Assembly: GCA_903851045.1 (NCBI GenBank)
Contig: CAINNF010000007.1
Location: 11,289-75,288, forward strand
Length of the DNA: 64,000 nucleotides
Source of the DNA: Candidatus Adlerbacteria bacterium
GTDB lineage: Bacteria > Patescibacteriota > Minisyncoccia > Phycocordibacterales > SBAW01
Reading direction: 5' to 3'
A model generated the notes under the pieces. That model had not been told where the DNA came from, searched no databases, and saw only the letters and a list, made by a program, of their open reading frames with translations. How positions within the stretch are numbered: the first letter of the stretch is position 1; the number at the start of each line of letters is the position of its first letter. Below, piece by piece: positions 1-64,000 of this stretch. Made by a program: the position numbers and the translations under genes.

Positions 1-1063
1 CGCGAACTTCGAAATGGAGGTGTGGGCCGGTCGCTTCGCCTGTCCGGCCGACCTTGCCGATAAGCTCGCCCTGGGTCACCGTGTCACCAGCCGAGACGAA
101 CACTTTGCTTGCGTGTCCATACAACGTCTGTGTGCCATTCGGATGCGCGATAACGATATAGTTACCGTAGCCACCGTTCCATCCGCCATTATCTTTTGCG
201 ATAATGACCGTACCCGCCGCCGAGGCATACATGTCGGTCCCTGTCGGTGCGCCAATGTCGACTCCATTATATCCGTGGAGCGTCTGGGTAATGATCCCCC
301 CAGCGACCGGCCACATATAGTAGTTGTCATATTCTGGGCCACCTGCATCACGCAGCGGCGCTGGCTTGAACGTCTTCGACGTGGACACCTTTGTTTTTTG
401 CTTCGAAGTCGCGACCTTCGTTTTCGTGGTTGCCACATTCGAACTGGTCGAAGGGGAGGCGGCCAACTCGCCGTTCGGGATGATGATACTTTGTCCGACA
501 GTGAGGGGGTCGGTATCCGCAAGGTTGTTATAGAGGGCTATGTCGTGGGCATCCGACTTATAGGCATCCGCAAGCGATGCAAGCGTCTCACCTTTGAGCA
601 CGGTGTGCTGGATACCAGTGATGGGCAAAATAATGAGCTGCTCTCCAGGATGGATGACCCCGTTCTGAATATCGTTCGCACCGATGATGGTGTTCGGGCT
701 AACCCCGAACATCGTCGCTATACCAGTCAGTGTGTCACCGTCGCGTACTACATATACACTGATCTGGGAGTTGACCGGACGACTTACTACATCCGCTGAG
801 GCGAGTGGGTTCTCGACCGACATGAGCGCATCACCACTTACGAGCGTTAGGTTCCCACCACTTGAGGGACTCGGATCTATATTGATCGCTGCCGCGAGGA
901 GGGGAATCGTCTGGGAATTAAATGAAGAGTCCGCTGCGGAAGAATACGCGGCGGACTTTTGGATCATGTCGTTAAAAAAATTCGCCGACGCTAATATCGG
1001 CACAACTAGAACAGAAAACGCCCCGCTGACCGCGATACCGAGAAACAACGCTTTTGTAGCCAT
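1..1063 (-). CDS. LysM-domain / M23 family metallopeptidase, partial (3' end lies beyond the window start)
   Basis: Reverse-strand ATG at 1063..1061. Translation MATKALFLGIAVSGAFSVLVVPILASA (signal/TM), then two LysM-like segments (YVVRDGDTLTGIATMFGVSP; HTVLKGETLASLADAYKSD) and an M23 core (GVDIGAPTGTDMYASAAGTVI...GYGNYIVIAHPNGTQTLYGHAS...GELIGKVGRTGEATGPHLHFEV). Absent from the supplied ORF track because it runs off the window edge. Confidence 0.8.
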   Translation of the reverse strand, partial: MATKALFLGIAVSGAFSVLVVPILASANFFNDMIQKSAAYSSAADSSFNSQTIPLLAAAINIDPSPSSGGNLTLVSGDALMSVENPLASADVVSRPVNSQISVYVVRDGDTLTGIATMFGVSPNTIIGANDIQNGVIHPGEQLIILPITGIQHTVLKGETLASLADAYKSDAHDIALYNNLADTDPLTVGQSIIIPNGELAASPSTSSNVATTKTKVATSKQKTKVSTSKTFKPAPLRDAGGPEYDNYYMWPVAGGIITQTLHGYNGVDIGAPTGTDMYASAAGTVIIAKDNGGWNGGYGNYIVIAHPNGTQTLYGHASKVFVSAGDTVTQGELIGKVGRTGEATGPHLHFEVR

Positions 1064-1294
1064 TCTCACCTGCTGACCAGGTTGAGTCGGTTTTTTGGAG
1101 TGTTTTGAAGACAAGGCTTTAGGGGGAATGCCGGTCAATTTGACAATAAATGGCTTAACTGAGCCATTCACCGCCGTCCATGCGGGAGTACTTCTTCATG
1201 ATACGCCCATGAATCCGCACGTCAACTTGACAGAAGATAACCTGTGGATAGCGGTGTTTGGGCAGATTTTCGAAAAATGCGCTAGGGTGTATAG

Positions 1295-3280
1295 GTGTCA
1301 TCACTCAACATAGCTCAAAAAGAAGCGGTCGAAACTACCGAGGGACCGTTGCTCGTACTTGCAGGGGCAGGGGCAGGCAAGACGCGCGTCATCGCACACC
1401 GCATATTGGAGATCGTGCGCCGCGGCACCACGCCCGAGCATATCCTCGCCATCACTTTTACCAACAAAGCCGCGACTGAGATGAAGGAGAGGATTATTTC
1501 ATTGTTGCAGAGCGCTCCGGAGGCAAGCCGCTTTGCTGCAGGACAGCAAGGAGACGCTGCACGACTTGCCTCCGGATCGCTCTCGAACTTCCGGACGTCT
1601 GAACCGTTCCGTCCTCCTTTTGTCTCTACCTTCCACTCGTTGGGACTCCTTATCATCAAGGAGAATGCAAAATTGCTCGGCTACAAACGGACACCGACGA
1701 TCTTTGACCGCGCTGATTCGTTGCGCGAAATGAAGGCGGCGCTCAAGATGTTCGACGCTGAGCTCGAGCCTCGTGCAGCGCTCGGCATGATCTCACGCAT
1801 GAAGGGGCAGGGGATCACCTCGAGCGAATTCGTCGAGAAGGCCCGCGGCTACCGCGAAGACGTCGTCGCCAAAGTGTGGCCGATATATGATGCGGCGCTT
1901 CGCAAGGAAAACGCTTTGGACTTCGACGACCTCCTTCTGCGCGCGATGTTGCTCCTGCGCGATAACGAAGAGGTGCGGGGGTGCTACCAACGCCGATGGT
2001 CGCATGTCCATGTCGACGAGTTCCAGGACACCAACTATGTGCAAGCGCGCATGATGGAGCTTTTGCTCGGACCGACATGCAACGTGTGCGCGGTCGGCGA
2101 TGTGGACCAAACGATCTACGGGTGGCGCGGTGCGGAGATCAAGAACATCATGTCGTTCGAACGCACCTTCCCCGGCGCAAAGATCGTGATACTCGAGGAG
2201 AACTACCGCTCGACACAGACCATACTGGCCGCGGCGAACAGCGTCATTTCAAAGAACACATATCGACCGGAAAAGAATCTGTTCACGAAAAATACCGAGG
2301 GCGACCCGATATCGCTCTACCAGGCGTTCGATGAGACCGACGAGGCGAACTTTATCGCCCGGATCGTGCGCGAAGGACTGGCAAAGGGCAGGCAACCGAA
2401 GGATTTTGCCGTACTGTACCGCGCGAACTTCCAGTCACGCGCCGTCGAAGAAGCGCTCTTGCGTGCGGATATACCGTATCAAGTGCTCGGTACGAAATTC
2501 TTCGAACGAAAGGAGGTGAAGGATGCGTTATCGTTCGTTCGAGCGGCGATATACGACACGAACGCCGATCTGGCGCGTATCGCGAATGTTCCACCACGAG
2601 GTATCGGCAAGGTCACACTGTTGAAGATCCTTGCTGGCAAGGAACAAGAGCTGACCGGCGCCACTCGCGAGAAAGTCGTACAGCTGCGCTCGCTCCTTGC
2701 TCGTATCCGTGACGCCGCACCGAAGTACACACCGTCCGAACTGATGCGATTCGTCATAACGAACAGTGGTCTCGAAGCGCAGTTCATCCAAGACAAGCTC
2801 GAGGGACCAGAACGCCTCGAGAACCTCAAAGAACTCGTGACGCTCGCGGCACGATACGATACGGTCGACCATATCTCGAACGAATCCACACACGCGGGAC
2901 TCGATGCGTTTCTCGAAAGCGCTGCTCTCGCCAGCGACCAGGACGAACTGAAGGACGAGGCGAATGCTGTGCGCCTCATGACCGTCCACGCATCGAAAGG
3001 TCTTGAATTCCCGGTCGTCTTCATCACCGGCCTCGAAGAAGGTCTGTTCCCCTACGCTCGCGAGGATGAAAAGGATGCGGACAAAGAAGAGGAGCGCCGG
3101 TTGTGCTATGTGGCTATCACTCGCGCCCAACACAAAGTGTATCTCTCCTATGCGTCATACCGGACCATTTTCGGCTCAAAAAACGCCACCATACCTTCAC
3201 AATTCCTGTCCGACATACCGGACGAATTGCTCGAATCCGAGATGCCTGAGCGCCTTGGTAGAACCATCTATCTAGATTAG
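1295..3280 (+). CDS. UvrD/PcrA/Rep-family ATP-dependent DNA helicase
   Basis: GTG start preceded by an in-frame TAG. N-terminus LNIAQKEAVETTEGPLLVLAGAGAGKTRVIAHRI (Walker A) and helicase superfamily 1 motifs; 661 aa. Confidence 0.85.
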   Translation: MSSLNIAQKEAVETTEGPLLVLAGAGAGKTRVIAHRILEIVRRGTTPEHILAITFTNKAATEMKERIISLLQSAPEASRFAAGQQGDAARLASGSLSNFRTSEPFRPPFVSTFHSLGLLIIKENAKLLGYKRTPTIFDRADSLREMKAALKMFDAELEPRAALGMISRMKGQGITSSEFVEKARGYREDVVAKVWPIYDAALRKENALDFDDLLLRAMLLLRDNEEVRGCYQRRWSHVHVDEFQDTNYVQARMMELLLGPTCNVCAVGDVDQTIYGWRGAEIKNIMSFERTFPGAKIVILEENYRSTQTILAAANSVISKNTYRPEKNLFTKNTEGDPISLYQAFDETDEANFIARIVREGLAKGRQPKDFAVLYRANFQSRAVEEALLRADIPYQVLGTKFFERKEVKDALSFVRAAIYDTNADLARIANVPPRGIGKVTLLKILAGKEQELTGATREKVVQLRSLLARIRDAAPKYTPSELMRFVITNSGLEAQFIQDKLEGPERLENLKELVTLAARYDTVDHISNESTHAGLDAFLESAALASDQDELKDEANAVRLMTVHASKGLEFPVVFITGLEEGLFPYAREDEKDADKEEERRLCYVAITRAQHKVYLSYASYRTIFGSKNATIPSQFLSDIPDELLESEMPERLGRTIYLD

Positions 3281-3292
3281 AGTAGGAGGAGT

Positions 3293-3389
3293 GGGAACAA
3301 AAGTAGCTCTGCAAAAGTCCTCGGGTCTCCCGTCCAGGCTAGAGGCCAGCCAAGCGGGCCAGACTATTTGCATAGCTACTTTTGTTCCC
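3293..3389. repeat. Palindromic repeat element copy 1 (conserved 55-bp core 3313-3370 inside a 23-bp inverted-repeat stem), intergenic between the helicase and ksgA
   Basis: gggaacaaaagtagctctgcaaa ... tttgcatagctacttttgttccc inverted repeat flanks the core aaagtcctcgggtctcccgtccaggctagaggccagccaagcgggccagactattt. The same core recurs at 34832-34888 and, reversed, at 36425-36482. Confidence 0.8.
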
Positions 3390-3397
3390 ACTCCCGT

Positions 3398-4225
3398 ATG
3401 TTCAAAAAGAAATCACTTGGCCAACATTTCCTTCATGCGCCAGCATATCTGCGGGCGGTCGTTGATGCTGCAGATGTGGCGGCAGGGGAAATCGTGCTCG
3501 AAATTGGCCCAGGCGACGGCGCACTTACCCGCGAACTCCTCGGACGGGGAGCTCGCGTGGTAGCTATCGAAAAGGATCATCGACTCCTACCCCTTTTGAC
3601 CCTCACGTTCGAAAAGGAAATACGCGGTGGCCAACTTACCCTTATAGAAGGCGACGCCCTCGAGTTAGACCCAGGTGCCATGCTCCCACCTATATATAAA
3701 GTAGTTGCGAACATACCGTACTACATCACCGGGGCGCTGCTTCGGAAGTTCCTCACCAGTTCGACGCAACCGAGTACGCTTGTGTTCTTGATACAGAAAG
3801 AGGTCGCGCAACGTATAGCAAGATCGAAGAAAGAAAGTCTTCTGTCGCTCTCGGTAAAGGCGTACGGCTCTCCTGTATATATACGGACAGTGCCGCGTGG
3901 GGCATTCGTACCACCGCCCGAAGTAGATTCAGCGATCCTTGCCGTGCACCACATCTCTCGGGACAACTTTTCGGATGCAAAACAAGAATCGCTTTTTTTC
4001 GACCTACTCCACGCCGGCTTCGCCCAAAAACGGAAACTACTCACCCGCAACCTAGAGCCGGTGCTTAGGGAACAAGCAGGGGACATCGTTGCAGCGACCG
4101 GATTGCCGGACAAAGTCCGTGCAGAAGACGTGCCTCTGCACGATTGGCTCGTGCTTACCAAGACAGCGAGTCATAAAATCGAGTATACTGAAGCTCATGA
4201 GTCTGCGCGATACTCTTCCGAGTAA
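3398..4225 (+). CDS. rsmA: 16S rRNA (adenine1518/1519-N6)-dimethyltransferase RsmA/KsgA
   Basis: MFKKKSLGQHFL motif, SAM-binding LEIGPGDGALT, and NIPYYIT motif. I chose the start at the internal ATG rather than the TTG at 3368, which lies inside the palindromic element. Confidence 0.9.
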   Translation: MFKKKSLGQHFLHAPAYLRAVVDAADVAAGEIVLEIGPGDGALTRELLGRGARVVAIEKDHRLLPLLTLTFEKEIRGGQLTLIEGDALELDPGAMLPPIYKVVANIPYYITGALLRKFLTSSTQPSTLVFLIQKEVAQRIARSKKESLLSLSVKAYGSPVYIRTVPRGAFVPPPEVDSAILAVHHISRDNFSDAKQESLFFDLLHAGFAQKRKLLTRNLEPVLREQAGDIVAATGLPDKVRAEDVPLHDWLVLTKTASHKIEYTEAHESARYSSE

Positions 4226-5087
4226 GAAGTTTTCTGCTATCGTTGGATCTATCGCTCTTTCGTGCCTTCTGGTCATGGTCGCGAACATCGTCACACAGCC
4301 ACCACCACTCCCAAAGGCCGAGCTCGCAAGCGACTCCAGCGCCGACCAAGCGACCGACTGGCAGGCAACGCTCGACAATATCCAGGCACAGCAAGCGAGT
4401 CGACTCCCGACGCCGCCGGACCCAACGACCGTCCAAGATCTTCTGCAGGGAGCGCAGACGGCAAATATCACCGACTCGGTCGGGCGATCTCTCCTTATCA
4501 ATGTCACCGACGCAAGCGCGCAAGGTCTTGGGGCAGACCAGCCGACACAGAATCAGCTCCTTGCGGCTGCCATGCAACAGATCCAAAACGTCGCCGTACA
4601 AACAAAGACCTACTCAGTGTCCGACCTTACCATCGTCCCAAATTCGAAAGAGACACTGCATGCCTATGGAAACGCGCTGGCGCTCGTGCTCGCGAAACAT
4701 CCTGACGCGAGTATGGCCGAAACGCTCACCATGTTCGGAAGCGCGGTCAACGGCCAAACGACACAACTGACAAAGATGGGGACGATCGCAAGGGAATACG
4801 AGGCTCTCGCCACAGACCTCGCCAACATACCAACCCCTCTTTCGATCGCCGCCTACCAACTTGGTGTCATAAACGGCGAAATGACCATGGCAGGGAGCTT
4901 CGAACACATGGAGATGGTCAGTTCCGACCCTCTGCGCGGACTGGCAGGACTCCAAATCTACAACAATGCGGCACAGAGCGTGCAGGGTATGTTCATAAAC
5001 ATCACTCAAGTATTCGCTAAAGAAGGTATACTTTTCACTAAGGACGATGCTGGCGCACAACTTGTCTCGATGTTGTCCGGACAATAG
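4197..5087 (+). CDS. Hypothetical membrane-anchored protein (N-terminal TM, extracytoplasmic Q/A-rich domain)
   Basis: MSLRDTLPSKKFSAIVGSIALSCLLVMVANIV TM segment. Start overlaps the ksgA end; first gene of the long same-strand cluster. Confidence 0.5.
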   Translation: MSLRDTLPSKKFSAIVGSIALSCLLVMVANIVTQPPPLPKAELASDSSADQATDWQATLDNIQAQQASRLPTPPDPTTVQDLLQGAQTANITDSVGRSLLINVTDASAQGLGADQPTQNQLLAAAMQQIQNVAVQTKTYSVSDLTIVPNSKETLHAYGNALALVLAKHPDASMAETLTMFGSAVNGQTTQLTKMGTIAREYEALATDLANIPTPLSIAAYQLGVINGEMTMAGSFEHMEMVSSDPLRGLAGLQIYNNAAQSVQGMFINITQVFAKEGILFTKDDAGAQLVSMLSGQ

Positions 5088-5090
5088 GTC

Positions 5091-8018
5091 ATGAATAAAA
5101 AGATCATTATCGTGGTGCTGGTCGGCATAGTGATCGCTGCGATCATTGCCCTCATGTGGTGGTGGTTCTTTAATCGACCGAACAACGCACCCACACCGAC
5201 TGGCAACTTTGGTACTGCACAGGACCGGAACGGAACCAGCACCGGAAGCGGCCTGACCAATATAGGCTCACCGACCATTAGTAAACCTACCAATGCAGCG
5301 AACAAGATACCCAAAGGTACCTACCTCATTAAATCGCTTCAAGGAAACGTGCTTGGTTCGTACGTGGTCGACACGAACGCGGACGGCTCTTTTAGTTTTA
5401 CTCCCACGAACGGATCGAACCCCCTCACGGCGGGTGACTATACTCTGACAGTCAACGGGACGACCATGGGAAACTTTACTCTAGCACCGACCGGCTATCA
5501 GTATGCCTTCGCTCTTACCCCCTATACCGGACTTTCGAACGGCACCTATGTCTTGAAAACGCTCCAGGGCAGCACCACCGGCTCCTTTATCACGACGACC
5601 AACCCGGACGGGAGCGTGACCTTCACACCGACGGGGGGTTCGGGACCGCTCACGGCGGGGGACTATGTTATTGGGAATGACACGTACGCTCTCTCTTCCA
5701 ACAGCAATGGGACGTTCAATGTGAATCCGTACGCCGGGATCCCAGATGGCAAATATAACTTAGGAACAGGCACCTATGTCGCAACGACCAACCCGGACGG
5801 GAGCGTGACCTTCACACCGACGGGGGGTTCGGGACCGCTCACGGCGGGGGACTATGTTATTGGGAATGACACGTACGCTCTCTCTTCCAACGGCAATGGG
5901 ACGTTCAATGTGAATCCGTACAACGGAACATCCGATACGAATACCTACGCTAGCGCCGACGGTGGATACTGGCTGTCTATCCCATCGATTGATACTTCGA
6001 CAAACGCCGGATACAACGCGACCGTATATACCACAACCGGCGCCAGCACTACTGGCGTCAGCATCCCGGGGTATGACGCAACGGGCTATGGCTACGGCAG
6101 TACGACTATAGGAAGCGTCGGTATTGGGGGGGGTATCTCGTTCAAAACCGCTTCGGGCACTATTTTTAGCAGTGATAATCCGTTCAATAGTGGCACGATA
6201 CCGAGTATTGGTTCTTCAGGGAACCCGAACGGTAAGGGGCTCGGGTTGGAAGGTGCCCTTATCGGCGCGCTCGCGACCGGCGTCGTCGCCTGCGTCCTCC
6301 CAGCACTAGCAAAGACGATCGGCGGGTCATTTGCTCTTGCGATCACGGGTAAATCAATTTCAACCGCGGGCGATACTTATGCTATAGGCGGCGCAGTGAA
6401 AGCTGAGGCTGCCGCGAAGGCTGGGGATTATTGGGAGGTGGGGGGCGTCCCGGTCGGCGGGGCAGCACCAACAACCGGAGAGGCAGCCGCAGGCACGGCA
6501 AACTCAGCAGCAGGCACGGCAACAGCTAATTTGGGCGACACCATAACCGGAACAGGACAAACGATCGCCGAGAACCTCGGACTTTCCATACAACTCTCAG
6601 ACCTCATAACAAACGATGTACTTAACTGCTTCGCACGCACGGTCGCACATGCCGCACTGGAGCAGATCGCGCGCAGCACTGTTGCCTGGATCAACTCCGG
6701 CTTCAAGGGGTCACCGTCGTTCGTGTCGAATTACCAGCAGTTCTTCACCAATGTCGCCGATGCCGCCGCCGGGCAATTCCTTCAAAGCAGTGCGCTGTCG
6801 TTCCTTTGTAGCCCCTTCTCGCTACAGGTCAAGATCGCCGTCGCCCAAAGCTACGCCAGGACTACCGGGCAGCAGTGTACGTTGACCAGGGTGGTGGGTA
6901 ATATAAACAACTTCATGAACGGTAACTTCGCCGCTGGGGGGTGGCCGGGGTTCCTGTCGTTCACCACACAACCAACGAACAACCCGTACGGGGCCTTTGC
7001 CGTAGGTACGGTCGGTATTCATACGGCGGCCGCAAACGCCGTCGATCAACACAAATTCGACCTGGGTCTGAGCGGTGGCTTCTTGTCCATCACTCAAGCA
7101 CAAAACTGTCAGAACATAGCGGGGGGCACCGCTAAACCACCGCCAGACGTTGCTCCCGGTAAAGGCGTACAAACAGTGACAACCAAAGACAATAATGGAA
7201 ATGTGACTGGTTCGCAATACCAGGTATGCGACATGAAGAACGTCACCCCTGGTACTGCTATAGCACAATCGCTTAACCAAACACTTGGTATTAATACCCA
7301 GTCACTGGAAATGGCGAAGTACTTCGACGAGATCATAACCGCTCTTGTCGCGCAACTCATGCAAAACATCCAGTCTCATGGTTTGGCGAATATGAGCGGA
7401 GGTGGTTCCGATGGTTCTGGGTATTATGGTGGCTATGTGACCGCCTCAAGCACCAACACGTCCGGCATGATCCAACAGAGCGTCCTGCAAAATATCGCTC
7501 CACTACTGCAGTCGGCACAGGACGTCATCACGTACGACACCCAAAACATCAACAACATCAATGCGACCTTGGCGAAGGCATCCGCACTCCAAAGTTGCTG
7601 GTCAACGCTCGCAAGCGCCGCCACCTCGACCACGATCCAAACACAGGCACAACATAACGCAGCAGCCATCACCCCGTACATCACCGACCTCAACAATCGC
7701 CTGAGCGTATACCAGACCGGCATCACACAAGCGAATTCGAGCGTCGCTTCTATACAAAGCGCGCAAACACAGGCCCAATCGACGACCGATACCGCAACGC
7801 TCGAGAACATCCTCAACAGTGTCGTGAAGAACACCCAAAACCAAACGTTCGTGCAGGACACCAACGTTGTGAACGCTCAAGAGGACCAGATCAACTTAAG
7901 CGCCGCACTTGATGAGTACAATCAGATCATTTCGACCCAGATGCAGGCATGCGCATCGTCTACCACCACATTCCCGCCGCCCGTCATGGTCCCAACCCCG
8001 ATCACGGTCGGGGGTTGA
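5091..8018 (+). CDS. Large (975 aa) surface/secreted protein with N-terminal TM anchor, T/G/N-rich beta-rich repeats, a glycine-rich hydrophobic segment and a Q/T-rich coiled C-terminus; possible adhesin or pilus-associated protein
   Basis: MNKKIIIVVLVGIVIAAIIALMWWWF anchor; internal perfect tandem duplication (TTNPDGSVTFTPTGGSGPLTAGDYVIGNDTYALSSN.NGTFNVNPY twice); no recognisable catalytic motif. Confidence 0.6.
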   Translation: MNKKIIIVVLVGIVIAAIIALMWWWFFNRPNNAPTPTGNFGTAQDRNGTSTGSGLTNIGSPTISKPTNAANKIPKGTYLIKSLQGNVLGSYVVDTNADGSFSFTPTNGSNPLTAGDYTLTVNGTTMGNFTLAPTGYQYAFALTPYTGLSNGTYVLKTLQGSTTGSFITTTNPDGSVTFTPTGGSGPLTAGDYVIGNDTYALSSNSNGTFNVNPYAGIPDGKYNLGTGTYVATTNPDGSVTFTPTGGSGPLTAGDYVIGNDTYALSSNGNGTFNVNPYNGTSDTNTYASADGGYWLSIPSIDTSTNAGYNATVYTTTGASTTGVSIPGYDATGYGYGSTTIGSVGIGGGISFKTASGTIFSSDNPFNSGTIPSIGSSGNPNGKGLGLEGALIGALATGVVACVLPALAKTIGGSFALAITGKSISTAGDTYAIGGAVKAEAAAKAGDYWEVGGVPVGGAAPTTGEAAAGTANSAAGTATANLGDTITGTGQTIAENLGLSIQLSDLITNDVLNCFARTVAHAALEQIARSTVAWINSGFKGSPSFVSNYQQFFTNVADAAAGQFLQSSALSFLCSPFSLQVKIAVAQSYARTTGQQCTLTRVVGNINNFMNGNFAAGGWPGFLSFTTQPTNNPYGAFAVGTVGIHTAAANAVDQHKFDLGLSGGFLSITQAQNCQNIAGGTAKPPPDVAPGKGVQTVTTKDNNGNVTGSQYQVCDMKNVTPGTAIAQSLNQTLGINTQSLEMAKYFDEIITALVAQLMQNIQSHGLANMSGGGSDGSGYYGGYVTASSTNTSGMIQQSVLQNIAPLLQSAQDVITYDTQNINNINATLAKASALQSCWSTLASAATSTTIQTQAQHNAAAITPYITDLNNRLSVYQTGITQANSSVASIQSAQTQAQSTTDTATLENILNSVVKNTQNQTFVQDTNVVNAQEDQINLSAALDEYNQIISTQMQACASSTTTFPPPVMVPTPITVGG
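5595..5934 (+). repeat. In-frame tandem direct repeat (2 x about 150 bp, period 189 bp, one mismatch) inside the 975-aa surface protein gene
   Basis: acgaccaacccggacgggagcgtgaccttcacaccgacggggggttcgggaccgctcacggcgggggactatgttattgggaatgacacgtacgctctctcttccaac(a/g)gcaatgggacgttcaatgtgaatccgtac occurs at 5595 and again at 5784. Confidence 0.85.
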
Positions 8019-8032
8019 GGAACGTTATAATC

Positions 8033-11000
8033 ATGTACAAATCCCTACTACATTCGAAAATCCTCCAACAAGCGACAAAGGTCGCTATTGGTGTTGTGTT
8101 GGCTGCAACCTTCATATCACCACTCGGAGGATTGTTGCCGGTCGCTCACGCACAAAAACCCGCGCCACTTCCTGCAGGCACCGACACAGGCGACACCGGG
8201 GGAGCCGCGAAAGATGCTACAACCGGTGCTGGCGCCACTGATACGGGCGGCTGGTCGAATCCTAGCAGCGGATCTGATCCTAGCAGCGGATCGGCCCTTA
8301 GCGCCTTCGATTCATGTACTAACTCGAAAACACTGAGCATCTGTCTTTCGAACATCATATACGCCCTCTTCACGTTCCCCATGAGCATGTTCACCTACAT
8401 AACCAGCTTCGTCTTCGATATCGGCGTCCAGGTGACCCTGAATAGCGTCACCTACTCCCAAGACTTCATAACCGTCGGGTGGACCACTGTGCGCGACATC
8501 GCCAACATGGCGTTCATATTCATGCTGATATACCTGGCGATCATCATTGTCACCCGGGCCGACACAGCGAACACCATGAAGATGCTCGCGTCGATCATCA
8601 TCGTCGCACTACTCATCAATTTCAGCTTCTTTATCTCCCGACTGGCGATAGATGGGGGGAATCTCTTGGCGATACAGTTCTATAACGCCATCAATGTACA
8701 GCCGCTCGCGACGACCGCCTCACAAACCGACGCCTCTACCGCGACCAGTGTCGCGGGAGCAATCACGCCCGCGGGCCTCGCCAGCACAAAGGATCTTACC
8801 TATAACATCATGCAGCTTATCGGCGTACAGACGCTTCTCGGTTCAGGATCTTTTGCCTTGGCTTTCCAAAAACAAAACAATTTCGTCGTTAATCTTGCCA
8901 CCTTTTCGTTCATATACATCATCGTCGCTATCATATTGGCGATCTTGGCGTTCATGTTCCTTGCGACGGGGATCAAGTTCTTGCTGCGCTCCGTCATGCT
9001 GTGGCTACTTATCATGGCGTCGCCGCTCGCGTTCGTAGCGGCAGCACTCCCCGACAGCAAGGGCGGCAAGGACCTTTTCAAAAAATGGTACACCAACCTG
9101 TTCGAATACGCGTTCTTCCCGGCGGTCTTTCTGTTCTTATACCTGATCGTCAACATGTTCGCGGCGGGACTGGGCCAGACTAACAATAGCAAAGGTGGGC
9201 TGCTGAACTCAGCGTTTGGTAGTTTAACTCAAACCGCTAGTGGTGTGAGCGTGAGCCAAACAATGCTTGCATTAGGCGAAGTGATTGCCAGCATCTCTAT
9301 CCGCCTTGGACTCCTCGTACTCTTCCTCGGACTCGCCGTGAAGCTCGCGGACGATACCATGAAGGCGGGTGGGGGAACGTTCCAAAAGATAAACGGCTGG
9401 GCGGCGAACAAGGTGAGTAATACTGCTGGCATGTACGGCAGAAATACGTTTGGACGTGCGGGGTATCGGTTCGCCAACAGCAACATAGGCAAGCGTTGGG
9501 CGTCGCACGACATGGTAGGACGAACACTCTACCGGGGCGCAGATAAACTTGGGCGCTCGACCTATGACGTGCGGGGTGTGACCGCCTTTAGCAAAGCTGC
9601 GGACGCGGCCGGGGCTCGTGTTGGTGGACCAGATAAAAAGAACTTTGGTAGTGTTGTTAAGGAGAAAGTCGATCAAAAGGTGGCGTATGCTAACAGTCTG
9701 AAACCGAATGAGGCTCAGATGGAGCGTCTGTATACACAAGAATTGGAAAAAGCTGACAAAAAAGATGCCATAGCAGCCTACAAGAAGTGGCAAGAAGAGG
9801 AGGAGAAGTATAAGAATAAGCCAGGGAGCGATGATAAGGAAGTGAAGCGTGCGAAGAGCAAATATGATGCCGAGATCAAGAAATTGGAAAGTGGTGTGAA
9901 AAAAGAAGTGAAGGCGTCGGTCCAAGACAGACTCGACAGATATGCGGACACTATCGAGACGAGAAGGATCGGCAACATAGGAGGTATCTTAAGTTCGGGT
10001 CTCCCCGGCTTCATCGGAGCCGAAGATAGGGTTGCTGCAGCAAAGATTCGGGGTCGTAGCACAGATGCTAAATCACGCTTAGAAGATGCGGTGGAGACGG
10101 CTGCAAAAGATGCTACGGTTACTGGTAGCACATCCACTGGCGAAGGAACTGGTGGGACAACACCCCCCGCGACCCCACCAACTACCGCAAGACCGCCTAC
10201 TTCACCAGGAGGACAGCCACCGGCGTTCGTCCCACCGAACTACCCACCTGCGTTTATACCACCAGGTGTTCGATCACCGAAAGCAGCACCTGTGCCCATT
10301 AAACCGCTACCTCAACCACCAGCACCCAAAAACCCTGGAGGCTCAAGCGGGGGAGGGGGCGGAACACCGACAGGGGGAGGGGGCGGTCAACAACAAGAGG
10401 CGGCCGCGCAATCCGGCGGAGCGACATCCACCAATAGACGGTCGATCCCTCTTGCCGCGAACAACAACACCTCTCCTGCAGCAGCACCTGCTGTGACTAA
10501 TCAATCGATAGGGAACCCTGCCTCGTGGACGCATGATGCCGGATCCACAACGCCAGTGACGAGTGCTGCGAATCCTTCGATTGTGATGACGACGACAAGC
10601 CCAACGGTCATCACACAGTCCACCAACCCTGCTGCCCAAACACACCTCAATGAGCTGCACAATGATCTCGTCACACATCCAAACACCGCCGGAGCTCACG
10701 TCGGGATCTCCGCCGATAGTTCGGTCCAGATCAAAAAAGTAAACGACGAGATACTAAGAGACCATGTTACCGGAGTAGAGCAACGTGTGTTAGAAAATGA
10801 CGTGGAAGCTGCGAAGACGAACAAGGAGGTGTTGGAGCGACAGGTCGAGGAGATAAAGAATGTTGGTCAAGCGGTCGAACGAGTCAACGAGACGACCCAG
10901 GGACTCACCACCGCACAACGTGCGGGTACTAAAGAGATTAAAAGCTCTTTGGGCGATATACATCAAGCGCTTCGATCGGGGGGACGAATATCGGATGTCA

Positions 11001-11263
11001 CTGCAGCTGTCGAGAGTTCACGTCTGAATTTTGTGAACGGCGGGGCTGGGGCAGCACAATCATCGGCAAAGGGTGCCAATACATACTATAAACCAGGAGC
11101 TTCGAATCAAAACAATGCGGCAACCGCTCCACGTCCGGCTGCCGCACAACAAAATCCTGTGCCTGCTCAAGTGAAAAAAGTCGTACCATTCCCCACACCC
11201 CAAACAAAAAACAGTGAGGTGCCAGCCAACGATAATCAAACTGGCCTACAAAAAACGGGATAA
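8033..11263 (+). CDS. Polytopic membrane protein, VirB6/TrbL-like (signal peptide plus about 6 TM helices) with about 800-aa C-terminal extension (charged coiled-coil, P-rich and G-rich linkers)
   Basis: Start at MYKSLLHSKILQQATKVAIGVVLAATFISPLGGLLPVAHAQ (RBS gaggaa upstream). Hydrophobic helices MAFIFMLIYLAIIIV, LASIIIVALLINFSFFI, FSFIYIIVAIILAILAFMFLATGIKFLL, LWLLIMASPLAFVAAAL, FFPAVFLFLYLIVNMFAAGL, LGEVIASISIRLGLLVLFLGLAV. Topology and position two genes upstream of VirB3/VirB4 fit a VirB6 family member; no sequence-level proof. Confidence 0.45.
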   Translation: MYKSLLHSKILQQATKVAIGVVLAATFISPLGGLLPVAHAQKPAPLPAGTDTGDTGGAAKDATTGAGATDTGGWSNPSSGSDPSSGSALSAFDSCTNSKTLSICLSNIIYALFTFPMSMFTYITSFVFDIGVQVTLNSVTYSQDFITVGWTTVRDIANMAFIFMLIYLAIIIVTRADTANTMKMLASIIIVALLINFSFFISRLAIDGGNLLAIQFYNAINVQPLATTASQTDASTATSVAGAITPAGLASTKDLTYNIMQLIGVQTLLGSGSFALAFQKQNNFVVNLATFSFIYIIVAIILAILAFMFLATGIKFLLRSVMLWLLIMASPLAFVAAALPDSKGGKDLFKKWYTNLFEYAFFPAVFLFLYLIVNMFAAGLGQTNNSKGGLLNSAFGSLTQTASGVSVSQTMLALGEVIASISIRLGLLVLFLGLAVKLADDTMKAGGGTFQKINGWAANKVSNTAGMYGRNTFGRAGYRFANSNIGKRWASHDMVGRTLYRGADKLGRSTYDVRGVTAFSKAADAAGARVGGPDKKNFGSVVKEKVDQKVAYANSLKPNEAQMERLYTQELEKADKKDAIAAYKKWQEEEEKYKNKPGSDDKEVKRAKSKYDAEIKKLESGVKKEVKASVQDRLDRYADTIETRRIGNIGGILSSGLPGFIGAEDRVAAAKIRGRSTDAKSRLEDAVETAAKDATVTGSTSTGEGTGGTTPPATPPTTARPPTSPGGQPPAFVPPNYPPAFIPPGVRSPKAAPVPIKPLPQPPAPKNPGGSSGGGGGTPTGGGGGQQQEAAAQSGGATSTNRRSIPLAANNNTSPAAAPAVTNQSIGNPASWTHDAGSTTPVTSAANPSIVMTTTSPTVITQSTNPAAQTHLNELHNDLVTHPNTAGAHVGISADSSVQIKKVNDEILRDHVTGVEQRVLENDVEAAKTNKEVLERQVEEIKNVGQAVERVNETTQGLTTAQRAGTKEIKSSLGDIHQALRSGGRISDVTAAVESSRLNFVNGGAGAAQSSAKGANTYYKPGASNQNNAATAPRPAAAQQNPVPAQVKKVVPFPTPQTKNSEVPANDNQTGLQKTG

Positions 11264-11287
11264 CCATTAGCAACTAATAACAAGAAT

Positions 11288-11983
11288 ATGGACGACGATC
11301 TGACAAAACAAATACAGGAACGTATGGCAGAGTTGCCGCCTGATGTTCGTAATGCAATCACTTCTGCCGACTTTGGCAAGAAGGTGCAGGCGATTGGTGC
11401 CCGACATCAGCTGCATATCGACCAAATTGGACGGCTGCAGGACGAGGTGTTGTTGGTCATGCTCGCGTTCAGCGCCCCAGGCGACTTCGTACCGAATATC
11501 GTCGAACAACTGCACATACAGGAGGATATGGCGAACATCATAGCCGACGAGGTGTCGAACGACATCTTGGGGCCCATTCGAGAATCCATACGAACATTCA
11601 TGGAAGAACGAGCGGCACAGCAGATTCGCACCTCGCTCGAGCACGAGATAGTGAACAGCCAACCAATGACGGACCAACCTCAACCGGTCGTGGATACTCC
11701 TGCGAACCCTCGTCCCGAACCGGCTTTGGCACCGATACCAATCCTGCCGATACAAACCCCAGTCGCGTCGACTCCTCCGCCGCCAGTACTGACACCAAAA
11801 CCGGAATTGCGCATCGCGGACACCGTGCTGACTCAGACCACCACGACGCCACCCGTTCCACCACAAACCTCGACGACCAGTACGCCACCTCCCCCGACAC
11901 CCATGACACCGCCATCAGCAGCAGCGACATCCTCCTCTCCACGCGACTATACGACAGACCCGTACCACGAACCGATCGATTAA
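11288..11983 (+). CDS. Hypothetical protein with proline/threonine-rich C-terminal tail
   Basis: 231-aa ORF in cluster orientation; C-terminal PPVLTPKPELR...TTTPPVPPQTSTTSTPPPPTPMTPP low-complexity region. Confidence 0.45.
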   Translation: MDDDLTKQIQERMAELPPDVRNAITSADFGKKVQAIGARHQLHIDQIGRLQDEVLLVMLAFSAPGDFVPNIVEQLHIQEDMANIIADEVSNDILGPIRESIRTFMEERAAQQIRTSLEHEIVNSQPMTDQPQPVVDTPANPRPEPALAPIPILPIQTPVASTPPPPVLTPKPELRIADTVLTQTTTTPPVPPQTSTTSTPPPPTPMTPPSAAATSSSPRDYTTDPYHEPID

Positions 11984-12015
11984 TGTTGGCACAATGTGCG
12001 ATATACTAAAGGGCA

Positions 12016-12462
12016 ATGCACTATCAAGTTCCTCAATTCATCGAGATAGAAGATAAGATATTCGGGCCGCTGACGCTCAAGCAGTTCATATATCTCGCAG
12101 GTGGGGGCGGCATATGTCTCCTCTTCTATACGCTCATGCCGTTCTTGCTCATGGTCGTGTGCGCGGCACCGTTCGTTGCATTGTCGCTCGCGCTTGCGTT
12201 CTATAAAGTGAACGACCGACCGTTCATCGTGACCATCGAACATGCGTTCAAGTACTTCGTCAGCAGTAAGCTCTACCTATGGAAACAGATCCAGTCCCAA
12301 CAGCCCACGCTCGACGAGCCGGTAACCCATCTGCAGGAGGCCTCGATTATGGTACCGACCTTGTCGGAAAGCAAGCTTAAGGACCTCTCCTGGTCGCTCA
12401 ATATCAAGAACCGATCGAACATGGGCGTCATCGACCCGGAAAAGCCGCAACACGGAATATAA
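12016..12462 (+). CDS. PrgI-family / VirB3-like small membrane protein
   Basis: MHYQVPQFIEIEDKIFGPLTLKQFIYLAGGGGICLLFYTLMPFLLMVVCAAPFVALSLALAFY: conserved N-terminal pattern plus two TM helices, immediately upstream of VirB4 (the canonical virB3-virB4 order). Confidence 0.55.
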   Translation: MHYQVPQFIEIEDKIFGPLTLKQFIYLAGGGGICLLFYTLMPFLLMVVCAAPFVALSLALAFYKVNDRPFIVTIEHAFKYFVSSKLYLWKQIQSQQPTLDEPVTHLQEASIMVPTLSESKLKDLSWSLNIKNRSNMGVIDPEKPQHGI

Positions 12463-12465
12463 CGT

Positions 12466-13137
12466 ATGCCAGCAACCGCAGTAAAAGCAGAGGCCACACA
12501 ACAGTTCGTACCCATCAAAGAGGTGCGTGACGGCATCGTCATACTTAAGGACGGTTCGTTGCGTGCGATGGTCATGGCGTCGTCGATCAACCTGGCACTG
12601 AAGTCGCAAGACGAGCAGGAGGCTATCATCGGGCAGTTCCAAAATTTTCTCAACTCATTGGAGTTTACGGTGCAATTCTTCGTCGAATCGCGCGATCTCG
12701 ACATACGACCCTATATCGCGCTGCTGGAAGATCGGTATGCGGCGACCCTCGACGACCTAATGAAGATACAGATACGCGAGTACATCTCGTTCATCAAAGA
12801 CTTCACAGAGCGGGCGAACATCATGACCAAGAACTTCTTTATCGTCGTGCCATACGATCCGGCAATCCTGTCTCGTGGTGGCGGTATCACCAGCACCCTG
12901 TCCAACCTCATCCCGACCAAAGGTGGAGCGAGTTCCGGTGTGATCACCGATGAGACCTTCGAGCAGTATCGTATGCAACTCGAGCAACGCATGTCGGTCA
13001 TCGAACAGGGGCTGGTACGCACTGGTGTACGCGTCGTCTCGCTTGGCACCGAAGAAGTGATCGAGCTCTTCTATAAACTCTTCAACCCTGGCGAACTGGA
13101 GAAGCCCTTACAAGTAACCCAGGCGGGTCAAAAATAG
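12466..13137 (+). CDS. VirB4/TraE/PrgJ-family ATPase, N-terminal domain fragment (first half of a split VirB4)
   Basis: VPIKEVRDGIVILKDGSLRAMVMASSINLALKSQDEQEAIIGQFQNFLNSLEFTVQFFVESRDLDI...EEVIELFYKLFNP matches the N-terminal region normally fused to the VirB4 ATPase. Ends with TAG at 13135-13137, one base before the next ATG. Confidence 0.7.
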   Translation: MPATAVKAEATQQFVPIKEVRDGIVILKDGSLRAMVMASSINLALKSQDEQEAIIGQFQNFLNSLEFTVQFFVESRDLDIRPYIALLEDRYAATLDDLMKIQIREYISFIKDFTERANIMTKNFFIVVPYDPAILSRGGGITSTLSNLIPTKGGASSGVITDETFEQYRMQLEQRMSVIEQGLVRTGVRVVSLGTEEVIELFYKLFNPGELEKPLQVTQAGQK

Positions 13138-13138
13138 T

Positions 13139-14953
13139 ATGGCATTCCTTGATTTTTTAAAGCCGAAGGGTGACCCGAACAAGAATGCGGTCGTCTCCAT
13201 CATGCCCGAGCAGATATATCGCCAAGGCGTACTCGAGCTCCAAGACGTCATCGCCCCGTCGGCGCTCAAGATCACTCCACGCGAACTGAACCTGGGGGAC
13301 AAGATTGCGCGAACCTTCTTCGTGATGTCGTACCCGCGCACGCTCACCGACTCATGGTTCTCGCCAATCATCAATCTTGACCGCGTACTCGATATCTCCA
13401 TCTTCATACATCCAATCGAATCCGCGGAGATCCTGCGCAAGTTCCAAAAAAAGGTCGCCGAGGTGCAGTCACAGATCATGACCCGAGAGGAGAAGGGGCT
13501 CGTGCGCGACCCGGTGCTCGATACCGCATACCAAGACCTCGAAACGCTGCGCGACGAGTTGCAGCAAGCGCAAGAAAAGATTTTTGACGTTGGCGTGTAT
13601 ATCACGGTGTACGGTTCGACCACCGAGGAGCTCGACAAGATCGAATCGGACATCAAGTCGATGCTTGAGTCACGTCTCATCTACCTGAAGCCTGCGCTCT
13701 TTCAACAAGAACAGGGGTTTCGCAGCACCTTACCCCTGGGTACCGACGAACTTGGGGTGAACTCAAAGTTGAACTCGTCGCCGCTTTCCTCTATCTTTCC
13801 GTTCGTTTCCTTCGACCTCACCTCCGACAAGGGAATCCTTTATGGGGTGAACCGACACAACGCATCGCTCATTCTGTTCGACCGTTTTTCGCTCGAGAAC
13901 TACAACTCGGTCATCTTCGCGAAATCAGGCTCCGGTAAGTCCTACACCACGAAGCTCGAGATCCTACGAACACTCATGTTCGATGCGGACGTGCTCGTGA
14001 TCGACCCAGAGCGTGAGTACGAGTTCCTCTCCCAGACCGTGGGCGGGCGATACTTTAACATCAGTCTCAACTCCGAACACCACATCAACCCGTTCGACCT
14101 CCCTGTGCCGCGTGAGGACGAGAGTCCGGCCGACGTGCTCCGGTCGAACATTGTGGCACTCGTGGGACTCTTTCGCATCATGCTCAGCGGACTCTCGCCG
14201 GAAGAGGACGCTATCATCGACAAGGCGATCACCGAGACCTACGCACTTAAGGACATATCGCCGGACAGCAACTTCGCCGAGCTGGAACCGCCGCTCCTTT
14301 CGGACTTCGAACTCGTCCTCTCAGGCATGGAGGGAAGCGAGAGTTTGGTACAGCGACTGTCAAAATACACCAAGGGGACATGGTCCGGCTTCATCAACCA
14401 ACCGACGAACGTCGACCTTAACAAGAAGTTCGTGGTCTTCTCCGTTCGTGACATGGAGGACGACCTTAAATCCGTCGCCATGTACATCATCACCCACTTC
14501 ATCTGGAACGCAGTGCGAAAGAACCTCAAGAAGCGCCTCCTGGTCATCGACGAGGCGTGGTGGATGATGAAATCGGACGATACCGCCTCCTTCCTCTATG
14601 GTATGGCAAAGCGTGGACGTAAATACTACTTGGGGCTGGCGACCATCACCCAAGACGTCGATGACTTCTTGAAGTCTCCGTACGGCCTCCCGATGATCAC
14701 CAACTCATCGATTCAGATACTACTCAAACAATCGCCGACCACGATCGACAAACTACAAAAGACCTTCAACTTGTCCGACGAGGAGAAATACCTCCTGCTC
14801 GAAAGCGACGTAGGGGAGGGGATCTTCTTCGCAGGACTCAAACATGTCGCTATCAAGATCATTGCTTCGTACACCGAAGACCAGATAATCACTTCTGACC
14901 CGTCCCAAGTCCTTGCCTTACGTCGCCAACGAGCTGAGAATGGTACTGTATGA
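13139..14953 (+). CDS. VirB4/TrbE/CagE-family type IV secretion ATPase, C-terminal ATPase portion
   Basis: Walker A FAKSGSGKSYTTK; Walker B LLVIDEAWWMM; IARTFFVMSYPRTLTDSWFSPIINLDRVLDISIFIHP central motif; 604 aa. Confidence 0.85.
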   Translation: MAFLDFLKPKGDPNKNAVVSIMPEQIYRQGVLELQDVIAPSALKITPRELNLGDKIARTFFVMSYPRTLTDSWFSPIINLDRVLDISIFIHPIESAEILRKFQKKVAEVQSQIMTREEKGLVRDPVLDTAYQDLETLRDELQQAQEKIFDVGVYITVYGSTTEELDKIESDIKSMLESRLIYLKPALFQQEQGFRSTLPLGTDELGVNSKLNSSPLSSIFPFVSFDLTSDKGILYGVNRHNASLILFDRFSLENYNSVIFAKSGSGKSYTTKLEILRTLMFDADVLVIDPEREYEFLSQTVGGRYFNISLNSEHHINPFDLPVPREDESPADVLRSNIVALVGLFRIMLSGLSPEEDAIIDKAITETYALKDISPDSNFAELEPPLLSDFELVLSGMEGSESLVQRLSKYTKGTWSGFINQPTNVDLNKKFVVFSVRDMEDDLKSVAMYIITHFIWNAVRKNLKKRLLVIDEAWWMMKSDDTASFLYGMAKRGRKYYLGLATITQDVDDFLKSPYGLPMITNSSIQILLKQSPTTIDKLQKTFNLSDEEKYLLLESDVGEGIFFAGLKHVAIKIIASYTEDQIITSDPSQVLALRRQRAENGTV

Positions 14954-15684
14954 TGAAATATCTCCCGTTTATTTTCGCCGCGATTTGCATCGATGCTATG
15001 CAAATGGCACTACAGTGGGCCTTTCTTGCCTTTGGCACCGTCCTCACGTCCATCACACCGATCGGAGGCGCACTCACTGGCGCGGCCGTCGGTGCCCTTT
15101 CGTGTTGGAACTCTTCAGGGGGTGTCATTTCGGGTATTATTGATGCTGTTAAGTGTGGGGCTGCGGGGGGTACGATGGGCGCAACGCTCAGTGCTGTTGG
15201 TATACCACTCGGAGCCGGAATGGGAATGGCCGCAGACTTCTGTATCAGCGTCACCTTCGGCACAATGTTGGTGCTTGCCCTGTGGAACTTCGGTATGTTC
15301 TATCCAAAATATATCTTGAGTGGTGGATTGTTCGAAATGGTGCCGGGGTTTGACGCCCTCCCCGGCTGGACCGCGATGACCATCGCTTGCGTGTTGCGCA
15401 AAATAGCAGATGAGCGCAAGCTCGCGAGCAAAGCATCTACCGCGTTCGCCACGATCGTCGCTCCTAACACCACTGTCGGCACCGCATACCGAGGAATAAA
15501 GACCCTGCAGCGCAAGAACATCGCGACCATGCGTGATGCGGGCTTGGTAAGCGACGAGCGGATCAAAGCAGACCGTGTCCAGACCCGACAGAGACTCACA
15601 CAAGACCTCAAAGATATCGATGGGGTAAACCTCCGACCGAACACGGCGACTGGTGTCCGTGCGCGAACAACGTATGCGGTATAA
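14950..15684 (+). CDS. Glycine-rich polytopic membrane protein (cluster component, unknown function)
   Basis: ATGA overlap with the VirB4 stop; multiple hydrophobic Gly-rich helices (ITPIGGALTGAAVGALSCW, GAAGGTMGATLSAVGIPLGAGMGMAADFCISVTFGTMLVLALWNFGMF). Confidence 0.5.
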   Translation: MMKYLPFIFAAICIDAMQMALQWAFLAFGTVLTSITPIGGALTGAAVGALSCWNSSGGVISGIIDAVKCGAAGGTMGATLSAVGIPLGAGMGMAADFCISVTFGTMLVLALWNFGMFYPKYILSGGLFEMVPGFDALPGWTAMTIACVLRKIADERKLASKASTAFATIVAPNTTVGTAYRGIKTLQRKNIATMRDAGLVSDERIKADRVQTRQRLTQDLKDIDGVNLRPNTATGVRARTTYAV

Positions 15685-16705
15685 AACTTTTTTCACCATT
15701 GGTCTCGCGGCTCTCCTGTGGACGGGCGTCGCCCATGCGCAAACATTCACCAGCGGCCCGGACCCGGTGCAGTATACGGTCGTGCCCACAACGCCGGGAC
15801 CGAACGAGCACGTCGACCTCTCCCTCCAAGGTATCGGTTCGTTCCTCGGAGACGCAACAATCACATGGAAAGAGAACGGCAAGGTGGTGAACTCCGGTGT
15901 CGGACTCACGAACCACTCGTTCACGACCGGGGGAGTGGGAACGATCACCCGGGTCAACGTCACGATCGTATCTGCCACGAACGGTACACTCTCTCACGAC
16001 TTCACCTTCACCCCGTCCGTGGTCTATCTCACGTGGGAGGCCGACACCTCTGTGCCGAACTTTTACAAAGGTAAGTCCTTATATACCTCCGGTTCACAGA
16101 TAAAAGTGGTTGCGGTGCCGTTCGTCGTGTCGGGCCATGGACTCGTTCCGGCAAGTCAATTGTCCTTTCAGTGGAGACGGAACGACGACCTGGTACCCGA
16201 GCAGTCGGGCATGGGAAAGAACGTCTTCGTATTCAACGGCAACCAATTACTCGGTGCCGAACAGGTGGCCGTCAACGTGTTCTTAGGGACCACCGAGGTC
16301 AACCACACAGAGATCTCGATACCCGCTAGCAACCCCATGGTGCTCCTGTATGACCGCGATCCGCTTCGAGGCGAACTGTTGGAGAGAGCTCTTCCATCCA
16401 GTGCAAGCTTTGGTGCGAACGAGATAACTCTTCAGGCGGAACCATACTACTTCGCACATTCGTCCGTCGTAGCTGGCGCACTCCAATATACGTGGACACT
16501 CAACGGACAAGAGACGACCGGTCCTGACAGTGCGAAGGGGGTCCTTACCCTTCGCCAAACAGGGCAGGGGACCGGCTCGGCAACGGTCGGTATCAACGTA
16601 CAGAACACGAACGACATGGACTTCTTCCAGACTGCGGACGAGTCGATCCAGATGACCTTTGGACAAACCACGAGAAACATTATTTCAACATTCCTTGGTA
16701 TATGA
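15674..16705 (+). CDS. Secreted protein with signal peptide and internal repeated beta-rich modules
   Basis: MRYKTFFTIGLAALLWTGVAHAQ signal peptide; repeated modules (…VVYLTWEADTSVPNFYKGKSLYTSG… / …PMVLLYDRDPLRGEL…EITLQAEPYYFAHSS…). An alternative start at 15653 exists. Confidence 0.5.
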   Translation: MRYKTFFTIGLAALLWTGVAHAQTFTSGPDPVQYTVVPTTPGPNEHVDLSLQGIGSFLGDATITWKENGKVVNSGVGLTNHSFTTGGVGTITRVNVTIVSATNGTLSHDFTFTPSVVYLTWEADTSVPNFYKGKSLYTSGSQIKVVAVPFVVSGHGLVPASQLSFQWRRNDDLVPEQSGMGKNVFVFNGNQLLGAEQVAVNVFLGTTEVNHTEISIPASNPMVLLYDRDPLRGELLERALPSSASFGANEITLQAEPYYFAHSSVVAGALQYTWTLNGQETTGPDSAKGVLTLRQTGQGTGSATVGINVQNTNDMDFFQTADESIQMTFGQTTRNIISTFLGI

Positions 16706-17481
16706 AAAAAACAGTACACCGTAGTGTAATTCCGTTGCTTCTTGGGTCTATACTCATCTTTTGTGGTGTACAGGTACCGCCCGTTCAGGCTGACGGCTGT
16801 TCGAGTCTCGGTTCTTTCTACACACAAAGCCCGTCGAGCGTTGCTGGTATGGTCACCTGCACTGGACCAAACGGTTCCACTGTTTTACAGCCTGCCACTG
16901 TTGCTGCGCCTCCAACGATAGATACTTCACCGGCAAACTCAACGATCGTCCCTTCCAGTGTTCCCGCTGCGGCAACGGTACCCGGATCTGGCGCAGCAGG
17001 AAGTAGCGGCGGATCAGGGGGGAGTGGCACACAATCCAGCGCATACGATGGACAAGGAAACATCACCAATTACGTTCCGCTTGAGCCTTTGCCAGGACTG
17101 GCACAATTTGAAACAGGAAATTCATCTTTTGGACAACTGTTGACCGGTCTCTTTAAGATACTCATCACTATCGGCGCGCTCATTACGGTGGGGACGTTCG
17201 TGTATGCGGGCGTCGTGTATATGACATCCGAAGTGGTCGGCAACAAGAAGAATGCTTTGAGTCGCATCCAGGCGTCGCTTCTTGGGCTCTTCGTCCTGAT
17301 AGCATCATGGTTGATACTCTCCACCATCAATACACAGCTCGTGACCTTTGGTTCTGGTTCGCTCAATCTCAACCCGGCACAGAACCTGAGTCCAGTGGTG
17401 GCACCAGTGACGACGCCGCCAGCCGCTACACCACTAGGACCCGTCCCGGAAGATTTTTATTCAATACCACCGCTGTTGTAG
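16702..17481 (+). CDS. Secreted low-complexity protein with C-terminal double hydrophobic helix (possibly pilin/VirB2-like, speculative)
   Basis: Signal peptide MKKTVHRSVIPLLLGSILIFCGVQVPPVQA, then an S/G/A/P-rich region and a C-terminal LLTGLFKILITIGALITVGTFVYAGVVYM ... LLGLFVLIASWLILSTI segment. Confidence 0.45.
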   Translation: MKKTVHRSVIPLLLGSILIFCGVQVPPVQADGCSSLGSFYTQSPSSVAGMVTCTGPNGSTVLQPATVAAPPTIDTSPANSTIVPSSVPAAATVPGSGAAGSSGGSGGSGTQSSAYDGQGNITNYVPLEPLPGLAQFETGNSSFGQLLTGLFKILITIGALITVGTFVYAGVVYMTSEVVGNKKNALSRIQASLLGLFVLIASWLILSTINTQLVTFGSGSLNLNPAQNLSPVVAPVTTPPAATPLGPVPEDFYSIPPLL

Positions 17482-17520
17482 CAGCTTATACTCAACCCAG
17501 AGGATACGCGCATAGATATT

Positions 17521-18768
17521 ATGGAAACAACAAAGAAAGTCTTTATAGGAGCAGGAATAGTTGCGGCAATAGTGCTTGTCGTGTGTGCGGCATGGTTCTT
17601 GTTCAATCGTTCGACACCGACAGCTACTACCCCTGGGACAACCATCAAAAATACACAGTCATTCACCACATCGAACACCGCGACGCAGGAAACACCGCTC
17701 ACCGCCGACGGGCAACAGATAGACACTTCCGGCACCACTGCTCCCGAACAGAAGATATTCAAGATTGCGGACGGACCGGTGATGGGAGCGCTGTTCATAC
17801 AGACATCGAACCCAACGACGACACTCGCTCGTTACACGATGCAAGACAACGGTCACGTGTTCGATATGCCGGTCAACGTTCCCGGTGCCATTGCCCGCGT
17901 GGTGTCGAACATCACCATACCGGGGCTACGAACAGAGTTGTGGCTTGGCCCGGGGAAGGGGACGATACTCCAGTATGTCGAGGGTTCAGTGATAAAAACA
18001 CTGTACCTTGGGTTTCCTGTGGCTTCGACCACAGCAGCGACCTCTTCGCCCCCGGTCATTCGGTTCTTCCCCGACAATATCACTGGCATCGCTGCATCAC
18101 CCGACGGGACACTGGTTACCTACCTTTTGAAGACTACGAGCGGCACCGTCGGATATATCGCGGGAAGTAATACCACCAATCCAAAGATACTGTTCACACT
18201 ACCGTTCTCTCAACTTCTCATCTCATGGTCGTCGACGCACACCTTGTTGGTCCAAATGAAGGAAGCGACGGGGGTGCCGGGAATGGCGTTCTCGTTGTCA
18301 TATACGGGCGAACTATCCCCACTTTTATATGCAGACAGCCTATCTGCCACAGCGAACGCCAACTTTTCAAAGGTGGTGTACCAAAGTACGTCCGAAACAA
18401 CCTCACAGCGAACCACCTACGTACACGACGTGCAAAGCGGCCATGACACGAAGATCCTTTTTAATCCACTTCCAGAAAAGTGCGTGTGGGGTAACACGAA
18501 CTTCAATCTTATGTATTGCGCCGCGCCACTATCTCCGACACCGTCCAACTACCTTGACCTGTGGCACCTCGGTGCAACGAACGTAGCTGACGATATCTTT
18601 TCGTTCGACGTCGCCGCTGGCATCACCTCCATGCTCGCGAGTCCTGGGAGTCCGCAAGGGGGTACACAATCTGAGATAGACCAGATCGCTGTGTCTCCGG
18701 ACGGGCAATATCTACTCTATATCACAAGAGGGGATAGGACGTTGTGGGGTGTCCACATCGGCCGCTGA
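17521..18768 (+). CDS. Membrane-anchored beta-propeller (TolB/PD40-like) protein
   Basis: N-terminal TM helix IGAGIVAAIVLVVCAAWFLF; repeated PD40-like motifs (ASPDGTLVTYLL, VSPDGQYLLYITRGD). Confidence 0.55.
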   Translation: METTKKVFIGAGIVAAIVLVVCAAWFLFNRSTPTATTPGTTIKNTQSFTTSNTATQETPLTADGQQIDTSGTTAPEQKIFKIADGPVMGALFIQTSNPTTTLARYTMQDNGHVFDMPVNVPGAIARVVSNITIPGLRTELWLGPGKGTILQYVEGSVIKTLYLGFPVASTTAATSSPPVIRFFPDNITGIAASPDGTLVTYLLKTTSGTVGYIAGSNTTNPKILFTLPFSQLLISWSSTHTLLVQMKEATGVPGMAFSLSYTGELSPLLYADSLSATANANFSKVVYQSTSETTSQRTTYVHDVQSGHDTKILFNPLPEKCVWGNTNFNLMYCAAPLSPTPSNYLDLWHLGATNVADDIFSFDVAAGITSMLASPGSPQGGTQSEIDQIAVSPDGQYLLYITRGDRTLWGVHIGR

Positions 18769-18770
18769 TA

Positions 18771-19244
18771 TTACTTATACTTGAGGACGATGTGGCGAAA
18801 CTTGCCTTCGCCCTCCGAAACGGTTTGGATCTGTGGATCTTCTGAGAAGAGTTCATGTATAACGAGGCGCTCGTATGGACTCATAGGGTCCATCTCGACG
18901 TCGTGACGGAAGAGTCGTGCGCGTTGCGCCAACATGCGAGCGTTTTGGCGAACCTTTTCCATACGCTCTTCGTGGTAGCCGTTCACATCGATAAGAAAAT
19001 TCGCCGCGTCTTCTCCGTGCTGATGCTCCACAAGTCGTCGCATGACGGTGTTCAGTGAACGAAGGTGCTCCCCGTTAGGTCCGATAAGGACCTTCGAGTG
19101 TGGCGTCTTCACGATAACGAGCGTACGGTGGCCAGTAGATACTGACACATCCTCGACCTCAACTCCTAACAGTTCTAAAAATCGCTCTACCGTCGTTTTA
19201 AGAAGTTGGGGCTCCATACCCCAAAGATACTGCAAACAGCGCAT
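18771..19244 (-). CDS. jag: Jag/KhpB-like RNA-binding protein (KH + R3H domains)
   Basis: VLIGPNGEHLRSLNTV (KH GXXG-like) and MSPYERLVIHELF (R3H); located downstream of yidC as in many bacteria. The true start may be the internal Met at 19217. Confidence 0.75.
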   Translation of the reverse strand: MRCLQYLWGMEPQLLKTTVERFLELLGVEVEDVSVSTGHRTLVIVKTPHSKVLIGPNGEHLRSLNTVMRRLVEHQHGEDAANFLIDVNGYHEERMEKVRQNARMLAQRARLFRHDVEMDPMSPYERLVIHELFSEDPQIQTVSEGEGKFRHIVLKYK

Positions 19245-19274
19245 GCTGCCAACTTGCCAGCCTATATTTTAATT

Positions 19275-19994
19275 TTATGCTTTTAATTTCAACTGTTCAC
19301 GAATAACGAGTTCTTGCACCAAGGAGACGAGGTTCGTTGTGGCGAAGTAAAGTCCGACCGCAGCAGGGAGCGAGTAACTGATGACCGCCATCATCACCGG
19401 GAAAAAGTACAACATAAGCTGTTGTTGGGTCTTTTGAGCCATTTCTTTTTCGGCACTGAGCTTGCTCGATCCTTTCTTGGTTCGTGCGACCGAGAACCAC
19501 ATAACGCCGTATTGGAGTCCGGCCACGAGAGCGGTAAGAAGTATGTTGTGCGCTGACCCAAGCTGTATCACCCACAGAAAGTCCATATTGACCATGTGCG
19601 GTACCGACACGAACGGATAGAGCAGATTCGTCGCTATCTTAGGCAATCCTTCCCTAAAAAAAGCGGCATAGAGCGCAAACAAGATTGGAAGTTGAATAAG
19701 GAGTGCTAAGAATGAACTGAAGGGGCGTATATTATTCTTCTTCAGGAGCTCCATGGTGCGTTTTCCGCGCTCCGAAGCGTCGTCCTTATAGGTCGTATTG
19801 ATCTCATCGATCTCACTCTGTACGGCCTGCATACCCATCTGTGTGCGAATGGATGCGGTAAACGCGGGGTAAAAGACAATGCGTACCAACAAGGTCAATG
19901 CGATAATGGCGAACCCCACATCTCCCTGCGGCATGAGACCGATGAGGTAGATGAAGATGTTATAGATCGGTTGTACCAGGTACGTCGTGAACAT
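19275..19994 (-). CDS. yidC: Membrane protein insertase YidC/Oxa1 family (short type)
   Basis: GFAIIALTLLVRIVFYPAFTASIRTQMGMQAVQSEIDEI ... five TM helices, 239 aa; position between rnpA and jag. Confidence 0.85.
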   Translation of the reverse strand: MFTTYLVQPIYNIFIYLIGLMPQGDVGFAIIALTLLVRIVFYPAFTASIRTQMGMQAVQSEIDEINTTYKDDASERGKRTMELLKKNNIRPFSSFLALLIQLPILFALYAAFFREGLPKIATNLLYPFVSVPHMVNMDFLWVIQLGSAHNILLTALVAGLQYGVMWFSVARTKKGSSKLSAEKEMAQKTQQQLMLYFFPVMMAVISYSLPAAVGLYFATTNLVSLVQELVIREQLKLKA

Positions 19995-19997
19995 ACT

Positions 19998-20336
19998 TTA
20001 TAGCATAGCGTTTTTAAACAATACTGCCACCTCGCTGTTGAATGCTTTTGAGAGTTCCTGTGGGGGGATCTTCTGGACGAACAGCACCGCGTGTCCGTGT
20101 CCTGAAAATCCTGCCTGCTGGTAGAGGACGGAGTCGAGCGCGCGATATACCGCTCGGCGCAGGCGATTTCGCTCTACCGCCTTTCGTGCGACCGATTTCG
20201 ACACCACCGCCGACGTCTTGAGGGGGTGTGTGGTTGATACAAATTTCATCGACAGATAGGTACCGCGGCGCGAACGACCCGCACGCAACACCTGCGCTAC
20301 TTCTGGCGTCGTGAGCCGTCTGCGCTTAGGGAGCAT
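19998..20336 (-). CDS. rnpA: Ribonuclease P protein component
   Basis: Basic 112-aa protein (RLRRAVYRALD motif) immediately downstream of rpmH. Confidence 0.8.
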   Translation of the reverse strand: MLPKRRRLTTPEVAQVLRAGRSRRGTYLSMKFVSTTHPLKTSAVVSKSVARKAVERNRLRRAVYRALDSVLYQQAGFSGHGHAVLFVQKIPPQELSKAFNSEVAVLFKNAML

Positions 20337-20347
20337 GCGGCGGCAGA

Positions 20348-20482
20348 TTATGCCGAGAGGCGAGTGCGGCCTTTTTGCCGTCGGCGAGCGACCACCTTTT
20401 TACCACCCGGGCTTTTGGTTCGGTTAAGAAAACCGTGCGCGCGTGCGCGCTTTCGCTTCTTTGGCTTGAATGTGACTGACAT
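20348..20482 (-). CDS. rpmH: 50S ribosomal protein L34
   Basis: Manual translation of the minus strand gives [44 protein letters not shown]. Not in the ORF track because it is shorter than 60 aa. Confidence 0.85.
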
Positions 20483-20574
20483 GCGCACACTATACCCGAG
20501 CTTTATATAAAAGTAAATCAGTGGTGTTTTTGACGCTCAGCGTGCATTCGCGTATTCTATACACCACGCGACTC

Positions 20575-21915
20575 ATGACTACAACAAAAGAACTATGGGA
20601 AAATGCACTCGTTGAATTAGAACTTTCTATTTCTAAGCCTAATTTTAATACCTGGTTCAAAGATACACACATCGTCCGTGTCGAAGACAATATCGTGTAC
20701 CTTGGAGTGCCAAGCCAATTCGCTCGCGACTGGCTCTCGATGAAATTTCATAAGGATATCCTCCGATCGCTCAGGGGATTGTCGGAAAACGTTCGATCTA
20801 TCGAGTACATCATCTCTCGTGGACCAAAGAAACAGAGCGAAGAAATTCGTTCGACACCGACCGCGCCGTCCGAACTACCACTGGAAGCGGTCCACGCACG
20901 CACGAACCTCAACCCACGCTTTACGCTCCAATCCTTTGTGGTCGGTCCTTTCAACGAACTCGCCCACGCAGCTGCTCAAGCGGTCATCCGTAAGCCCGGT
21001 ATCGCCTATAACCCTCTGTTCATCTATGGGCCGACTGGCTTGGGCAAGACCCACCTCATCCAGTCAGTGGGGAACCATTTTCGCATCCACGCGCCTGAAC
21101 GTAAGGTCTATTACGTGACGTCGGAGAAGTTCTCGATGGATTATGTGTCTTCGCTTCAAGGAGGGAAGGTGCAAAGCTTCAAAGAGAAATACCGACAGTA
21201 CGACCTGCTTATCATGGACGACGTCCAATTCCTTGCCGGACGCGAAAAGATAAAAGAAGAGTTCTTCCACCTGTTCAACCATCTGTACGACAGCAATAAA
21301 CAGCTTGTGTTCTCCTCCGACCAACATCCGAACGTCATCCAAAACCTCGAGGACCGTTTGAAGAGTCGTTTCAACGCGGGCATGACCGTCTCTGTCACAC
21401 CACCCGACCACGATTCACGCCTCGCCATCGTCCGCACGAAGGCCTCTCACCACAACGTCGTTATCTCTGACGAAGTAATGGAGTATCTTGCAACTACCAT
21501 CGAAGGCAACGTGCGCGAACTCGAAGGAGCGCTGAACCTCCTCCTTATCCATCTCGAGATGCGTTCGGACCCGCTCACGCTCATCGATGCGAAAATGCTC
21601 TTGCGTGGTGCATCGAGCACGACCAAAAAAGCGGTATCTATCCCTGAAGTAGTGCGTACGATCGCGAGCTTCTACGGAGTTGAAGAGGCAAGCATCTACG
21701 AGAAGACCCGCCGAAAGGAGGTGGTGCGCCCACGCCAGGTGATTATGTTCCTTTTGCGTGAGGATTTTAAGATCTCGTTCCCAACGATCGGAGACAAGCT
21801 TGGGGGACGTGACCACACCACCGTTATCCACTCATGTGAAAAGATAAAGAACGATCTCCCCAGCGACAGCGTACTTACCCAAGAACTGCACCAGATCCGA
21901 CTCATGTTGAAATGA
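20575..21915 (+). CDS. dnaA: Chromosomal replication initiator protein DnaA
   Basis: MTTTKELWENALVELELSISKPNFNTWF N-terminus; AAA+ Walker A GPTGLGKTHL; C-terminal DNA-binding domain (TIGDKLGGRDHTTVIHS). Confidence 0.9.
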   Translation: MTTTKELWENALVELELSISKPNFNTWFKDTHIVRVEDNIVYLGVPSQFARDWLSMKFHKDILRSLRGLSENVRSIEYIISRGPKKQSEEIRSTPTAPSELPLEAVHARTNLNPRFTLQSFVVGPFNELAHAAAQAVIRKPGIAYNPLFIYGPTGLGKTHLIQSVGNHFRIHAPERKVYYVTSEKFSMDYVSSLQGGKVQSFKEKYRQYDLLIMDDVQFLAGREKIKEEFFHLFNHLYDSNKQLVFSSDQHPNVIQNLEDRLKSRFNAGMTVSVTPPDHDSRLAIVRTKASHHNVVISDEVMEYLATTIEGNVRELEGALNLLLIHLEMRSDPLTLIDAKMLLRGASSTTKKAVSIPEVVRTIASFYGVEEASIYEKTRRKEVVRPRQVIMFLLREDFKISFPTIGDKLGGRDHTTVIHSCEKIKNDLPSDSVLTQELHQIRLMLK

Positions 21916-22125
21916 TGTGCATAAGTGCCGGAAGGACCTGTGAATACCTGTGGAGAAATATTTTGTCTTTTCAGGACTAGTTGTTTATTCACACGCTTGC
22001 GTTAGGATATGCACAGATAGTCCCTTCTCGAAATCCTGAAAGGAGCTTACAACAGAACGCTTTCAGGTAGTTATCCGACCAATCCACACCCTTAATAATA
22101 GTAATAGGTTTTATATATAGAAGTT
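21916..22125. promoter_or_regulatory. Candidate oriC segment: dnaA-dnaN intergenic region with several DnaA-box-like 9-mers and an AT-rich unwinding-type stretch
   Basis: tgtgaatac, tgtggagaa, ttattcaca (8/9 to TTATCCACA), gttatccgac and atccacacc, followed by taataatagtaataggttttatatatag. Confidence 0.5.
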
Positions 22126-23223
22126 ATGCGTTTTGAAACCAGCACAGACCAGTTCGCAGCAGCGGTAGCGACCGCAGCGCGTTTTTCCGAGCGTCGACCG
22201 AACCTGCCGGTACTCGGCAGTATCCTTATCGTCGCAGAGAGCGGTAGATTGCTGCTACGCGCGACGAACCTCGAATGTGGTGTGGAGATCACAACCCCGG
22301 CTAAAATCGTCGAACAGGGCATTGTAGCTGTACCTGCAGGGGTGTTGAGTGGTTTTGTGGCGAACGCAAAAGGGAGATCGATCTCCGGTAGTTTGGTTGG
22401 CGAGGTATTTAAGGTCGAGACCGAGCGCGCATCAGCGACCATTAAAACCATCCCGAACGAAGATTTTCCCATACTTCCAAGGGTGTCAGCTGAACGTTCG
22501 TTCACCGAAAAGACGCATGACTTCGCGAAAGCTATTCGTTCCGTCGTGTATTGTGCTTCGACCTCGGCAGTGAAACCGGAACTTCAAAGCGTATTGCTGT
22601 ATGCCGAAGGGGGGAAACTTGCCATGGTGGCGACCGACTCGTTCCGTCTTGCTGAAAAGACCATACCGCTGCGCTCCGGAGAAAGTGTGTCACAATTGCT
22701 ACTCCCTGCTCGAAACGCTTCGGAGTTGATGCGGATACTCGATGCGGCGTCGGGAGAGATCGAGATCTACTATAACGACAATCAACTCTCTACCCAGGTA
22801 GAGAACGTGTATTACACGAGCCGACTTATCGACGGCGCCTTTCCGAACTATCGACAGATCCTACCTAAATCGTTCATGACCGAGGCGGTCGTGTTGCGCG
22901 AGGACCTCAGTTCCGCATTGAAATCGCTTTCTATATTCGCGGATAAATTCTCACAGATATCCCTGACGTTCTCGCCGGAGAAGAAGGCGATACTGCTTAC
23001 CTCTCGAAACCCGGACGTGGGAGAACAGATATCCACCATCCGAGCTACCTTGTCCGGCGAAGAACTCACTATGTCGTTCAATAGCCGCTACGTTGCCGAT
23101 TCGCTCCAAGCTATCTCGGGAGAAAGCGTACGGTTGCAAGCGAACGGTCCAGGAAAGCCGATGCTCATACGAGATGCGGTCGACGAGTCGTACCTCTACT
23201 TGGCGATGCCGATGAATAGATAA
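22126..23223 (+). CDS. dnaN: DNA polymerase III beta subunit (sliding clamp)
   Basis: MRFETSTDQFAAAVATAARFSERRPNLPVLGSILIVAESGRLLLRATNLE; 365 aa; downstream of dnaA. Confidence 0.9.
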   Translation: MRFETSTDQFAAAVATAARFSERRPNLPVLGSILIVAESGRLLLRATNLECGVEITTPAKIVEQGIVAVPAGVLSGFVANAKGRSISGSLVGEVFKVETERASATIKTIPNEDFPILPRVSAERSFTEKTHDFAKAIRSVVYCASTSAVKPELQSVLLYAEGGKLAMVATDSFRLAEKTIPLRSGESVSQLLLPARNASELMRILDAASGEIEIYYNDNQLSTQVENVYYTSRLIDGAFPNYRQILPKSFMTEAVVLREDLSSALKSLSIFADKFSQISLTFSPEKKAILLTSRNPDVGEQISTIRATLSGEELTMSFNSRYVADSLQAISGESVRLQANGPGKPMLIRDAVDESYLYLAMPMNR

Positions 23224-23224
23224 T

Positions 23225-25444
23225 CTACTGTGCCGTCGATGTTGCGACTGAAGTGGAAGTGGTTGCCATGTATGAGTTCGTAGACGAGGAGTTGAGTGCG
23301 TCTGCAGGTAGCGGGGGCAAGTTGGTCATACCGTTCTGTGCGGCCCATGTTTGCACAGGCGCATCCCAATATTTGAACTGCGGGTCGCTCGTTGGATCGG
23401 TAGGTATCGGTCCGTTCGGGTCGTTTTTGTTCACCCAGTAGAGTATGTCGTGCAACTTGCCGTCGCTTCCAGGATTTTGCCAAATGCCGCGAATAATCGG
23501 TTTGAGACCAGTTGTATCAGTCTCAGATCGAGTGAATGCTTGGTTGGGTGTGGTACTAAGCGCATACTGCATGAACTCATGCCACATAGGGCCTACAATG
23601 AATCCTGAGACCTTTTTAACCATCGGGGTGTTGTCGTTGTTACCCACCCACATTCCTACCGCTATATTGGGCGTATAACCGATGGTCCAGGCATCCTTGT
23701 AGTTGTTCGTGGTGCCGGTTTTGACCGCCACATCATGACCGGGGAAACCGAGAAGGTCGTTCTCTCCTAACGGAGCGCGTGCTACTGGGTCGGATAGGAT
23801 GTCATTTATTTCTTGTGCGATGGTAGTGGGGAGTACCTGGCTGCCTTGCTGTTGTGTATTATCTTCGATAATAACGCCGTTCGCGTCCTTGATCTGTAAT
23901 ACGGATACAGGGTTGTAGTGTACACCGTTCTCGGCGAACGTCGCATACGCGTTCGTCATGTCGAGCAATGTTACTTCGCCACCGCCAAGTACCAATGTGA
24001 GGCCGTACTGGTTTGGATCTCCAAGGGTTGAGATACCCATCGATTTTGCGAGGCGGAGTGTGTCCGCGATACCTGCAAGGTACAAGGTTTTTACCGAAGG
24101 AACGTTTCGTGACTGGGCGATAGCGTCACGCAGGTTGATAGGGCCAACGAACGCATTGTCGTAGTTCACCGGCGCATAACAGCCGTTCGTGCTTGTGAAG
24201 TTCGTAGGGTCGCAGTTGGTCGAGAACTGTGTCGGCAGGTCGAATACGACCGTGTCTGGAGTGTAGCCTTTCTCGAACGCTTCCGCATATGCGAAAGGTT
24301 TGAATGCCGAACCTGGCTGCCGGTCAGCGAGGGTAACATTGAAGTTGCCGTCGATGGTCGTATCGAAATAGTTGCGCGAACCGACCATAGAGAGAATCTG
24401 TCCGTTACTCGGGTTTATAGCGATAAGTCCGGTGTTGGAGGCGTTGAAATTCGTTTGGTTAGAGGCGGCGTGAGTCTGCACCACTGCCTCGGCCTTCGCT
24501 TGAAGGTCTGCATCGAGGGATGTTATGACCGTCCAGCCGTTCTGCTCGAGCGCATCCTGCCCGTATTTGTTCTGGAGGTATTGTTGTACATAGAATACGA
24601 AGTGCGGGGCTGTTATCGATGATGTTTTTGGTGATTGAAACTGCACTACGACCGCTTTCGCGTCATCGTGCTCGGTTTGGGTTAGGTAGCCGTGTTCAAG
24701 CATCTTGTCGAGTACGAGGTTCTTGCGTGCATCGAGATCTTTTTTGTGTGGCCCATAGGGGGAATAGTAGGTGGGGGCGGGGAGTACCGCGGCCAGATAG
24801 GCGGCTTCGGGGACGGTAAGATCACTGGCGTGTTTATTGAAGAAGGTCTCCGATGCCTGCTCGACACCGTAGATATTGCCGCCATATGGCGCTTGGTTGA
24901 GGTAGAGCTCAAGTATTTGAGATTTAGTGAGCACTCGTTCGAGCTTCACCGCTAGCACCCATTCTTCGAGCTTCCGAGTGATCGTCCGGCTATTCGTGAG
25001 GAGTGTGTTCTTGATCACCTGCTGAGTGAGTGTTGACCCACCTTGTACGACGCCGCCGGGGGTGACGTCCGCCAGTATGGCTCGCAGGATCGCAGTAAAT
25101 TCGATACCGCCGTGTTGATAGAATTTTGGGTCTTCGATAGCGATGGTCGCGTTTTGGACATTGGGAGATATAGAGGCAAGAGGAACAATGGTCCGTTGAG
25201 CGTTACTGTTGAGGTTATATAGCATCACTGTGCCAGTACGGTCATAGAGCCGAACCGACTGTTCTATCTTTCGATTCTCTATCGATGCAAGATCAGGCAC
25301 CTGAAGTGTTGCTGCCCATAGGAGAAACCCGCCCATCATAATGAAGACGATACTACACAGCCACGCGATGACCGCTTTCCAGTGTTTTCGGACGAAACGG
25401 AGACTTTTTGGAAGAGAGGATGAAGGAGAACGATAATGCCTCAT
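23225..25444 (-). CDS. Class A penicillin-binding protein (bifunctional glycosyltransferase/transpeptidase, PBP1A-like)
   Basis: N-terminal TM, GT51 motifs (IAIEDPKFYQHGGIEF, TLTQQV), and transpeptidase motifs (SGSAFKPF, KTGTT); 739 aa. Confidence 0.85.
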   Translation of the reverse strand: MRHYRSPSSSLPKSLRFVRKHWKAVIAWLCSIVFIMMGGFLLWAATLQVPDLASIENRKIEQSVRLYDRTGTVMLYNLNSNAQRTIVPLASISPNVQNATIAIEDPKFYQHGGIEFTAILRAILADVTPGGVVQGGSTLTQQVIKNTLLTNSRTITRKLEEWVLAVKLERVLTKSQILELYLNQAPYGGNIYGVEQASETFFNKHASDLTVPEAAYLAAVLPAPTYYSPYGPHKKDLDARKNLVLDKMLEHGYLTQTEHDDAKAVVVQFQSPKTSSITAPHFVFYVQQYLQNKYGQDALEQNGWTVITSLDADLQAKAEAVVQTHAASNQTNFNASNTGLIAINPSNGQILSMVGSRNYFDTTIDGNFNVTLADRQPGSAFKPFAYAEAFEKGYTPDTVVFDLPTQFSTNCDPTNFTSTNGCYAPVNYDNAFVGPINLRDAIAQSRNVPSVKTLYLAGIADTLRLAKSMGISTLGDPNQYGLTLVLGGGEVTLLDMTNAYATFAENGVHYNPVSVLQIKDANGVIIEDNTQQQGSQVLPTTIAQEINDILSDPVARAPLGENDLLGFPGHDVAVKTGTTNNYKDAWTIGYTPNIAVGMWVGNNDNTPMVKKVSGFIVGPMWHEFMQYALSTTPNQAFTRSETDTTGLKPIIRGIWQNPGSDGKLHDILYWVNKNDPNGPIPTDPTSDPQFKYWDAPVQTWAAQNGMTNLPPLPADALNSSSTNSYMATTSTSVATSTAQ

Positions 25445-25489
25445 GTAGGCATTCTATCATAGGGGCTGTTGTGTTACAGTGTGGCGTAT

Positions 25490-26692
25490 ATGACAGAGGT
25501 GGTATCTACGGATGCAAAAAAGATAGAAGAGCTACTTACGCGCGGGGTAAGCGAGGTCCTGGTCAAGGAGTCGCTTCGTGCGAAACTCCTCAGCGGTAAG
25601 CGATTGCGTATCAAGTTGGGTATCGACCCGACATCGCCGGACCTCCATATCGGTCGGGCGGTACCGTTGCTGAAGCTTCGCGACTTTCAAGAGTTGGGAC
25701 ATCAGATTATCTTTCTTGTCGGTGATTTTACGGCCGTGATTGGCGATACGTCGGACAAGGATGCTGAGCGACCTATGCTCGCGCGCGAGGTCATAGAGGC
25801 GAACAAGCAGACCTACTTCGCACAAGCAGGGAAGATCCTCGATCTCTCCAAGGTGGAGACGGTGTATAACTCGCAGTGGCTCGAAAAGCTGACCTATCGT
25901 GAGATCGGGGAGCATGCGGACGTATTCTCGGTCGCGGACTTTATCGCACGCGAGAATATCGCGAAGCGTCTCAGCGCGGGCAAGCGCGTCTCGCTGCGCG
26001 AAGTGCTCTATCCGCTCATGCAAGGCTACGACAGTGTTGCCATCAAAGCCGATGTGGAACTTGGTGGTACGGACCAGAAGTTCAACGTGCTCGCTGGGCG
26101 ACCGCTTCAAGAGAAGTATGGCCAGCCGCCACAGGATATCGTCCTCAATCCACTGATCGATGGGCTGGATGGCACCAAGATGAGCTCGAGTCGTGGCAAC
26201 TACATCTCGCTTACTGCGACCCCGAGCGACATGTACGGTAAGGTGATGAGTATGGGTGATGCGCAGATCGGCACCTACTTCGAAGTATGTACCCGTGTGC
26301 CGATGGAAGAGGTTGCTGCGATCAAAACCGGTTTGATGGACAATGCACTACACCCGAAAGAGGCTAAGATGCGCTTAGCGCGTGAGATCGTCTCGCTGTA
26401 TCACTCCACCGAAGACGCACAAAAGGCCGAAGATGATTGGCAAAAGACGTTTAGTGAGGGTGGTGTGCCCGAGGATATACAAGAGGTCGTCGTATCTCCC
26501 GAGACGTCACTTATAGAAACGCTCGCGTCCCTTGGAGAGTCCAACAGCGAGCTTCGTCGCCTTATAGACGCCGGGGCTGTCAAAGAGGTGGGGGGTGAGA
26601 ACCATATATTTAAAGATCCTAAAACACCTCTTACTAAAGGAATGACGCTCCGCATCGGCAAACACCGATTTTTGAAGGTACTAGTGAAATAA
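25490..26692 (+). CDS. tyrS: Tyrosine--tRNA ligase
   Basis: HIGH-type motif (DLHIGRAVPL), KMSKS motif (KMSSSRGN), and a C-terminal S4-like domain. Confidence 0.9.
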   Translation: MTEVVSTDAKKIEELLTRGVSEVLVKESLRAKLLSGKRLRIKLGIDPTSPDLHIGRAVPLLKLRDFQELGHQIIFLVGDFTAVIGDTSDKDAERPMLAREVIEANKQTYFAQAGKILDLSKVETVYNSQWLEKLTYREIGEHADVFSVADFIARENIAKRLSAGKRVSLREVLYPLMQGYDSVAIKADVELGGTDQKFNVLAGRPLQEKYGQPPQDIVLNPLIDGLDGTKMSSSRGNYISLTATPSDMYGKVMSMGDAQIGTYFEVCTRVPMEEVAAIKTGLMDNALHPKEAKMRLAREIVSLYHSTEDAQKAEDDWQKTFSEGGVPEDIQEVVVSPETSLIETLASLGESNSELRRLIDAGAVKEVGGENHIFKDPKTPLTKGMTLRIGKHRFLKVLVK

Positions 26693-26720
26693 AAAACTCC
26701 CTACGCGGGAGTTTTTTATT
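26693..26720 (+). terminator. Rho-independent terminator after tyrS
   Basis: actccc-tacgc-gggagt hairpin followed by tttttt. Confidence 0.7.
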
Positions 26721-26741
26721 GGGTATGGGTGGTGGTCGATG

Positions 26742-26930
26742 TTACTCGTCGAATACGTCGTCATCGGTCCCTTCGTCCTCTTCCTCCACATCTTCGCCTG
26801 CTAGGCTCGGATCCTCAGTGTCCTCTTCCTCGTCGACGTCGTCGCTGTATACGGGGTTTACTCGCGAACCAAAGTCATCCTCTTCTTCATCTAACGAGAA
26901 CTCTTGTGGTGTTAGATACTCATCGCTCAT
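26742..26930 (-). CDS. Small highly acidic protein (62 aa, about 50% D/E)
   Basis: MSDEYLTPQEFSLDEEEDDFGSRVNPVYSDDVDEEEDTEDPSLAGEDVEEEDEGTDDDVFDE; sits between the tyrS terminator and the ruvC promoter. Confidence 0.4.
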   Translation of the reverse strand: MSDEYLTPQEFSLDEEEDDFGSRVNPVYSDDVDEEEDTEDPSLAGEDVEEEDEGTDDDVFDE

Positions 26931-27034
26931 ATGCTCATTTGAATTACTCTTAATAATTTTCTACAGAGTTAGACAGACACGTTGTATCAAACCTATCGAA
27001 CTTTGCAACTCCCTCTGAAAACTCGTGTGGATAA

Positions 27035-27541
27035 TTACCCCGCCATCGGACGATACGAGGCTAGACACGTGAGCCCGACCGCTATGGCGTCCACCTCATC
27101 ATCGAGCCTTTTTTTGTCCGAAATCGCCAAAAGACGGCTTACCATAAGGGCGACAGCCGACTTCTCACTCCTGCCGAAGCCCGTGATAGCGATCTTTACC
27201 TGCAGCGGCGTGTATTGATATAACGGCAACCCATATGAAGCGGCGATGTAGCTGAGCATGCCGCGTACCTCGGCCACTTTCATTGCCGTTTTTGCGTTTT
27301 TGGCGAAATAGAGGTCCTCAAGTGCCACCATTGTGGGCGCGTACATCTCAACGAGCGCTTCGGCCGCAGCACCGAGGATACCAAGACGCTCATGGAAGGG
27401 GAGTGAAGCACTTGTGCGGATACAGTCGGAGTGCAGCAGCTTCTCCTTTCCTCCTATCTTTTCGATAACCGAGACACCAAGACGCTCAAAGCCCGGATCG
27501 AACGCGAGGACGCGGATCCCACCACTATTCTTACGCGGCAT
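27035..27541 (-). CDS. ruvC: Crossover junction endodeoxyribonuclease RuvC
   Basis: IRVLAFDPGFERLGVSV ... catalytic acidic residues, 168 aa. Confidence 0.85.
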   Translation of the reverse strand: MPRKNSGGIRVLAFDPGFERLGVSVIEKIGGKEKLLHSDCIRTSASLPFHERLGILGAAAEALVEMYAPTMVALEDLYFAKNAKTAMKVAEVRGMLSYIAASYGLPLYQYTPLQVKIAITGFGRSEKSAVALMVSRLLAISDKKRLDDEVDAIAVGLTCLASYRPMAG

Positions 27542-28058
27542 TGGTGTAGACCTCGTTGACGTCGTCGTGCTCTTCGAGTTCGTCGACTATCACTGCGAGC
27601 TGCTCAAGGTCTTCGTCGGTGAGTTCGACGGGAGAGACCGGTTCCAGCTTGTCGCCGACTCGGGTGAAGGCCCACATAGCGGCACCTTGGTTGGCGAGCG
27701 AGCCGCCGTTCTTGCTCAAAATATGCTTCACCTCTTGGACGGTGCGGTTGCGGTTGTCGGTGTAGCCTTCGATGATGATGGCCACGCCACCGGGGCCGTA
27801 GGCCTCGTAGACGACCGTCTCCAGCTCCTCCGACGACGCAGAAGCCTTGTCGATAGCGCGGTCGATGTTGTCGGCGGGCATATTCTCACCCCGAGCCTTC
27901 TCGATAGCCATACGCAGCCCTGGCGAATTCCTGTCCCCTTTAGCCTTCTTAGCCTCTACGGTAATAAAGCGCACCAGCTTCGAAAAGACCTTGCTCTTGC
28001 GAGCATCGGTCGAAGCCTTCTTGTGTTTAATTTTGCTCCACTTGCTGTGTCCTGACAT
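27531..28058 (-). CDS. yebC: YebC/PmpR-family probable transcriptional regulatory protein (short form)
   Basis: MSGHSKWSKIKHKKASTDARKSKVFSKLVRFITVEAK ... PGLRMAIEKARGENMPADNIDRAI; immediately upstream of and overlapping ruvC. Confidence 0.75.
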   Translation of the reverse strand: MSGHSKWSKIKHKKASTDARKSKVFSKLVRFITVEAKKAKGDRNSPGLRMAIEKARGENMPADNIDRAIDKASASSEELETVVYEAYGPGGVAIIIEGYTDNRNRTVQEVKHILSKNGGSLANQGAAMWAFTRVGDKLEPVSPVELTDEDLEQLAVIVDELEEHDDVNEVYTNAA

Positions 28059-28080
28059 ATACAGAGACTATACTCGCCTC

Positions 28081-28130
28081 TTTTAAAAAGAAAAGTCCTG
28101 CCAGGAAACATGCGTGTTTCTGGCAGGACC
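28081..28130 (-). terminator. Rho-independent terminator (minus strand) after the 288-aa hypothetical gene
   Basis: gtcctgccaggaaacatgcgtgtttctggcaggac hairpin with a T-run on the minus strand (aaaaagaaaa on plus). Confidence 0.6.
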
Positions 28131-28152
28131 GTATGGAAGTGATTCTGGGTGG

Positions 28153-29019
28153 TTATTTAAAATAGCCGTGAATCAGGTAATGTCCTGGTTGGTGCGGGAA
28201 ACTTCGCACAGTTCCTTCAAAGTATGGATCGTCGACCGCTGCTATGGGTAGTGTGTTTTCGTTCCAAGGACCGATCTTCCACTTGATGTGAATCTCTCGT
28301 CCGAACAACGCGAGACTTTCTGCTCGCACAGCATCGATCGATGTGTCGGCAGGAACCTCTCGAGTGAACGAAGTGCCTACAGGCATCCTTGGTCCATTGC
28401 TGTGGCCACACTGTGCATTTATTCTGTTCCAGCCAAGTAAGTACGAAGCATTGTCGCTGTGCGGACCGCGTTTGGAGGGCAGCATGTAAGCCTCGACCTC
28501 TCCCTGGAGACACATCCGCACAGCAAGCGCCAACGTGTCTTTTGTCCGCATACGCACAGGGCAGCCGGTGAGATGGTGACTGAATGTACCACAATACCGA
28601 CAAGGGATATGTTCGAACACGAGCATGACCGTGAGGTTGTGTGTTCGAAACAATGCTCGCCAACTCAGCCAGTCACGATCTTTGTGTGCGTCGTTTGGTC
28701 GAAGACCGATGGTACGAGTTGTGGCATGGTAGAACAGGGTCCCGGTGCCGAGAACCACCTCCTCGCCAACTGACGGAGTACCAACATTGGTTGGCGCCTC
28801 TCTGGTCCACGAGGGACGGATATTTTGAACAATGGCGACCAGTCGCCCTTTCTTGTTGAGCAAACCAGAGGTCTTGGACTTCAGGGACAATAACCCCGGT
28901 GACGCGTCAGGACTCAAGCTGATGCAGCCATACCGACCCGTCTGATGCTCCTCTGCAGGCCAATTCAATACACCCGAACCCAGTTCGTAGCGCATATGAT
29001 CCTCCCAAGTTGATCTCAA
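28153..29019 (-). CDS. Hypothetical Cys/His-rich protein (288 aa) between yebC-ruvC and ruvB
   Basis: Continuous ORF filling the gap; possible metal-binding cluster HIPCRYCGTFSHHLTGCP...C; no family recognised. Confidence 0.45.
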   Translation of the reverse strand: MRSTWEDHMRYELGSGVLNWPAEEHQTGRYGCISLSPDASPGLLSLKSKTSGLLNKKGRLVAIVQNIRPSWTREAPTNVGTPSVGEEVVLGTGTLFYHATTRTIGLRPNDAHKDRDWLSWRALFRTHNLTVMLVFEHIPCRYCGTFSHHLTGCPVRMRTKDTLALAVRMCLQGEVEAYMLPSKRGPHSDNASYLLGWNRINAQCGHSNGPRMPVGTSFTREVPADTSIDAVRAESLALFGREIHIKWKIGPWNENTLPIAAVDDPYFEGTVRSFPHQPGHYLIHGYFK

Positions 29020-29128
29020 GATATTGTACAGTAATAAACTCTTGTGTCAAATTAGTTGGTTGCGGTACTCGATCAATAAGTTTTTTTGAGATCACACTTG
29101 CCCTCGAAAAAAAGAAAAGCCACCCATA

Positions 29129-29422
29129 CTACGCGAGGATGGGTGGGGGCTTGTCGTACTTTGGACTTTCGAGAAGTGTAGCGAGCGCCATGAAGGTGGC
29201 CCCACCCATCTCTTGCATAGGCACAACATGAACCTCCATGCGGCCGAGAGAAAGGGTGCGATGGTCGGTCACCCCGATAGCGATAGTCCCTCGACGGACT
29301 CCGCTCGACACGAGCCCATTAAAGACCTTCTCCAGGGCTGCTTGTTGGCTATGTGCCGCAACATACCCAAGAGTCCAGTTGCCCTGCGGGCCAGAGACAG
29401 TCACTATAAAGATCATGTACAA
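29129..29422 (-). CDS. Hypothetical small protein (97 aa)
   Basis: ORF in gene orientation between the 288-aa hypothetical gene and ruvB; no recognisable motif. Confidence 0.35.
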   Translation of the reverse strand: MYMIFIVTVSGPQGNWTLGYVAAHSQQAALEKVFNGLVSSGVRRGTIAIGVTDHRTLSLGRMEVHVVPMQEMGGATFMALATLLESPKYDKPPPILA

Positions 29423-29492
29423 AACCTCCTTTGACTAAAGAACAACCTACTTGTATGAACAACATTCGTCAACCTATTCAGTAGTATGTTTT

Positions 29493-30515
29493 TTATAGTA
29501 ACCGCTCGTTCAAATCCTCCGGAGGTTTTTTGCCGAGGTGTTCGTAGGCTTTTTTGGTGGCGACGCGGCCGCGCTGAGTGCGCTCGATGAGGCCGAGTTG
29601 CAGGAGGAAGGGTTCGTGGACTTCGGAGAGTGTGTTTGGTTCTTCAGCGAGGGCGGCGCCTAGGGCTGAGACGCCGACGGGGCCGCCGTGGAAGCGGTCG
29701 ATGAGAGCGAGGAGGAGGGCACGGTCCAGTGGGGTGAGGCCGAGTTCGTCGACCTCCAGCAGGCCAAGTGCGCTTTCGACGATTCCTTTGGAGAGTGGGA
29801 CACGCTTGAGTTGGGCGAAGTCACGTGCTCGCTTGAGGAGATAGTTGGCGGTGCGTGGGGTGGAGCGGCTGCGCTTCGCTATCTCACGCACACCGGTCTC
29901 TTCGACCTCGACACCAAGAATAGCCGCCGAGCGGCGCACGATGTTGGTGATGTCGTCCTCGCTGTAGAACTCGAGTCGAAAGACACCGCCAGAGAAGCGC
30001 GAGCGCAGCGGCGCAGAGAGGTCGGCGATGCGCGTGGTCGCGGCGATGAGCGTGAAGGGCGGCAGCGGCAGCTCGATCGTGCGCGCGCTCGGTCCTTTGC
30101 CGATGATGATATTGAGAATGCCCGACTCCATAGCGGGGTAGAGGACCTCTTCGATGGTGCGCGAGAGCCGGTGTATCTCATCGATGAAGAGCACATCGCC
30201 TGGTTGGAGGTTGGTGAGCAGTGCCGCGAGGTCACCAACGCGCTCGATAGCGGGCCCGGAGGTCGAGCGCATCGTGCCACCAAGTTCGCGCGCGATAAGG
30301 TGTGCCAGCGTGGTCTTGCCGAGTCCTGGAGGGCCGTAAAAAAGGATATGTTCGGGCGGATGCTGACGCTCCTTGGCGGCAGTGATCAGGATATGGAGAT
30401 TGTTTTTGATACTTTCTTGGCCGATGTAGTCGTCCCACGACGAAGGGCGCAGCGTCTGGTCGAGAAACGTGTCATGTCCTGTGTCGGCCGCGCGCTCTGG
30501 CGAATTGCTTGACAT
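29493..30515 (-). CDS. ruvB: Holliday junction branch migration ATPase RuvB
   Basis: [46 protein letters not shown]; Walker [12 protein letters not shown]. Confidence 0.9.
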
Positions 30516-30893
30516 AAAAATATTCCTATGCTAGGCTCTATTTAGTCGCCCCACTTCTTTGTGTTTGAGGGGTTTTCTTTTTTGTCATAATTTCGAACGT
30601 GCATATCTCTAAGTAATAAGGCCTCTCATCGGGTTTTGGAGCCTACACGAGGACACTTCGGTTCATCGTCTTGTACGATGTACGGGGGTTATCCTAAGCG
30701 TTGGTATCCTGTTTTTGAAAAATTTCAAAAATTTTATTACTTAGAGGTATGCCTGCTCGAATACTTCGACTACGCTCAGTACAAGCGCCTCGATTGTGCT
30801 CGGTGCAAGTCTGTTCCGTACAAGCCTCATCAACTCTACTCAGTATATACGTACTACGCAACGTTGCGGCGCAACTTTTTTTGTTTTTGAGTG
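30516..30893. other. 378-bp non-coding gap between ruvB and pilB with plus-strand terminator-like hairpins (candidate sRNA locus)
   Basis: ccccacttctttgtgtttgaggggttttctttttt at about 30557-30595 and cgcaacgttgcggcgcaacttttttt at about 30860-30890; promoter-like ttgaaa...tactta in between. Confidence 0.3.
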
Positions 30894-32591
30894 CTAACGC
30901 ACCTCGAGATCGACGACGCGTGATAATTCGTCAAGTGACGTGAGGCCCCGCAGCACTTTGATGACACCATCTTCAAGCATCGAGGGTATGCCTTGTGGAC
31001 GTGTCGCGGTCGTGATCTCGCGTTCGGATGGTTTGTCGCGCAAGACCGCTTCGAGGATCGAGTCCATAAAGATTGCTTCGAAGACACCGATGCGGCCTTT
31101 GTATCCTCGATTGTGACACTCAGGGCAACCGTCGGGTTTCGCGTCCCACACCTTTAACCGATTCTCGGGCACGAGCGTACGGTCTACCACGCCAGCCATG
31201 ACCTGTTTGATCACCGCCATCTCTTTTTCGTTCTGGTCACGCTCGATCTTGCAGACCTTACACAAGGTACGCACCAACCGTTGCGCCATCGCGACCGTGA
31301 TAGCTGAACTCAGCACTTTTTCGTTGATACCCATGTCGATTAGGCGGGGGAAGGTCCCCGCGGCGTTGTTGGTGTGCAGCGTCGAGAACACCAAGTGGCC
31401 GGTCAGCGACGCGTTGATTGCGGTCTCTGCAACCTCGCCGTCGCGGATCTCGCCGACCATGATGACGTCTGGGTCGGCACGCAGTGCGGAGCGTAACCCT
31501 TGCGCGAACGAATAGTTCTTCTCGACCTGTGTCTGTACGATAGGGAGGTGATATTCGATCGGGTCCTCGATGGTAATGATCTTAGTGCCTGGTTCGTTCA
31601 CTTTACGCAAGAACGCGTACAGTGTCGTCGTCTTACCCGAACCGGTCGGACCGGTCGTGAGAATCATGCCGTTCGGGCGGGCGATCTCGTGATAGATACG
31701 ATCGAGTAGTTTTGGCTCCAGCCCGAGCGCTTCGAGGGACACGGAGATCGCTTTTGGATTGAGGATACGAAGCACCACAGTCTCGCCGTAGTTGCCCGGG
31801 AGCACCGAGGTGCGCATCTCGATCTCGTCGCCGCGGACTTTGATGCTAAAACGCCCGTCTTGCGCCTCGGTGGTGATGTTGAGCTTCATGCCCGACAGGA
31901 GCTTCATGCGGGAAAGCACCAACCGATACGTCTCGTGGTCGAGGGTCAGCACGTTGACGAGTACGCCGTCGAGCCGGTACCGCAACTGTACATTGAACTC
32001 CTCGGGTTCGAAGTGGATGTCGGAGGCGCTGAGCGAGAGTCCTCCGGCGAGAATAACCTCGACGATATGCGTCACGCGATACGCGCGTTTGGTGTCCGCG
32101 GCCGATTCTTGGATGAGCGCGCTGATGTCAGTGAGCGACTTAACCTTCGTGAGAAGCGCCTCGATCTCCTCGGGCGAGATCTCGAAGACGCCCGCCTTGC
32201 TTTCGGTCGCGAACGAAAGGTCCGCGTATCGCGCGTATCCGCGCGCGAGACTCTCTTGAGAGCACATGAACATGGTGGGAATGTACCCGAGATCTTGCAG
32301 GTGTTGTACCGTCGCCAAGGCTTTTGGGTTCGCGGGAGATCGTACCGCAAGACTGAGCTTTTTGCCTACCATCCCGAACGCAACCACCTCGGCGTCCCGC
32401 GCATCCTTTTCGGGCAGGAGACGCAAGGCATCGGAGTTTATCGCGACGAGCGACAGGTCGACGTACTCGACGCCATACTTGTGCGACAATACTTGCGCCA
32501 GTTCCTCCTCCTCGCGCTTTTTGAGGAACTCAAGACGCCGCTGCTGCTCTTCATCGCCAAAGACTACCATTGGCTTTATTGTACCTCGCAC
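30894..32591 (-). CDS. pilB: Type IV pilus assembly ATPase PilB (GspE family)
   Basis: Walker A LTTGPTGSGKTTTL, Asp box, His box, C-terminal tetracysteine (CKVCK...CPECHNRGYKGRIGVFE), 565 aa. Confidence 0.85.
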   Translation of the reverse strand: MRGTIKPMVVFGDEEQQRRLEFLKKREEEELAQVLSHKYGVEYVDLSLVAINSDALRLLPEKDARDAEVVAFGMVGKKLSLAVRSPANPKALATVQHLQDLGYIPTMFMCSQESLARGYARYADLSFATESKAGVFEISPEEIEALLTKVKSLTDISALIQESAADTKRAYRVTHIVEVILAGGLSLSASDIHFEPEEFNVQLRYRLDGVLVNVLTLDHETYRLVLSRMKLLSGMKLNITTEAQDGRFSIKVRGDEIEMRTSVLPGNYGETVVLRILNPKAISVSLEALGLEPKLLDRIYHEIARPNGMILTTGPTGSGKTTTLYAFLRKVNEPGTKIITIEDPIEYHLPIVQTQVEKNYSFAQGLRSALRADPDVIMVGEIRDGEVAETAINASLTGHLVFSTLHTNNAAGTFPRLIDMGINEKVLSSAITVAMAQRLVRTLCKVCKIERDQNEKEMAVIKQVMAGVVDRTLVPENRLKVWDAKPDGCPECHNRGYKGRIGVFEAIFMDSILEAVLRDKPSEREITTATRPQGIPSMLEDGVIKVLRGLTSLDELSRVVDLEVR

Positions 32592-32639
32592 ACACCGCAG
32601 ATGCTATGTTCTGCTGTCGATTTGGTACACTACCGACAT

Positions 32640-33080
32640 ATGGAGAACGTGAAACTCGATGATCTGGGAGTGGTGGCCCAAAAAACGCTTTCTCGCGTAC
32701 CCCAAGAAGGCTTGCGTGCAGCGCTCATAACGCTCCACGGTGACCTTGGTGCGGGTAAGACCACGTTTGTACAGGTGTTGGGGAAGGAACTTGGTGTGGA
32801 AACGACGATCCAGAGCCCAACATATGTATTGATGAGATCATATCCGATCAACTTTGGACGTTTTACAAAACTCGTGCACATAGACGCGTACCGACTCACG
32901 GTCCCCGAAGAGTTCGCAACACTTAAGCCCGAAGAGTTCTTCAGCGACCCACAGGCACTGGTGGTTTTGGAGTGGCCAGAGCGAGTGGGCGACCTGCTCC
33001 CTCCGCCGGACCTTCGACTCAACTTCTCGTCCGAGGGTGCCAGTGCCGATGAGCGGTTCATCGAAATCATCCAAAAGTAA
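32640..33080 (+). CDS. tsaE: tRNA threonylcarbamoyladenosine biosynthesis protein TsaE
   Basis: LHGDLGAGKTTFVQVLGKELGV...SPTYVLMRSY...HIDAYRL; 146 aa. Shares a reading frame with a long upstream ORF that is antisense to pilB. Confidence 0.8.
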   Translation: MENVKLDDLGVVAQKTLSRVPQEGLRAALITLHGDLGAGKTTFVQVLGKELGVETTIQSPTYVLMRSYPINFGRFTKLVHIDAYRLTVPEEFATLKPEEFFSDPQALVVLEWPERVGDLLPPPDLRLNFSSEGASADERFIEIIQK

Positions 33081-33110
33081 CTCCTTGGTCGCTCATGATA
33101 TAATCGTTGT

Positions 33111-33716
33111 GTGAAAATGCGGATACTGTTCGCTGCGCTCGTCATCTTGATTATCGGCATAGTATCTTGCTCTGCATGGTTCTACCTGCGTATACAAAAA
33201 GACAGCACAGGAACAAAGGTGTTCGCTCCAAACACAGAATCACTACCACAAACAAGAGATGGTTTGGCTGATGCTGCGACCACATCAGCAAGACAGTATA
33301 CAAACAGCGAGTTTGGATTCTCGTTGGTTTCGCCAATCGACTTGTCTTTTGAAAAACTCACGCCAACACAAGGGTTTAATGCTTCCAAACCGCACGCGAT
33401 TTTACATATACAGAATCAAATCAAGGCAGGTACAAGCACTTGGAATGGGTTGATATACATCAACTCGTCTTGGGAAGGGCCTATGGGGCCAGATGATTGG
33501 AGTTCCGCCACAAGCTCAATGCTTGTTAGTGGTGTTCCAGCAACGGTGCGAATAACAGGATCACAAATAGATGGAAAGATATACGAAGAGGAAAAACACG
33601 TCGATTTTGTACGAAATAGCAACTCTTATTTTATCCTTTTGTCGTATGATACCGTCGAAAACAGAGCAATAACGGACAGTATTCTGCAGAGGTTTGCGTT
33701 TGCGACAAGTCAGTAG
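33111..33716 (+). CDS. Hypothetical membrane-anchored protein
   Basis: MKMRILFAALVILIIGIVSCSAWFYL TM helix; 201 aa. Confidence 0.45.
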   Translation: MKMRILFAALVILIIGIVSCSAWFYLRIQKDSTGTKVFAPNTESLPQTRDGLADAATTSARQYTNSEFGFSLVSPIDLSFEKLTPTQGFNASKPHAILHIQNQIKAGTSTWNGLIYINSSWEGPMGPDDWSSATSSMLVSGVPATVRITGSQIDGKIYEEEKHVDFVRNSNSYFILLSYDTVENRAITDSILQRFAFATSQ

Positions 33717-33793
33717 TTTTTGACATCCTCTAGTGAATAGGGTCTTTTTTTGGCGACGTAGCTGTGGGAACAGGAATGATATAGAGTAAGGGT

Positions 33794-36370
33794 ATGATGA
33801 AGGAAAAGAATCCCTCGACTGGACTCGGGACACGGCGACTGGTGATTCTCGACACCCATGCCATCTTGCATCGTGCGTACCACGCCTTACCCGATTTTTC
33901 TTCGAGCAAGGGTGAACCGACGGGGGCTCTGTATGGGCTTATTACGATGTTGCTCAAGATTATCGGTGAGCTGAAGCCCGATTATATCGTGGCGGCCTTC
34001 GACTTGCCGGAGCCGACGCATCGCCACCTAGCGTTCGCGGAGTACAAGGCGCAACGGGCGAAGGCTGACGATGCGCTCGTAGCACAGATCATACGTTCAC
34101 GTGACGTGCTCGATGCGCTCGGTGTCGTGCGATACGAATGTGCGGGTTTCGAGGCTGACGACGTCATCGGGACCATCGTCGAAGAGTTGAAAGATGCTCG
34201 AGACATCGACGTGATCATCGCCTCCGGCGACATGGACACGCTCCAACTGGTCGACGACTCGCATGTGCGCGCATACACGCTGCGCAAGGGGCTTACCGAT
34301 ACCGTCCTATACGACGAGGAGAAGGTGAAAGAACGCTACGGCTTCGGTCCAGAACACATCGCGGACTACAAAGGTTTACGCGGTGACCCGTCGGACAATA
34401 TCCCCGGCGTGAAGGGTATCGGCGAGAAGACCGCGACGATGCTCATCGTCGAGTTCGGTACCATCGAGAACGTATACAAGGCGCTCAAAGGGCATCCAGA
34501 GAAACTGGTCGCTGCGGGCATAAAACAGGGGATCATACAAAAACTCACCGAGCAGGAGGAGCAGGCGGAATTTTCTAAAGAACTCGCTATCATTCGCCGG
34601 GACGCCCCTATCGATTTTGTATTGCCGCCGATGTGGCGCGAGCACGTGTCGCTGCCGACCATCCTCGACATGCTGCAGGAGTTCGAATTTCGCTCACTTA
34701 TTCCACGTATCAAGACAGTGTTGGCTTCGGGGTCGCGGTTTGGTACACAGGTAGTAGACCAGGCGAATCCTTTTCAGACTTACTCCGAAAAAGGTGGTGT
34801 GAAGAGGTCCCAATCTCCTGATTCCTCCGAAAAAGTCCTCGGGTCTCCCGTCCAGGCTGGAGGCCAGCCAGGCGGGCCAGACTATTTTCTTCAGGAGTCT
34901 GAAAAGGATTCGCCCAAACCACAGGAAGACTCCCTTTTTTCGGAAATCGAACAGGTCGACCAGACCGAGTTCGAGCAGGTTGCGCTGGCGGTGTGGGTTA
35001 TCGACTCGAACGTGACACAACCGACACTTGAAGATATCTATCGAGTCGGGAAGGCAGACAATTTTGCAGAGGCCAAACAGCATATTCTACAGGAGATCAA
35101 AGATCGAAACTTGAGTTTTGTGTACGAGAAGATCGAGTTGCCGCTCGCACCGGTATTGCGATCTGTGGAGTCGTACGGTGTGCGGGTGGATCGCGCGTTC
35201 CTCAAAAAACTCTCAAAGACATACCACAAGGAGCTCGAGAAGATGTCTGCGAACATATATAAGGCGGCGGGCGGCGAGTTTAATATCAACTCACCCAAAC
35301 AGCTGGGCGAGGTGCTCTTCGACCGGATGGGACTCGTGGTGAAGAACCAAAAGAAGACCGCGACCGGTGCGCGGTCGACGCGGGAGTCCGAGCTCGACAA
35401 GATGCGCGAGTTGCACCCCATCATCGCGGACATCCTTTCGTATCGCGAGCTCCAGAAACTCCTCTCGACCTATATCGATGTCATCCCGACGCTGCTCGAT
35501 GCGAAGGATCGGTTGCACACGAGTTATATCCAAGCGGGCACGACGACTGGGCGACTCGCATCGCAGAACCCGAACCTGCAGAATATCCCTATCAAGACCG
35601 AACTCGGGCGGGCTATTCGAAATGGGTTCGTTGCGAGCGAAGGGATGCAGCTCGTGTCGTTCGACTACTCGCAGATCGAGCTGCGAGTCGCAGCGTTGTT
35701 GTCGAACGATCCAACGCTCATAGATATTTTTAAGAACGGACGCGACGTGCATACCGAAGTGGCGGTGCGCGTCTTCCATGTGGAGCCGTCGGCGGTGACC
35801 TACGAGCAGCGTCGACGAGCGAAGGTCATCAACTTCGGCATCATCTATGGTATGGGTGTCAACGCGCTGAAGGAGTCGCTTGGCACCTCGCGTGCTGATG
35901 CGCAAGAATTCTATGATCAGTATTTTGCAGCCTTCCCACGGCTCGCGGCGTACTTGGAGGAAACGAAGGCGGATGCGGCTCGGCTCGGATACACGGAGAC
36001 GCTCTTTGGTCGTCGTCGGTACTTCGAGGGCATCAAGTCGCCGATACCCTATGTGCGCGCGGCGGCCGAACGCATGGCTATCAACGCTCCCATCCAAGGA
36101 ACAGCGACCGCAGACCTCATCAAACTCGCGATGGTCGAGGCGGTGCAGTGGATAGAGAAAGAAAAATTGGCAGACGAGGTGCATCTACTGCTCCAAGTGC
36201 ACGACGAACTCGTGTTCGAGGTGAAGGAGGTGTTGGTCGAGTCGAGTGCGAAAAAGATCAAAGAGATCATGGAGCAGGTGCTCTCGAGTGAGCAGCGAAA
36301 GGGGATACCCTTCAAAGCAGAAGGGAAGTCGGGCGCGAATTGGGGCGACATGCAGGAACTACGCGTATGA
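33794..36370 (+). CDS. polA: DNA polymerase I (5'-3' exonuclease plus polymerase domains; degenerate middle region carrying an in-frame palindromic-repeat insertion)
   Basis: 5' nuclease motifs (LVILDTHAILHRAYHA, GVKGIGEKTA) and Pol A motifs (DYSQIELRVAA, RRRAKVINFGIIYGM, QVHDELVFE); 858 aa. Confidence 0.9.
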   Translation: MMKEKNPSTGLGTRRLVILDTHAILHRAYHALPDFSSSKGEPTGALYGLITMLLKIIGELKPDYIVAAFDLPEPTHRHLAFAEYKAQRAKADDALVAQIIRSRDVLDALGVVRYECAGFEADDVIGTIVEELKDARDIDVIIASGDMDTLQLVDDSHVRAYTLRKGLTDTVLYDEEKVKERYGFGPEHIADYKGLRGDPSDNIPGVKGIGEKTATMLIVEFGTIENVYKALKGHPEKLVAAGIKQGIIQKLTEQEEQAEFSKELAIIRRDAPIDFVLPPMWREHVSLPTILDMLQEFEFRSLIPRIKTVLASGSRFGTQVVDQANPFQTYSEKGGVKRSQSPDSSEKVLGSPVQAGGQPGGPDYFLQESEKDSPKPQEDSLFSEIEQVDQTEFEQVALAVWVIDSNVTQPTLEDIYRVGKADNFAEAKQHILQEIKDRNLSFVYEKIELPLAPVLRSVESYGVRVDRAFLKKLSKTYHKELEKMSANIYKAAGGEFNINSPKQLGEVLFDRMGLVVKNQKKTATGARSTRESELDKMRELHPIIADILSYRELQKLLSTYIDVIPTLLDAKDRLHTSYIQAGTTTGRLASQNPNLQNIPIKTELGRAIRNGFVASEGMQLVSFDYSQIELRVAALLSNDPTLIDIFKNGRDVHTEVAVRVFHVEPSAVTYEQRRRAKVINFGIIYGMGVNALKESLGTSRADAQEFYDQYFAAFPRLAAYLEETKADAARLGYTETLFGRRRYFEGIKSPIPYVRAAAERMAINAPIQGTATADLIKLAMVEAVQWIEKEKLADEVHLLLQVHDELVFEVKEVLVESSAKKIKEIMEQVLSSEQRKGIPFKAEGKSGANWGDMQELRV
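34815..34905. repeat. Palindromic repeat element copy 2, inserted in-frame within polA
   Basis: Core aaagtcctcgggtctcccgtccaggctggaggccagccaggcgggccagactattt at 34832-34888. Translated in polA as EKVLGSPVQAGGQPGGPDYFLQE. Confidence 0.8.
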
Positions 36371-37122
36371 TGAAGGTGATCGTCGGCACGCCGCCGCAGC
36401 AGGCGAATCCGAAGTTTCCTGAAGAAAATAGTCTGGCCCGCCTGGCTGGCCTCCAGCCTGGACGGGAGACCCAAGGACTTTTTCGGAGGGAAACTTCGGA
36501 TTCGCCTGCTGTCTTAATGGTAGAAGATCTCTCGTGGGAAAAAACCTCGATAGATGAAGTGCTCGCCATGGCGACGACCATGTCGCTGATGGGGGACATG
36601 AGCATTTTTCGGTTCTCAGGCGCACTTAGTGGCGAGCTGGCGGATGAGTTCTTGGATATAGCGAAGGATCTGGTCGCTTCGCCACACCAGTTCATCTTTA
36701 CCGAAGACAAATTGCTCAAACGGCCGACCGACATACTTACGAAGGCGGGTGTTGAGCTGGTGGTGTACCCGGCGACTAAAAAGGAAGAAGGATTTAATAT
36801 GTTCTCGATAACGAGCACGTTCGCTGTGCGTGACCGAAAGAAGCTCTGGCTACAGATGCATGAGGCGCTGCGTGCTGGCGCGGTACCTGAGGCTATCGCA
36901 GGCATGTTGCACTGGAAAGTGCGCGACATGCTTGCCCATAGAAGCTCCAGCGAAGGCGGGCTACAAGGAGAGAGGAAACCCAGCAACTCGACTCGTCCGG
37001 CTGGGTACTCGACCGAAGAATTGCGGGATATCTCAAGTCGGTTGGTGGTACTGTATCACGACTCGCACCGTGGCGCGGGAGATCTTGCGCTATTGCTTGA
37101 GCGTTTCGTATTGATGCTATAA
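36367..37122 (+). CDS. DNA polymerase III delta subunit (HolA)-like protein
   Basis: ATGA overlap with the polA stop. C-terminal region FAVRDRKKLWLQMHEALRAGAVPEAIAGMLHWKVRDML resembles the HolA C-terminal helical domain. An alternative start at 36517 would leave the repeat element in the 5' UTR. Confidence 0.5.
   Translation: MMKVIVGTPPQQANPKFPEENSLARLAGLQPGRETQGLFRRETSDSPAVLMVEDLSWEKTSIDEVLAMATTMSLMGDMSIFRFSGALSGELADEFLDIAKDLVASPHQFIFTEDKLLKRPTDILTKAGVELVVYPATKKEEGFNMFSITSTFAVRDRKKLWLQMHEALRAGAVPEAIAGMLHWKVRDMLAHRSSSEGGLQGERKPSNSTRPAGYSTEELRDISSRLVVLYHDSHRGAGDLALLLERFVLML
36410..36498. repeat. Palindromic repeat element copy 3 (reverse orientation) with flanking inverted repeat cgaagtttcc...ggaaacttcg
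   Basis: Reverse complement of the core at 36425-36482. Lies within the first 45 codons of the holA-like ORF, or in its 5' UTR if the downstream start is used. Confidence 0.8.
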
Positions 37123-37132
37123 TGGTGTCATT

Positions 37133-37813
37133 ATGGGTAGTAAACTCCTGCTACTGTTCTCTGTGTTGTTCGTGGTTGGTGGGGTGGCATTTATGACCGC
37201 CTTCTCGCTCAATGCATTGCCTCCGTCGATATACACCTACACATACCAGATCTTTTCGTTTGGACCTCCCCGGTCAGAGTATCCCTACCTCACCAAGTTC
37301 GAGGGTCATTGGCAGACCGAGCTTACTCCGACGATTGCGCAGACGGAGCTCGCGTCATGTGCGCCCCGGTCTGGTATCCTAATAATCCACAATGGACAGG
37401 TCACCGGGACGCCAGGCGGACTCAACGACTACCTATCGGTCACCGCAGTGGTCGACCAGGAGGGTAATCTTGTCGGTAAGACGGTCCGAGGTGGTAGTGG
37501 GAACGATGGCACCATCACCGGCACCATCGTCAAAACAGACGGAAACGGTGTGTGGGCCGACATGTTAGGTTGTAAGGGAACGTTTACCATGCATAAGATC
37601 GATCTGTACGAGGACCCCTCGAAAGGAATCCTGACCTCGTATACCGGGGAGGTGACGCTTATTCGAGATGGAGCGTCACGTCTGCCCGTCCCTGGAGAGC
37701 CTATTTATGTTGGGGACGAGATAGATGTACCAGATGGCGGCGAAGCATATTTGTCGATAGGATTCCAGACCACGAACATACCTGGTGGGCAAAAGTATGT
37801 GGTCAAGGAGTAG
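37133..37813 (+). CDS. Hypothetical membrane-anchored protein
   Basis: MGSKLLLLFSVLFVVGGVAFMTAF TM helix followed by a G/T-rich beta-type domain. Confidence 0.45.
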   Translation: MGSKLLLLFSVLFVVGGVAFMTAFSLNALPPSIYTYTYQIFSFGPPRSEYPYLTKFEGHWQTELTPTIAQTELASCAPRSGILIIHNGQVTGTPGGLNDYLSVTAVVDQEGNLVGKTVRGGSGNDGTITGTIVKTDGNGVWADMLGCKGTFTMHKIDLYEDPSKGILTSYTGEVTLIRDGASRLPVPGEPIYVGDEIDVPDGGEAYLSIGFQTTNIPGGQKYVVKE

Positions 37814-37888
37814 CACAGCACTACAAAATATAGCGCGTTTCTGATATAGTGCTGTCAATCTGTGTATCGCGTGTATACGGAGGCAATC

Positions 37889-37961
37889 CCGCCCATAGCT
37901 CAGTCGGTAGAGCAGCTCCCTTTTAAGGAGACGGTCGTTGGTTCGAATCCAACTGGGCGGA
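37889..37961 (+). tRNA. tRNA-Lys (anticodon TTT)
   Basis: CCGCCCA-TA-GCTCAGTCGGTAGAGC-A-GCTCC-CTTTTAA-GGAGA-CGGTC-GTTGG-TTCGAAT-CCAAC-TGGGCGG-A cloverleaf. 7-bp acceptor stem pairs perfectly; anticodon loop CTTTTAA; no encoded CCA. Confidence 0.85.
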
Positions 37962-39524
37962 CAGAAATTGGTGTAATATAACCCCCTTATTTTGAGCGAT
38001 TTCTTGAGCTTTCTTGGTTTCTTGTGAGCGATAGAATGCTGCTTCGAGTTTCAAAAGTGCATCGAAAAGAGGGGCAGGAATGGCGCTTATTATAACTCCG
38101 TTGACGACTTCGAACCGCTCCCAGAAAAAGAGCAGGTACTGTCGTTGTAGTTCGGGTGATGCTTTTTTGTATGCAGCACAAATGTCTCGTGTGAGCAGGA
38201 GTATCTCGCGCGCAACCTCGACGTTTACCTCTCGTTGGTCTTCGAGTTGGAGCAATTCGTTGTTGATTTGGTCTATGTCTGTCTGCAATTCTTTGCGTAT
38301 GCGCGTGAAGTCCTCGTCGGAGAGTGTGCTCGAAAAGAGCTTTTCTTCTGCGATTTTGCGCTTTGACTCAAGTCCTGTGCGGCGATTAACGAACCCTTGC
38401 CGCTTCGCATCGTACTTTTTGCGTCGTTCTAGGAATATCTGTCGTGCGTTGTCTATGACCACGCCGACAAACTCGTCGGAGAAATCTATGTCTCTGAACT
38501 TATCGGCCACCGCATCCTCCAGTGCTGTGTGCTCAATGTATTTTCCGCACCCTTTCGGGTTGGTGCAGTGGTAGTACGCCTTCTTTTTGTTCATGTGCCA
38601 TTCGGCAGCGTAGCGACGACCGTGCCGAGGACAGGTTACAAGTCCCGCAAGTAGCCAGACGTATTTACGACGACGACAGGCGTGCTTGTTCTTTTCTTCG
38701 AGTATCATCTGTACGCGGTCAAACGTCTCTTGGTCGATTAACGGCTCATGTTTGCCTTTGAGTACGTCGATACCGCCCCAGTGAATCTCGCCGAGATAGA
38801 GGCGATTGCGCAGCAGATTGTATAGGCTGTTGAGTTGCAGTCGGCTACCTTGTCGGTTGCGTAATCCTTTGACGTGCATGATGTCGGACAGCTCCGCGAC
38901 GCTGATGTCGCCGCGTGCGTAGCGGTGGAATGTCTCGGTTACAAGCGGTCCCGACACTGGATCGGTGGCGATGATGTTTCTGCCTATTCGTCCTGCAAGC
39001 GGGTTCGGGTTCTTGGTGTTGTAGTATCCTGTGGGCGGATAGGTGGGGAAGTAGCCCTCTTTGGCGATTTCGCGCATCACGCCTTGTACTTTCTCCGCAG
39101 TTATCAGACGCTGCAGCTGCGAGAAGGTCATCATCATAGTGCCGACCGTGAGACCCATTGCGCTTTCGTTGTCTATCATTGGCTCGTTGATGCTGATGAG
39201 TACGGCTCCTTTCGATTTCAGGAGTTCTTGGAAGATGAGGTAGTCTTTGACGTTGCGCCCAATACGGTCGCTGTGTACGACGTAGACCGCTTGCACTTTC
39301 TTCTCGTGGATGAGCTGTATGAGTGTGCGTATCGCGGGGCGGTTCATGTCCTTGCCGCTCTTGCCCTCGTCTTTGAGTGCGGGCAGTAGGGTGTATCCGT
39401 CGCGGAGGATCCGCTCGTTGCAGATTCTTTCTTGTGCTTCGATAGACAAGCCCTCCTTGGCCTGCTCATCGGTTGATACCCTACAATAAGTTACGGCTGT
39501 TTTGTTTTGATTAATAGTTGGCAT
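37923..39524 (-). CDS. Large serine recombinase (phage-type serine integrase)
   Basis: N-terminal resolvase catalytic domain (AVTYCRVSTDEQ ... GLSIEAQE ... RIGRN), recombinase domain, and zinc-ribbon CxxH...C region (LAGLVTCPRHGRRYAAEW...YYHCTNPKGCGK). The last 13 codons are antisense to the tRNA-Lys anticodon-to-T-arm region. Confidence 0.85.
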   Translation of the reverse strand: MPTINQNKTAVTYCRVSTDEQAKEGLSIEAQERICNERILRDGYTLLPALKDEGKSGKDMNRPAIRTLIQLIHEKKVQAVYVVHSDRIGRNVKDYLIFQELLKSKGAVLISINEPMIDNESAMGLTVGTMMMTFSQLQRLITAEKVQGVMREIAKEGYFPTYPPTGYYNTKNPNPLAGRIGRNIIATDPVSGPLVTETFHRYARGDISVAELSDIMHVKGLRNRQGSRLQLNSLYNLLRNRLYLGEIHWGGIDVLKGKHEPLIDQETFDRVQMILEEKNKHACRRRKYVWLLAGLVTCPRHGRRYAAEWHMNKKKAYYHCTNPKGCGKYIEHTALEDAVADKFRDIDFSDEFVGVVIDNARQIFLERRKKYDAKRQGFVNRRTGLESKRKIAEEKLFSSTLSDEDFTRIRKELQTDIDQINNELLQLEDQREVNVEVAREILLLTRDICAAYKKASPELQRQYLLFFWERFEVVNGVIISAIPAPLFDALLKLEAAFYRSQETKKAQEIAQNKGVILHQFLSAQLDSNQRPSP

Positions 39525-39677
39525 GGTGTTGTGATGGTAAATACGCACCTTGGAAACACAAACCGGTTTTTCCACACTTACCAGTGAGAGTGGTTCTTTT
39601 TCCTTGAGGAGGGTATAGAATTAATTTTTTAATTTCATTTTAATAATTAATTATTGTCCTAACTTTCTTATGGTTGG

Positions 39678-40139
39678 TTACTGAAGATTTTTAGGTTTCG
39701 CTCTACTCCTTTTTTCTCCCCGCTCACGTTCTATCCTTCGCTGAATTGCGTCGAGTTTGCCCTGCGCCATTGGTGCGAGTCGCCACTGTATCGTGCCTAG
39801 CCGTTTATGCCGCCCGCCTTTTTCTAGAACATCTCTTACTCGTAGATGCTCAAGCGATTGGTTTACTGTCACATCGCTCACATTTAGTGATTTTGCGAGC
39901 GATTTTTGCCCTATGTAACACCACCCGGTTTGTCGAGAGAGCGAATATATCTCAGCCACCAATAGTGCCTCGGTAGGACTAAACCCGAACTGATCCGTGA
40001 GACCAAAGTACACGATTGCGTACATGCCCTCACGGTTGGTTCGGTCGGCGACAAACTCGTTCGCTGGCTCGCTTGCGTCAGAGTCTCCTTGTGGCGGAGT
40101 CGGAGGCGTGACAAAGTCCCCGAGTTTAGTCATTTCCAT
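39678..40139 (-). CDS. Winged-helix DNA-binding protein (replisome-organizer / RepA_N-like N-terminal domain), element-encoded
   Basis: GWCYIGQKSLAKSLNVSDVTVNQSLEHLRVRDVLEK resembles phage replisome-organiser HTH domains; basic C-terminus. Confidence 0.45.
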   Translation of the reverse strand: MEMTKLGDFVTPPTPPQGDSDASEPANEFVADRTNREGMYAIVYFGLTDQFGFSPTEALLVAEIYSLSRQTGWCYIGQKSLAKSLNVSDVTVNQSLEHLRVRDVLEKGGRHKRLGTIQWRLAPMAQGKLDAIQRRIERERGEKRSRAKPKNLQ

Positions 40140-40142
40140 GGT

Positions 40143-40325
40143 CTAGTAGGGGATAGTCTCAAACGTCACGTCGTCACCCTCTTGGTCGAGGTCGTCCGTG
40201 TCCTCGATATTTTTCCTTAGCTGGTGGGCATCGTATAGCGTCTGGATTAGATTGTCTTCGATTGCCCTAACTTTGGTGATGTTGCTGTGCTCTCGTGCAG
40301 TTTCGCCCTTGGTCTTAGTTGGCAT
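40143..40325 (-). CDS. Small hypothetical acidic protein (60 aa)
   Basis: ORF in operon orientation immediately downstream of the HTH gene. Confidence 0.3.
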   Translation of the reverse strand: MPTKTKGETAREHSNITKVRAIEDNLIQTLYDAHQLRKNIEDTDDLDQEGDDVTFETIPY

Positions 40326-40534
40326 AGTTGTTCTGCTGATTAGCGCCCCCTTTTAAATGCTTCGTCGATGGCGGCGACAAGGATATGTGCGAAGACGCGT
40401 GCAGCAGCGTCCCGCTGCGCGCTTATATCGACCTTTTCTCGCGTGTCCTTCCCACCTGTCATCGTGGTGGTAAGCGTAAAAGAAAAGACGTCGTCCAACA
40501 GCCGACATTTTCTTAACCACGAAATGTCCCTTGC

Positions 40535-41341
40535 TTATTTTTTGATATTTTTAATGTGTCTCTGTAGGGCTTTTTTGGTTGTGTCTGGATTTTTTGGCAC
40601 AGCATAGCCGAGTTTTTTAAGTCCACTATCTATGTCCAGAAAATCTTCGATCTCTATACCTCTTTGCGAGAGAAACTTTTTTGCATTTTGTTGATTAATA
40701 ATGCCCGATACCCTGAGAACGCCTAATTTACTTAGCTCAATAAGCTTTTCGTTTCGAACTGACTGTGTTCTGGTTTTTATCCTCGTCTGAAAACGGGTGC
40801 GCTGCCAATCTATGTCCTGTGTCTCTATTTCACTCCAATTTTCACTCTTAAGACTAGCTTCTTTCTCATACGCAACCTGCATTTGCAAGTTTTCTATTTC
40901 ACTCCAATTTTGCTTAAGAAATGATATTGTCCTATTCAGAGTTGCTTCAGGGTAGATGTACAAAATTGAAGCATCCGCCTTTTGATCTAGAGCACATCCC
41001 ACAGTTTTTTCAATTCCTGTAAATCTCCAATTATCGCTTGGCATATGCTGACCAAAAATTACATACGCTCGGACAATATCCTCTAGGTGATGTCCTAACT
41101 CATGTTTTCGCAAAATATCTGCAACCCCCGTTTCAACAACTTGTTCAGATCCTCCCGGTACATGATTCAGCCAGTTGAAGAAGTACTCGTTCTCGTCCTT
41201 TTTGAGTAGTTTTTCAACGTTTAGCCCGTCAGCGTCGATTTTTGCTCTTTTGCGTAATTCTGCGACGTCTGTAACAAAATCTCTCCGCTCTTTGATGTGG
41301 TTGAAGTGCTCCAATATTCCCTTGTCCGTTCGCCAACTCAT
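40535..41341 (-). CDS. Hypothetical protein (268 aa, AT-rich gene, internal ENWSEIE tandem mini-repeat)
   Basis: Long ORF in the low-GC element; no recognised motif. Confidence 0.45.
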   Translation of the reverse strand: MSWRTDKGILEHFNHIKERRDFVTDVAELRKRAKIDADGLNVEKLLKKDENEYFFNWLNHVPGGSEQVVETGVADILRKHELGHHLEDIVRAYVIFGQHMPSDNWRFTGIEKTVGCALDQKADASILYIYPEATLNRTISFLKQNWSEIENLQMQVAYEKEASLKSENWSEIETQDIDWQRTRFQTRIKTRTQSVRNEKLIELSKLGVLRVSGIINQQNAKKFLSQRGIEIEDFLDIDSGLKKLGYAVPKNPDTTKKALQRHIKNIKK

Positions 41342-41562
41342 AGTGTGATATTACCAGATTTTGGTGATATACTGGCCGCGTGCGCGAGAAACAGCGTACC
41401 AAAACTGAATATTCAAGCAAGTAGCCTAAACCATCCTACGGGGTGGCATGGCGAAAGCGAGAGAAGTCGTATAAGGCACAGAGAACCCTCACGGGTTGCC
41501 TTATACGCCGTACCGGGAAACTGGTACGAGGAGCCTCGGCTCCTACCGTGGGGGCTTTTTGT
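41342..41562 (+). ncRNA. GC-rich structured leader / candidate cis-regulatory RNA upstream of the HhH-motif gene
   Basis: Extended -10 (tggtgatatact) at about 41365, then nested perfect stems (cgtataaggca...tgccttatacg; ggagcctcggctcc) and a gggggcttttt terminator-like end immediately before the ATG at 41563. Overlapping ORFs are short and on mixed strands. Confidence 0.3.
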
Positions 41563-42159
41563 ATGAATATCCAAAGCTATATAAAATACCACTTGCTCGA
41601 AACCGAGTATCTCGAAAAAGAGGTGCACTCATTTTTCCACAAAAACCATCACCTTACGCCCGAGCATTTTCTTGCAATCATCATCTGGAAGTCGAATCGC
41701 TCAAAAAAATACGTCATCAAGGGACTAAAAGAGATGCAAGAAATAGGAAGAACTGTAAAGACGATAACCGAAGAAGTGTACGATGCTGGAGAAAATCAAA
41801 ACAAAGACAGACAGGTTGAAATATTAACAGACATCTACGGCATCGGTATTCCCATAGCATCAGCGATTCTCACTATTTTGTATCCCGACAGGTTTACCAT
41901 CTATGATATTTATTTACACGAACAACTCAATGGAAATGAGTTCAAAAAATATTGCAATAACGCACCATTTTCAAAAATTATCGGTACAGACAAGAAGGAT
42001 AGGGAAAAGTATTTTAAGTTTGTCGACATTGTAAAAGAGATTGCCGAAAAAGAGACAGGGAACGATCTTCGCAAGTGCGACCGGGCTTTGTGGGGTAAGT
42101 CTTGGTACAACGGTCTTAAGCAAAGTGTGGAGAAGTCAGGTTTGGTATTTCGTGAGTAG
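41563..42159 (+). CDS. Hypothetical protein with helix-hairpin-helix-like motif
   Basis: DIYGIGIPIASAILTILYPDRFTIYD resembles HhH DNA-binding motifs; 198 aa; AT-rich. Confidence 0.4.
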   Translation: MNIQSYIKYHLLETEYLEKEVHSFFHKNHHLTPEHFLAIIIWKSNRSKKYVIKGLKEMQEIGRTVKTITEEVYDAGENQNKDRQVEILTDIYGIGIPIASAILTILYPDRFTIYDIYLHEQLNGNEFKKYCNNAPFSKIIGTDKKDREKYFKFVDIVKEIAEKETGNDLRKCDRALWGKSWYNGLKQSVEKSGLVFRE

Positions 42160-42194
42160 TAATTATTATTCGCAACGTAACAGTAAAAAACAAT

Positions 42195-43295
42195 ATGAAA
42201 AACAGCTTTTCAAAAATAGTTCCAGTCGCCGCCTTTCTTCTTCTCGTCGTTCCGCAGATAGCTTTTGCCGCGTGGTGGAATCCTATATCTTGGAGTGTGT
42301 GGGGTGCAATTGAGAGTATTTTCGTGGGAAGTCCGCAACCTGTTACCGTAGCAACAAGCACACCAGACAACACTGCAATACCTACTCTTACAAACGCAGG
42401 GAGCAACAAAGACACGCAGATACTACCCACTCGAACAACAAAGAGTGCAGGTACTTCAATTCGAGCAACGCAACCGAAGCAAACGGCTATATCTGCAACA
42501 ACACAGACATCAGTAATTCCTACCCAACCGCAAGCACCTGTTGTCTCTAGCCAGCAGCTACAGACCGCTATTGCCAACTATCAGGCGCAAACAGCTCTCA
42601 ACTACCTGCAAACAATGATTCCACAGTTGCTAGTCATTGCTGGATCCGAACAGTCCGAGTTTAACGACCTTAGCCAATCAAAAAATCAATCGAGACAAAA
42701 TTGTCAGCAGATGGCGCAACAGGCAGCAACAGCAATTACAAACACTTATCAGCAAAGTACACAGAACAATACGGGTATAAACTTATCGGGGTTTGGATTC
42801 ATCCAAAATCAAACACAAACATTGCAGCAAGAAATGCAACAGCAAGAGCAAGCTGCACTCGCAAGCAATCAATCACAAGAAAATCTCTGCCTGTCTCAAT
42901 TCCCAGAAGGATCCGATGACTCCGTATTGCAGCAACTCACACAGGTTGTGAATCAACTCAATACACTATCGCAACAGGTGCAAAACAATCCAACCTCTGT
43001 GTCAGATATTGCCTCTCTCGTGCAGCAGTACAATTCTCTAGAGTCGCAAGTGATACATCTCAATGGTGAGCTTCCCACTCCAGTGTTGCCCATTTCTTTC
43101 CCAACGCAAGCATCCGCGCCAACCGTAGGCAATGTCAATTGTAGCTTGTCTGGCAGTAGTTTTACGTGCATAGGACCGAATACAAATACAGACTGCGCAA
43201 TCAGCGGATCCTCCGTAAATTGCATAGGAGCGAGAGCTGGTCAAAATATGTCCTGCACAGGTGTTGGCGGCTCTCTCAATTGTGTCTCCTATTAG
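42195..43295 (+). CDS. Secreted Q/T-rich protein with Cys-rich C-terminus
   Basis: Signal peptide MKNSFSKIVPVAAFLLLVVPQIAFA; C-terminal CSLSGSSFTCIGPNTNTDCAISGSSVNCIGARAGQNMSCTGVGGSLNC. Confidence 0.5.
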   Translation: MKNSFSKIVPVAAFLLLVVPQIAFAAWWNPISWSVWGAIESIFVGSPQPVTVATSTPDNTAIPTLTNAGSNKDTQILPTRTTKSAGTSIRATQPKQTAISATTQTSVIPTQPQAPVVSSQQLQTAIANYQAQTALNYLQTMIPQLLVIAGSEQSEFNDLSQSKNQSRQNCQQMAQQAATAITNTYQQSTQNNTGINLSGFGFIQNQTQTLQQEMQQQEQAALASNQSQENLCLSQFPEGSDDSVLQQLTQVVNQLNTLSQQVQNNPTSVSDIASLVQQYNSLESQVIHLNGELPTPVLPISFPTQASAPTVGNVNCSLSGSSFTCIGPNTNTDCAISGSSVNCIGARAGQNMSCTGVGGSLNCVSY

Positions 43296-43318
43296 TTGTG
43301 TACTGTTGGTAACTCATA

Positions 43319-43825
43319 ATGCACAAGAAACTTATCACCGAGCGAATCGCACGACTGGGTAAACTCCTGTATAGGGTAGTGTGCATTTGTTTGATGCTTT
43401 TTGGTGCGTGTGGCGTGATAGGACTTTTGCTCGACCTTGTCCCACCCGCTCCACCCTCTCCAGAACAGCAGGAACAGCAAAAGATAGCAGCCGCTGCCGA
43501 AGCATCGAGTACGACCATACTAGAAGCAACAAACAGAAAGGTGCGCATGGCTGCTAGCGAACTTCTCACCCTCCGTTGCCCGGGAGACTACGAAGACGTA
43601 AACGAAAGAGCAAAAGCATTATTTGCTTTCACCAACGACTTCTACGCCGAGAATCCGCAAGCAAGTGGTGACGATTATGCCACCGCGCGCATAGACTTCT
43701 ACATTACGCATCGGTGCTACGATAGTTTGCAGGACTATGGTTATGGGCTAGATGGTCCAATTACTCCGCAGATACGCCAGCAGCTTATTGAAACAATGCG
43801 GGCAGACGTAGAGAGTGGCAACTAG
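43319..43825 (+). CDS. Hypothetical membrane-anchored protein
   Basis: LLYRVVCICLMLFGACGVIGLLL TM helix; 168 aa. Confidence 0.4.
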   Translation: MHKKLITERIARLGKLLYRVVCICLMLFGACGVIGLLLDLVPPAPPSPEQQEQQKIAAAAEASSTTILEATNRKVRMAASELLTLRCPGDYEDVNERAKALFAFTNDFYAENPQASGDDYATARIDFYITHRCYDSLQDYGYGLDGPITPQIRQQLIETMRADVESGN

Positions 43826-43990
43826 TGCATTCCGCTAGTTGCTCTTTGCACACAGGCGTTTAGGCGGCAAGAACGCGGCATTACGCGCTGTGGAGCGGTA
43901 CGAGGAACAGTGATAATGTTACTGTAGCAGATAACTTAAAAAGATGTTTTGCAGATTCATTTACTTTGTTATTAACAATAGTTTTCTGAT

Positions 43991-44686
43991 ATGAAAGATA
44001 AAGACAAAATAATTGCAAAACAAGCAGGAACCACTGCTATTCTGGCAGCCGCGACTGCGGTTGATAGTACACAGTTTGCAGGGTATCCGCTTTTAAACAC
44101 AGCCGTATCACTTTTCCTTAGTCTGTACGGTGCGGCAGCGGAATTGCGCTCTAATCGAGCGATTGAATTTATCCAGTTTATACAAGAAAATCCAGGTGCG
44201 TTTGTTGCTGATTTTGTTAAAACGAGCGAGTTCCAAGATTCTTTTGTATATACGCTTGAAAAGTATATTCGTGAACGTAATAATAAAAAAAGAGACACGA
44301 TCAAAAAAATATTTTTAGGATACGCGGATTCAAACGATAAGGAGAGTTTCGAGCTTGAGAGAATGATTAACACTCTATCGCTGATGAGTTTTGATGGTAT
44401 ACGATTGTTGATTACTCTAAAACCATTACTCGAAAAAGCGAATAAGAATCAGTCTCTTTCAGAATATTTATTGGAGTACTTAGTCCAAGATTCGAATAAC
44501 CATCCCGACAAGTATAAACTGCCTGCAAATACAAATATTCGGGAGATTTGGGCAGATGCTGAGACTGATTTAATTAGTATTGGTTTGTTGCGTACATATA
44601 ATATTCCTCGCTACGACGGTTCGCGTTATCACGACTATGATGTTACAAGATTTGGTGAGGAGTTTATGAAATACATAGCAAACTAA
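43991..44686 (+). CDS. Hypothetical protein (231 aa, AT-rich)
   Basis: ORF within the low-GC element; no recognised motif. Confidence 0.4.
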   Translation: MKDKDKIIAKQAGTTAILAAATAVDSTQFAGYPLLNTAVSLFLSLYGAAAELRSNRAIEFIQFIQENPGAFVADFVKTSEFQDSFVYTLEKYIRERNNKKRDTIKKIFLGYADSNDKESFELERMINTLSLMSFDGIRLLITLKPLLEKANKNQSLSEYLLEYLVQDSNNHPDKYKLPANTNIREIWADAETDLISIGLLRTYNIPRYDGSRYHDYDVTRFGEEFMKYIAN

Positions 44687-44843
44687 TACTCCAGAATTAA
44701 AAGCAATTTTTATACTGTCTTGGACTGCTCCGCTCGCACGAGCATGCCAATAAAACCCACCTGTTGAGCTAGTTTTTGCATGTATGTCCTGTCCGACAAA
44801 AGGTTTATAATTATGTTATATTCGGGGGACCAAAGATGATAGA

Positions 44844-45317
44844 TTAGCGACCTTTGTGTGTGAGTGCGAACAGGGCGATGCCTGCGGTGACGGAGACGTT
44901 GAGCGACTCTTTTTTTCCATGCATGGGGATCTCGAGGATTACGTCGCATTTTTTGAGGAGTGGTTGAGAGATACCCCTGACTTCGTTGCCGAGCAGTACT
45001 GCGAGTGGCTGGTCGGTTGGTGGATGCCACTCGAACAAGGGGGTAGAGTGCTCGTCCTGCTCTATCGCTACCAGTAGGTACTTTTCTTTCCGTACTCTTG
45101 TGAGAGTCGCTCCGAGCGTTTTTACATATCTCCACGGCATCGTCTTCTCTGCGCCGAGCGCCACCTTGGCGAGATCTTTTCGTGGCTGGTTGAACCTGTC
45201 CAGAGGTGTCGGCGTGTAACCAGAGAGGATGATCTCGGACACGCCAGCAGCGTCAGCTGTGCGGAATATTGAGCCAACGTTATGCACGCTCCGGATATTG
45301 TGGAGGATGAGCAGCAT
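44844..45317 (-). CDS. SpoU/TrmH-family RNA 2'-O-methyltransferase (TrmL-like)
   Basis: MLLILHNIRSVHNVGSIFRTADAAGVSEIIL ... LLGNEVRGIS ... SLNVSVTAGIALF SPOUT motifs; 157 aa. Confidence 0.8.
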   Translation of the reverse strand: MLLILHNIRSVHNVGSIFRTADAAGVSEIILSGYTPTPLDRFNQPRKDLAKVALGAEKTMPWRYVKTLGATLTRVRKEKYLLVAIEQDEHSTPLFEWHPPTDQPLAVLLGNEVRGISQPLLKKCDVILEIPMHGKKESLNVSVTAGIALFALTHKGR

Positions 45318-45719
45318 CTACAGCCGAATATCGAACCCAAGCGCGCCAGCCCCGAGGAACAGAAGCGCCGCGCACATTACTGTGAGCAGGATGTTGGTCG
45401 AGCGGCCAAACGGCGTGAGCGAACCAAAGCGCTTCATGATGAACGTGTGCTTGAGAGCGATGATACCGCCAACTATCGCCGCCCACTGTGTGTACAGACC
45501 AACGAACAAAAAGAACGCAGTGAGAAGAGTGATGCTTGCGGACATCTGCACCATCCATCGTTTTGGCTTACCAATGATAGGAAACAGAGCCTCTTCTATG
45601 TTCGTACTGTGTCGAAACAGGTGCTGTGCGATAAAAATGAAGTAGATCGCAACGACCATGCGCAACACGGTCGGCACGAAGAAACTGTAATCAAGCAGGT
45701 GGGGAAATGGGTTCAGCAT
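45318..45719 (-). CDS. DoxX-like small polytopic membrane protein
   Basis: Four predicted TM helices in 133 aa; abuts the spoU start. Confidence 0.45.
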   Translation of the reverse strand: MLNPFPHLLDYSFFVPTVLRMVVAIYFIFIAQHLFRHSTNIEEALFPIIGKPKRWMVQMSASITLLTAFFLFVGLYTQWAAIVGGIIALKHTFIMKRFGSLTPFGRSTNILLTVMCAALLFLGAGALGFDIRL

Positions 45720-45724
45720 ATGGG

Positions 45725-46015
45725 TTAGTATGGGCTAGTGGAGCTGGTAGGGGAGGCGACCTGAAGCGGGTGCGGATCGACCGTGTATGTGTGCTGCAGC
45801 TGCTGCGAAGCGTACGAACCGCTGTTTTGGGTATAGGCGGTGGTCTCTGAGGTTGTGGCGTGGAAGTTGACCGGGGGCTGGACGAAGAGACTCTTGATGT
45901 TCAGGTCCTTCAATCTACCCTGTTGCCACAACAGGAGAAAACATCCTCCGATGATCAGAACTAACAATAAGACGCCCTCCCATGGGTTTACGGGTGCTGG
46001 TTTGTCCTCTGCCAT
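45725..46015 (-). CDS. Hypothetical membrane-anchored protein (96 aa)
   Basis: GVLLLVLIIGGCFLLLW TM helix. Confidence 0.35.
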   Translation of the reverse strand: MAEDKPAPVNPWEGVLLLVLIIGGCFLLLWQQGRLKDLNIKSLFVQPPVNFHATTSETTAYTQNSGSYASQQLQHTYTVDPHPLQVASPTSSTSPY

Positions 46016-46038
46016 GGCTCTATACTACCGCACATTTT

Positions 46039-47298
46039 TTATTTGTGTGAGTCTCGAAGTTTGTGTAGTTCTTCGGTCGCGACCTGTTTGTCGCTCCACA
46101 CCTCCTTCGAACCGTTCGGTCCCATGATGTACGGGTCGGTGCCTTTGCCCGTGATCAAGACGACCACGTCGTAGCCCTCGTCGCGAAGGGTGTGGGCACT
46201 ACTGAGCGCCTCCGCGATAGCTTTTCGTCGATGAAAAATGATCTGTGGTGTATGGATAGTAAAACCACGGGCGAGTTCGTTCAATATCTTTTGCGGATCT
46301 TCGTCATAGGGGTCTTCGTTGGCGAGGATGATGGTGTCGCACAGCTGGTCGGCTATCTTGCCCATCTCGGGACGCTTCCACGTGTCGCGCCCGCCGCCCG
46401 TAGAACCCATGACCACGATGATCCTCTTGCTCTTGTATGTCTCGAACAGGGCTTTGAGCGAGTCGGGGGTGTGCGCGTAGTCGACGACGACCGCGAAGTC
46501 TTGTCCCGCTTCGACTCGCTCCGCACGGCCCAGTATCGGCTGCACATGTTCCAGCGACTTCTTGATGGTCTGCATATCGATACCCATGGCGACGCCAAGC
46601 GCTATAGTGCCGAGTATGTTGCGCAAATTGAACAGTCCTGGCAGAGGAATGGTACAGAGCTCTCCTTTTTTGTATACAAAGCGTACGCCAGTATCGTCCA
46701 CCGTGTACGGGTCCGCGTCGGCCAACTGGAAGGGCACCTTCACTTCGACGTTCGTTTTGAGAAACTCCTCGCCGTACACATCGTCCATGTTCGCGACAAT
46801 GATACGCGGCCGTTTCGGTGACTCCGCAAGACCGTGAGCGAGCGAAAGTTTCGCTTGTGCGTACGCCTCTAGTGACCCATGTGACTCGAGGTGTTCGGGT
46901 TGGAGATTGGTGAAGAGGAGCGCATCGAGTTCGATACCTCTGTGGCGGAATTGCTTCGCACCCTCGGACGTCATCTCGATGATGACATGCGTACACTTCG
47001 CATCGAGCGCGCGGCGCATAAATTGCTGCAAATAGGCGCGCCCCGGCATCGTCATCTTAAAAAGATTCGGTTCAATCTCGTCTCCGATACGGAAGTGGAT
47101 GGTGGATGCGAGCGCGACCTTGTACCCCGCGCCCGCGAGCATGGTGCGCACGAGTTCGGACGTGGTCGATTTGCCCTTGGTGCCGGTAATACCAATGACG
47201 AACAATGCGTGCGACGGGTTGCCATAGAATTTCGCACCCAGCAGCGCGAACCATAGGTGGTAGAGGCTCAACAATTTTTTCGGAATGAATCTTCTCAT
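46039..47298 (-). CDS. murE: Mur ligase family, UDP-N-acetylmuramoyl-tripeptide synthetase (MurE-like)
   Basis: GITGTKGKSTT P-loop, DYAHTPDS and the Mur ligase central and C-terminal domains; 419 aa. Confidence 0.8.
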   Translation of the reverse strand: MRRFIPKKLLSLYHLWFALLGAKFYGNPSHALFVIGITGTKGKSTTSELVRTMLAGAGYKVALASTIHFRIGDEIEPNLFKMTMPGRAYLQQFMRRALDAKCTHVIIEMTSEGAKQFRHRGIELDALLFTNLQPEHLESHGSLEAYAQAKLSLAHGLAESPKRPRIIVANMDDVYGEEFLKTNVEVKVPFQLADADPYTVDDTGVRFVYKKGELCTIPLPGLFNLRNILGTIALGVAMGIDMQTIKKSLEHVQPILGRAERVEAGQDFAVVVDYAHTPDSLKALFETYKSKRIIVVMGSTGGGRDTWKRPEMGKIADQLCDTIILANEDPYDEDPQKILNELARGFTIHTPQIIFHRRKAIAEALSSAHTLRDEGYDVVVLITGKGTDPYIMGPNGSKEVWSDKQVATEELHKLRDSHK

Positions 47299-47307
47299 GG
47301 TGTGTGG

Positions 47308-47919
47308 TTAGGAGGTGGTGGTGTGTGTGCCGAGGAAGCGTAGTGCGGCCGAAAGTCGCTCGCGGGTGCCGCGGGTGGTGGGTGGGATCTCCTTGAGTAT
47401 CCGGCGACTCTCCTCGGCGCGATAGCCTAAAGCCATGAGCGCCTCGATGACATCGGAGTCGTCTTCGGCGCGAGGCCCTGCGCCCGCGGCTGGCACCTCG
47501 AGTTTAATTTTATCGCGCAGCTCGACCACCAGTCGTTCGGCACTCTTCTTGCCAATGCCAAAAACTTTGATGAGTGTTACCGAGTCGCTCTGGGCGATGG
47601 CGCGCTTCAGCGACGACACTTCGGCGACGCTCATGATGCCCAGCGCCGTCTTGGGACCGACCCCTGAGACGCTCATGAGCTGTTTGAAGAATGCCAGCTC
47701 TTCTTCGGAAGGAAAGCCGTAGAGGTCGATAGCATCCTCGCGCACCGCCGTGTGGATATACAGCGACACCCGACCCCCCACAATCTCCGAAAGTGCGGCC
47801 AAAGTGAGCGAAGGGGTGCGCACGGTATACCCAACCCCCGAGACATCAATAAGAGCCGACCCATCTGGCGTCGTCCCCCCAAACTCTCCCGTTAGTCGAC
47901 CTATCATGCTGTTAATCAT
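47308..47919 (-). CDS. ruvA: Holliday junction DNA helicase RuvA
   Basis: MIGRLTGEF...VSGVGYTV... HhH pairs (LMSVSGVGPKTALGIM; IKVFGIGKKSAERLV); 203 aa. Confidence 0.85.
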   Translation of the reverse strand: MINSMIGRLTGEFGGTTPDGSALIDVSGVGYTVRTPSLTLAALSEIVGGRVSLYIHTAVREDAIDLYGFPSEEELAFFKQLMSVSGVGPKTALGIMSVAEVSSLKRAIAQSDSVTLIKVFGIGKKSAERLVVELRDKIKLEVPAAGAGPRAEDDSDVIEALMALGYRAEESRRILKEIPPTTRGTRERLSAALRFLGTHTTTS

Positions 47920-47981
47920 ACATGAGGCGGCTCTAGCCCCGAAATTTGCTTTTTTGGGAAATAGTGCGTATTATGCTGGGC

Positions 47982-48281
47982 ATGGCAATTACCAAAGGAG
48001 GAAAGAAGGCGCACCGCCAGGCGCTGCGTAAGCGTGAGATGAACATTACGCGCAAGGAGGCTATCCGCTCGGCCAACAAGGTCGCTCGCACAGCCCCCAA
48101 AGGCGACACGGCAGCACTCGCTGCCGCTTATAAGGCTATAGATAAGGCGCTCAAGCGTGGCATTTTAAAGAAGAACACTGCAGCCCGCCGCAAGGCCAAG
48201 GTCGCCAAGCTTCTAAAGCCGACCACCGATGCTCCCATCGTGAAAGTCGCTCCCAAAAAGGCGGCAAAAGCAACTAAGTAA
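47982..48281 (+). CDS. rpsT: 30S ribosomal protein S20
   Basis: MAITKGGKKAHRQALRKREMNITRKEAIRSANKVARTA...KALKRGILKKNTAARRKAKVAKLL. Confidence 0.8.
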   Translation: MAITKGGKKAHRQALRKREMNITRKEAIRSANKVARTAPKGDTAALAAAYKAIDKALKRGILKKNTAARRKAKVAKLLKPTTDAPIVKVAPKKAAKATK

Positions 48282-48283
48282 AC

Positions 48284-48332
48284 AACAAACCCCTCGAAAG
48301 AGGGGTTTGTTGTGAGCGGCGCATTTTTTTAT
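48284..48332 (+). terminator. Rho-independent terminator after rpsT
   Basis: aacaaacccctc-gaaag-aggggtttgtt hairpin followed by a T-run. Confidence 0.65.
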
Positions 48333-48350
48333 TTGATATATACTTTCAGC

Positions 48351-51158
48351 ATGCAGACAGGTATAGAGGCGGGGAGGGCGACCGAGAGTGCGCGACAGGA
48401 GTTGGAGAATCTTCGTCGACGGGCCGCTCAGCTGGAGGCCTCGCTTGCACAGGGGGCTGCTCCCACTGCCCCTACGAGTCCTGCCGCCCACGTTGAGCGG
48501 TCTCAGGAGGCCGCAACACGCGCGGTCGGGGAGCAGTGGCAACAGGCGGTCCAAAAGCCATCACCCGCCGAAGCTCCACGTGTCGCGTCGCACCCAGACG
48601 CCATCACCCTACAACTGACTCCGGAGGAACATGACGAGCGTATGGGTGAGTTCATCTATGTACTCCAAGAGAGTGGTGTGGTGAAGGCGATAGAGGCAGC
48701 CGAGGCGACTGGCAACCCGCACCTCATCGACGACTTCCACCGGGTACTCGTTGAGTGGGTGCGCGAAGGTCTGCCCGCAAAAGGTGCCGACCGGGAACCC
48801 TACAAGGTGCCGCTCTCGCTGGTGCTCTATGAGGTGACGCTGCCGCAAGCGGGGTCCGATAAGGAAAAGTCGTCCGACCCGACCCGAGAGCTGCGCGAAT
48901 TCATATCGCTTATGGAGCAGTTCTACCGCGGGATGCTCCAAATGGACGCCAAACATGGCGAGTACTTCTCGTTCGAGATAGCCAACCCGGCTGGTGCCGC
49001 GCACACGAGCGTCTACATGGCGATACCACGCACCCGCAAGGCGATGTTCGAGAAGCAGCTCATGTCCCTCTACCCATCGGCTCGTCTCAAAGAGCTGCAC
49101 GATGACTACAATGCGTTCGCGAGCGGTTCGCAGGTGGTCGCCGCGAGCGCGAACCAGGTCGAGCAACACATCTACTCGTTGCGGACGTTCGACGTGTTCC
49201 CGAACGACCCGCTCGACTCGCTATTGAACGCATTTTCAAAATTGGACGAGACTGGCGAAGGTGCGGCCATACAGTTCGTCGTCTCACCCTACGACAAAGG
49301 GCTTTCGAAGCGGTATCGTACCGCGCTGCAAAGCATACATGCCGGTATCGAACTTCGGCAGGCGACCAAGTTGCCGATGGGTATGAAGCGCGTGTTCCAC
49401 GATATATACACCGTCTTCAACGTGCCCAAGAAAGAGGATGAGGATAAACGACTGCGACCGGATGACCCACGCATCAAGAACATCGAGAACAAGCTGGCGA
49501 GTCCGATACTGCTCGTCGACATTCGGACGGTCGCCTCGGCCGCGACCGCATCGAGAGCAAGGGAGATACTCGAGGACGTCAAAGCATCGTTCCAGCAGTT
49601 CACGGATACCGCGGGCAACCGACTGCTGTTCAAGGAGGTGCCGAGCCGAAAGATCGGTTCGTTCGCACACACATTCTCGTATCGTATGCTGAACGAACGC
49701 AGCGCCATGCCGCTCTCGGCGATGGAGCTCGCGACTCTCGCACACCTGCCGCGACCCGAGGCACGGGAGTTCGCGCCGGATATCCGTCAAGACAAGAGCC
49801 AGGCGGCCGCAGCCCCGATCGGGCTTCCGAAACAAGGTGTGCTCCTAGGTGTCAATCGTTTTCGCAACAACGAAACGAAGGTGTTCATCCAACCCGAGGA
49901 TCGTATGCGACACTTGTACCTTATCGGACAGACCGGTACCGGTAAGTCGGTGTTGCTCAAAAATATCGTCATTCAAGATATCAAGAGTGGGGCAGGGGTG
50001 TGCTTCCTCGACCCGCACGGCTCGGACGTGCTCGATATCCTCTCCGCCATCCCGCCGGAGCGTATGGACGATGTCATCTACCTTGACCCGGGTTCTATGG
50101 ATCGGCCGATGGGGCTCAATATGCTCGAGTATGACCCTGCGCATCCGGAGCAAAAGACGCTCGTGGTGGACGAACTCTTCGGCATCTTCAAAAAACTCTT
50201 CGGTGCGGTGCCAGAGAGTATGGGGCCTGCGTTCGAACAATACTTCCGTAACTCGGCACTTTTGGTCATGGAGGACCCCGCATCAGGGAACACTTTGTTG
50301 GATATCTCGCGCATATTCGCCGACGAAGACTTCCGCCAACGCAAGCTCGCGGCGTGTAAGAATCCGATCGTCAAGCAGTTTTGGGAGGGTATCGCCATGA
50401 AGACGACCGGCGAGCAGGGGCTCGAGAACTATGGCCCGTACGTCACCAACAAGTTCGACGTCTTCACGACGAACGACTTCGTGCGCCCGATGATCTCTCA
50501 GCAAAAGTCCGCGTTCAACTTTCGCGACCTTATGGACAACCGCAAGATCCTGCTCGTGAACCTGGCCAAAGGGCGTATCGGCGACATCAATGCCAACCTG
50601 CTCGGTCTCATCATCGTTGGGAAGTTCCTCATCGCCGCGCTGTCGCGGGTCGACTCCTTCGGTCAAGAGTTAGCACCGTTCTATCTCCACATCGATGAGT
50701 TCCAAAACTTCGCTACACCATCCATCTCGACCATCCTTTCGGAGGCTCGCAAATATAAATTGTCGCTCACTATCGCGCACCAATTCATCGCCCAGCTAAC
50801 GGATGAGATCAAAGACGCGGTGTTCGGTAACGTCGGTTCGATGTGCGCATTCCGTGTCGGCGTGGACGACAGTGAATTCTTGGAGAAGCAGTTCGCTCCC
50901 GTGTTCTCCGCTGCCGACCTGATGCGCGTCGACAACTACAATGCGCACCTCAAGTTGCTCATCAGCGGCAAGCCGTCGCAACCGTTCAATATCGAGACGC
51001 TACCGTTCCACGGCGGTACCAAAGAGTATGTGCAGCAGCTCCAAGCCCTCTCGGCACTGCGCTACGGCCGCCCGCGAGCCGAAGTCGAAGCCGAAATGGC
51101 CGCCGCCTTCGCCGGTGTCGTCCAAGACCCGGCCACTTTGATGACGGGGGGAATGTAA
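48351..51158 (+). CDS. VirD4/TraG/TraD-family (TrwB-type) P-loop ATPase with about 430-aa N-terminal domain of unknown function and no obvious TM anchor; putative coupling-protein-like ATPase
   Basis: Walker A YLIGQTGTGKSVLL; FLDPHGSDVLDILSAIP (the DPKGD-like motif); ILLVNLAKGRIGD; Walker B-like FYLHIDEFQNFAT; TIAHQFIAQL. Confidence 0.55.
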   Translation: MQTGIEAGRATESARQELENLRRRAAQLEASLAQGAAPTAPTSPAAHVERSQEAATRAVGEQWQQAVQKPSPAEAPRVASHPDAITLQLTPEEHDERMGEFIYVLQESGVVKAIEAAEATGNPHLIDDFHRVLVEWVREGLPAKGADREPYKVPLSLVLYEVTLPQAGSDKEKSSDPTRELREFISLMEQFYRGMLQMDAKHGEYFSFEIANPAGAAHTSVYMAIPRTRKAMFEKQLMSLYPSARLKELHDDYNAFASGSQVVAASANQVEQHIYSLRTFDVFPNDPLDSLLNAFSKLDETGEGAAIQFVVSPYDKGLSKRYRTALQSIHAGIELRQATKLPMGMKRVFHDIYTVFNVPKKEDEDKRLRPDDPRIKNIENKLASPILLVDIRTVASAATASRAREILEDVKASFQQFTDTAGNRLLFKEVPSRKIGSFAHTFSYRMLNERSAMPLSAMELATLAHLPRPEAREFAPDIRQDKSQAAAAPIGLPKQGVLLGVNRFRNNETKVFIQPEDRMRHLYLIGQTGTGKSVLLKNIVIQDIKSGAGVCFLDPHGSDVLDILSAIPPERMDDVIYLDPGSMDRPMGLNMLEYDPAHPEQKTLVVDELFGIFKKLFGAVPESMGPAFEQYFRNSALLVMEDPASGNTLLDISRIFADEDFRQRKLAACKNPIVKQFWEGIAMKTTGEQGLENYGPYVTNKFDVFTTNDFVRPMISQQKSAFNFRDLMDNRKILLVNLAKGRIGDINANLLGLIIVGKFLIAALSRVDSFGQELAPFYLHIDEFQNFATPSISTILSEARKYKLSLTIAHQFIAQLTDEIKDAVFGNVGSMCAFRVGVDDSEFLEKQFAPVFSAADLMRVDNYNAHLKLLISGKPSQPFNIETLPFHGGTKEYVQQLQALSALRYGRPRAEVEAEMAAAFAGVVQDPATLMTGGM

Positions 51159-51327
51159 AACATATAAGCGCTGTGTAAAGAAAAAGGGAGCCCGGAGGCT
51201 CCCTTAAGGAAAAACGATCTTATATCACGCGACGAAATATGGCGGAGCATATGCATTGTAGTACAATAGGAGTGTACGAAGTCTGTTTTTTACGTACATT
51301 TACTACCCATTAATTTCTACAAATTAT

Positions 51328-52044
51328 ATGAGTCTGAATCAGAGGGGGAACCTTCGTGTTGTGGGAGGGACAGAGGCGGGTCTGGATAAGCCGGAGCAAC
51401 CCGAGACAGCTCGAGAGAAAGCTTGGAAGACGGGGGCAGAGCGGCGAGAAAAGATAAAGAACTTCTTTGCTTCGGCAACAGAGAAGGTCACTCAAGGTCT
51501 CGACAAAGGAGTGACCTACGCGCTCGGTTCTCCCGAGGCGGTAGCACACGCAGGAGGAAAGGCGTGGGATGGTATGACCGCAGCAACCGGAAGGTTTTTG
51601 AACAAGGTGGATGCGGCGGCTATTCGTCTGGACGATACGGCGACCCGGGCTATCGGTACCGCAAAAGACAAGACCGTTGGGTTGGCCAAGCGCGCTGCCG
51701 CGTGGGGGTTGAACACCTTCATTGCACCTATCGAGAACAAGATTACGGACATCTGTAACATTCCTGCTGGGGTGCGAGAATGGCGCGCAGAACGTGCGGC
51801 AGCCAAGGCTAGCGCGATCGAAGCTGCTGGTGCGAGCGATGCGGCGGCGATCGAAAGACAGATCGAGGACCTAAGGACTCATCTCGAAGAGGTTAAACGA
51901 AAAGCGGAAGAAGCTAAGGCGGAAGCGCTCGCTAGGTCCTCAGGGTTGCGCGCGAGAGCAGTTGACTCTCGCGCTAAGAACAAAAATCGCAGACTAGTCC
52001 CACAGGCATTAGGTTGGTTGCGACCAACACAAGCTGCAGCATAA
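51328..52044 (+). CDS. Hypothetical alanine-rich protein with basic C-terminus
   Basis: 238-aa ORF, A/K/E-rich helical low complexity. Confidence 0.4.
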   Translation: MSLNQRGNLRVVGGTEAGLDKPEQPETAREKAWKTGAERREKIKNFFASATEKVTQGLDKGVTYALGSPEAVAHAGGKAWDGMTAATGRFLNKVDAAAIRLDDTATRAIGTAKDKTVGLAKRAAAWGLNTFIAPIENKITDICNIPAGVREWRAERAAAKASAIEAAGASDAAAIERQIEDLRTHLEEVKRKAEEAKAEALARSSGLRARAVDSRAKNKNRRLVPQALGWLRPTQAAA

Positions 52045-52064
52045 TTATCGTATAACTATCATAT

Positions 52065-52391
52065 ATGACAGTAGAACAAGTACGAGGGGTGTTGCGTGAC
52101 GGTGGGTTCTCTCCAGAGATACATGCGGCGATGAGTACGATACTTGATGCGGCGGCGGTACGTGGGAGTCTGACCGAGGAAGACAAGACAAAGCTGCTCG
52201 ACCTGATCGACATGGATGTTACCGCCACGGACATCGAGGCAGAGACGATGGAAGACATGGCGGTCGCGCTCGACGAATTCGCCAAAGAGGCTGATGAGGC
52301 GGTCCGGGCTGCGGATGCCGAGTACGAGAAGATCGAGGCCGAGTTGCTCGCCGAGTTGCAGGCGCTCACGCCGGAGGCTGTGGCCGCGTAA
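52065..52391 (+). CDS. Small acidic hypothetical protein (108 aa)
   Basis: ORF with E/D-rich helical sequence; ends 15 bp before tRNA-Arg. Confidence 0.35.
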   Translation: MTVEQVRGVLRDGGFSPEIHAAMSTILDAAAVRGSLTEEDKTKLLDLIDMDVTATDIEAETMEDMAVALDEFAKEADEAVRAADAEYEKIEAELLAELQALTPEAVAA

Positions 52392-52405
52392 GATCGTTTT
52401 TTTTG

Positions 52406-52477
52406 TGCCCCCGGCAGGAATCGAACCCGCATCGCCTCCTTCGGAGGGAGGCATCCTATCCATTGAACGACGGGGGC
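52406..52477 (-). tRNA. tRNA-Arg (anticodon CCG)
   Basis: Minus strand GCCCCCG-TC-GTTC-AATGGATA-GGAT-G-CCTCC-CTCCGAA-GGAGG-CGAT-GCGGG-TTCGATT-CCTGC-CGGGGGC-A; 72 nt. Confidence 0.8.
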
Positions 52478-52552
52478 GTGTGATAGACATCGACACGAAC
52501 CAAGCGCACCCTCTCACGGTACCGCAGTAGTCCTGGTGGTGCAAAGATGTGT

Positions 52553-53299
52553 TTACGAACACGGGCAAGTGTCCCACAACAGATCGAACGAATGTCGTTC
52601 GATCTCCGCGATCTCGTGACTTTGTATCAAGACGCACATCAGCTCCTTTTCGGACGTGAAGTAGGCGACCTTGTCTCCATATATCGCAATGTTGGCACTG
52701 AAGCGACTTGTTTTCGGCAAGAATTTGGTCGTTCGCAGTTCGTCTAGGTCTTTAGGAACCAGCCTCCTTGAAAAGCTCTCGTCGAGCACCAGTTGCCTGA
52801 AACTGATCCCGTTCGCGACCCGGGTCGGGATATACGTTCTTTCGATATATCTCTCGGACACCACTTCGTTGAGCTTTTGGGCAGAGCCGAGGTAGAGGAT
52901 CTCGCCCGCGCCAGAGGTAAGCGTATCGGCGAGTACCGACAAGTAGCCTCCCTTGCCATGATAGTAGTGTACGCGTGGCGAGTCTTTGGACCTCTTCTCG
53001 AGCGCCTCGAACTGCGGCATCGCTTCGGTAAAATTCCTCTTTAGATTTTCTATTTTTTGCAGCAGGGTGCGTGGGTCGGATGCGACGAATCGCGCACCAC
53101 GCGAGCCCTTGAACTGGGCGATGATACCTCGGCGTATCAGCTGCTCCACGATAGGGTAGAGGGTGGTGCGGTTGATGTGTGTTCGCTCAGAGAGCGCTTT
53201 GATCGAGACACCACTATCCGCCAGCACGGCCAGATAGATAGCCGCCTCTTTGTCCGAGAGGCCGTACTCACGCAAAATTGTTTTGAGTCCAGCATGCAT
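52553..53299 (-). CDS. TrmB-family transcriptional regulator
   Basis: N-terminal wHTH LREYGLSDKEAAIYLAVLADSGVSIKALSERTHINRTTLYPIVEQLIRRGII plus a TrmB-type C-terminal domain; 248 aa. Confidence 0.75.
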   Translation of the reverse strand: MHAGLKTILREYGLSDKEAAIYLAVLADSGVSIKALSERTHINRTTLYPIVEQLIRRGIIAQFKGSRGARFVASDPRTLLQKIENLKRNFTEAMPQFEALEKRSKDSPRVHYYHGKGGYLSVLADTLTSGAGEILYLGSAQKLNEVVSERYIERTYIPTRVANGISFRQLVLDESFSRRLVPKDLDELRTTKFLPKTSRFSANIAIYGDKVAYFTSEKELMCVLIQSHEIAEIERHSFDLLWDTCPCS

Positions 53300-53514
53300 A
53301 TGTTGAAAATTTTGACAACAAAGTGATGGTATAACCTGTCTGTGATAGTGTCAATATGGTCTTTATTTTCAACGTTTTATATATATGTACGATATGGGAT
53401 GGTGTCTGTGTGAGCGCCTTAAGTCTAAGTTGTGGTCAAAAACAAACCATCTGAGTAGTCTACGGTCTGACCTCTGTCGAGGTCTATGTACAACTGTCGT
53501 GAGGAGGGCTGGAT

Positions 53515-54510
53515 ATGAAACCGATGCTCGTCTCGTGCCCCCGGTACTGGGCGCTCCAAGGACATCGATTGCACGAGAGATATATCTCATACCTCTCGCT
53601 CAATCAAAACAGCGTGTGCGATGTCGACTGTCAGGGGTGCTTTCGCTATCCTAGTCGAAAGCGTGGGTTGCCGAAAGAAAGTCTTCTGACGATGGAGGAC
53701 TACGAGCGACTGATTACCGAGTTCGGTGCCGCTGGCGGACTGGCGCTCGAGATCTCCGGCGAAGGGGAGCCGCTCATGAGCCACAACACACTCCCCATTA
53801 TTCGTCTCGCCTCACAACTCGGTCTGTGGACAACGCTCATCACCAACGGACATCTCCTTACGGACGACATGCTCCGTGAGCTCGTTGAGTTACAGGTTGC
53901 GCTCGTTCTGAGTCTACACTCGCTTGTCGAAGCGGTATATGAACGCGATAGCGGCTCTCGCGGGAGCTTTGGTCGTAAGATGAAAAACATCGACCGTGCT
54001 GCAGAAGTGTTTCGTGGCACGGGGTGGCTGGAGCGTGGTCGTGACATACGGCGGGCCGCTATACACTGGACGCTCCAATCTGACAATGTTGGAGAAGTGG
54101 CAGATGCACGCGCGTTCTGTGATGAGAGGGGGCTCCTGTTCAGTATAGCGCCGCTCGCAAAGACGGGTCATGCGGCAGCGAGGCCCGATCTGTGGTTGCC
54201 TGACGAGCAGCGGCTCAAGACGGTCAACGCACTTGGTGATGAGTCGATCATCTTCTATGACGAACCAGGTGGCCGAGTGGTCTGTGGTACCTGCAAGTAC
54301 GGTCTCAATGTCGGCGCGGATGGTAACCTGCTACTCGATGCGCATGGCGGCTACCAGGTCGACATCTCGAATATCCGTACCACCAGTTTTGCTGAAGCGG
54401 TACGACTGCAGCATGCGTACTCGGCTCGCATGTTCGCGCAGCTCGATGGTTTTTGCCCCGTACGAGACCCAGGATGGTTGGAATTCCTTGCCGAACAACG
54501 ATATCGGTAA
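53515..54510 (+). CDS. Radical SAM domain protein
   Basis: CDVDCQGC (CX3CX2C) cluster motif, GEGEPLM glycine-rich SAM motif, and additional C-terminal cysteines (VVCGTCKYG); 331 aa. Confidence 0.75.
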   Translation: MKPMLVSCPRYWALQGHRLHERYISYLSLNQNSVCDVDCQGCFRYPSRKRGLPKESLLTMEDYERLITEFGAAGGLALEISGEGEPLMSHNTLPIIRLASQLGLWTTLITNGHLLTDDMLRELVELQVALVLSLHSLVEAVYERDSGSRGSFGRKMKNIDRAAEVFRGTGWLERGRDIRRAAIHWTLQSDNVGEVADARAFCDERGLLFSIAPLAKTGHAAARPDLWLPDEQRLKTVNALGDESIIFYDEPGGRVVCGTCKYGLNVGADGNLLLDAHGGYQVDISNIRTTSFAEAVRLQHAYSARMFAQLDGFCPVRDPGWLEFLAEQRYR

Positions 54511-54620
54511 GCCACGAGCTACTTTGGACCCGTCTCTGTTTCAGAGATGGGTCTTTACATATCGCCACGGACAGTACCACAAACGAAAAAAGCGCAGCAG
54601 TGCGCTTTTTTCGTTTGTGG

Positions 54621-54692
54621 TGCTCCCGGCAGGAATCGAACCCACATTGCATCCTCCGCAAGGATGCGTCCTATCCATTGAACGACGGGAGC
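54621..54692 (-). tRNA. tRNA-Arg (anticodon GCG as read from the sequence)
   Basis: Minus strand GCTCCCG-TC-GTTC-AATGGATA-GGAC-G-CATCC-TTGCGGA-GGATG-CAAT-GTGGG-TTCGATT-CCTGC-CGGGAGC-A; D- and T-arms near-identical to the tRNA at 52406-52477. Confidence 0.75.
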
Positions 54693-54762
54693 TATTCGGC
54701 TTTCGCACACCCCGAACCCACCGTAGTGGGGGAGAGGTGTATCCAAAATACACTACATGTCG

Positions 54763-55251
54763 CTATATTCCAAGTAGGGCGGCGAGGTGTTCGACGAAGT
54801 GAGGTTCTTGCTTCTCTTCTTCTACATGGTCTAGTAGGTAGTCGCGCACGGCTTCGGCGTGGTCGGTGTCTTCCAAAGGCAGCACGAAACGCGGGTGCAG
54901 AACGCCCGAAGTAGTAAGGTAGAGTAGTGCGCGTGGCTCGAACTCGGCGTCATGTTCGACCTCCTCGATAGCTACCCAAAAGGAGCGTATCGCCGGATAG
55001 CGGTAGAGCGTGCCGTCGATATCGACACCGCGTGGCGTGAGGACCACCTCATGTTCTCGGGGACCCCGGATGGTGAGAAAGAGGATGCTACCGATACCGA
55101 TTGCGAGTACGAACGCGAACAGGATATCGTTGAAGTAGATGGACACGCCGATACCAACGACGGCGAGCAGACCAAGTGCCCAGTACCAATCGTTCGTCCG
55201 ATCTTCATGTTCGTGCGTGAGCACCGTCCAACTGAGCATGTTTCCCTCCAT
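54763..55251 (-). CDS. Hypothetical membrane protein (2 TM)
   Basis: WYWALGLLAVVGIGVSIYFNDILFAFVLAIGIGSILFL; 162 aa. Confidence 0.45.
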   Translation of the reverse strand: MEGNMLSWTVLTHEHEDRTNDWYWALGLLAVVGIGVSIYFNDILFAFVLAIGIGSILFLTIRGPREHEVVLTPRGVDIDGTLYRYPAIRSFWVAIEEVEHDAEFEPRALLYLTTSGVLHPRFVLPLEDTDHAEAVRDYLLDHVEEEKQEPHFVEHLAALLGI

Positions 55252-55314
55252 TACTTATAGTATACACCGCCAAACGCAAGCATCTCTCTAATCCCCACGT
55301 TGGTTCTGGACCAT

Positions 55315-55328
55315 CGAACAAATGTTCG
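55315..55328 (+). promoter_or_regulatory. LexA operator (Cheo-box type, CGAACAAATGTTCG)
   Basis: Perfect CGAAC-N4-GTTCG palindrome 15 bp upstream of the lexA start codon. Confidence 0.75.
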
Positions 55329-55342
55329 ACTATACTAGGGAC

Positions 55343-55906
55343 ATGTCAGCCTATCGAGCGAAGATCCTGCACTTCTTTCGTGCACGCAAGCGGATGCCGA
55401 ACATATCGGAGATCATGACGCTGTGCGGCTTTTCGTCGCGCTCATCTGCCTTCTACGTGGTCACCAAGTTGGTTAAGGAGGGTGTGGTCGCCAAGGACAA
55501 GGCGGGCAAGCTCATCCCCACGAGCGCACTCCACGCTGTGCGCAAGGTCGGCCGTGTACGCGCAGGCTTCGCATCGCCAGCAGAGGAAGAGTTGGCGGAC
55601 ACTATCACCGTGGGCGAGTATCTCATCCGCGACAAGCAGGCGAGCTTTCTCTTGGAGGTCGAGGGCGACTCGATGGTCGACGCGGGCATCCATGAGGGCG
55701 ACATGGTGATATTCGAGCGCGGCAGCGACTACCGGCCGGGCGACATCGTCATCGCGCTCACCGAAGATGGCTACACGATCAAATATCTGCGGAAGCAGCA
55801 CGGGAAGTACTTCCTCGAAGCGGCGAACCCGAAGTACCCCAACATCCACCCAAAGGAAGGCCAGATCGTCGGTGTGGTGACGGGTACCTTTCGCAAGTAC
55901 AAATGA
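55343..55906 (+). CDS. lexA: LexA repressor
   Basis: N-terminal wHTH and C-terminal S24 peptidase (GDSMVDAGI ... KYL). I moved the start to the ATG after the operator, since the annotated ATG at 55322 lies inside the box. Confidence 0.85.
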   Translation: MSAYRAKILHFFRARKRMPNISEIMTLCGFSSRSSAFYVVTKLVKEGVVAKDKAGKLIPTSALHAVRKVGRVRAGFASPAEEELADTITVGEYLIRDKQASFLLEVEGDSMVDAGIHEGDMVIFERGSDYRPGDIVIALTEDGYTIKYLRKQHGKYFLEAANPKYPNIHPKEGQIVGVVTGTFRKYK

Positions 55907-55907
55907 T

Positions 55908-57218
55908 ATGCAACCCTTCTCTATCCGCTCCTACCCGCGCGCGATACTCCACTTCGACGGCGACTCCTTCTTCGCCTCGGTCGAACAGGCGATGAACCAC
56001 CGACTTCGCGGCAAGCCAGTCGTCACTGGTGGCGAGCGCGGCGCGGCCACGGCGCTCAGTATCGAGGCCAAGCGGCTCGGACTCACGCGCGGGATGCCGA
56101 TGAAGCAGATACGGGAGTTGTGCCCAGAGGTCATTGTCGTGAAGTCCGACTACACGGCCTACTCGATCTACGCGCGGCGGATGTACGCGATAGTGCGCCG
56201 CTACACGCCGATGGTCGAGGAGTACAGTATCGACGAATGCTTCGCCGACATCACGGGGCTACGCGGGATGTATCACCGCTCATATGCGCAGATAGGGGAG
56301 ATGATCAAGCGGGAGTTGGAGGAGAGCCTCGGCATCACCTTTGGTGTCGGGCTGGCGCCAAACAAAGTGGTCGCCAAGATCGCGTCGAAACATCGTAAGC
56401 CCGGCGGCTTCACCGCGATACCGGCCAAAGAGGTTCACACCTTCCTGCAAAATATGCCTATTGGCCAGGTGTGGGGGGTCGGCTACTCGATGCAGATGGC
56501 GCTCCACAAGCTCGGCGTCACCACCGCGCTCCAGTTCGCGACCAAGGACGAACAGTGGCTGCGCGCCAACAAGATAGCCAAGCCCTACCGCGAGATCTGG
56601 TGGGAGCTGCGCGGCGGCTTCGCCAAGGAGCTCTCGCTGACCCACAACGACGACATCGGCTCCATCATCAAAACGCGCACCTTCGCGCCGCCCACCCGAG
56701 AGCGCGCGTTCGTGCTCTCGCAACTCTCCAAGAACATCGAGAGCGCCTGCGCCAAGGCACGCGGGCACCACATGCGCCCGCGCGCCGTGAGCTTCTTCCT
56801 CAAAACTCAAGACTTCATCTATCGTACCTGCGAACTCGACCTCTCGGTCGCGACGAACGACCCCGCCGTCATCCTGCGCCTCGTCGAAGCCCACTTTGAC
56901 CGCGTCTTTGTCCCCAACATCCTCTACCGCACCACCGGCATCACCTTGCGCAACCTCGTCGAAGAGGGAGCCGCCACCCTCGACCTCTTCGGCGAAGCGC
57001 AGGTCGTCAACGAGCGTCAACCGATCCTCACCGCCGTGGATTCCCTTAACAAAAAGTACGGCAAAGAGACGGTCATCCTAGCCGCCAGCCTCAAAGCCGT
57101 GAACCACCTCGAACCCAACAAACAAAGAAACATGACCACTCGCACCTCAAAAGTTCATCTTCCCCTTGAGCAAAGAAAGAAAACAATAGACCTACCATAC
57201 CTTGGGCGGGTGCGGTGA
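55908..57218 (+). CDS. dinB: Y-family DNA polymerase (DinB/Pol IV-like)
   Basis: ILHFDGDSFFASVEQ, SIDECFADITGL, and little-finger domain; 436 aa; immediately downstream of lexA (SOS operon). Confidence 0.85.
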   Translation: MQPFSIRSYPRAILHFDGDSFFASVEQAMNHRLRGKPVVTGGERGAATALSIEAKRLGLTRGMPMKQIRELCPEVIVVKSDYTAYSIYARRMYAIVRRYTPMVEEYSIDECFADITGLRGMYHRSYAQIGEMIKRELEESLGITFGVGLAPNKVVAKIASKHRKPGGFTAIPAKEVHTFLQNMPIGQVWGVGYSMQMALHKLGVTTALQFATKDEQWLRANKIAKPYREIWWELRGGFAKELSLTHNDDIGSIIKTRTFAPPTRERAFVLSQLSKNIESACAKARGHHMRPRAVSFFLKTQDFIYRTCELDLSVATNDPAVILRLVEAHFDRVFVPNILYRTTGITLRNLVEEGAATLDLFGEAQVVNERQPILTAVDSLNKKYGKETVILAASLKAVNHLEPNKQRNMTTRTSKVHLPLEQRKKTIDLPYLGRVR

Positions 57219-57405
57219 GTATTGACGAACAGGCTATTTTGTGCGACCATGTGGGTATGGCTCATAAAAGTCACAGTATGTATACGAGTCGCACCAGCGC
57301 CCAGAAGTGGGGGTGCCTTTCTGCTATCGCAGTGGATGGCACAGCGCTCGTATATAGCCGTGGCTTTTGTATGAATTCCTAATTTTTCAAAAGAGTTTCT
57401 TAGAG

Positions 57406-57440
57406 AACCCTCGGCTGGATACAGAGCCCGAGGGTTTTTG
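57406..57440 (+). terminator. Rho-independent terminator after the lexA-dinB operon
   Basis: ccctcgg...ccgaggg hairpin followed by tttttg. Confidence 0.65.
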
Positions 57441-57493
57441 TTTCAGCATATGTTCTTTCTACAAGTCACCAATCGACACAACAGGAGCCTACG

Positions 57494-58081
57494 ATGGACC
57501 CCGTCATGTTTCGCCGCGGCATGTCAGTGTATATTCGCCCGATTGAGCGGGCTGATATACCCTTGATGTTGCGCGGGATTAACAACCCGGATGTGACCGA
57601 ACACCTTGCGCGAGTCTTTCCTGCTTACGAAGCAGAAGAAGAGGATTTGGTGGCAGGCCTCCACAAGAACACCACGGGCTATATGTTCGCCATCGTACTT
57701 CTCGAGGATCACCGGGTCATCGGGGTCATCGGGCTGCATGGTATTAAATGGCCGAATCGTACCGCGACGACGGGGACCGCTATCTGGAGTACTGACGACC
57801 AGGGGCGGGGGTATGGTACCGAAGCGAAGATGTTGTTACTCGACTTCGCTTTCAACGCGCTCGACCTGCTTATGATCCAATCGCTTGTGCGTGCGTCAAA
57901 TGGTCGGAGCCTCCGCTATGCAGACAAGTGTGGCTACAAGGAGGTCGGGCGCATCCCGCAGTGGCTGCGATGCCAGGACGGCGACGGGCGAGATGACGAG
58001 GTGATACTCATCGTGAGTCAGGAGCGGTGGCGTCCGCTGTGGCTCGACTACAAGGCGAAACGCGACGCCAACAAGATGTAG
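57494..58081 (+). CDS. GNAT family N-acetyltransferase (RimJ/RimL-like)
   Basis: IGVIGLHGIKWPNRTATTGTAIWSTDDQGRGYGTEAKMLLLDFAFNAL core; 195 aa. Confidence 0.75.
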   Translation: MDPVMFRRGMSVYIRPIERADIPLMLRGINNPDVTEHLARVFPAYEAEEEDLVAGLHKNTTGYMFAIVLLEDHRVIGVIGLHGIKWPNRTATTGTAIWSTDDQGRGYGTEAKMLLLDFAFNALDLLMIQSLVRASNGRSLRYADKCGYKEVGRIPQWLRCQDGDGRDDEVILIVSQERWRPLWLDYKAKRDANKM

Positions 58082-58098
58082 GGTGACGCCTAAACATC

Positions 58099-58127
58099 AA
58101 AGCGCCGGAGGAATCCGGCGCTTTTAA
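58099..58127 (+). terminator. Hairpin terminator between the GNAT gene and the convergent SWIB gene
   Basis: aagcgccgga-ggaa-tccggcgctt followed by tt. Confidence 0.5.
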
Positions 58128-58149
58128 CTGTTCCTGTGAACGAATAGTC

Positions 58150-58407
58150 TTATGAAAGATGCTTCGAAACGAGCTTCGTCATCTCGAACATGTTCACGGT
58201 CGCTTTGCCGCCGAAGACCTTTTTGAGCGCCTCGTCTGCATTGATATTGCGCTTGTTCTTCGCGTCCTGGAGGTCATGCTTCTTGATGTATGCCCAAAGT
58301 TTCTTCACGACCTCAGAGCGAGGTAGGGGGCCCTTGCCGACGACCGCAGCGAGTTCTTCGCTGACGGCGAGCGGCTTCATGAACGCGGATGTTGCTTTTG
58401 TTGCCAT
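58150..58407 (-). CDS. SWIB/MDM2 domain protein
   Basis: LAVSEELAAVVGKGPLPRSEVVKKLWAYIKKHDLQDAKNKRNINADEALKKVFGGKATVNMFEMTKLVSKHL matches the bacterial stand-alone SWIB pattern. Confidence 0.75.
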   Translation of the reverse strand: MATKATSAFMKPLAVSEELAAVVGKGPLPRSEVVKKLWAYIKKHDLQDAKNKRNINADEALKKVFGGKATVNMFEMTKLVSKHLS

Positions 58408-58521
58408 ATTTTATTAGTTATTCTAAAAACCCACCCATCATAACATCCTGTGTCGCTTTGGCTAGTAGCCTGTCCACCCCACCCATGTTCCTGTGTGGTG
58501 GCGAGACAAAGCCCTCATGCG

Positions 58522-59235
58522 TTATCGCGGTGTCATCCACAAAAAGCTCGTGAAGTTCTCCGCCATATCTTGGAGCCCTTCGGCGAGGATGTCGAGACCG
58601 AACAGCTCCGCACAGACACGCGAGGCGATGACGGCGGTCGAGCGGGGGAGTTCGCCACGAGCGAGCGCTCCTGCGGCGGTCGCTTGGTCAACGAGGATAC
58701 CTTCGCCCGATGCCAATTGCTTGTTGTGATACTTGCGTGCGAGCGTACCTTGGGTCTGCGCGAGCGCCTGGGGGTGCGAAAGGATGGTGTCGATCTCGGT
58801 GATGGTGACGCCGGGCACGCCCAGGAGCGCATGGTTGATGATGATCTGGAAGTACGACTCGATCTTGCAGTTGAACTCCGACAACGCATGCACCGTCTCC
58901 CACACCAAGCCGCCGAGCGAGTTCTCGATAGCGGCGACACCAAAGTCCACTTCGCGCGCCTCCAGCGCCTTCAGTACGCGGTCGGAGGTATAGAGATACA
59001 CGATCTCGTAGTCGGTGATGGTATTGTCTTTGCAGTATGTCCGACAAGCCTCCTCGTTGAAGCTCCCTTTCCCGCCCTGTATGCCGATCCTTATTTTTTT
59101 CTGTATGTTGGTCACGTATTCTCTTGTATCACACAACACACCTGTTATCCACCGTCGTAAGTGATATGTTGGTGACCATAAGTTGTGCCGCTGAATGGTT
59201 GTGGTAGCTTGTCCGTGGAAGGAGTCCTTAGACAT
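58522..59235 (-). CDS. pheA: Prephenate dehydratase
   Basis: IRIGIQGGKGSFNEEA, ESYFQIIINHALLG, TILSHPQALAQ. The conserved domain begins near a GTG at 59115; the 40-aa N-terminal extension in the ORF track may not be translated. Confidence 0.8.
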   Translation of the reverse strand: MSKDSFHGQATTTIQRHNLWSPTYHLRRWITGVLCDTREYVTNIQKKIRIGIQGGKGSFNEEACRTYCKDNTITDYEIVYLYTSDRVLKALEAREVDFGVAAIENSLGGLVWETVHALSEFNCKIESYFQIIINHALLGVPGVTITEIDTILSHPQALAQTQGTLARKYHNKQLASGEGILVDQATAAGALARGELPRSTAVIASRVCAELFGLDILAEGLQDMAENFTSFLWMTPR

Positions 59236-59555
59236 GGTGCGAATACAAGAGATTGTCGAGAGTATCCCCGAAGACCCTCAAGAGGCGGATGATCCAGTGG
59301 TTTTCTTGGTTCAGCTGAGGGCGTGTGGGTTCGGGACCCAGCTGCCTGCATCGTTGGAAGAGGAGTATATAGGCCACTTCAAACTTCGACGGGCGTATCG
59401 TATCCTGCGCCGCATTGGCGAAGCGGGTGGTAGGGATTTCTATCTGCGTATCCAAATGAAGCCGCTTGCCTAAGTTAGGTTGGTGTGACAAGGCTCGATC
59501 CCTGCGGTCGGGCCTTTTTTAGACCCGTTCTTTTTGGAGCATGTCGGCGTCTCCT

Positions 59556-60029
59556 TCAACTCAATAATTTTTTGATAATCAACACCGCGACGAAGGTCTC
59601 CAGAAGGCTCAACGGCACGGCTGCCCACAAGGTAGCGAGAGGGAGTATGCCGAGATCACCGAGCGAGATCCACATGAGCGGGAAGGCGGCGAACCACGCG
59701 ACCAGCGTAGCCCGGCGTGCGTCGTATTTTTTTGAAATGAGGTAGACAAATGTTGCGAACGCAAGCGACCAAACACCCCACACTGCGCCGTTGATCGGTG
59801 CGTCGGGGAAGGTGAGTCCGAGCGCGCGGTAGTGCGCGACCCACAGAGACTTCACGAGCACCTCATTGCGAAAGAATTCTGAAAGGCTGATCCACCCGGT
59901 CGCAGCGATGATGGGGATGATGCTTTTGTACATATAGCCTATTGGCGGGCCGCTCACAGTCAGTACTCCCGACCCCAAGCACCATAAGGATATTTTAGCT
60001 TCTTTTTCGGCGGCTTGCTGAGGCCTCAA
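59556..60029 (-). CDS. Hypothetical polytopic membrane protein
   Basis: 157 aa with 4-5 hydrophobic helices. Confidence 0.45.
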   Translation of the reverse strand: MRPQQAAEKEAKISLWCLGSGVLTVSGPPIGYMYKSIIPIIAATGWISLSEFFRNEVLVKSLWVAHYRALGLTFPDAPINGAVWGVWSLAFATFVYLISKKYDARRATLVAWFAAFPLMWISLGDLGILPLATLWAAVPLSLLETFVAVLIIKKLLS

Positions 60030-60058
60030 CAGCAGGGGTCATTTTTTGAAAAGCGGAC

Positions 60059-60105
60059 AAATCGGACACTAGAATCGGACATCTAAGTGTCCGATTTTTG
60101 AAGTC
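60059..60105 (-). terminator. Inverted repeat aaatcggacac...gtgtccgattt (11-bp arms, 17-nt spacer with a third direct copy); likely a minus-strand terminator after the TIR-like gene, or an operator
   Basis: Perfect inverted repeat followed on the minus strand by a cttttcaaaaaa T-rich run. Confidence 0.45.
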
Positions 60106-60109
60106 CCTT

Positions 60110-61624
60110 CTAGGTTATGATTTGCGCCAGCCCCTCCGTGGCGACAAAGTCGAAGTCTTGCCGCCGTAGGTCCACGGCGAGCTCGCCATACTTCCGCACC
60201 AAATTGCCGAAGCGTTCCTGAAGGCGTTGCTTGAATTCATCCGGTCCCAAAACACCCAAAGCCTTCCCGACTTGCCCCGCAACTGTCCGGTTGCGAGTGC
60301 GCTGAAGGAACAGTGGGATGGTTTGCAGATAAATGCATGTCCACGGATTCCATCCAAAGTGCGGCCCCGGCGTCTTTGGTGGTAACTCGCCGCGTAGGAA
60401 AAGGAAAAGGTCGGCTGCCATAAAGTCCTCGAACGGCAGCACGGCGGCCAGGCCGCCGGTGGTATGGCGCGCTTTTAGGATATCCGCGCGGAGAGAGATC
60501 CTACCTTTTTTCTTGCTTTCATCGCCAAGCAACGGAAGGTGGCGCGAGGCGTAATCCCACGTTACCTCTCCGGCGCCTCCCCTCGCATTGCGCAGGTATG
60601 GCACCGGGATGGGCTCGTCGAGTATTCGAGCGAGCATGTCCCAGCGCTGTTCACGAATCATGAACGCCATGAGTGTGACGAATAGCTCGTGGCCGATGAA
60701 TCTGAAGTAATCATAATCACCCTCGCTTACAAGGCCGTTACGGAAGTCCTTCGACAATTCATAGTGTTCAAATATCTTTCCGAACCAGCGGTATGTATCG
60801 AGCGCGCAGTCGAGGTCGCCTATGACCGCAATGGTCTCGGCGATGCGCGAGAATCTGGCGACGGCTTCCTGCGTCTTTCCGATTGCGTCGACAAGCTCGT
60901 CCGCTGTTCCGCTGCTGCTGTGTTTCCTCGGCTGCAACGACACCAGTTCCTTCAGTATTTGGTCGAGATCGCGACGAAGCACGATGACTTTATTCGGACG
61001 TGCGTTCTCTATCGCTTCTACCGAAGGAATGGACGGCGCAGGATCTTCCGGGACTGCTTCAAGGGCAACGCGGAGGGCTTCCTCGAGCTGGTCTCTCAAC
61101 TTTTTTCTCTCCGCCGCGCGGTCTGTGACATTCGCCGGCATGTTGTATGGGAGTAAGCGGCGACCTCGTAGGTCGAAAGGCAAATCTGGGAAGTCGCCGA
61201 ATGCCGTATTAAAAACGGGAATGACTCGCTCATATCCGAGCGTCTTGACCGCATACCCAAGCTCAATGAGAACGTTCGGATTCGGCGTCGGGCGCTGCCC
61301 CTCGGCCTTAGTGGTGATGGTGACGTCAGCTACGAAAACGTTCGAGGCCGATATTTTGGCGAAAATCGTCGAGGCGATGTCAGGCGAACCAGGTACGTTT
61401 TGCGTATCGCGATCAAGGACCGGCTCGACGGCGACCGTATCGTCTGCGGCGATAGCGGCGACTGCTTCTTCGAGCGCTTTTTGGATGAACGAACGGTTGC
61501 CGCCGTTCGGCAGATCGGATTGCCATGAGTAGAAAACGATTCGTCGCATACGGATATAATGCGCCTCTAGATAGGATTTTGCAAAATCCAGGCTAAACGC
61601 GAAAAAAGGGGTATGCCTCAGCAT
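60110..61624 (-). CDS. TIR-like domain protein with about 330-aa C-terminal helical domain (candidate defense/NAD-processing protein)
   Basis: RRIVFYSWQSDLPNGGNRSFIQKALEEAVAAI ... LDRDTQNVPGSPDIASTIFAKISASNVFVADVT ... NVLIELGYAV ... RVIPVF follows the TIR fold pattern (betaA-alphaA, conserved Glu in the WxxE-type position). The start may be the internal Met at 61549. Confidence 0.5.
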   Translation of the reverse strand: MLRHTPFFAFSLDFAKSYLEAHYIRMRRIVFYSWQSDLPNGGNRSFIQKALEEAVAAIAADDTVAVEPVLDRDTQNVPGSPDIASTIFAKISASNVFVADVTITTKAEGQRPTPNPNVLIELGYAVKTLGYERVIPVFNTAFGDFPDLPFDLRGRRLLPYNMPANVTDRAAERKKLRDQLEEALRVALEAVPEDPAPSIPSVEAIENARPNKVIVLRRDLDQILKELVSLQPRKHSSSGTADELVDAIGKTQEAVARFSRIAETIAVIGDLDCALDTYRWFGKIFEHYELSKDFRNGLVSEGDYDYFRFIGHELFVTLMAFMIREQRWDMLARILDEPIPVPYLRNARGGAGEVTWDYASRHLPLLGDESKKKGRISLRADILKARHTTGGLAAVLPFEDFMAADLFLFLRGELPPKTPGPHFGWNPWTCIYLQTIPLFLQRTRNRTVAGQVGKALGVLGPDEFKQRLQERFGNLVRKYGELAVDLRRQDFDFVATEGLAQIIT

Positions 61625-61706
61625 ATCTCCGATACTTTTTTCTTCGGGCGGTATTTATTGTACAAAATTCGAACCTTTTTTGAAAGCAATCCCGACGAGG
61701 AAATCT

Positions 61707-61876
61707 GAAACAATGCGGACGAAGTTTTGCGGAAACAATTTTCTGGGGAAAGGATTCCGCAAAACTTCGGCTGATTCTTTTTTCCTGAATTTGGATGTCG
61801 CAAGCGGAGGAGGAGGGGTCTGGGGAGGAATCCTCCGCTTGCTCCTCTTTTTGTTTTGGCGAAATTCGGGCGGGCT
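61707..61876. repeat. Left copy of a long inverted repeat (about 170 bp, about 97% identical to the reverse complement of 63831-64000), with two internal perfect hairpins
   Basis: gaaacaatgcggacgaagttttgcggaaacaattttctggggaaaggattccgcaaaacttcggctgattc...gcaagcggaggaggaggggtctggggaggaatcctccgcttgc...ggcgaaattcgggcgggct. Hairpins are gaagttttgcggaa/ttccgcaaaacttc and gcaagcggagga/tcctccgcttgc. Confidence 0.85.
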
Positions 61877-61878
61877 AA

Positions 61879-62550
61879 CTATTTTAATACTCGATAAATT
61901 TCAGCAAGTAAAACATCAAGGTCGTTTGAAAAATCAACTTGATTGGAATTTGGCAAAACTTCTTTTTTTCTAATTTGTGTATGCAAATGCGAATCAGATA
62001 TTTTTCTTGACGAATTATCTAAATTTTTCATTGACTCCTTAAAACTTTTACTACCATGATTATTTGCAACTTCTGTAAAAGAAGTTTTGCCAAAGATTGG
62101 AGGAATATGGTCAGCAATAGCTCTAACGAGCATTGCTGTTGATAAAAAGTTTTCAAGCGAAAAAGCAGTATTTAATTCTTCGCAAAATCGGATAAGTTTT
62201 GTAATATCATAATTATCATTTTTAATTGTTTTCAGTTCCTTGATTCTATTTTGATTTACAAAGTTATAAGCTCCCGATTTTGCAATCTGCTTTTTCGGTT
62301 TTATGTTTTTGTAAAGCTCAATTACATATGAACGACGCTCGGCATAAGTACCCATTTTCTTCTTTTTCCAAAAACTATAAAACTCCCACAAATCAGAAAA
62401 ACTATTCGGATTTTTCTGATTTGTGTTTGAAAAAATATCATCAAGCTCACGAAATAACTTTTTATATTCGTCATTTGTGTCCTGAATTTTTGCTTGACCA
62501 GTAGCAACATCAGTCATTATTGATTTTATTTTTTCAATTAGTTCATTCAT
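61879..62550 (-). CDS. Hypothetical protein (223 aa, AT-rich cassette gene)
   Basis: Last gene of a four-gene minus-strand operon; its stop is 2 bp from the left inverted repeat. Confidence 0.45.
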   Translation of the reverse strand: MNELIEKIKSIMTDVATGQAKIQDTNDEYKKLFRELDDIFSNTNQKNPNSFSDLWEFYSFWKKKKMGTYAERRSYVIELYKNIKPKKQIAKSGAYNFVNQNRIKELKTIKNDNYDITKLIRFCEELNTAFSLENFLSTAMLVRAIADHIPPIFGKTSFTEVANNHGSKSFKESMKNLDNSSRKISDSHLHTQIRKKEVLPNSNQVDFSNDLDVLLAEIYRVLK

Positions 62551-62978
62551 AAATCTTCAAGGGGATAGACATCAAAAGCAACCTCCTCGTAAGGATGAAC
62601 ACTTTTAACCTTTTCTATTACCGAGCTTAAAATCTCTCGCGATAAAACAACCTCTATTCTTTCTTCTTCTACTGATTCATATTTCCCTGATTCACCAATA
62701 CTAGGGTTAGAGTTTTCGTTACCACGAAAACGACCTACTCCCCGAGTAGAAAAAGAACAAAAATCATAATTCCCAATTTTTCCTGCTCCTGCTTCACCAA
62801 GCACTTGGCGAACAATATCGCAGTGACTTAATGGAACAAACACAACAAGTTTTACATTCTTTGTATTCATAAATTTATTCCAAATCACTTTTTCCGATAT
62901 TACATACCGAGCAAAGTGTTTGAAGATTTTCCAAAACTGTTTCACCACCATTCGCCCATGCTTTAATGTGGTCAACAT
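62547..62978 (-). CDS. PII-like domain protein resembling the insert domain of NIF3/YqfO-family proteins
   Basis: KLVVFVPLSHCDIVRQVLGEAGAGKIGNYDFCSFSTRGVGRFRGNENSNPSIGESGKYESVEEERIEVV resembles the YqfO PII-like insert (KIVTFVP...AGAGQIGNY..CSF...G.GTF...ANPFIGE.G....VEE.R.E). Probable start at the internal Met at 62867. Confidence 0.4.
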   Translation of the reverse strand: MLTTLKHGRMVVKQFWKIFKHFARYVISEKVIWNKFMNTKNVKLVVFVPLSHCDIVRQVLGEAGAGKIGNYDFCSFSTRGVGRFRGNENSNPSIGESGKYESVEEERIEVVLSREILSSVIEKVKSVHPYEEVAFDVYPLEDL

Positions 62979-63543
62979 GAAGAATAATACTTGGGTCAGT
63001 TGCGGGCGCCCGTCCGCAATTTTTACATTTGAAATTATCTCGCCTCATAACAACAAAACGAATTCGCCAATTTATTGTTCTTGCTGTTTTATGTCTTGCA
63101 CTCGGCTCAACTTCTAAACTTTTAATAGCTTCCTCGGACGAGGCATTTTCTTCATTATTGATATAAGCGACAAACTTTTCCAAAGCATCACGCCAACCAC
63201 CAAAACGATTATCATATGTTCCTGCACTATATTTTGAAAGTGGTTTTTGTATTTCTTGGTAGCGTGGTTGTCGTCCAAGTTTTAGCCAGATTTCTTCAAT
63301 ATTCTTAAAAAGCTCCTCTTCAGAAATATTAAGAGGGCTTCTCGTGTTTTCTAAACCAGCCAATTCAAGCGCTTTGAACCAACCGCCAAAACGACGAGTT
63401 ATTGTGGTGGCGTGATAGGCTCCTCGCTCATTGTACTTATCAATCGTAGGGCTTTCTCCCAGATCAATAGCAACTCGCTTTATGTCAGCAATGAGCGTTT
63501 CATCAGGGGTATTACGATTGTAACTATCAAGCTCAAATTTCAT
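62875..63543 (-). CDS. HNH endonuclease with N-terminal tandem helical repeats (homing-endonuclease-like)
   Basis: C-terminal HNH motif RRDNFKCKNCGR...HVDHIKAWANGGETVLENLQTLCSVCN; two N-terminal repeats (GAYHATTITRRFGGWFKALELAG / SAGTYDNRFGGWRDALEKF). Confidence 0.75.
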   Translation of the reverse strand: MKFELDSYNRNTPDETLIADIKRVAIDLGESPTIDKYNERGAYHATTITRRFGGWFKALELAGLENTRSPLNISEEELFKNIEEIWLKLGRQPRYQEIQKPLSKYSAGTYDNRFGGWRDALEKFVAYINNEENASSEEAIKSLEVEPSARHKTARTINWRIRFVVMRRDNFKCKNCGRAPATDPSIILHVDHIKAWANGGETVLENLQTLCSVCNIGKSDLE

Positions 63544-63547
63544 AAAA

Positions 63548-63751
63548 TTATTTAATCAACTCCTCAATGTCTACACTGAGAGCCTTGGCGATTTTGCTCA
63601 CCACAAAAACCGAAGGTTTCTTGATGACACCTGTTTCGACCTTTGTAAGCGTTGTGTAGGGAACATCCGCTTTACGAGCAAAATCATCTTGGGATAGACC
63701 AAGTTTTTGTCGTAATTTCTTTATTTTTTGACCTAGTTGATTACTTTCCAT
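63548..63751 (-). CDS. XRE-family helix-turn-helix transcriptional regulator
   Basis: LGQKIKKLRQKLGLSQDDFARKADVPYTTLTKVETGVIKKPSVFVVSKIAKALSVDIEELI; 67 aa; first gene of the cassette operon. Confidence 0.75.
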   Translation of the reverse strand: MESNQLGQKIKKLRQKLGLSQDDFARKADVPYTTLTKVETGVIKKPSVFVVSKIAKALSVDIEELIK

Positions 63752-63792
63752 ATATTGATACCATAATATTGTTGCTTATTTCTACTTGCAGT

Positions 63793-63825
63793 ATTATAAT
63801 AACAAATATGAGAGTATTTTTCAAT
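63793..63825 (-). promoter_or_regulatory. Sigma70-like promoter for the XRE-HNH operon (minus strand TTGAAA - 17 nt - TATTAT)
   Basis: The reverse complement reads ttgaaaaatactctcatatttgttattataat immediately inside the right inverted repeat. Confidence 0.5.
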
Positions 63826-63830
63826 TTTTT

Positions 63831-64000
63831 AGCCCGCCCGAATTTCGCCAAAACAAAAAGAGGAGCAAGCGGAGGATTCCTCCCCAGACCCCTCCTCCTC
63901 CGCTTGCGACATCCGAATTCAGAAAAAATGAATCAGCCGAAGTTTTGCGGAATCCTTTCCCCAGAAAATTGTTTCCGCAAAACTTCGTCCGCATTGTTTC
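63831..64000. repeat. Right copy of the long inverted repeat (reaches the window end and may be longer)
   Basis: Reverse complement of 61707-61876 with about 5 differences; same two internal hairpins. Confidence 0.85.

Follow-up and report, generated by a model that had tools for sequence, protein, structure and literature searches.

A probable integrative element at the 3′ end of a tRNA-Lys gene in Candidatus Adlerbacteria, with a large serine integrase whose reading frame appears to span its own attachment site

Introduction

The window analysed here, a stretch of 64,000 nucleotides, comes from Candidatus Adlerbacteria (Paceibacterota, candidate phyla radiation, CPR), an ultra-small bacterium. 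It contains a tRNA-Lys gene with an AT-rich region beside it, and the question raised by this locus is why the open reading frame (ORF) of a large serine recombinase ends inside that tRNA gene, on the opposite strand, and what has been inserted there.

Results and discussion

Host locus and limits of the element

The gene order polA-p251-(p226)-tRNA-Lys-spoU-doxX-mur-ruvA is kept in more than 15 relatives, and over 20 related genomes have their tRNA-Lys in this syntenic place. In the relatives L012, L017, L018 and L048, the tRNA-Lys directly adjoins spoU—the gap being 11–29 nt in L017 and L012 versus 6.9 kb in the window—and the window therefore carries an insertion of 6,868 bp. Its GC content (37963–44830) is 45.6%, with 51.2% for the integrase gene and 44.0% for the cargo, while the flanks have 54.1% and 56.2%; the host DNA restarts at 44831, 13 nt ahead of the stop codon of spoU. 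A preliminary description of the locus, proposing an AT-rich insertion at tRNA-Lys with a large serine integrase, was right in this respect, and the approximate right limit given there, 44840, lies within 10 bp of 44830. The insertion is probably an integrative element, which a large serine recombinase with an ORF spanning attP placed right at the 3′ terminus of tRNA-Lys(UUU) (Table 1).

Table 1 Features of the element and its flanks, with positions counted from the first nucleotide of the window
Feature	Position	Strand	Basis or remark
Host tRNA-Lys(UUU), intact	37889..37962	+	ARAGORN; Rfam tRNA 70.3 bits; 3′ part provides the attB B arm
Large serine recombinase, integrated isoform, 533 aa	37923..39524	-	Pfam, PHROG and NCBIfam matches; ATG at 39524
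attL core GGAC (end of the acceptor stem, two bases, then A73 and C74)	37959..37962	.	Sole in-register match to attR
P′ arm motif AATATAAC (GTTATATT in integrase sense)	37975..37982	.	Inside the coding 3′ end of the integrase gene; core 12 nt away
HTH protein, 153 aa, directly upstream of integrase gene	39678..40139	-	HTH_36 1.4e-4, under cut-off; weak PHROG replication-initiator matches
60-aa ORF	40143..40325	-	Called as gene in public assemblies; no family matches
268-aa ORF, first gene of integrase-ward operon	40535..41341	-	No match in Pfam, PADLOC, NCBIfam or PDB
LOOT RNA (RF03000), divergent intergenic region, heads rightward genes	41423..41544	+	65.7 bits; gathering score 46.4
198-aa protein, predicted HhH-GPD-glycosylase-like fold	41563..42159	+	phrog_24538; AF2 pLDDT 90.4
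366-aa Q-rich protein, signal-peptide-like N-terminus, Cys-rich C-terminus	42195..43295	+	Translation; no family matches
168-aa protein with hydrophobic N-terminal segment	43319..43825	+	Gene call; no family matches
231-aa protein, lowest-GC part of element	43991..44686	+	Gene call; no family matches
Detached integrase 3′ end, 39 codons (SPEYNIIINLLSDRTYMQKLAQQVGFIGMLVRAEQSKTV) and stop	44710..44829	-	In frame with integrase body once attP re-forms
P arm motif GTTATATT, inverted partner of 37975–37982	44815..44822	.	Reconstructed attP
attR core GGAC	44827..44830	.	Junction comparison
Host spoU-family methyltransferase, flank outside element	44844..45317	-	Pfam 9.4e-34; adjoins tRNA-Lys in relatives

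The integrase and its overlap with the tRNA gene

Domain searches revealed only serine-recombinase domains in the integrase, tyrosine-recombinase domains being absent: Resolvase (7.7e-28), which as PF00239 covers the catalytic domain with the serine nucleophile at residues 11–158, Recombinase (9.8e-11; PF07508, 42.3 bits) and Zn_ribbon_recom (4.2e-07; PF13408, 30.7 bits), the latter two, both over the cut-off, representing the recombinase part and the zinc ribbon with coiled coil. The stretch R15-V16-S17 is invariant in 41 homologues, and the AF2 model of the homologue P0004 predicts the zinc ribbon at 302–346 followed by long helices at 348–444. The protein matches the PHROG integrase family phrog_95 at 5.2e-83; with integrases from 50,697 phage and 72,556 plasmid records it shares no more than 30% identity. 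Counted from the ATG, it has 533 residues, one fewer than the 534 given before; an alternative GTG start at 39575 would yield a minus-strand ORF (37923–39575) of 550 aa.

TTA at 37923–37925, located in the anticodon loop CTTTTAA, gives the stop codon when read on the opposite strand. The ORF thus overlaps 40 nt of the tRNA, and its last 13 codons (...SAQLDSNQRPSP, then the stop) are antisense to the part from the anticodon to the acceptor; the termination inside the tRNA and the 13 antisense codons had been correctly recognised.

Junctions and attachment sites

Concerning the position of the crossover, the sole sequence common to attL and attR is GGAC, the final bases of the tRNA. This puts the crossover at the very 3′ terminus of the tRNA gene, and the T arm and anticodon arm read through by the ORF are therefore host DNA. 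The preliminary description had placed the integration within the tRNA 3′ half, between the anticodon and the T arm, with the element bringing a replacement half as in classical tRNA islands, in which case the excised circle would hold GGTTCGAATCCAACTGGGCGGAC. The extent of the ORF overlap would suit such an event, as would the identity of the tRNA, including the T stem GTTGG/CCAAC, in the window and in a different species (L015), this T stem being absent from other relatives. The model is, however, contradicted by the junctions sharing only GGAC and by the missing tRNA fragment: with a T-arm/acceptor pattern allowing up to 3 mismatches, no displaced tRNA 3′ fragment was found anywhere in the window. 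At attR, moreover, the coding sequence of the integrase tail runs right up to GGAC and is followed by the host spacer and spoU; joined and integrated homologues part within 4–7 nt of the tRNA 3′ end; a related element at tRNA-Leu (L184) is arranged alike; and the contig scaffold_66 (L186) ends exactly at ...GGGCGGAC, i.e. at GGAC. A crossover in the tRNA 3′ half with supply of replacement sequence is thus regarded as extremely improbable. The heptamer cggacag, previously mentioned as weak evidence because shared between the tRNA-proximal junction and 44800, is present near 44800 only on the opposite strand (ctgtccg, 44789–44795) and does not mark the junction, the shared core being GGAC. As for scaffold_66, its end and its 55-nt overlap with scaffold_11 are what a branching of the assembly graph at the crossover would produce, another cause being possible in principle.

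The reconstructed attP holds the inverted repeat GTTATATT-N20-AATATAAC, the centre of which lies 2–4 nt toward the integrase side of the 4-bp GGAC core, the crossover dinucleotide being expected somewhere within these 4 bp. The P′ arm motif at the same time encodes the conserved V-I-L/I. The same inverted repeat and core surround the junction in the joined form of a homologous element (L090), and in 13 family members, located at tRNA-Lys, Leu, His and Asn, the spacing between GTTATAWTA and the tRNA 3′ end is constant at ~11 nt. The reconstructed attB has 13 nt from the tRNA to the spoU stop; the empty site is predicted to read ...GGGCGGAC joined to CAAAGATGATAGATTAG, and the circle junction ...GTTATATTCGGGGGAC joined to AGAAATTGGTGTAATATAAC, which would restore an ORF of 560 aa. 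Joined (attP) or empty (attB) sequences of this particular element were looked for and none was recovered; its free form is inferred from the homologues.

A split integrase gene

In the reconstruction, the rejoined ORF encodes 560 aa, with a single stop and none internal. It is collinear with the joined-form homologue P0004/L090 (559 aa, 69% identical), the C-terminal tail of which is 56% identical to the tail detached in the window. The integrase gene thus appears to cross its own attachment site, so integration would remove its last 41 residues and add 14 from the tRNA antisense; the ORF would overlap the tRNA because it crosses attP and, when integrated, continues into host sequence. Only the residues after ~520 are exchanged, the catalytic and DNA-binding domains remaining all in one piece.

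The following course of events is proposed. The coding 3′ end of the integrase gene would contain the P′ arm (GTTATATT, V-I-L) and the crossover core, the ORF running 39 codons further on the P side, and the free (attP) form would encode the 560-aa integrase, whose C-terminal tail is predicted to be helical and to follow a disordered linker. Recombination of attP with attB within GGAC would leave the tRNA intact and move the 39 codons to the far end beside spoU; the integrase body would be fused to host DNA, so that the integrated gene would end with 14 tRNA-antisense residues and stop in the anticodon loop. On excision, the gene would regain its full length.

The family of related integrases

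Judged from the sequences of its homologues, the att-spanning architecture is common to a large CPR family targeting tRNA-Lys, His, Asn and Leu. The element at tRNA-Leu mentioned above, 2.4 kb long and located between host genes, has an integrase (57% identical) with the tRNA at its 3′ end and the core AGTGC; the homologous tail fragment, CPEYQVLINVFSDRPYMESMARQLHFIRLMEKEE, lies at the other extremity of that element. A subfamily at tRNA-His, 33% identical, provides a further comparison: the joined L097 and the integrated L096/L099 (82–89% nucleotide identity) cease to match no more than 7 nt from the tRNA 3′ end.

Among the 116 full-length homologues, 50 have C-termini antisense to the T loop (DSN or ESN), ~50 have an earlier stop, by inference in the acceptor antisense, and ~10 carry joined-form tails. 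Altogether ~100 of them, for part of the set only probably, end in or just inside tRNA-antisense sequence. The tRNA-derived tails of the integrated homologues range from 0 to ~30 aa and have no common sequence beyond that dictated by the tRNA; it appears that tails of any length in this range are tolerated. In the distant subfamilies, the tails are not all alignable, a 'DxxRT' type occurs, and the joined forms exhibit at least two unrelated tail types.

What the exchange of the tail might mean can be read in two ways. It would give a state-dependent integrase isoform, which could—and this is put forward tentatively, as a possibility short of probable—act as a commitment or directionality device, with, for example, the full-length enzyme serving integration and the truncated one being inert, less stable or excision-prone. 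Alternatively, attP may overlap the integrase 3′ end just as part of a compact integrase-att module, the tail being dispensable and its swap having no regulatory effect; such neutral compaction is somewhat doubtful, yet to be taken seriously. It agrees with the variable length of the tRNA-derived tails and the unrelated joined-form types given above, with the AF2 prediction, in which the tail helix (521–558) follows a disordered linker of ~30 aa and has low confidence (pLDDT 53–66) and no packing partner, and with archaeal modules with att inside the gene, described in a review as compact and exchangeable (PMC8371274). Against it speak three features of the tail: its frame, set in AT-rich DNA, is open for 39–46 codons in each of the three close relatives; its substitutions by codon position (40/24/53 in three comparisons) follow a coding-type pattern; and its motif h-I-x-L-x-D/N-R-x-Y-M...L..I, kept across homologues of 35–69% integrase identity, reaches 15–30 residues past any plausible att half-site. 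It should be noted that the range of the tRNA-derived tails and the unalignable distant tails are equally compatible with a neutral overlap and with a switch.

Mobility and selection

A copy of the integrase gene with 97% nucleotide identity is present at tRNA-Lys of another Adlerbacteria species (L015), the PolA of which is only 62% identical; this near-identical copy indicates that the element is mobile, or was so recently. The two copies differ by 34 synonymous and 6 non-synonymous codon changes, a ratio pointing to strong purifying selection on the integrase. These results bear on the possibility that the locus is a decayed, immobile remnant of a prophage or island, its ORF-tRNA overlap being an accidental read-through after loss of a stop codon. 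In line with decay, the element has no recognised gene for a capsid, a terminase, a relaxase or replication, and all 18 contigs read with an identical spoU carry the element wherever they reach far enough. The selection and the near-identical gene in the other species nevertheless oppose it, together with the intact, in-frame detached tail, the family-wide and frame-conserved read-through and the assembly branch at the crossover. A fossil is therefore considered very improbable.

Cargo genes and LOOT RNA

The HTH protein is the only cargo protein conserved beside the integrase in relatives, its homologues preceding the integrase gene in L183, L091 and L092; HTH_36 is matched also by the upstream gene of L183 and by an opposite-strand gene in L095. 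Its earlier label, replisome-organiser-like, has a weak basis, i.e. the sub-threshold HTH_36 and PHROG replication-initiator matches. The neighbouring 60-aa ORF has no homology to the 60-aa ORF of L183. The structured leader noticed earlier is a bona fide LOOT RNA, the match covering model positions 1–121 of 121; four further members (76–92 bits) are found beside related integrases in L091, L092, L183 and L103. With regard to the HhH-motif protein described behind it, the 198-aa protein contains GIGIPIASAIL and the invariant D115 and has no Pfam match; its fold assignment is based on Foldseek matches in the PDB, nearly all the top ones being Ogg, MutY, AlkA and EndoIII, albeit weak (best E=0.013, probability 0.99, TM 0.43). 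Its homologues occur in the related elements L092 and L108.

The HTH gene and, in some relatives, the LOOT RNA in the divergent control region accompany the integrase, the other genes being variable cargo. In relatives' elements, the cargo includes defence genes. No capsid, terminase, portal, tail or lysis genes were found, PHROG giving only the integrase, the weak replication-initiator-like HTH protein and one unknown family, and no relaxase, replication or transfer function or recombination directionality factor was recognised among the element genes in Pfam, PHROG, PADLOC and NCBIfam. Since no phage structural genes were found, the locus is better described as a small integrative element than as a prophage remnant; both had been considered in the preliminary description.

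Comparison with known systems

The element resembles the classical tRNA-targeting islands (Islander/TIGER type) in its insertion on the 3′ side of the tRNA, which remains functional, in the integrase adjoining the tRNA and in the variable cargo. The Islander/TIGER tools, however, rely on a duplicated tRNA fragment, whereas here there is none, only 4–7 nt are shared and the integrase belongs to the serine family. With the phage-type large serine integrases (phiC31, Bxb1, A118, phi105, CcrB/XisF class), it has in common the domain order—resolvase with R-V-S17, recombinase, zinc ribbon with a long coiled-coil insertion—and, as far as the reconstructed sites suggest, short att sites with inverted-repeat half-sites and no long direct repeats; it differs from them in targeting the 3′ terminus of a tRNA gene and in having attP inside the enzyme's own ORF. 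While the 2-bp crossover of the studied serine integrases is strictly central, that of the element appears off-centre in the inverted repeat. Enzymes of this class integrate in one direction only and require a recombination directionality factor for excision.

The integration-dependent immunity of the mycobacteriophage BPs and its relatives likewise reads out the integration state as a protein isoform (PMC4557955). In those phages, attP lies in the repressor gene, a tyrosine recombinase acts as integrase, and the C-terminal part lost from the viral form of the repressor is a degradation tag of the ssrA type, whereas here the serine integrase itself is split and its tails end in ...SKTV, ...ENVQ, CLG or LSK, not being consistently ssrA-like. 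The archaeal 'suicidal' integrases of the SSV type (SSV1, pTN3, pT26-2) also have the site in their own gene, which is partitioned on integration, and tRNA targets (PMC8371274); the position of attP inside the integrase coding sequence is seen here in the 560-aa reconstruction, in the joined L090 and in the split L184. The SSV-type enzymes are, nevertheless, archaeal tyrosine recombinases in which the split separates essential parts of the enzyme, while the present one is a bacterial serine recombinase in which only the last 41 residues are exchanged.

Insertion at tRNA-Lys and the integrase gene

The neighbouring PolA, 71% identical to its closest match in a scan with one genome per species, assigns the window to a genome of Candidatus Adlerbacteria, in the Paceibacterota of the candidate phyla radiation (CPR). 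The gene order polA-p251-(p226)-tRNA-Lys-spoU-doxX-mur-ruvA is shared with more than 15 relatives. The gap between tRNA-Lys and the spoU stop measures 11-29 nt in two of them (L017 and L012) versus 6.9 kb in the window; the intervening DNA is therefore an insertion and not an ancestral block of genes. The preliminary description had proposed an insertion at this tRNA, which the synteny of the relatives bears out; it is an integrated mobile element with a large serine recombinase (LSR).

The integrase reading frame ends with a TAA that is the reverse complement of positions 37923-37925, within the anticodon loop of tRNA-Lys, so that the final 13 codons (SAQLDSNQRPSP) run antisense through the tRNA gene, from the acceptor 3' strand over the T arm to the anticodon stem. 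The product, earlier given as 534 aa, comprises 533 or 550 aa, depending on the use of the ATG or the GTG start. The domains Resolvase, Recombinase and Zn_ribbon_recom all score above threshold, so that the protein is a complete LSR and belongs by domain content to the LSR integrase family; it matches phrog_95 (integrase) in PHROG (5e-83) and, partially, the CcrB and XisF models. The element (37963-44830) has a GC content of 45.6% versus 54-56% in the flanks, with the integrase gene itself, at 51%, near the background. The LSR frame running through tRNA-Lys and the low GC to its right, both noticed previously, were thus confirmed by ARAGORN, Rfam, domain searches and GC content.

In another Adlerbacteria species (L015; PolA 62% identical), its own tRNA-Lys adjoins an integrase gene 97% identical at the nucleotide level, which indicates recent movement between species; the L015 contig stops at this gene and the upstream flank is unrelated. 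The two genes differ in 40 codons, 34 synonymously and 6 non-synonymously, and the gene has therefore been maintained by selection.

Features of the window and LOOT RNAs of related elements
Feature	Locus	Position	Strand	Remark
tRNA-Lys(UUU)	window	37889-37962	+	intact; ARAGORN, Rfam
Integrase ORF	window	start 39575 (GTG) or 39524 (ATG, 533 aa), TAA at 37923-37925	-	
LOOT RNA (RF03000)	window	41423-41544	+	65.7 bits versus gathering score of 46.4
p198	window	41563-42159	+	198 aa, without Pfam family, behind LOOT RNA
tRNA-Arg(CCG)	window	52405-52477	-	
LOOT RNA	L091	5507-5628		
LOOT RNA	L092	1371-1493		
LOOT RNA	L183	2220-2335		
LOOT RNA	L103	2862-2985		

Junctions and position of the crossover

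In the sense of the integrase, the junction on the tRNA side (attL) reads ...GGTTATATTACACCAATTTCT[GTCC]GCCCAGTTGGATTCGAACC... and that on the spoU side (attR) reads ...CTATCATCTTTG[GTCC]CCCGAATATAACATAATTATAAACC..., the two having only GTCC in common (GGAC on the plus strand, 37959-37962 and 44827-44830), which corresponds to the final two acceptor bases plus A73 and C74 of tRNA-Lys. The host-side halves, when joined, give tRNA-Lys, 13 nt and the spoU stop—the same layout as in the empty sites of the relatives—and, with only GGAC shared by the junctions, the T arm read by the integrase frame is thus host DNA. The element adds nothing to the mature tRNA. The preliminary description had placed the crossover within the 3' half of the tRNA, with replacement sequence supplied by the element; a displaced tRNA fragment would then be expected at the other end, and none was found anywhere in the window. 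The motif cggacag near 44800, previously mentioned as weak evidence for the right boundary, lies on the opposite strand, the true junction being 44827-44830.

The element-side halves, joined in turn, yield an attP in which GTTATATT-N20-AATATAAC forms an inverted repeat, and this reconstruction restores an uninterrupted integrase frame of 560 aa. For attB the prediction is …GGTTCGAATCCAACTGGGCGGAC/CAAAGATGATAGATTAGCGACC…, for attP it is …GGTTTATAATTATGTTATATTCGGGGGAC/AGAAATTGGTGTAATATAACCCCC…. It is quite probable that the integrase gene spans attP, that the crossover takes place within GGAC, where the tRNA ends on its 3' side, and that integration exchanges the C-terminal tail of the enzyme.

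Two other placements were considered and rejected: a right junction at ccGACAAAAGG (~44794), and a crossover at a TT located 3-4 nt inside the element, where the related locus L184 has no identity, the contig L186 stopping at GGAC. The centre of the inverted repeat lies 2-4 nt off GGAC, the only possible crossover core, towards the integrase (window 37963-37974, 44823-44830); L184 and another relative, L090, show an equal offset. The serine integrases that have been studied cut at the exact centre of the site.

The split integrase gene across the family

Many homologues of the integrase end in peptides antisense to a tRNA T loop (DSN, ESN...), namely 50 of the 116 full-length ones, and a further ~50 break off some codons before that point, presumably in acceptor antisense. 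A few—around 10/116—end instead in a tail of ~40 aa, as exemplified by P0004 (...SPEYNAIITILSDRNYMQQMASQLRFIRMMEKAEALENVQ), the tail of which shares 56% identity with what window 44710-44829 encodes on the minus strand (SPEYNIIINLLSDRTYMQKLAQQVGFIGMLVRAEQSKTV, then the stop), at the far end of the element, directly before spoU. The contig of P0004, L090, with an integrase of 559 aa (69% identical), has exactly the joined arrangement, GTTATATTAAGTAATGTTCAGTCCCCCGAGTATAAC. In L184, a minimal element of 2.4 kb with host genes on either side, the 3' end of the integrase gene (57% identical protein) continues into tRNA-Leu(GAG), and a homologous tail fragment (CPEYQVLINVFSDRPYMESMARQLHFIRLMEKEE) is present in the same orientation at the opposite end of the element, the junctions sharing AGTGC.

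The same arrangement is seen in a subfamily only 33% identical, in which the joined form L097 can be compared with the integrated loci L096 and L099 at 82-89% nucleotide identity: all three are identical through TGGGGTG (tRNA-His 3' end antisense) and diverge directly after it. The joined forms L095 and L108 contain clear inverted repeats about the same point. In 13 integrated loci (tRNA-Lys, Leu, His and Asn) the motif GTTATAWTA, coding for the conserved V-I-I/L of the integrase, is found ~11 nt from the tRNA 3' end. The split architecture is a property of the family and not an accident of the window locus.

Most hits of the metagenome scan were distant recombinases, and L091-L108 alone were usable. 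In IMG/VR, a single-protein scan found no relative; a profile scan yielded L171, a single family member located at tRNA-His, together with distant LSRs. Against phage and plasmid collections the best identity was at most 30%. In L091, the tRNA into which the integrase (49% identical) reads is interrupted by a group I intron (9594-9842, minus strand; RF00028, 55.5 bits), and this tRNA was missed by ARAGORN, though the integrase tail is clearly T-loop antisense.

The C-terminal tail as a probable protein segment

When the tails of the window, L090 and L184 are compared, the differences at codon positions 1/2/3 number 40/24/53, a pattern that reads as coding-type. The joined-form tails, from homologues 35-69% identical, align on the motif h-I-x-L-x-D/N-R-x-Y-M...L..I, which reaches well past any att half-site. 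The AlphaFold2 model of P0004 (mean pLDDT 84.6) comprises a canonical LSR body, a disordered linker (500-533) and, overlapping with the linker at the onset assigned by DSSP, a long C-terminal helix (521-558) of low confidence. In view of the codon pattern, the conserved motif and the model, the tail is probably a tethered amphipathic helix.

Cargo and the LOOT RNA

In the sense of the integrase, the genes p268-p60-HTH153-int (cargo proteins being named by their length) adjoin a divergent intergenic region that contains a LOOT RNA, beyond which lie the rightward genes p198, p366 (secreted, Q-rich and Cys-rich), p168 and p231. Only HTH153, the integrase and the LOOT RNA, and in L092 and L108 also p198, recur in relatives; p268 and p60 have no detectable homology to the genes at the same position in L183. 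No family was found for the cargo proteins in Pfam (E up to 1), PADLOC, NCBIfam or by PDB sequence search, and neither phage structural, conjugation nor clear replication genes were found in the element, which we call a small integrative element.

Four related elements likewise have a LOOT RNA, at 1.8-2.5 kb upstream of the integrase: on the strand opposite to it in L091, L092 and L183, as in the window, and on the integrase strand in L103. This orphan motif is placed in the divergent control region of the element, where the window copy has a promoter-like site on one side (41345-41373) and a terminator-like hairpin on the other (41538-41556); the gene after it differs between elements, being the glycosylase-like p198 or NOV_C. 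The fold of p198 is confidently predicted as all-helical (pLDDT 90.4), and its best PDB matches, though weak, are nearly all HhH-GPD DNA glycosylases (Ogg2, MutY, AlkA); the protein contains the hairpin GIGIPIASAIL as well as Asp115, which is invariant, and its homologues occur in diverse bacteria as well as in related elements.

The elements of relatives bear restriction-modification and other defence-like genes, and elements of this family may carry defence genes among CPR bacteria. Around the joined-form integrases of L095 (755-6271, 12093-14813) and L097 (929-5018, 11629-15745), type III restriction-modification, RhuM, an OLD/AbiEii-like ATPase and helicases are encoded.

Signs of current activity and other parts of the window

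In the assembly ERZ18630316 the locus is present in two pieces: scaffold_66 stops exactly at ...CCAACTGGGCGGAC, and scaffold_11 starts 55 nt earlier, within the tRNA, and runs on into the element. When sequences diverge right after GGAC, an assembly graph with k=55 leaves just such an overlap of 55 nt up to this core, and this circumstantial evidence makes it likely that the occupied site coexists with cells or molecules having another continuation, most simply the empty attB. Another assembly (L002/L185) spans the entire element with both flanks. No free form was found by a search with the junction-spanning 74-aa peptide or by an exact search for attP DNA (IMG/VR), and neither the attP nor the attB sequence of this particular element was recovered.

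Elsewhere in the window, a 948-aa DUF8128/VirD4-TraG-like protein and genes for 238 and 108 aa (48312-52400) lie between ribosomal protein S20 and tRNA-Arg(CCG), while in related Adlerbacteria S20 adjoins tRNA-Arg directly, these three genes being absent. The region, GC host-like and with no integrase seen in it, may represent another insertion at the 3' end of a tRNA. Short GC dips (0.43-0.50 versus ~0.56) occur upstream of polA, at 30250-31000 and 33000-33750.

Interpretation and comparison with known systems

That the exchange of the tail acts as a regulatory switch is proposed tentatively, neutral compaction being the main rival. In the fullest form of the switch reading—which we regard as rather unlikely—self-splitting would serve a widespread serine integrase family of CPR bacteria (Patescibacteria) as an inbuilt switch between states. 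Only the free circular element would give rise to the full-length integrase, the C-terminal helix of which would be required for, or favour, attP x attB integration; on integration at the tRNA 3' end the helix would be lost, leaving an isoform either inert or prone to excision. Directionality or commitment would then be set by the topology of the gene and not by a separate directionality factor, with the LOOT RNA as the element's own regulatory RNA.

Serine integrases are workhorses for large-cargo genome engineering, and the control of their directionality is an active research question. With attP inside its own reading frame, this family would provide a natural experiment on the extreme C-terminus, because that end of the enzyme changes with the state of the element, free or integrated, as well as compact modules of integrase and att site that target the highly conserved 3' ends of tRNAs. 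Serine integrases can target tRNA genes without the duplicated tRNA fragment sought by island-finding software, which is therefore likely to overlook such elements systematically. The poorly understood mobilome of ultra-small bacteria thereby gains a concrete, bounded mobile element, and the orphan LOOT RNA a genomic home.

Our literature search, which was incomplete, found no serine integrase reported to have its attP within its own gene or to target tRNA genes, and an earlier description is possible; the Islander authors wrote in 2014 that tRNA genes were not known as targets of serine integrases (PMC4383910), and later reports may exist. Unlike classical tRNA islands, the window element leaves no duplicated tRNA fragment and uses a different recombinase family. 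The archaeal 'suicidal' SSV-type integrases, said to be restricted to archaea, are split in essential regions; the window integrase resembles them in having attP inside its own gene and tRNA targets, yet they are tyrosine recombinases (PMC8371274) and it is a serine recombinase, so that 'self-splitting' integrases would reach beyond both archaea and tyrosine recombinases. In the integration-dependent immunity of the mycobacteriophage BPs, integration likewise alters a protein C-terminus, the split gene there being that of the repressor—with an ssrA-like tag as the lost tail (PMC4557955)—and here that of the integrase. If the switch reading is true, the family would constitute a bacterial serine-recombinase counterpart of both the archaeal suicidal integrases and integration-dependent immunity.

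Follow-up and report, generated by a model that had tools for sequence, protein, structure and literature searches.

Our analyses indicate that the long inverted repeats at the right-hand edge of the window (the whole 64,000-nt stretch of DNA analyzed here) probably enclose the cargo half of an integrative element that consists of two modules and is operated by a large serine recombinase (LSR), and we rate this element as an LSR integrative element of a new variety. With the window strand reversed, the locus runs from the 3' end of a tRNA-Ser(TGA) gene through a short core (CCGC) to arm a, the LSR gene, arm a', a second core, arm b, four cargo genes (encoding an XRE regulator, an HNH endonuclease, a PII-like protein and a 223-aa protein), arm b' and a last core, beyond which the host DNA carries a gene for a 504-aa TIR-like protein.

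A repeat search of the window detected two arms of 181 nt (61707-61887 and 63820-64000) that are 96% complementary and separated by 1932 nt, the right arm ending at 64000 because the window ends there. In longer contigs that cover this locus, each arm measures 240 nt (Table 1), with 98% identity between the arms in contig L001 and five differing positions in the window's own haplotype. Thus, of the near-perfect inverted repeat of about 170 bp described in the first-pass annotation, the near-perfect pairing holds and the length has to be revised. None of 100 shuffled windows reached the observed match count, and no further full copies of the repeat or its hairpins were found within the 64-kb window. 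The GC content of the cassette (0.29-0.41, vs. about 0.55 in the flank) agrees with its initial description as a low-GC segment. The repeat structure is reproduced by at least six independent assemblies (ENA, NCBI, and Logan), and two contigs of 133 and 170 kb traverse both arms, with independent assemblers and samples agreeing at 99.9%. The arms are also the break point of many contigs.

The first-pass annotation had proposed a rightward extension of the contig, and this revealed an LSR gene, a second pair of inverted repeats and a tRNA-Ser(TGA) gene past the window edge. In the 133-kb and 170-kb contigs, arm b adjoins arm a' and the recombinase gene, which encodes a 506-aa protein with Resolvase, Recombinase, and Zn_ribbon_recom domains (Pfam PF00239, PF07508, and PF13408); matches to CcrB and XisF in NCBIfam were weak, and in the PDB search the catalytic domain alone was matched. 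The second repeat pair, a/a' (120 nt, 99%), surrounds the LSR gene, and a' meets arm b with a 4-nt overlap. The 3' end of the tRNA gene abuts the start of arm a, which coincides with the final 40 codons of the LSR gene; the LSR frame has no stop codon in the element and continues into the tRNA. Within the 20-kb neighborhood, no gene for a tyrosine recombinase was detected, and no recombination directionality factor was recognized in the element.

Table 1. Features of the cargo module and its arms, in window coordinates.
Feature	Position	Strand	Evidence or remarks
Arm b' (distal inverted repeat, 240 nt)	61648..61887	.	L001 11657-11896 (= window 61887-61648); outer end is the putative right end of the element; contains the left repeat (IR-L) of the first-pass annotation
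Core GCGG and putative P-type recombinase half-site	61648..61675	+	GCGGTATTTATTGTACAAAATTCGAACC; T-loop mimic TTCGAAC 17-23 nt from core
Outward promoter-like site in outer b' block	61657..61684	-	TTCAAA-16-TACAAT, 9/12 matches; aimed at the 504-aa host gene
Hairpin 1, distal	61720..61769	.	Stem CGAAGTTTTGCGGAA / TTCCGCAAAACTTCG, 15 bp, 20-nt loop
Hairpin 2, distal	61800..61842	.	Stem GCAAGCGGAGGA / TCCTCCGCTTGC, 12 bp, 19-nt loop with CCCCAGA/TCTGGGG
223-aa protein, no recognized domain (cargo)	61879..62550	-	ORF; stop codon inside inner end of b'
107-aa PII/CutA-fold protein (cargo)	62547..62870	-	Stand-alone homolog of NIF3 insert domain; 2gx8, E 3.5e-37
HNH endonuclease with two HNH_repeat units (cargo)	62875..63543	-	Matches Type II restriction-enzyme HNH model, E 3.5e-8
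XRE-family regulator, first gene of the cargo module	63548..63751	-	HTH_3, E 5e-16; same position across related elements
Promoter-like site, XRE/cargo operon	63796..63824	-	TTGAAA-17-TATTAT, with TG; 10/12 consensus matches only
Arm b (proximal inverted repeat), cut at window end	63820..64000	.	L001 9485-9724; 59 nt more outside
Hairpin 2, proximal	63865..63907	.	Stem GCAAGCGGAGGA / TCCTCCGCTTGC, 12 bp, 19-nt loop
Hairpin 1, proximal	63938..63987	.	Stem CGAAGTTTTGCGGAA / TTCCGCAAAACTTCG, 15 bp, 20-nt loop

Domain and ORF evidence agree with the four minus-strand genes first annotated in the cassette, including the PII-like call, as a CutA/PII fold was recognized in the 107-aa protein together with a match to the NIF3 insert domain; family searches with the 223-aa protein gave no match. 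A promoter of its own had also been ascribed to the cassette, and a promoter-like site is present upstream of the XRE gene, its -35 hexamer overlapping the inner end of arm b. The outer block of b' contains another promoter-like site, with a mirror copy in arm b that faces the recombinase gene. We tentatively regard this site as an outward sigma70-like promoter, an assignment that fits its own subfamily; other subfamilies show little conservation of its -10 hexamer. The HNH, PII-like, and 223-aa genes were absent from all related elements and therefore represent replaceable cargo; for the HNH gene, no homolog occurs in the 80 related loci, which were drawn from species-representative genomes.

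The same architecture, from the tRNA-Ser gene through both repeat pairs to an XRE gene with cargo, recurs in about 45 species-representative genomes of CPR bacteria, in every case at a tRNA-Ser 3' end. A b-block, LSR gene, and tRNA-Ser gene occur in this order in 43 of the 80 related loci, and in 15 more the LSR and tRNA-Ser genes lie at a contig end. The insertion target, a tRNA-Ser 3' end beside the 3' end of the LSR gene, is present in at least 58 of the 80 (anticodons TGA, GGA, CGA, GCT, and ACT). All 15 contigs carrying the flanking gene also carry the element. The b arms of the related elements span 190-273 nt, are 95-100% identical within an element, and enclose 1.4-5 kb of cargo that is unrelated between elements and starts with the XRE gene, which adjoins arm b in most of them. 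The a arms in about 10 loci are just 74-92% alike, and homogenization is therefore not universal. Judged by sequence appearance, the cargo ranges over nucleases, restriction-modification genes, a D-Ala-D-Ala ligase-like gene, and membrane proteins. The type of arm, the type of XRE, and the cargo reassort independently of one another, and one element (L160) combines an identical XRE with different cargo. At another locus (L152), two modules that lack an LSR are chained through a shared core next to a tRNA, and a third (L151) is a cargo-only module. Database searches returned more than 7000 LSR relatives, the best 120 of which are all at least 78% identical and come from Saccharibacteria, Paceibacterota, Nomurabacteria, Uhrbacteria, and other lineages. 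LSRs sharing 96-97% identity are spread over more than one phylum-level lineage and more than one tRNA-Ser isoacceptor, from which we infer that the element is mobile.

The core CCGC/GCGG is found at the tRNA/a, a'/b, and b'/host junctions (20 loci), and a relative that targets tRNA-Ala has CCAC as its core; the half-site on the host side is not conserved. In serine integrases, the distal motif of an attP half-site lies about 5 bp further from the center than in attB, a spacing rule that reportedly comes from structural work on LI integrase. In 47 b arms, the distance from the core to the start of a T-loop-like hexamer is 17 nt, compared with 12 nt in 52 tRNA flanks, and in the tRNA-Ala-targeting relative (39% LSR identity) the motif starts at 18 and 13 nt, respectively, the same 5-nt shift. 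By this geometry, the outer tips of the arms are putative serine-integrase att half-sites, which bears out the early remark that the repeats are atypical for transposon terminal repeats and speaks against its suggestion of a hairpin-ended element. One arm of the cargo module would thus be the right end of the element and the other part of an internal, inverted attP copy, and the central a'-core-b junction is predicted to be the inverted copy of the attP expected from circularization. No empty attB was found in JGI metagenomes. A circular form was not recovered either, although assemblies cannot show its junction because it would have the same sequence as the internal one.

Based on these observations, we propose that the LSR integrates a circular form through recombination of attP (b'-core-a) with an attB at the 3' end of a tRNA-Ser gene. 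The circle would hold a second, inverted attP copy (a'-core-b) between the LSR and XRE genes. On integration, one copy would be divided between the two outer arms, a and b', with the second copy left intact, and each module would be bracketed by long inverted repeats for this reason. The intact internal site could then recombine again with another tRNA-Ser gene, and the cargo module would flip between its arms, most likely via homologous recombination within them.

Rarer isomers in other genomes suggest that the internal a'-core-b site does recombine. In three loci (L038, L063, and L072) the LSR module lies between two complete, convergent tRNA-Ser genes, in two others (L025 and L029) the tRNA is upstream of the LSR gene and arm b downstream, and there are tandem arrays with a-core-b junctions in common. 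Two equivalent attP copies would be expected to yield both integration isomers at similar frequency, yet one of them predominates by roughly 58 to 3, a point against the proposed model. Regarding the orientation of the cargo, the XRE gene is divergent from the LSR gene in 23 related elements and flipped in 3, and flipped cargo was identified in L003, L047, L097, L141, and perhaps L006, where the arm is chimeric and the contig ends short of the flank, so that flipping and gene conversion are inseparable. L003 is a 75-kb contig of the same locus in which the cargo is inverted and the outer-arm SNPs remain with the flank. Since the flank retains its markers at alignment columns 72 and 103, the crossover must be at least 37 nt inside the core, with column 103 as the firm bound; a placement in the hairpin-1 interval was discarded, since it rests on one hypervariable SNP (column 194). 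The flipped orientation in L003 and the unflipped one in the other contigs of the locus come from different samples, and the assembler may have mis-oriented the cargo of L003 if the two arms have the same sequence over more than k = 141 in that sample. The original view of a mobile, invertible cassette that depends on an outside function agrees with our reading.

Each arm carries two hairpins, as first annotated, and both are exact in the two arms of the window. Both sides of the stem have changed in 10 of the 15 pairs of hairpin 1 and in 9 of the 12 pairs of hairpin 2, with covariation scores of 0.46 and 0.54 compared with 0.15 and 0.11 in shuffles, none of 500 of which reached the observed value. 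The loops are near-invariant (TCTGGGGA), and the stem sequences are free to vary. Hence, it is the structure of the stems and not their sequence that is conserved, and the combination of near-invariant loops with free stems points to a structure-specific partner. The exact 19-mer loop of hairpin 2 occurs in more than 120 metagenome contigs and beside LSRs of only 26-87% identity, and in L015 it is flipped in both arms. In the outside-to-inside direction, the 12-bp stem of hairpin 2 is followed by a T-run (TCCTCTTTTTGTTTT), which is weak in other subfamilies; from inside to outside, the hairpins have no T-runs. An intrinsic terminator consists of a GC-rich stem, a loop of 3-8 nt, and a U-run, and a standard terminator scan called neither hairpin 1 nor hairpin 2, whose loops are 19-20 nt. 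It is nevertheless plausible that hairpin 2 acts as an inward-facing terminator. An Rfam search of the element matched no family in the arms, where only chance-level miRNA hits were obtained.

Two other roles for the hairpins were considered and rejected. For bridge-RNA-like guidance, a 9-nt match between the hairpin-2 loop and the tRNA-Ser D-loop is absent for the tRNA-Ser genes of other loci and is thus a coincidence, and the resemblance of the hairpin-2 stem to the tRNA-Ser acceptor stem of this genome does not hold at other loci either. For palindromic LSR or XRE binding sites, LSRs that are 94-97% identical, or XREs of the same type, are accompanied by differing stems.

Several other explanations for the repeats have to be weighed. 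The recombinase directly adjoins the repeat-flanked segment and both orientations of that segment occur, as in a phase-variation switch of the Hin/Gin/Cin type, where the recombinase would flip the cassette at sites in the repeats and switch the cargo, the recombinase, or the TIR-like gene. Moreover, the cargo promoter lies at one arm boundary and no T-run follows the hairpins outward, and flipping would therefore redirect read-out to the LSR or the 504-aa gene. We nonetheless consider such a switch unlikely, as the enzyme has the size and domains of an LSR and not those of a small invertase of about 190 aa, the L003 crossover is away from the LSR site, the orientation bias is strong, and the arms end integrative elements at tRNA-Ser genes in dozens of species, which a local switch leaves unexplained. 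Somewhat less likely still is an independent, non-autonomous cassette, captured and stacked in integron-like fashion beside the LSR, with arms recognized by structure (attC-like, as folded single strands or cruciforms). The covarying stems with invariant loops, the exact hairpin-2 loop beside divergent LSRs, its flipped form in L015, and the shuffled, chained, and cargo-only modules (L160, L152, and L151) would all suit this explanation; however, a tyrosine integrase or structure-specific recombinase is not conserved nearby, the module has its own promoter and regulator, unlike integron cassettes, and the hairpins could be simply terminators or RNA-stability elements. Furthermore, serine recombinases act on double-stranded sites.

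The first-pass annotation had suggested that the cassette was moved in trans or by its HNH nuclease. The external function is borne out by the LSR beyond the edge; the HNH protein as the driver is not, as its gene is missing from the relatives. This protein carries homing-endonuclease-associated repeats, but the repeat architecture, the XRE gene, and the LSR gene are conserved in related loci that lack an HNH homolog, which makes movement by a homing endonuclease of the cassette very improbable. We regard as refuted an assembly artefact (a contig end that is chimeric or folded back on itself) and a common dispersed repeat lying beside the cassette by coincidence, both of which had been raised at the outset. 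The right arm does reach the window end and contigs frequently break at the arms, but the 133-kb and 170-kb contigs cross both arms, the independent assemblies are concordant, the window holds no other copies, and the same paired architecture is present in more than 40 species.

The two-module LSR element, which remains our preferred reading, does not by itself account for arms of 120 and 240 nt or for the near-invariant hairpin loops; about 50 bp suffice for an LSR att site. For the long arms and the hairpins we infer additional roles: hairpin 2 with its T-run would insulate the cargo from incoming transcription, and gene conversion between arms would maintain their likeness. Two further, speculative reasons for the repeats were considered: incoming single-stranded DNA might prime itself by folding back, or the LSR mRNA might form a panhandle (a' in the 5' UTR paired with a at the 3' end). 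A broader possibility, which we put forward tentatively, is that CPR/Patescibacteria harbor a class of modular elements in which a tRNA-3'-end LSR with an internal inverted attP is combined with one or more hairpin-armed cassettes that can be acquired, chained, inverted, and swapped as whole units, a serine-recombinase analog of the integron platform whose internal attP may also drive rearrangements of the chromosome between tRNA-Ser genes. In CPR bacteria, whose genomes are tiny, gene exchange is little understood; with cargo that differs from genome to genome, the element would be a leading carrier of accessory genes in this group. An integrase element with an intact inverted attP is mechanistically unusual and predicts recombinase-driven inversions between tRNA-Ser genes, and these elements may be a natural source of serine integrases for which a single conserved attB half-site is enough.

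Our literature search found no description of the two-repeat LSR/tRNA-Ser architecture, although its coverage was incomplete and this is weak evidence of novelty. The element resembles known LSR elements (phiC31, Bxb1, and A118 integrases, TnpX of Tn4451, and CcrAB of SCCmec) in its three-domain LSR, in the short core that both ends share, in its site-specific target, in an attP-type half-site whose distal motif lies 5 bp farther out than in attB, and in having the recombinase gene at one end. In contrast to these, its target is a tRNA 3' end with a single conserved attB half-site, its LSR frame has no internal stop and runs into the tRNA, no directionality factor is recognized, and it keeps an internal inverted attP with 120 and 240 nt of flank, which places both modules in long inverted repeats. 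Serine invertases (Gin and the G segment of Mu, Cin and the C segment of P1, and Hin) likewise have a repeat-flanked segment beside a serine recombinase and found in both orientations, and the 0.6-kb repeats of P1 are a precedent for long repeats; here, however, the enzyme is large, the crossover is away from the recombinase core, the segment holds variable cargo with its own regulator rather than alternative gene ends, and the whole unit is integrative.

Tycheposons and other tRNA-targeting cargo islands are likewise small, occupy the 3' ends of tRNA genes, and vary greatly in their cargo (10.1101/2020.12.28.424599); unlike the present element, they mostly use tyrosine integrases and have neither paired inverted-repeat modules nor hairpins. 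With integron cassettes the cargo module shares variable content, chaining (L152), and imperfect palindromes at its boundaries whose stems covary without being conserved in sequence, although the loops are conserved in sequence; it lacks an IntI tyrosine integrase, contains several genes with their own promoter and XRE regulator, and has two inverted arms. Finally, the element differs from the yeast 2-micron plasmid (FLP, 599-bp inverted repeats) in having no replication function, in using a serine instead of a tyrosine recombinase, and in being seen integrated at a tRNA, its circle being only presumed; that circle would nonetheless share with the plasmid two long identical inverted repeats with recombinase sites that separate two unique segments, with the recombinase encoded in one of them.

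Our analysis showed that the repeat-flanked cassette at the right end of the window makes up one half of a conserved element, with its engine, a large serine recombinase (LSR), encoded just outside. The long inverted repeats around an AT-rich cassette reported in the first-pass annotation are real, measuring 181 nt (96% reverse-complementary) at the window end, 1932 nt apart. The same locus was retrieved from several independent assemblies via exact-protein look-ups, and two contigs (133 and 170 kb) run past the window edge that had truncated the right-hand repeat, revealing the LSR gene, a second inverted-repeat pair (a/a') and a tRNA-Ser gene. The window differs from the 133-kb contig (L001) at 4 positions over 3957 nt, and on this contig each arm of the cassette (b, proximal to the LSR, and b', distal) spans 240 nt in full, the two being 98% alike. 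Each arm carries exact copies of two hairpins, with a match count reached in 0/100 window shuffles, and no further full copies were found elsewhere in the 64 kb window. The enclosed DNA has a GC content of 0.29-0.41, vs ~0.55 outside.

The LSR is a 506 amino acid protein with Resolvase, Recombinase and Zn_ribbon_recom domains, encoded divergently from the XRE regulator. Arms a and a' (120 nt, 99% alike) enclose it: arm a is the final 120 nt of the LSR reading frame, and arm a' ends 22 nt upstream of the start codon and overlaps arm b by 4 nt. The outer end of arm a is also the 3' end of the tRNA-Ser(TGA) gene, and the LSR frame, which has no stop codon in the element, runs on into the antisense tRNA and stops there. 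Together, the two repeat pairs, the LSR and the abutting tRNA-Ser therefore give the layout tRNA-Ser / CCGC / a - LSR - a' · GCGG · b - cargo - b' · CCGC / host, in which the cargo order from arm b is XRE, HNH, PII-like and 223-aa ORF.

Features of the window, with related loci (L-numbers) named where coordinates are theirs
Feature	Position	Strand	Remarks
Arms within window	61707-61887; 63820-64000
Arm b' (left), full length	61648-61887		mapped from L001
Arm b (right)	63820-64000 plus 59 nt past base 64000		mapped from L001
Hairpin 1			stem CGAAGTTTTGCGGAA / TTCCGCAAAACTTCG, 15 bp, 20-nt loop
Hairpin 2			stem GCAAGCGGAGGA / TCCTCCGCTTGC, 12 bp, 19-nt loop
Inter-hairpin linker, differences from L001	61773-61787; 63920-63934
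XRE regulator		-	HTH_3, E 5e-16
HNH protein		-	222 aa; two HNH_repeat units and HNH domain
PII-like ORF	62547-62870	-	107 aa
223-aa ORF		-
18-bp perfect inverted repeat	61949-61966; 62077-62094		TTTGGCAAAACTTCTTTT; within 3' part of 223-aa gene
TTGAAA-17-TATTAT	inner edge of arm b, ahead of XRE		consensus match
TTCAAA-16-TACAAT	outer block of arms		outward-facing; consensus match
504-aa host-side gene	60110-61624	-
LexA-like S24 peptidase and Y-family polymerase (IMS) pair	~55320-57220	-	inferred from matching contig's gene tables
Large DUF8128/TraG-like gene	~50110-51160		inferred from matching contig's gene tables
LOOT RNA (Rfam RF03000)	41423-41544	+	65.7 bits vs gathering score 46.4
L015 arms	3994-4199; 5662-5867		hairpin-2 loop reverse-complemented in both; stems and hairpin 1 unchanged
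L106 repeat pair	676-874; 2527-2725		brackets recombinase gene (LSR 59% identical); hairpin-2 loop motif inside
L151 cargo-only module	5992-8081		8 nt from tRNA-Leu; arms begin at hairpin 1
L152 chained modules	73-8877		two, recombinase-less, repeat-bracketed, chained at 6-nt core beside antisense tRNA end
L170 relative	1-10348		LSR of 60% identity at tRNA-Asp, within nested inverted repeats of 247 and 753 nt

The 107-aa cargo protein shows a match to the insert domain found in NIF3-related proteins (2gx8, E 3.5e-37), and its predicted model (pLDDT 75.5) superposes on CutA and PII proteins; the earlier "PII-like" gene call is therefore correct. Its family comprises >2000 proteins, ~80% identical across CPR lineages and all annotated as hypothetical. 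The 18-bp repeat in the 223-aa gene, which differs from the hairpin-1 stem by 2 mismatches, may be a vestigial arm. On the host side, the 504-aa gene starts 23 nt from the end of the element and would directly follow the tRNA-Ser gene in an empty site. Its similarity to TIR effectors is weak: Pfam PF10137 falls slightly short of the cut-off, and the PADLOC hit to a TIR effector has E 1.6e-5. The promoter-like sites are consensus matches only; the outward copies face the LSR and the 504-aa gene, respectively, this latter gene starting 33 nt downstream of the site in arm b'. Past the right end of the window, L001 1-7700 holds a mobile/defence cluster with HsdR, a MerR-like HTH protein, two further large serine recombinases of 557 and 443 aa, ThsB-TIR together with a 230-aa partner, and tRNA-Arg; beyond these lie two housekeeping genes, RuvX and one for a tRNA-binding protein.

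LSR relatives in the database number >7000, the best 120 of which are 78-97% identical and belong to Patescibacteria where named. A scan of species-representative genomes yielded 80 loci, in which repeats were found by self-comparison, and both repeat pairs recur repeatedly among them. The a arms (~120 nt) are mostly 98-100% alike, and just 74-92% in ~10 loci; the b arms (190-273 nt, 95-100% alike) abut a' and enclose 1.4-5 kb. In at least 58 of the 80 loci the 3' end of the LSR is abutted by a convergent tRNA-Ser gene, five anticodons being used. The cargo is different in every genome, the sole constant gene being XRE at the LSR-proximal end, and homologues of the HNH, PII-like and 223-aa genes were found in none of the other loci of the scan. 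By sequence appearance rather than family models, cargo elsewhere includes an OLD-like ATPase with HNH, a methyltransferase with a nuclease, a D-Ala-D-Ala ligase-like gene, peptidases and membrane proteins. Wider relatives also target tRNA-Asp, and these, together with the cargo-only and chained variants, suggest that cargo modules behave as units.

The arms have the features of recombinase sites. Arm a always ends ...TTTGCGG, abutting the reverse complement of the tRNA sequence ...CTCCGC(CA), arm b always starts GCGGT.T....TTG.AC.AA.TTCGAA, and the a'/b overlap is never below the 4-nt core. The distance from the core to the start of a T-loop-like hexamer is 17 nt in 47 b arms vs 12 nt in 52 tRNA flanks, and the same 5-nt outward shift occurs in a tRNA-Ala relative (39% LSR identity, core CCAC). 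Structural studies of serine integrases place the distal zinc-ribbon motif of attP half-sites 5 bp outward of its position in attB half-sites. The spacing matches arm b as a putative P-type arm and the tRNA as a B-type arm; the host-side half-site showed no conservation among the loci compared. The two repeat pairs make the central a'·core·b junction exactly reverse-complementary to the b'·core·a junction expected from circularisation. In its simplest closed form the element would be a circle in which a 356-nt repeat occurs twice, in inverted orientation; it would integrate via this circle, splitting one of the two copies. Some less common arrangements fit an active internal site: in three loci (L038, L063 and L072) the LSR module lies between two complete convergent tRNA-Ser genes with different anticodons, each of them joined at the core to an a arm; L025 and L029 have the tRNA upstream of the LSR, with arm b and hairpins downstream; tandem elements share a·core·b junctions; and database LSR tails run into antisense tRNA, arm b or other DNA in similar proportions. 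One isomer is in strong excess, which this model does not account for.

In L003, a 75-kb contig of the same locus, the cargo cassette has the opposite orientation with respect to the 504-aa gene. In its aligned arms the two outer markers (columns 72 and 103) remain those of the flank, the inner part being that of the XRE-side arm. This places the exchange at least 37 nt inside the core and not at the LSR site. L006 has the same chimeric arm and stops short of the flank. In the wider family, 23 elements have XRE divergent from the LSR and 3 have it flipped. We read these patterns as cargo that probably flips now and then by homologous recombination between arms, with the caveat that a k = 141 assembler can mis-orient the segment if the arms in a sample are identical over more than k. 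The four positions at which the window and L001 differ are all confined to the inter-hairpin linker, suggesting that the arms undergo exchange or conversion. At one linker position, near-identical strains carry three different alleles (A, T, C).

The hairpin stems are wholly different among related elements, yet still paired (hairpin 1: AAGTTTTGCGGAA, GGCAGGGCGAA, GGTTTTGCGAA, CACCCCGCC; hairpin 2: GCAAGCGGAGGA, CCCGCCCGCA, CCCGCGCGGA), and the loops, both containing CCCCAGA, are almost invariant. By alignment counts, 10/15 pairs of hairpin 1 changed on both sides (covariation score 0.46, shuffled mean 0.15) and 9/12 of hairpin 2 (0.54, shuffled mean 0.11), with 0/500 shuffles reaching either score. 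The exact 19-nt hairpin-2 loop occurs in >120 metagenome contigs, often as two inverted copies separated by 1.8-7.8 kb and next to LSRs with 26-87% identity. That stems vary beside nearly identical LSR and XRE proteins argues against either protein reading them. A T-run follows hairpin 2 in the outside-to-inside direction only, which would make the insulating terminator proposed in the first-pass annotation a reasonable role; a terminator scan called neither hairpin, and loops of 19-20 nt are atypical for terminators.

Our literature search found no description of a serine-integrase tRNA island whose modules are bracketed by repeats and which contains an inverted attP internally. In its workings the element resembles the serine-integrase islands of tRNA genes, to which these two features are added.
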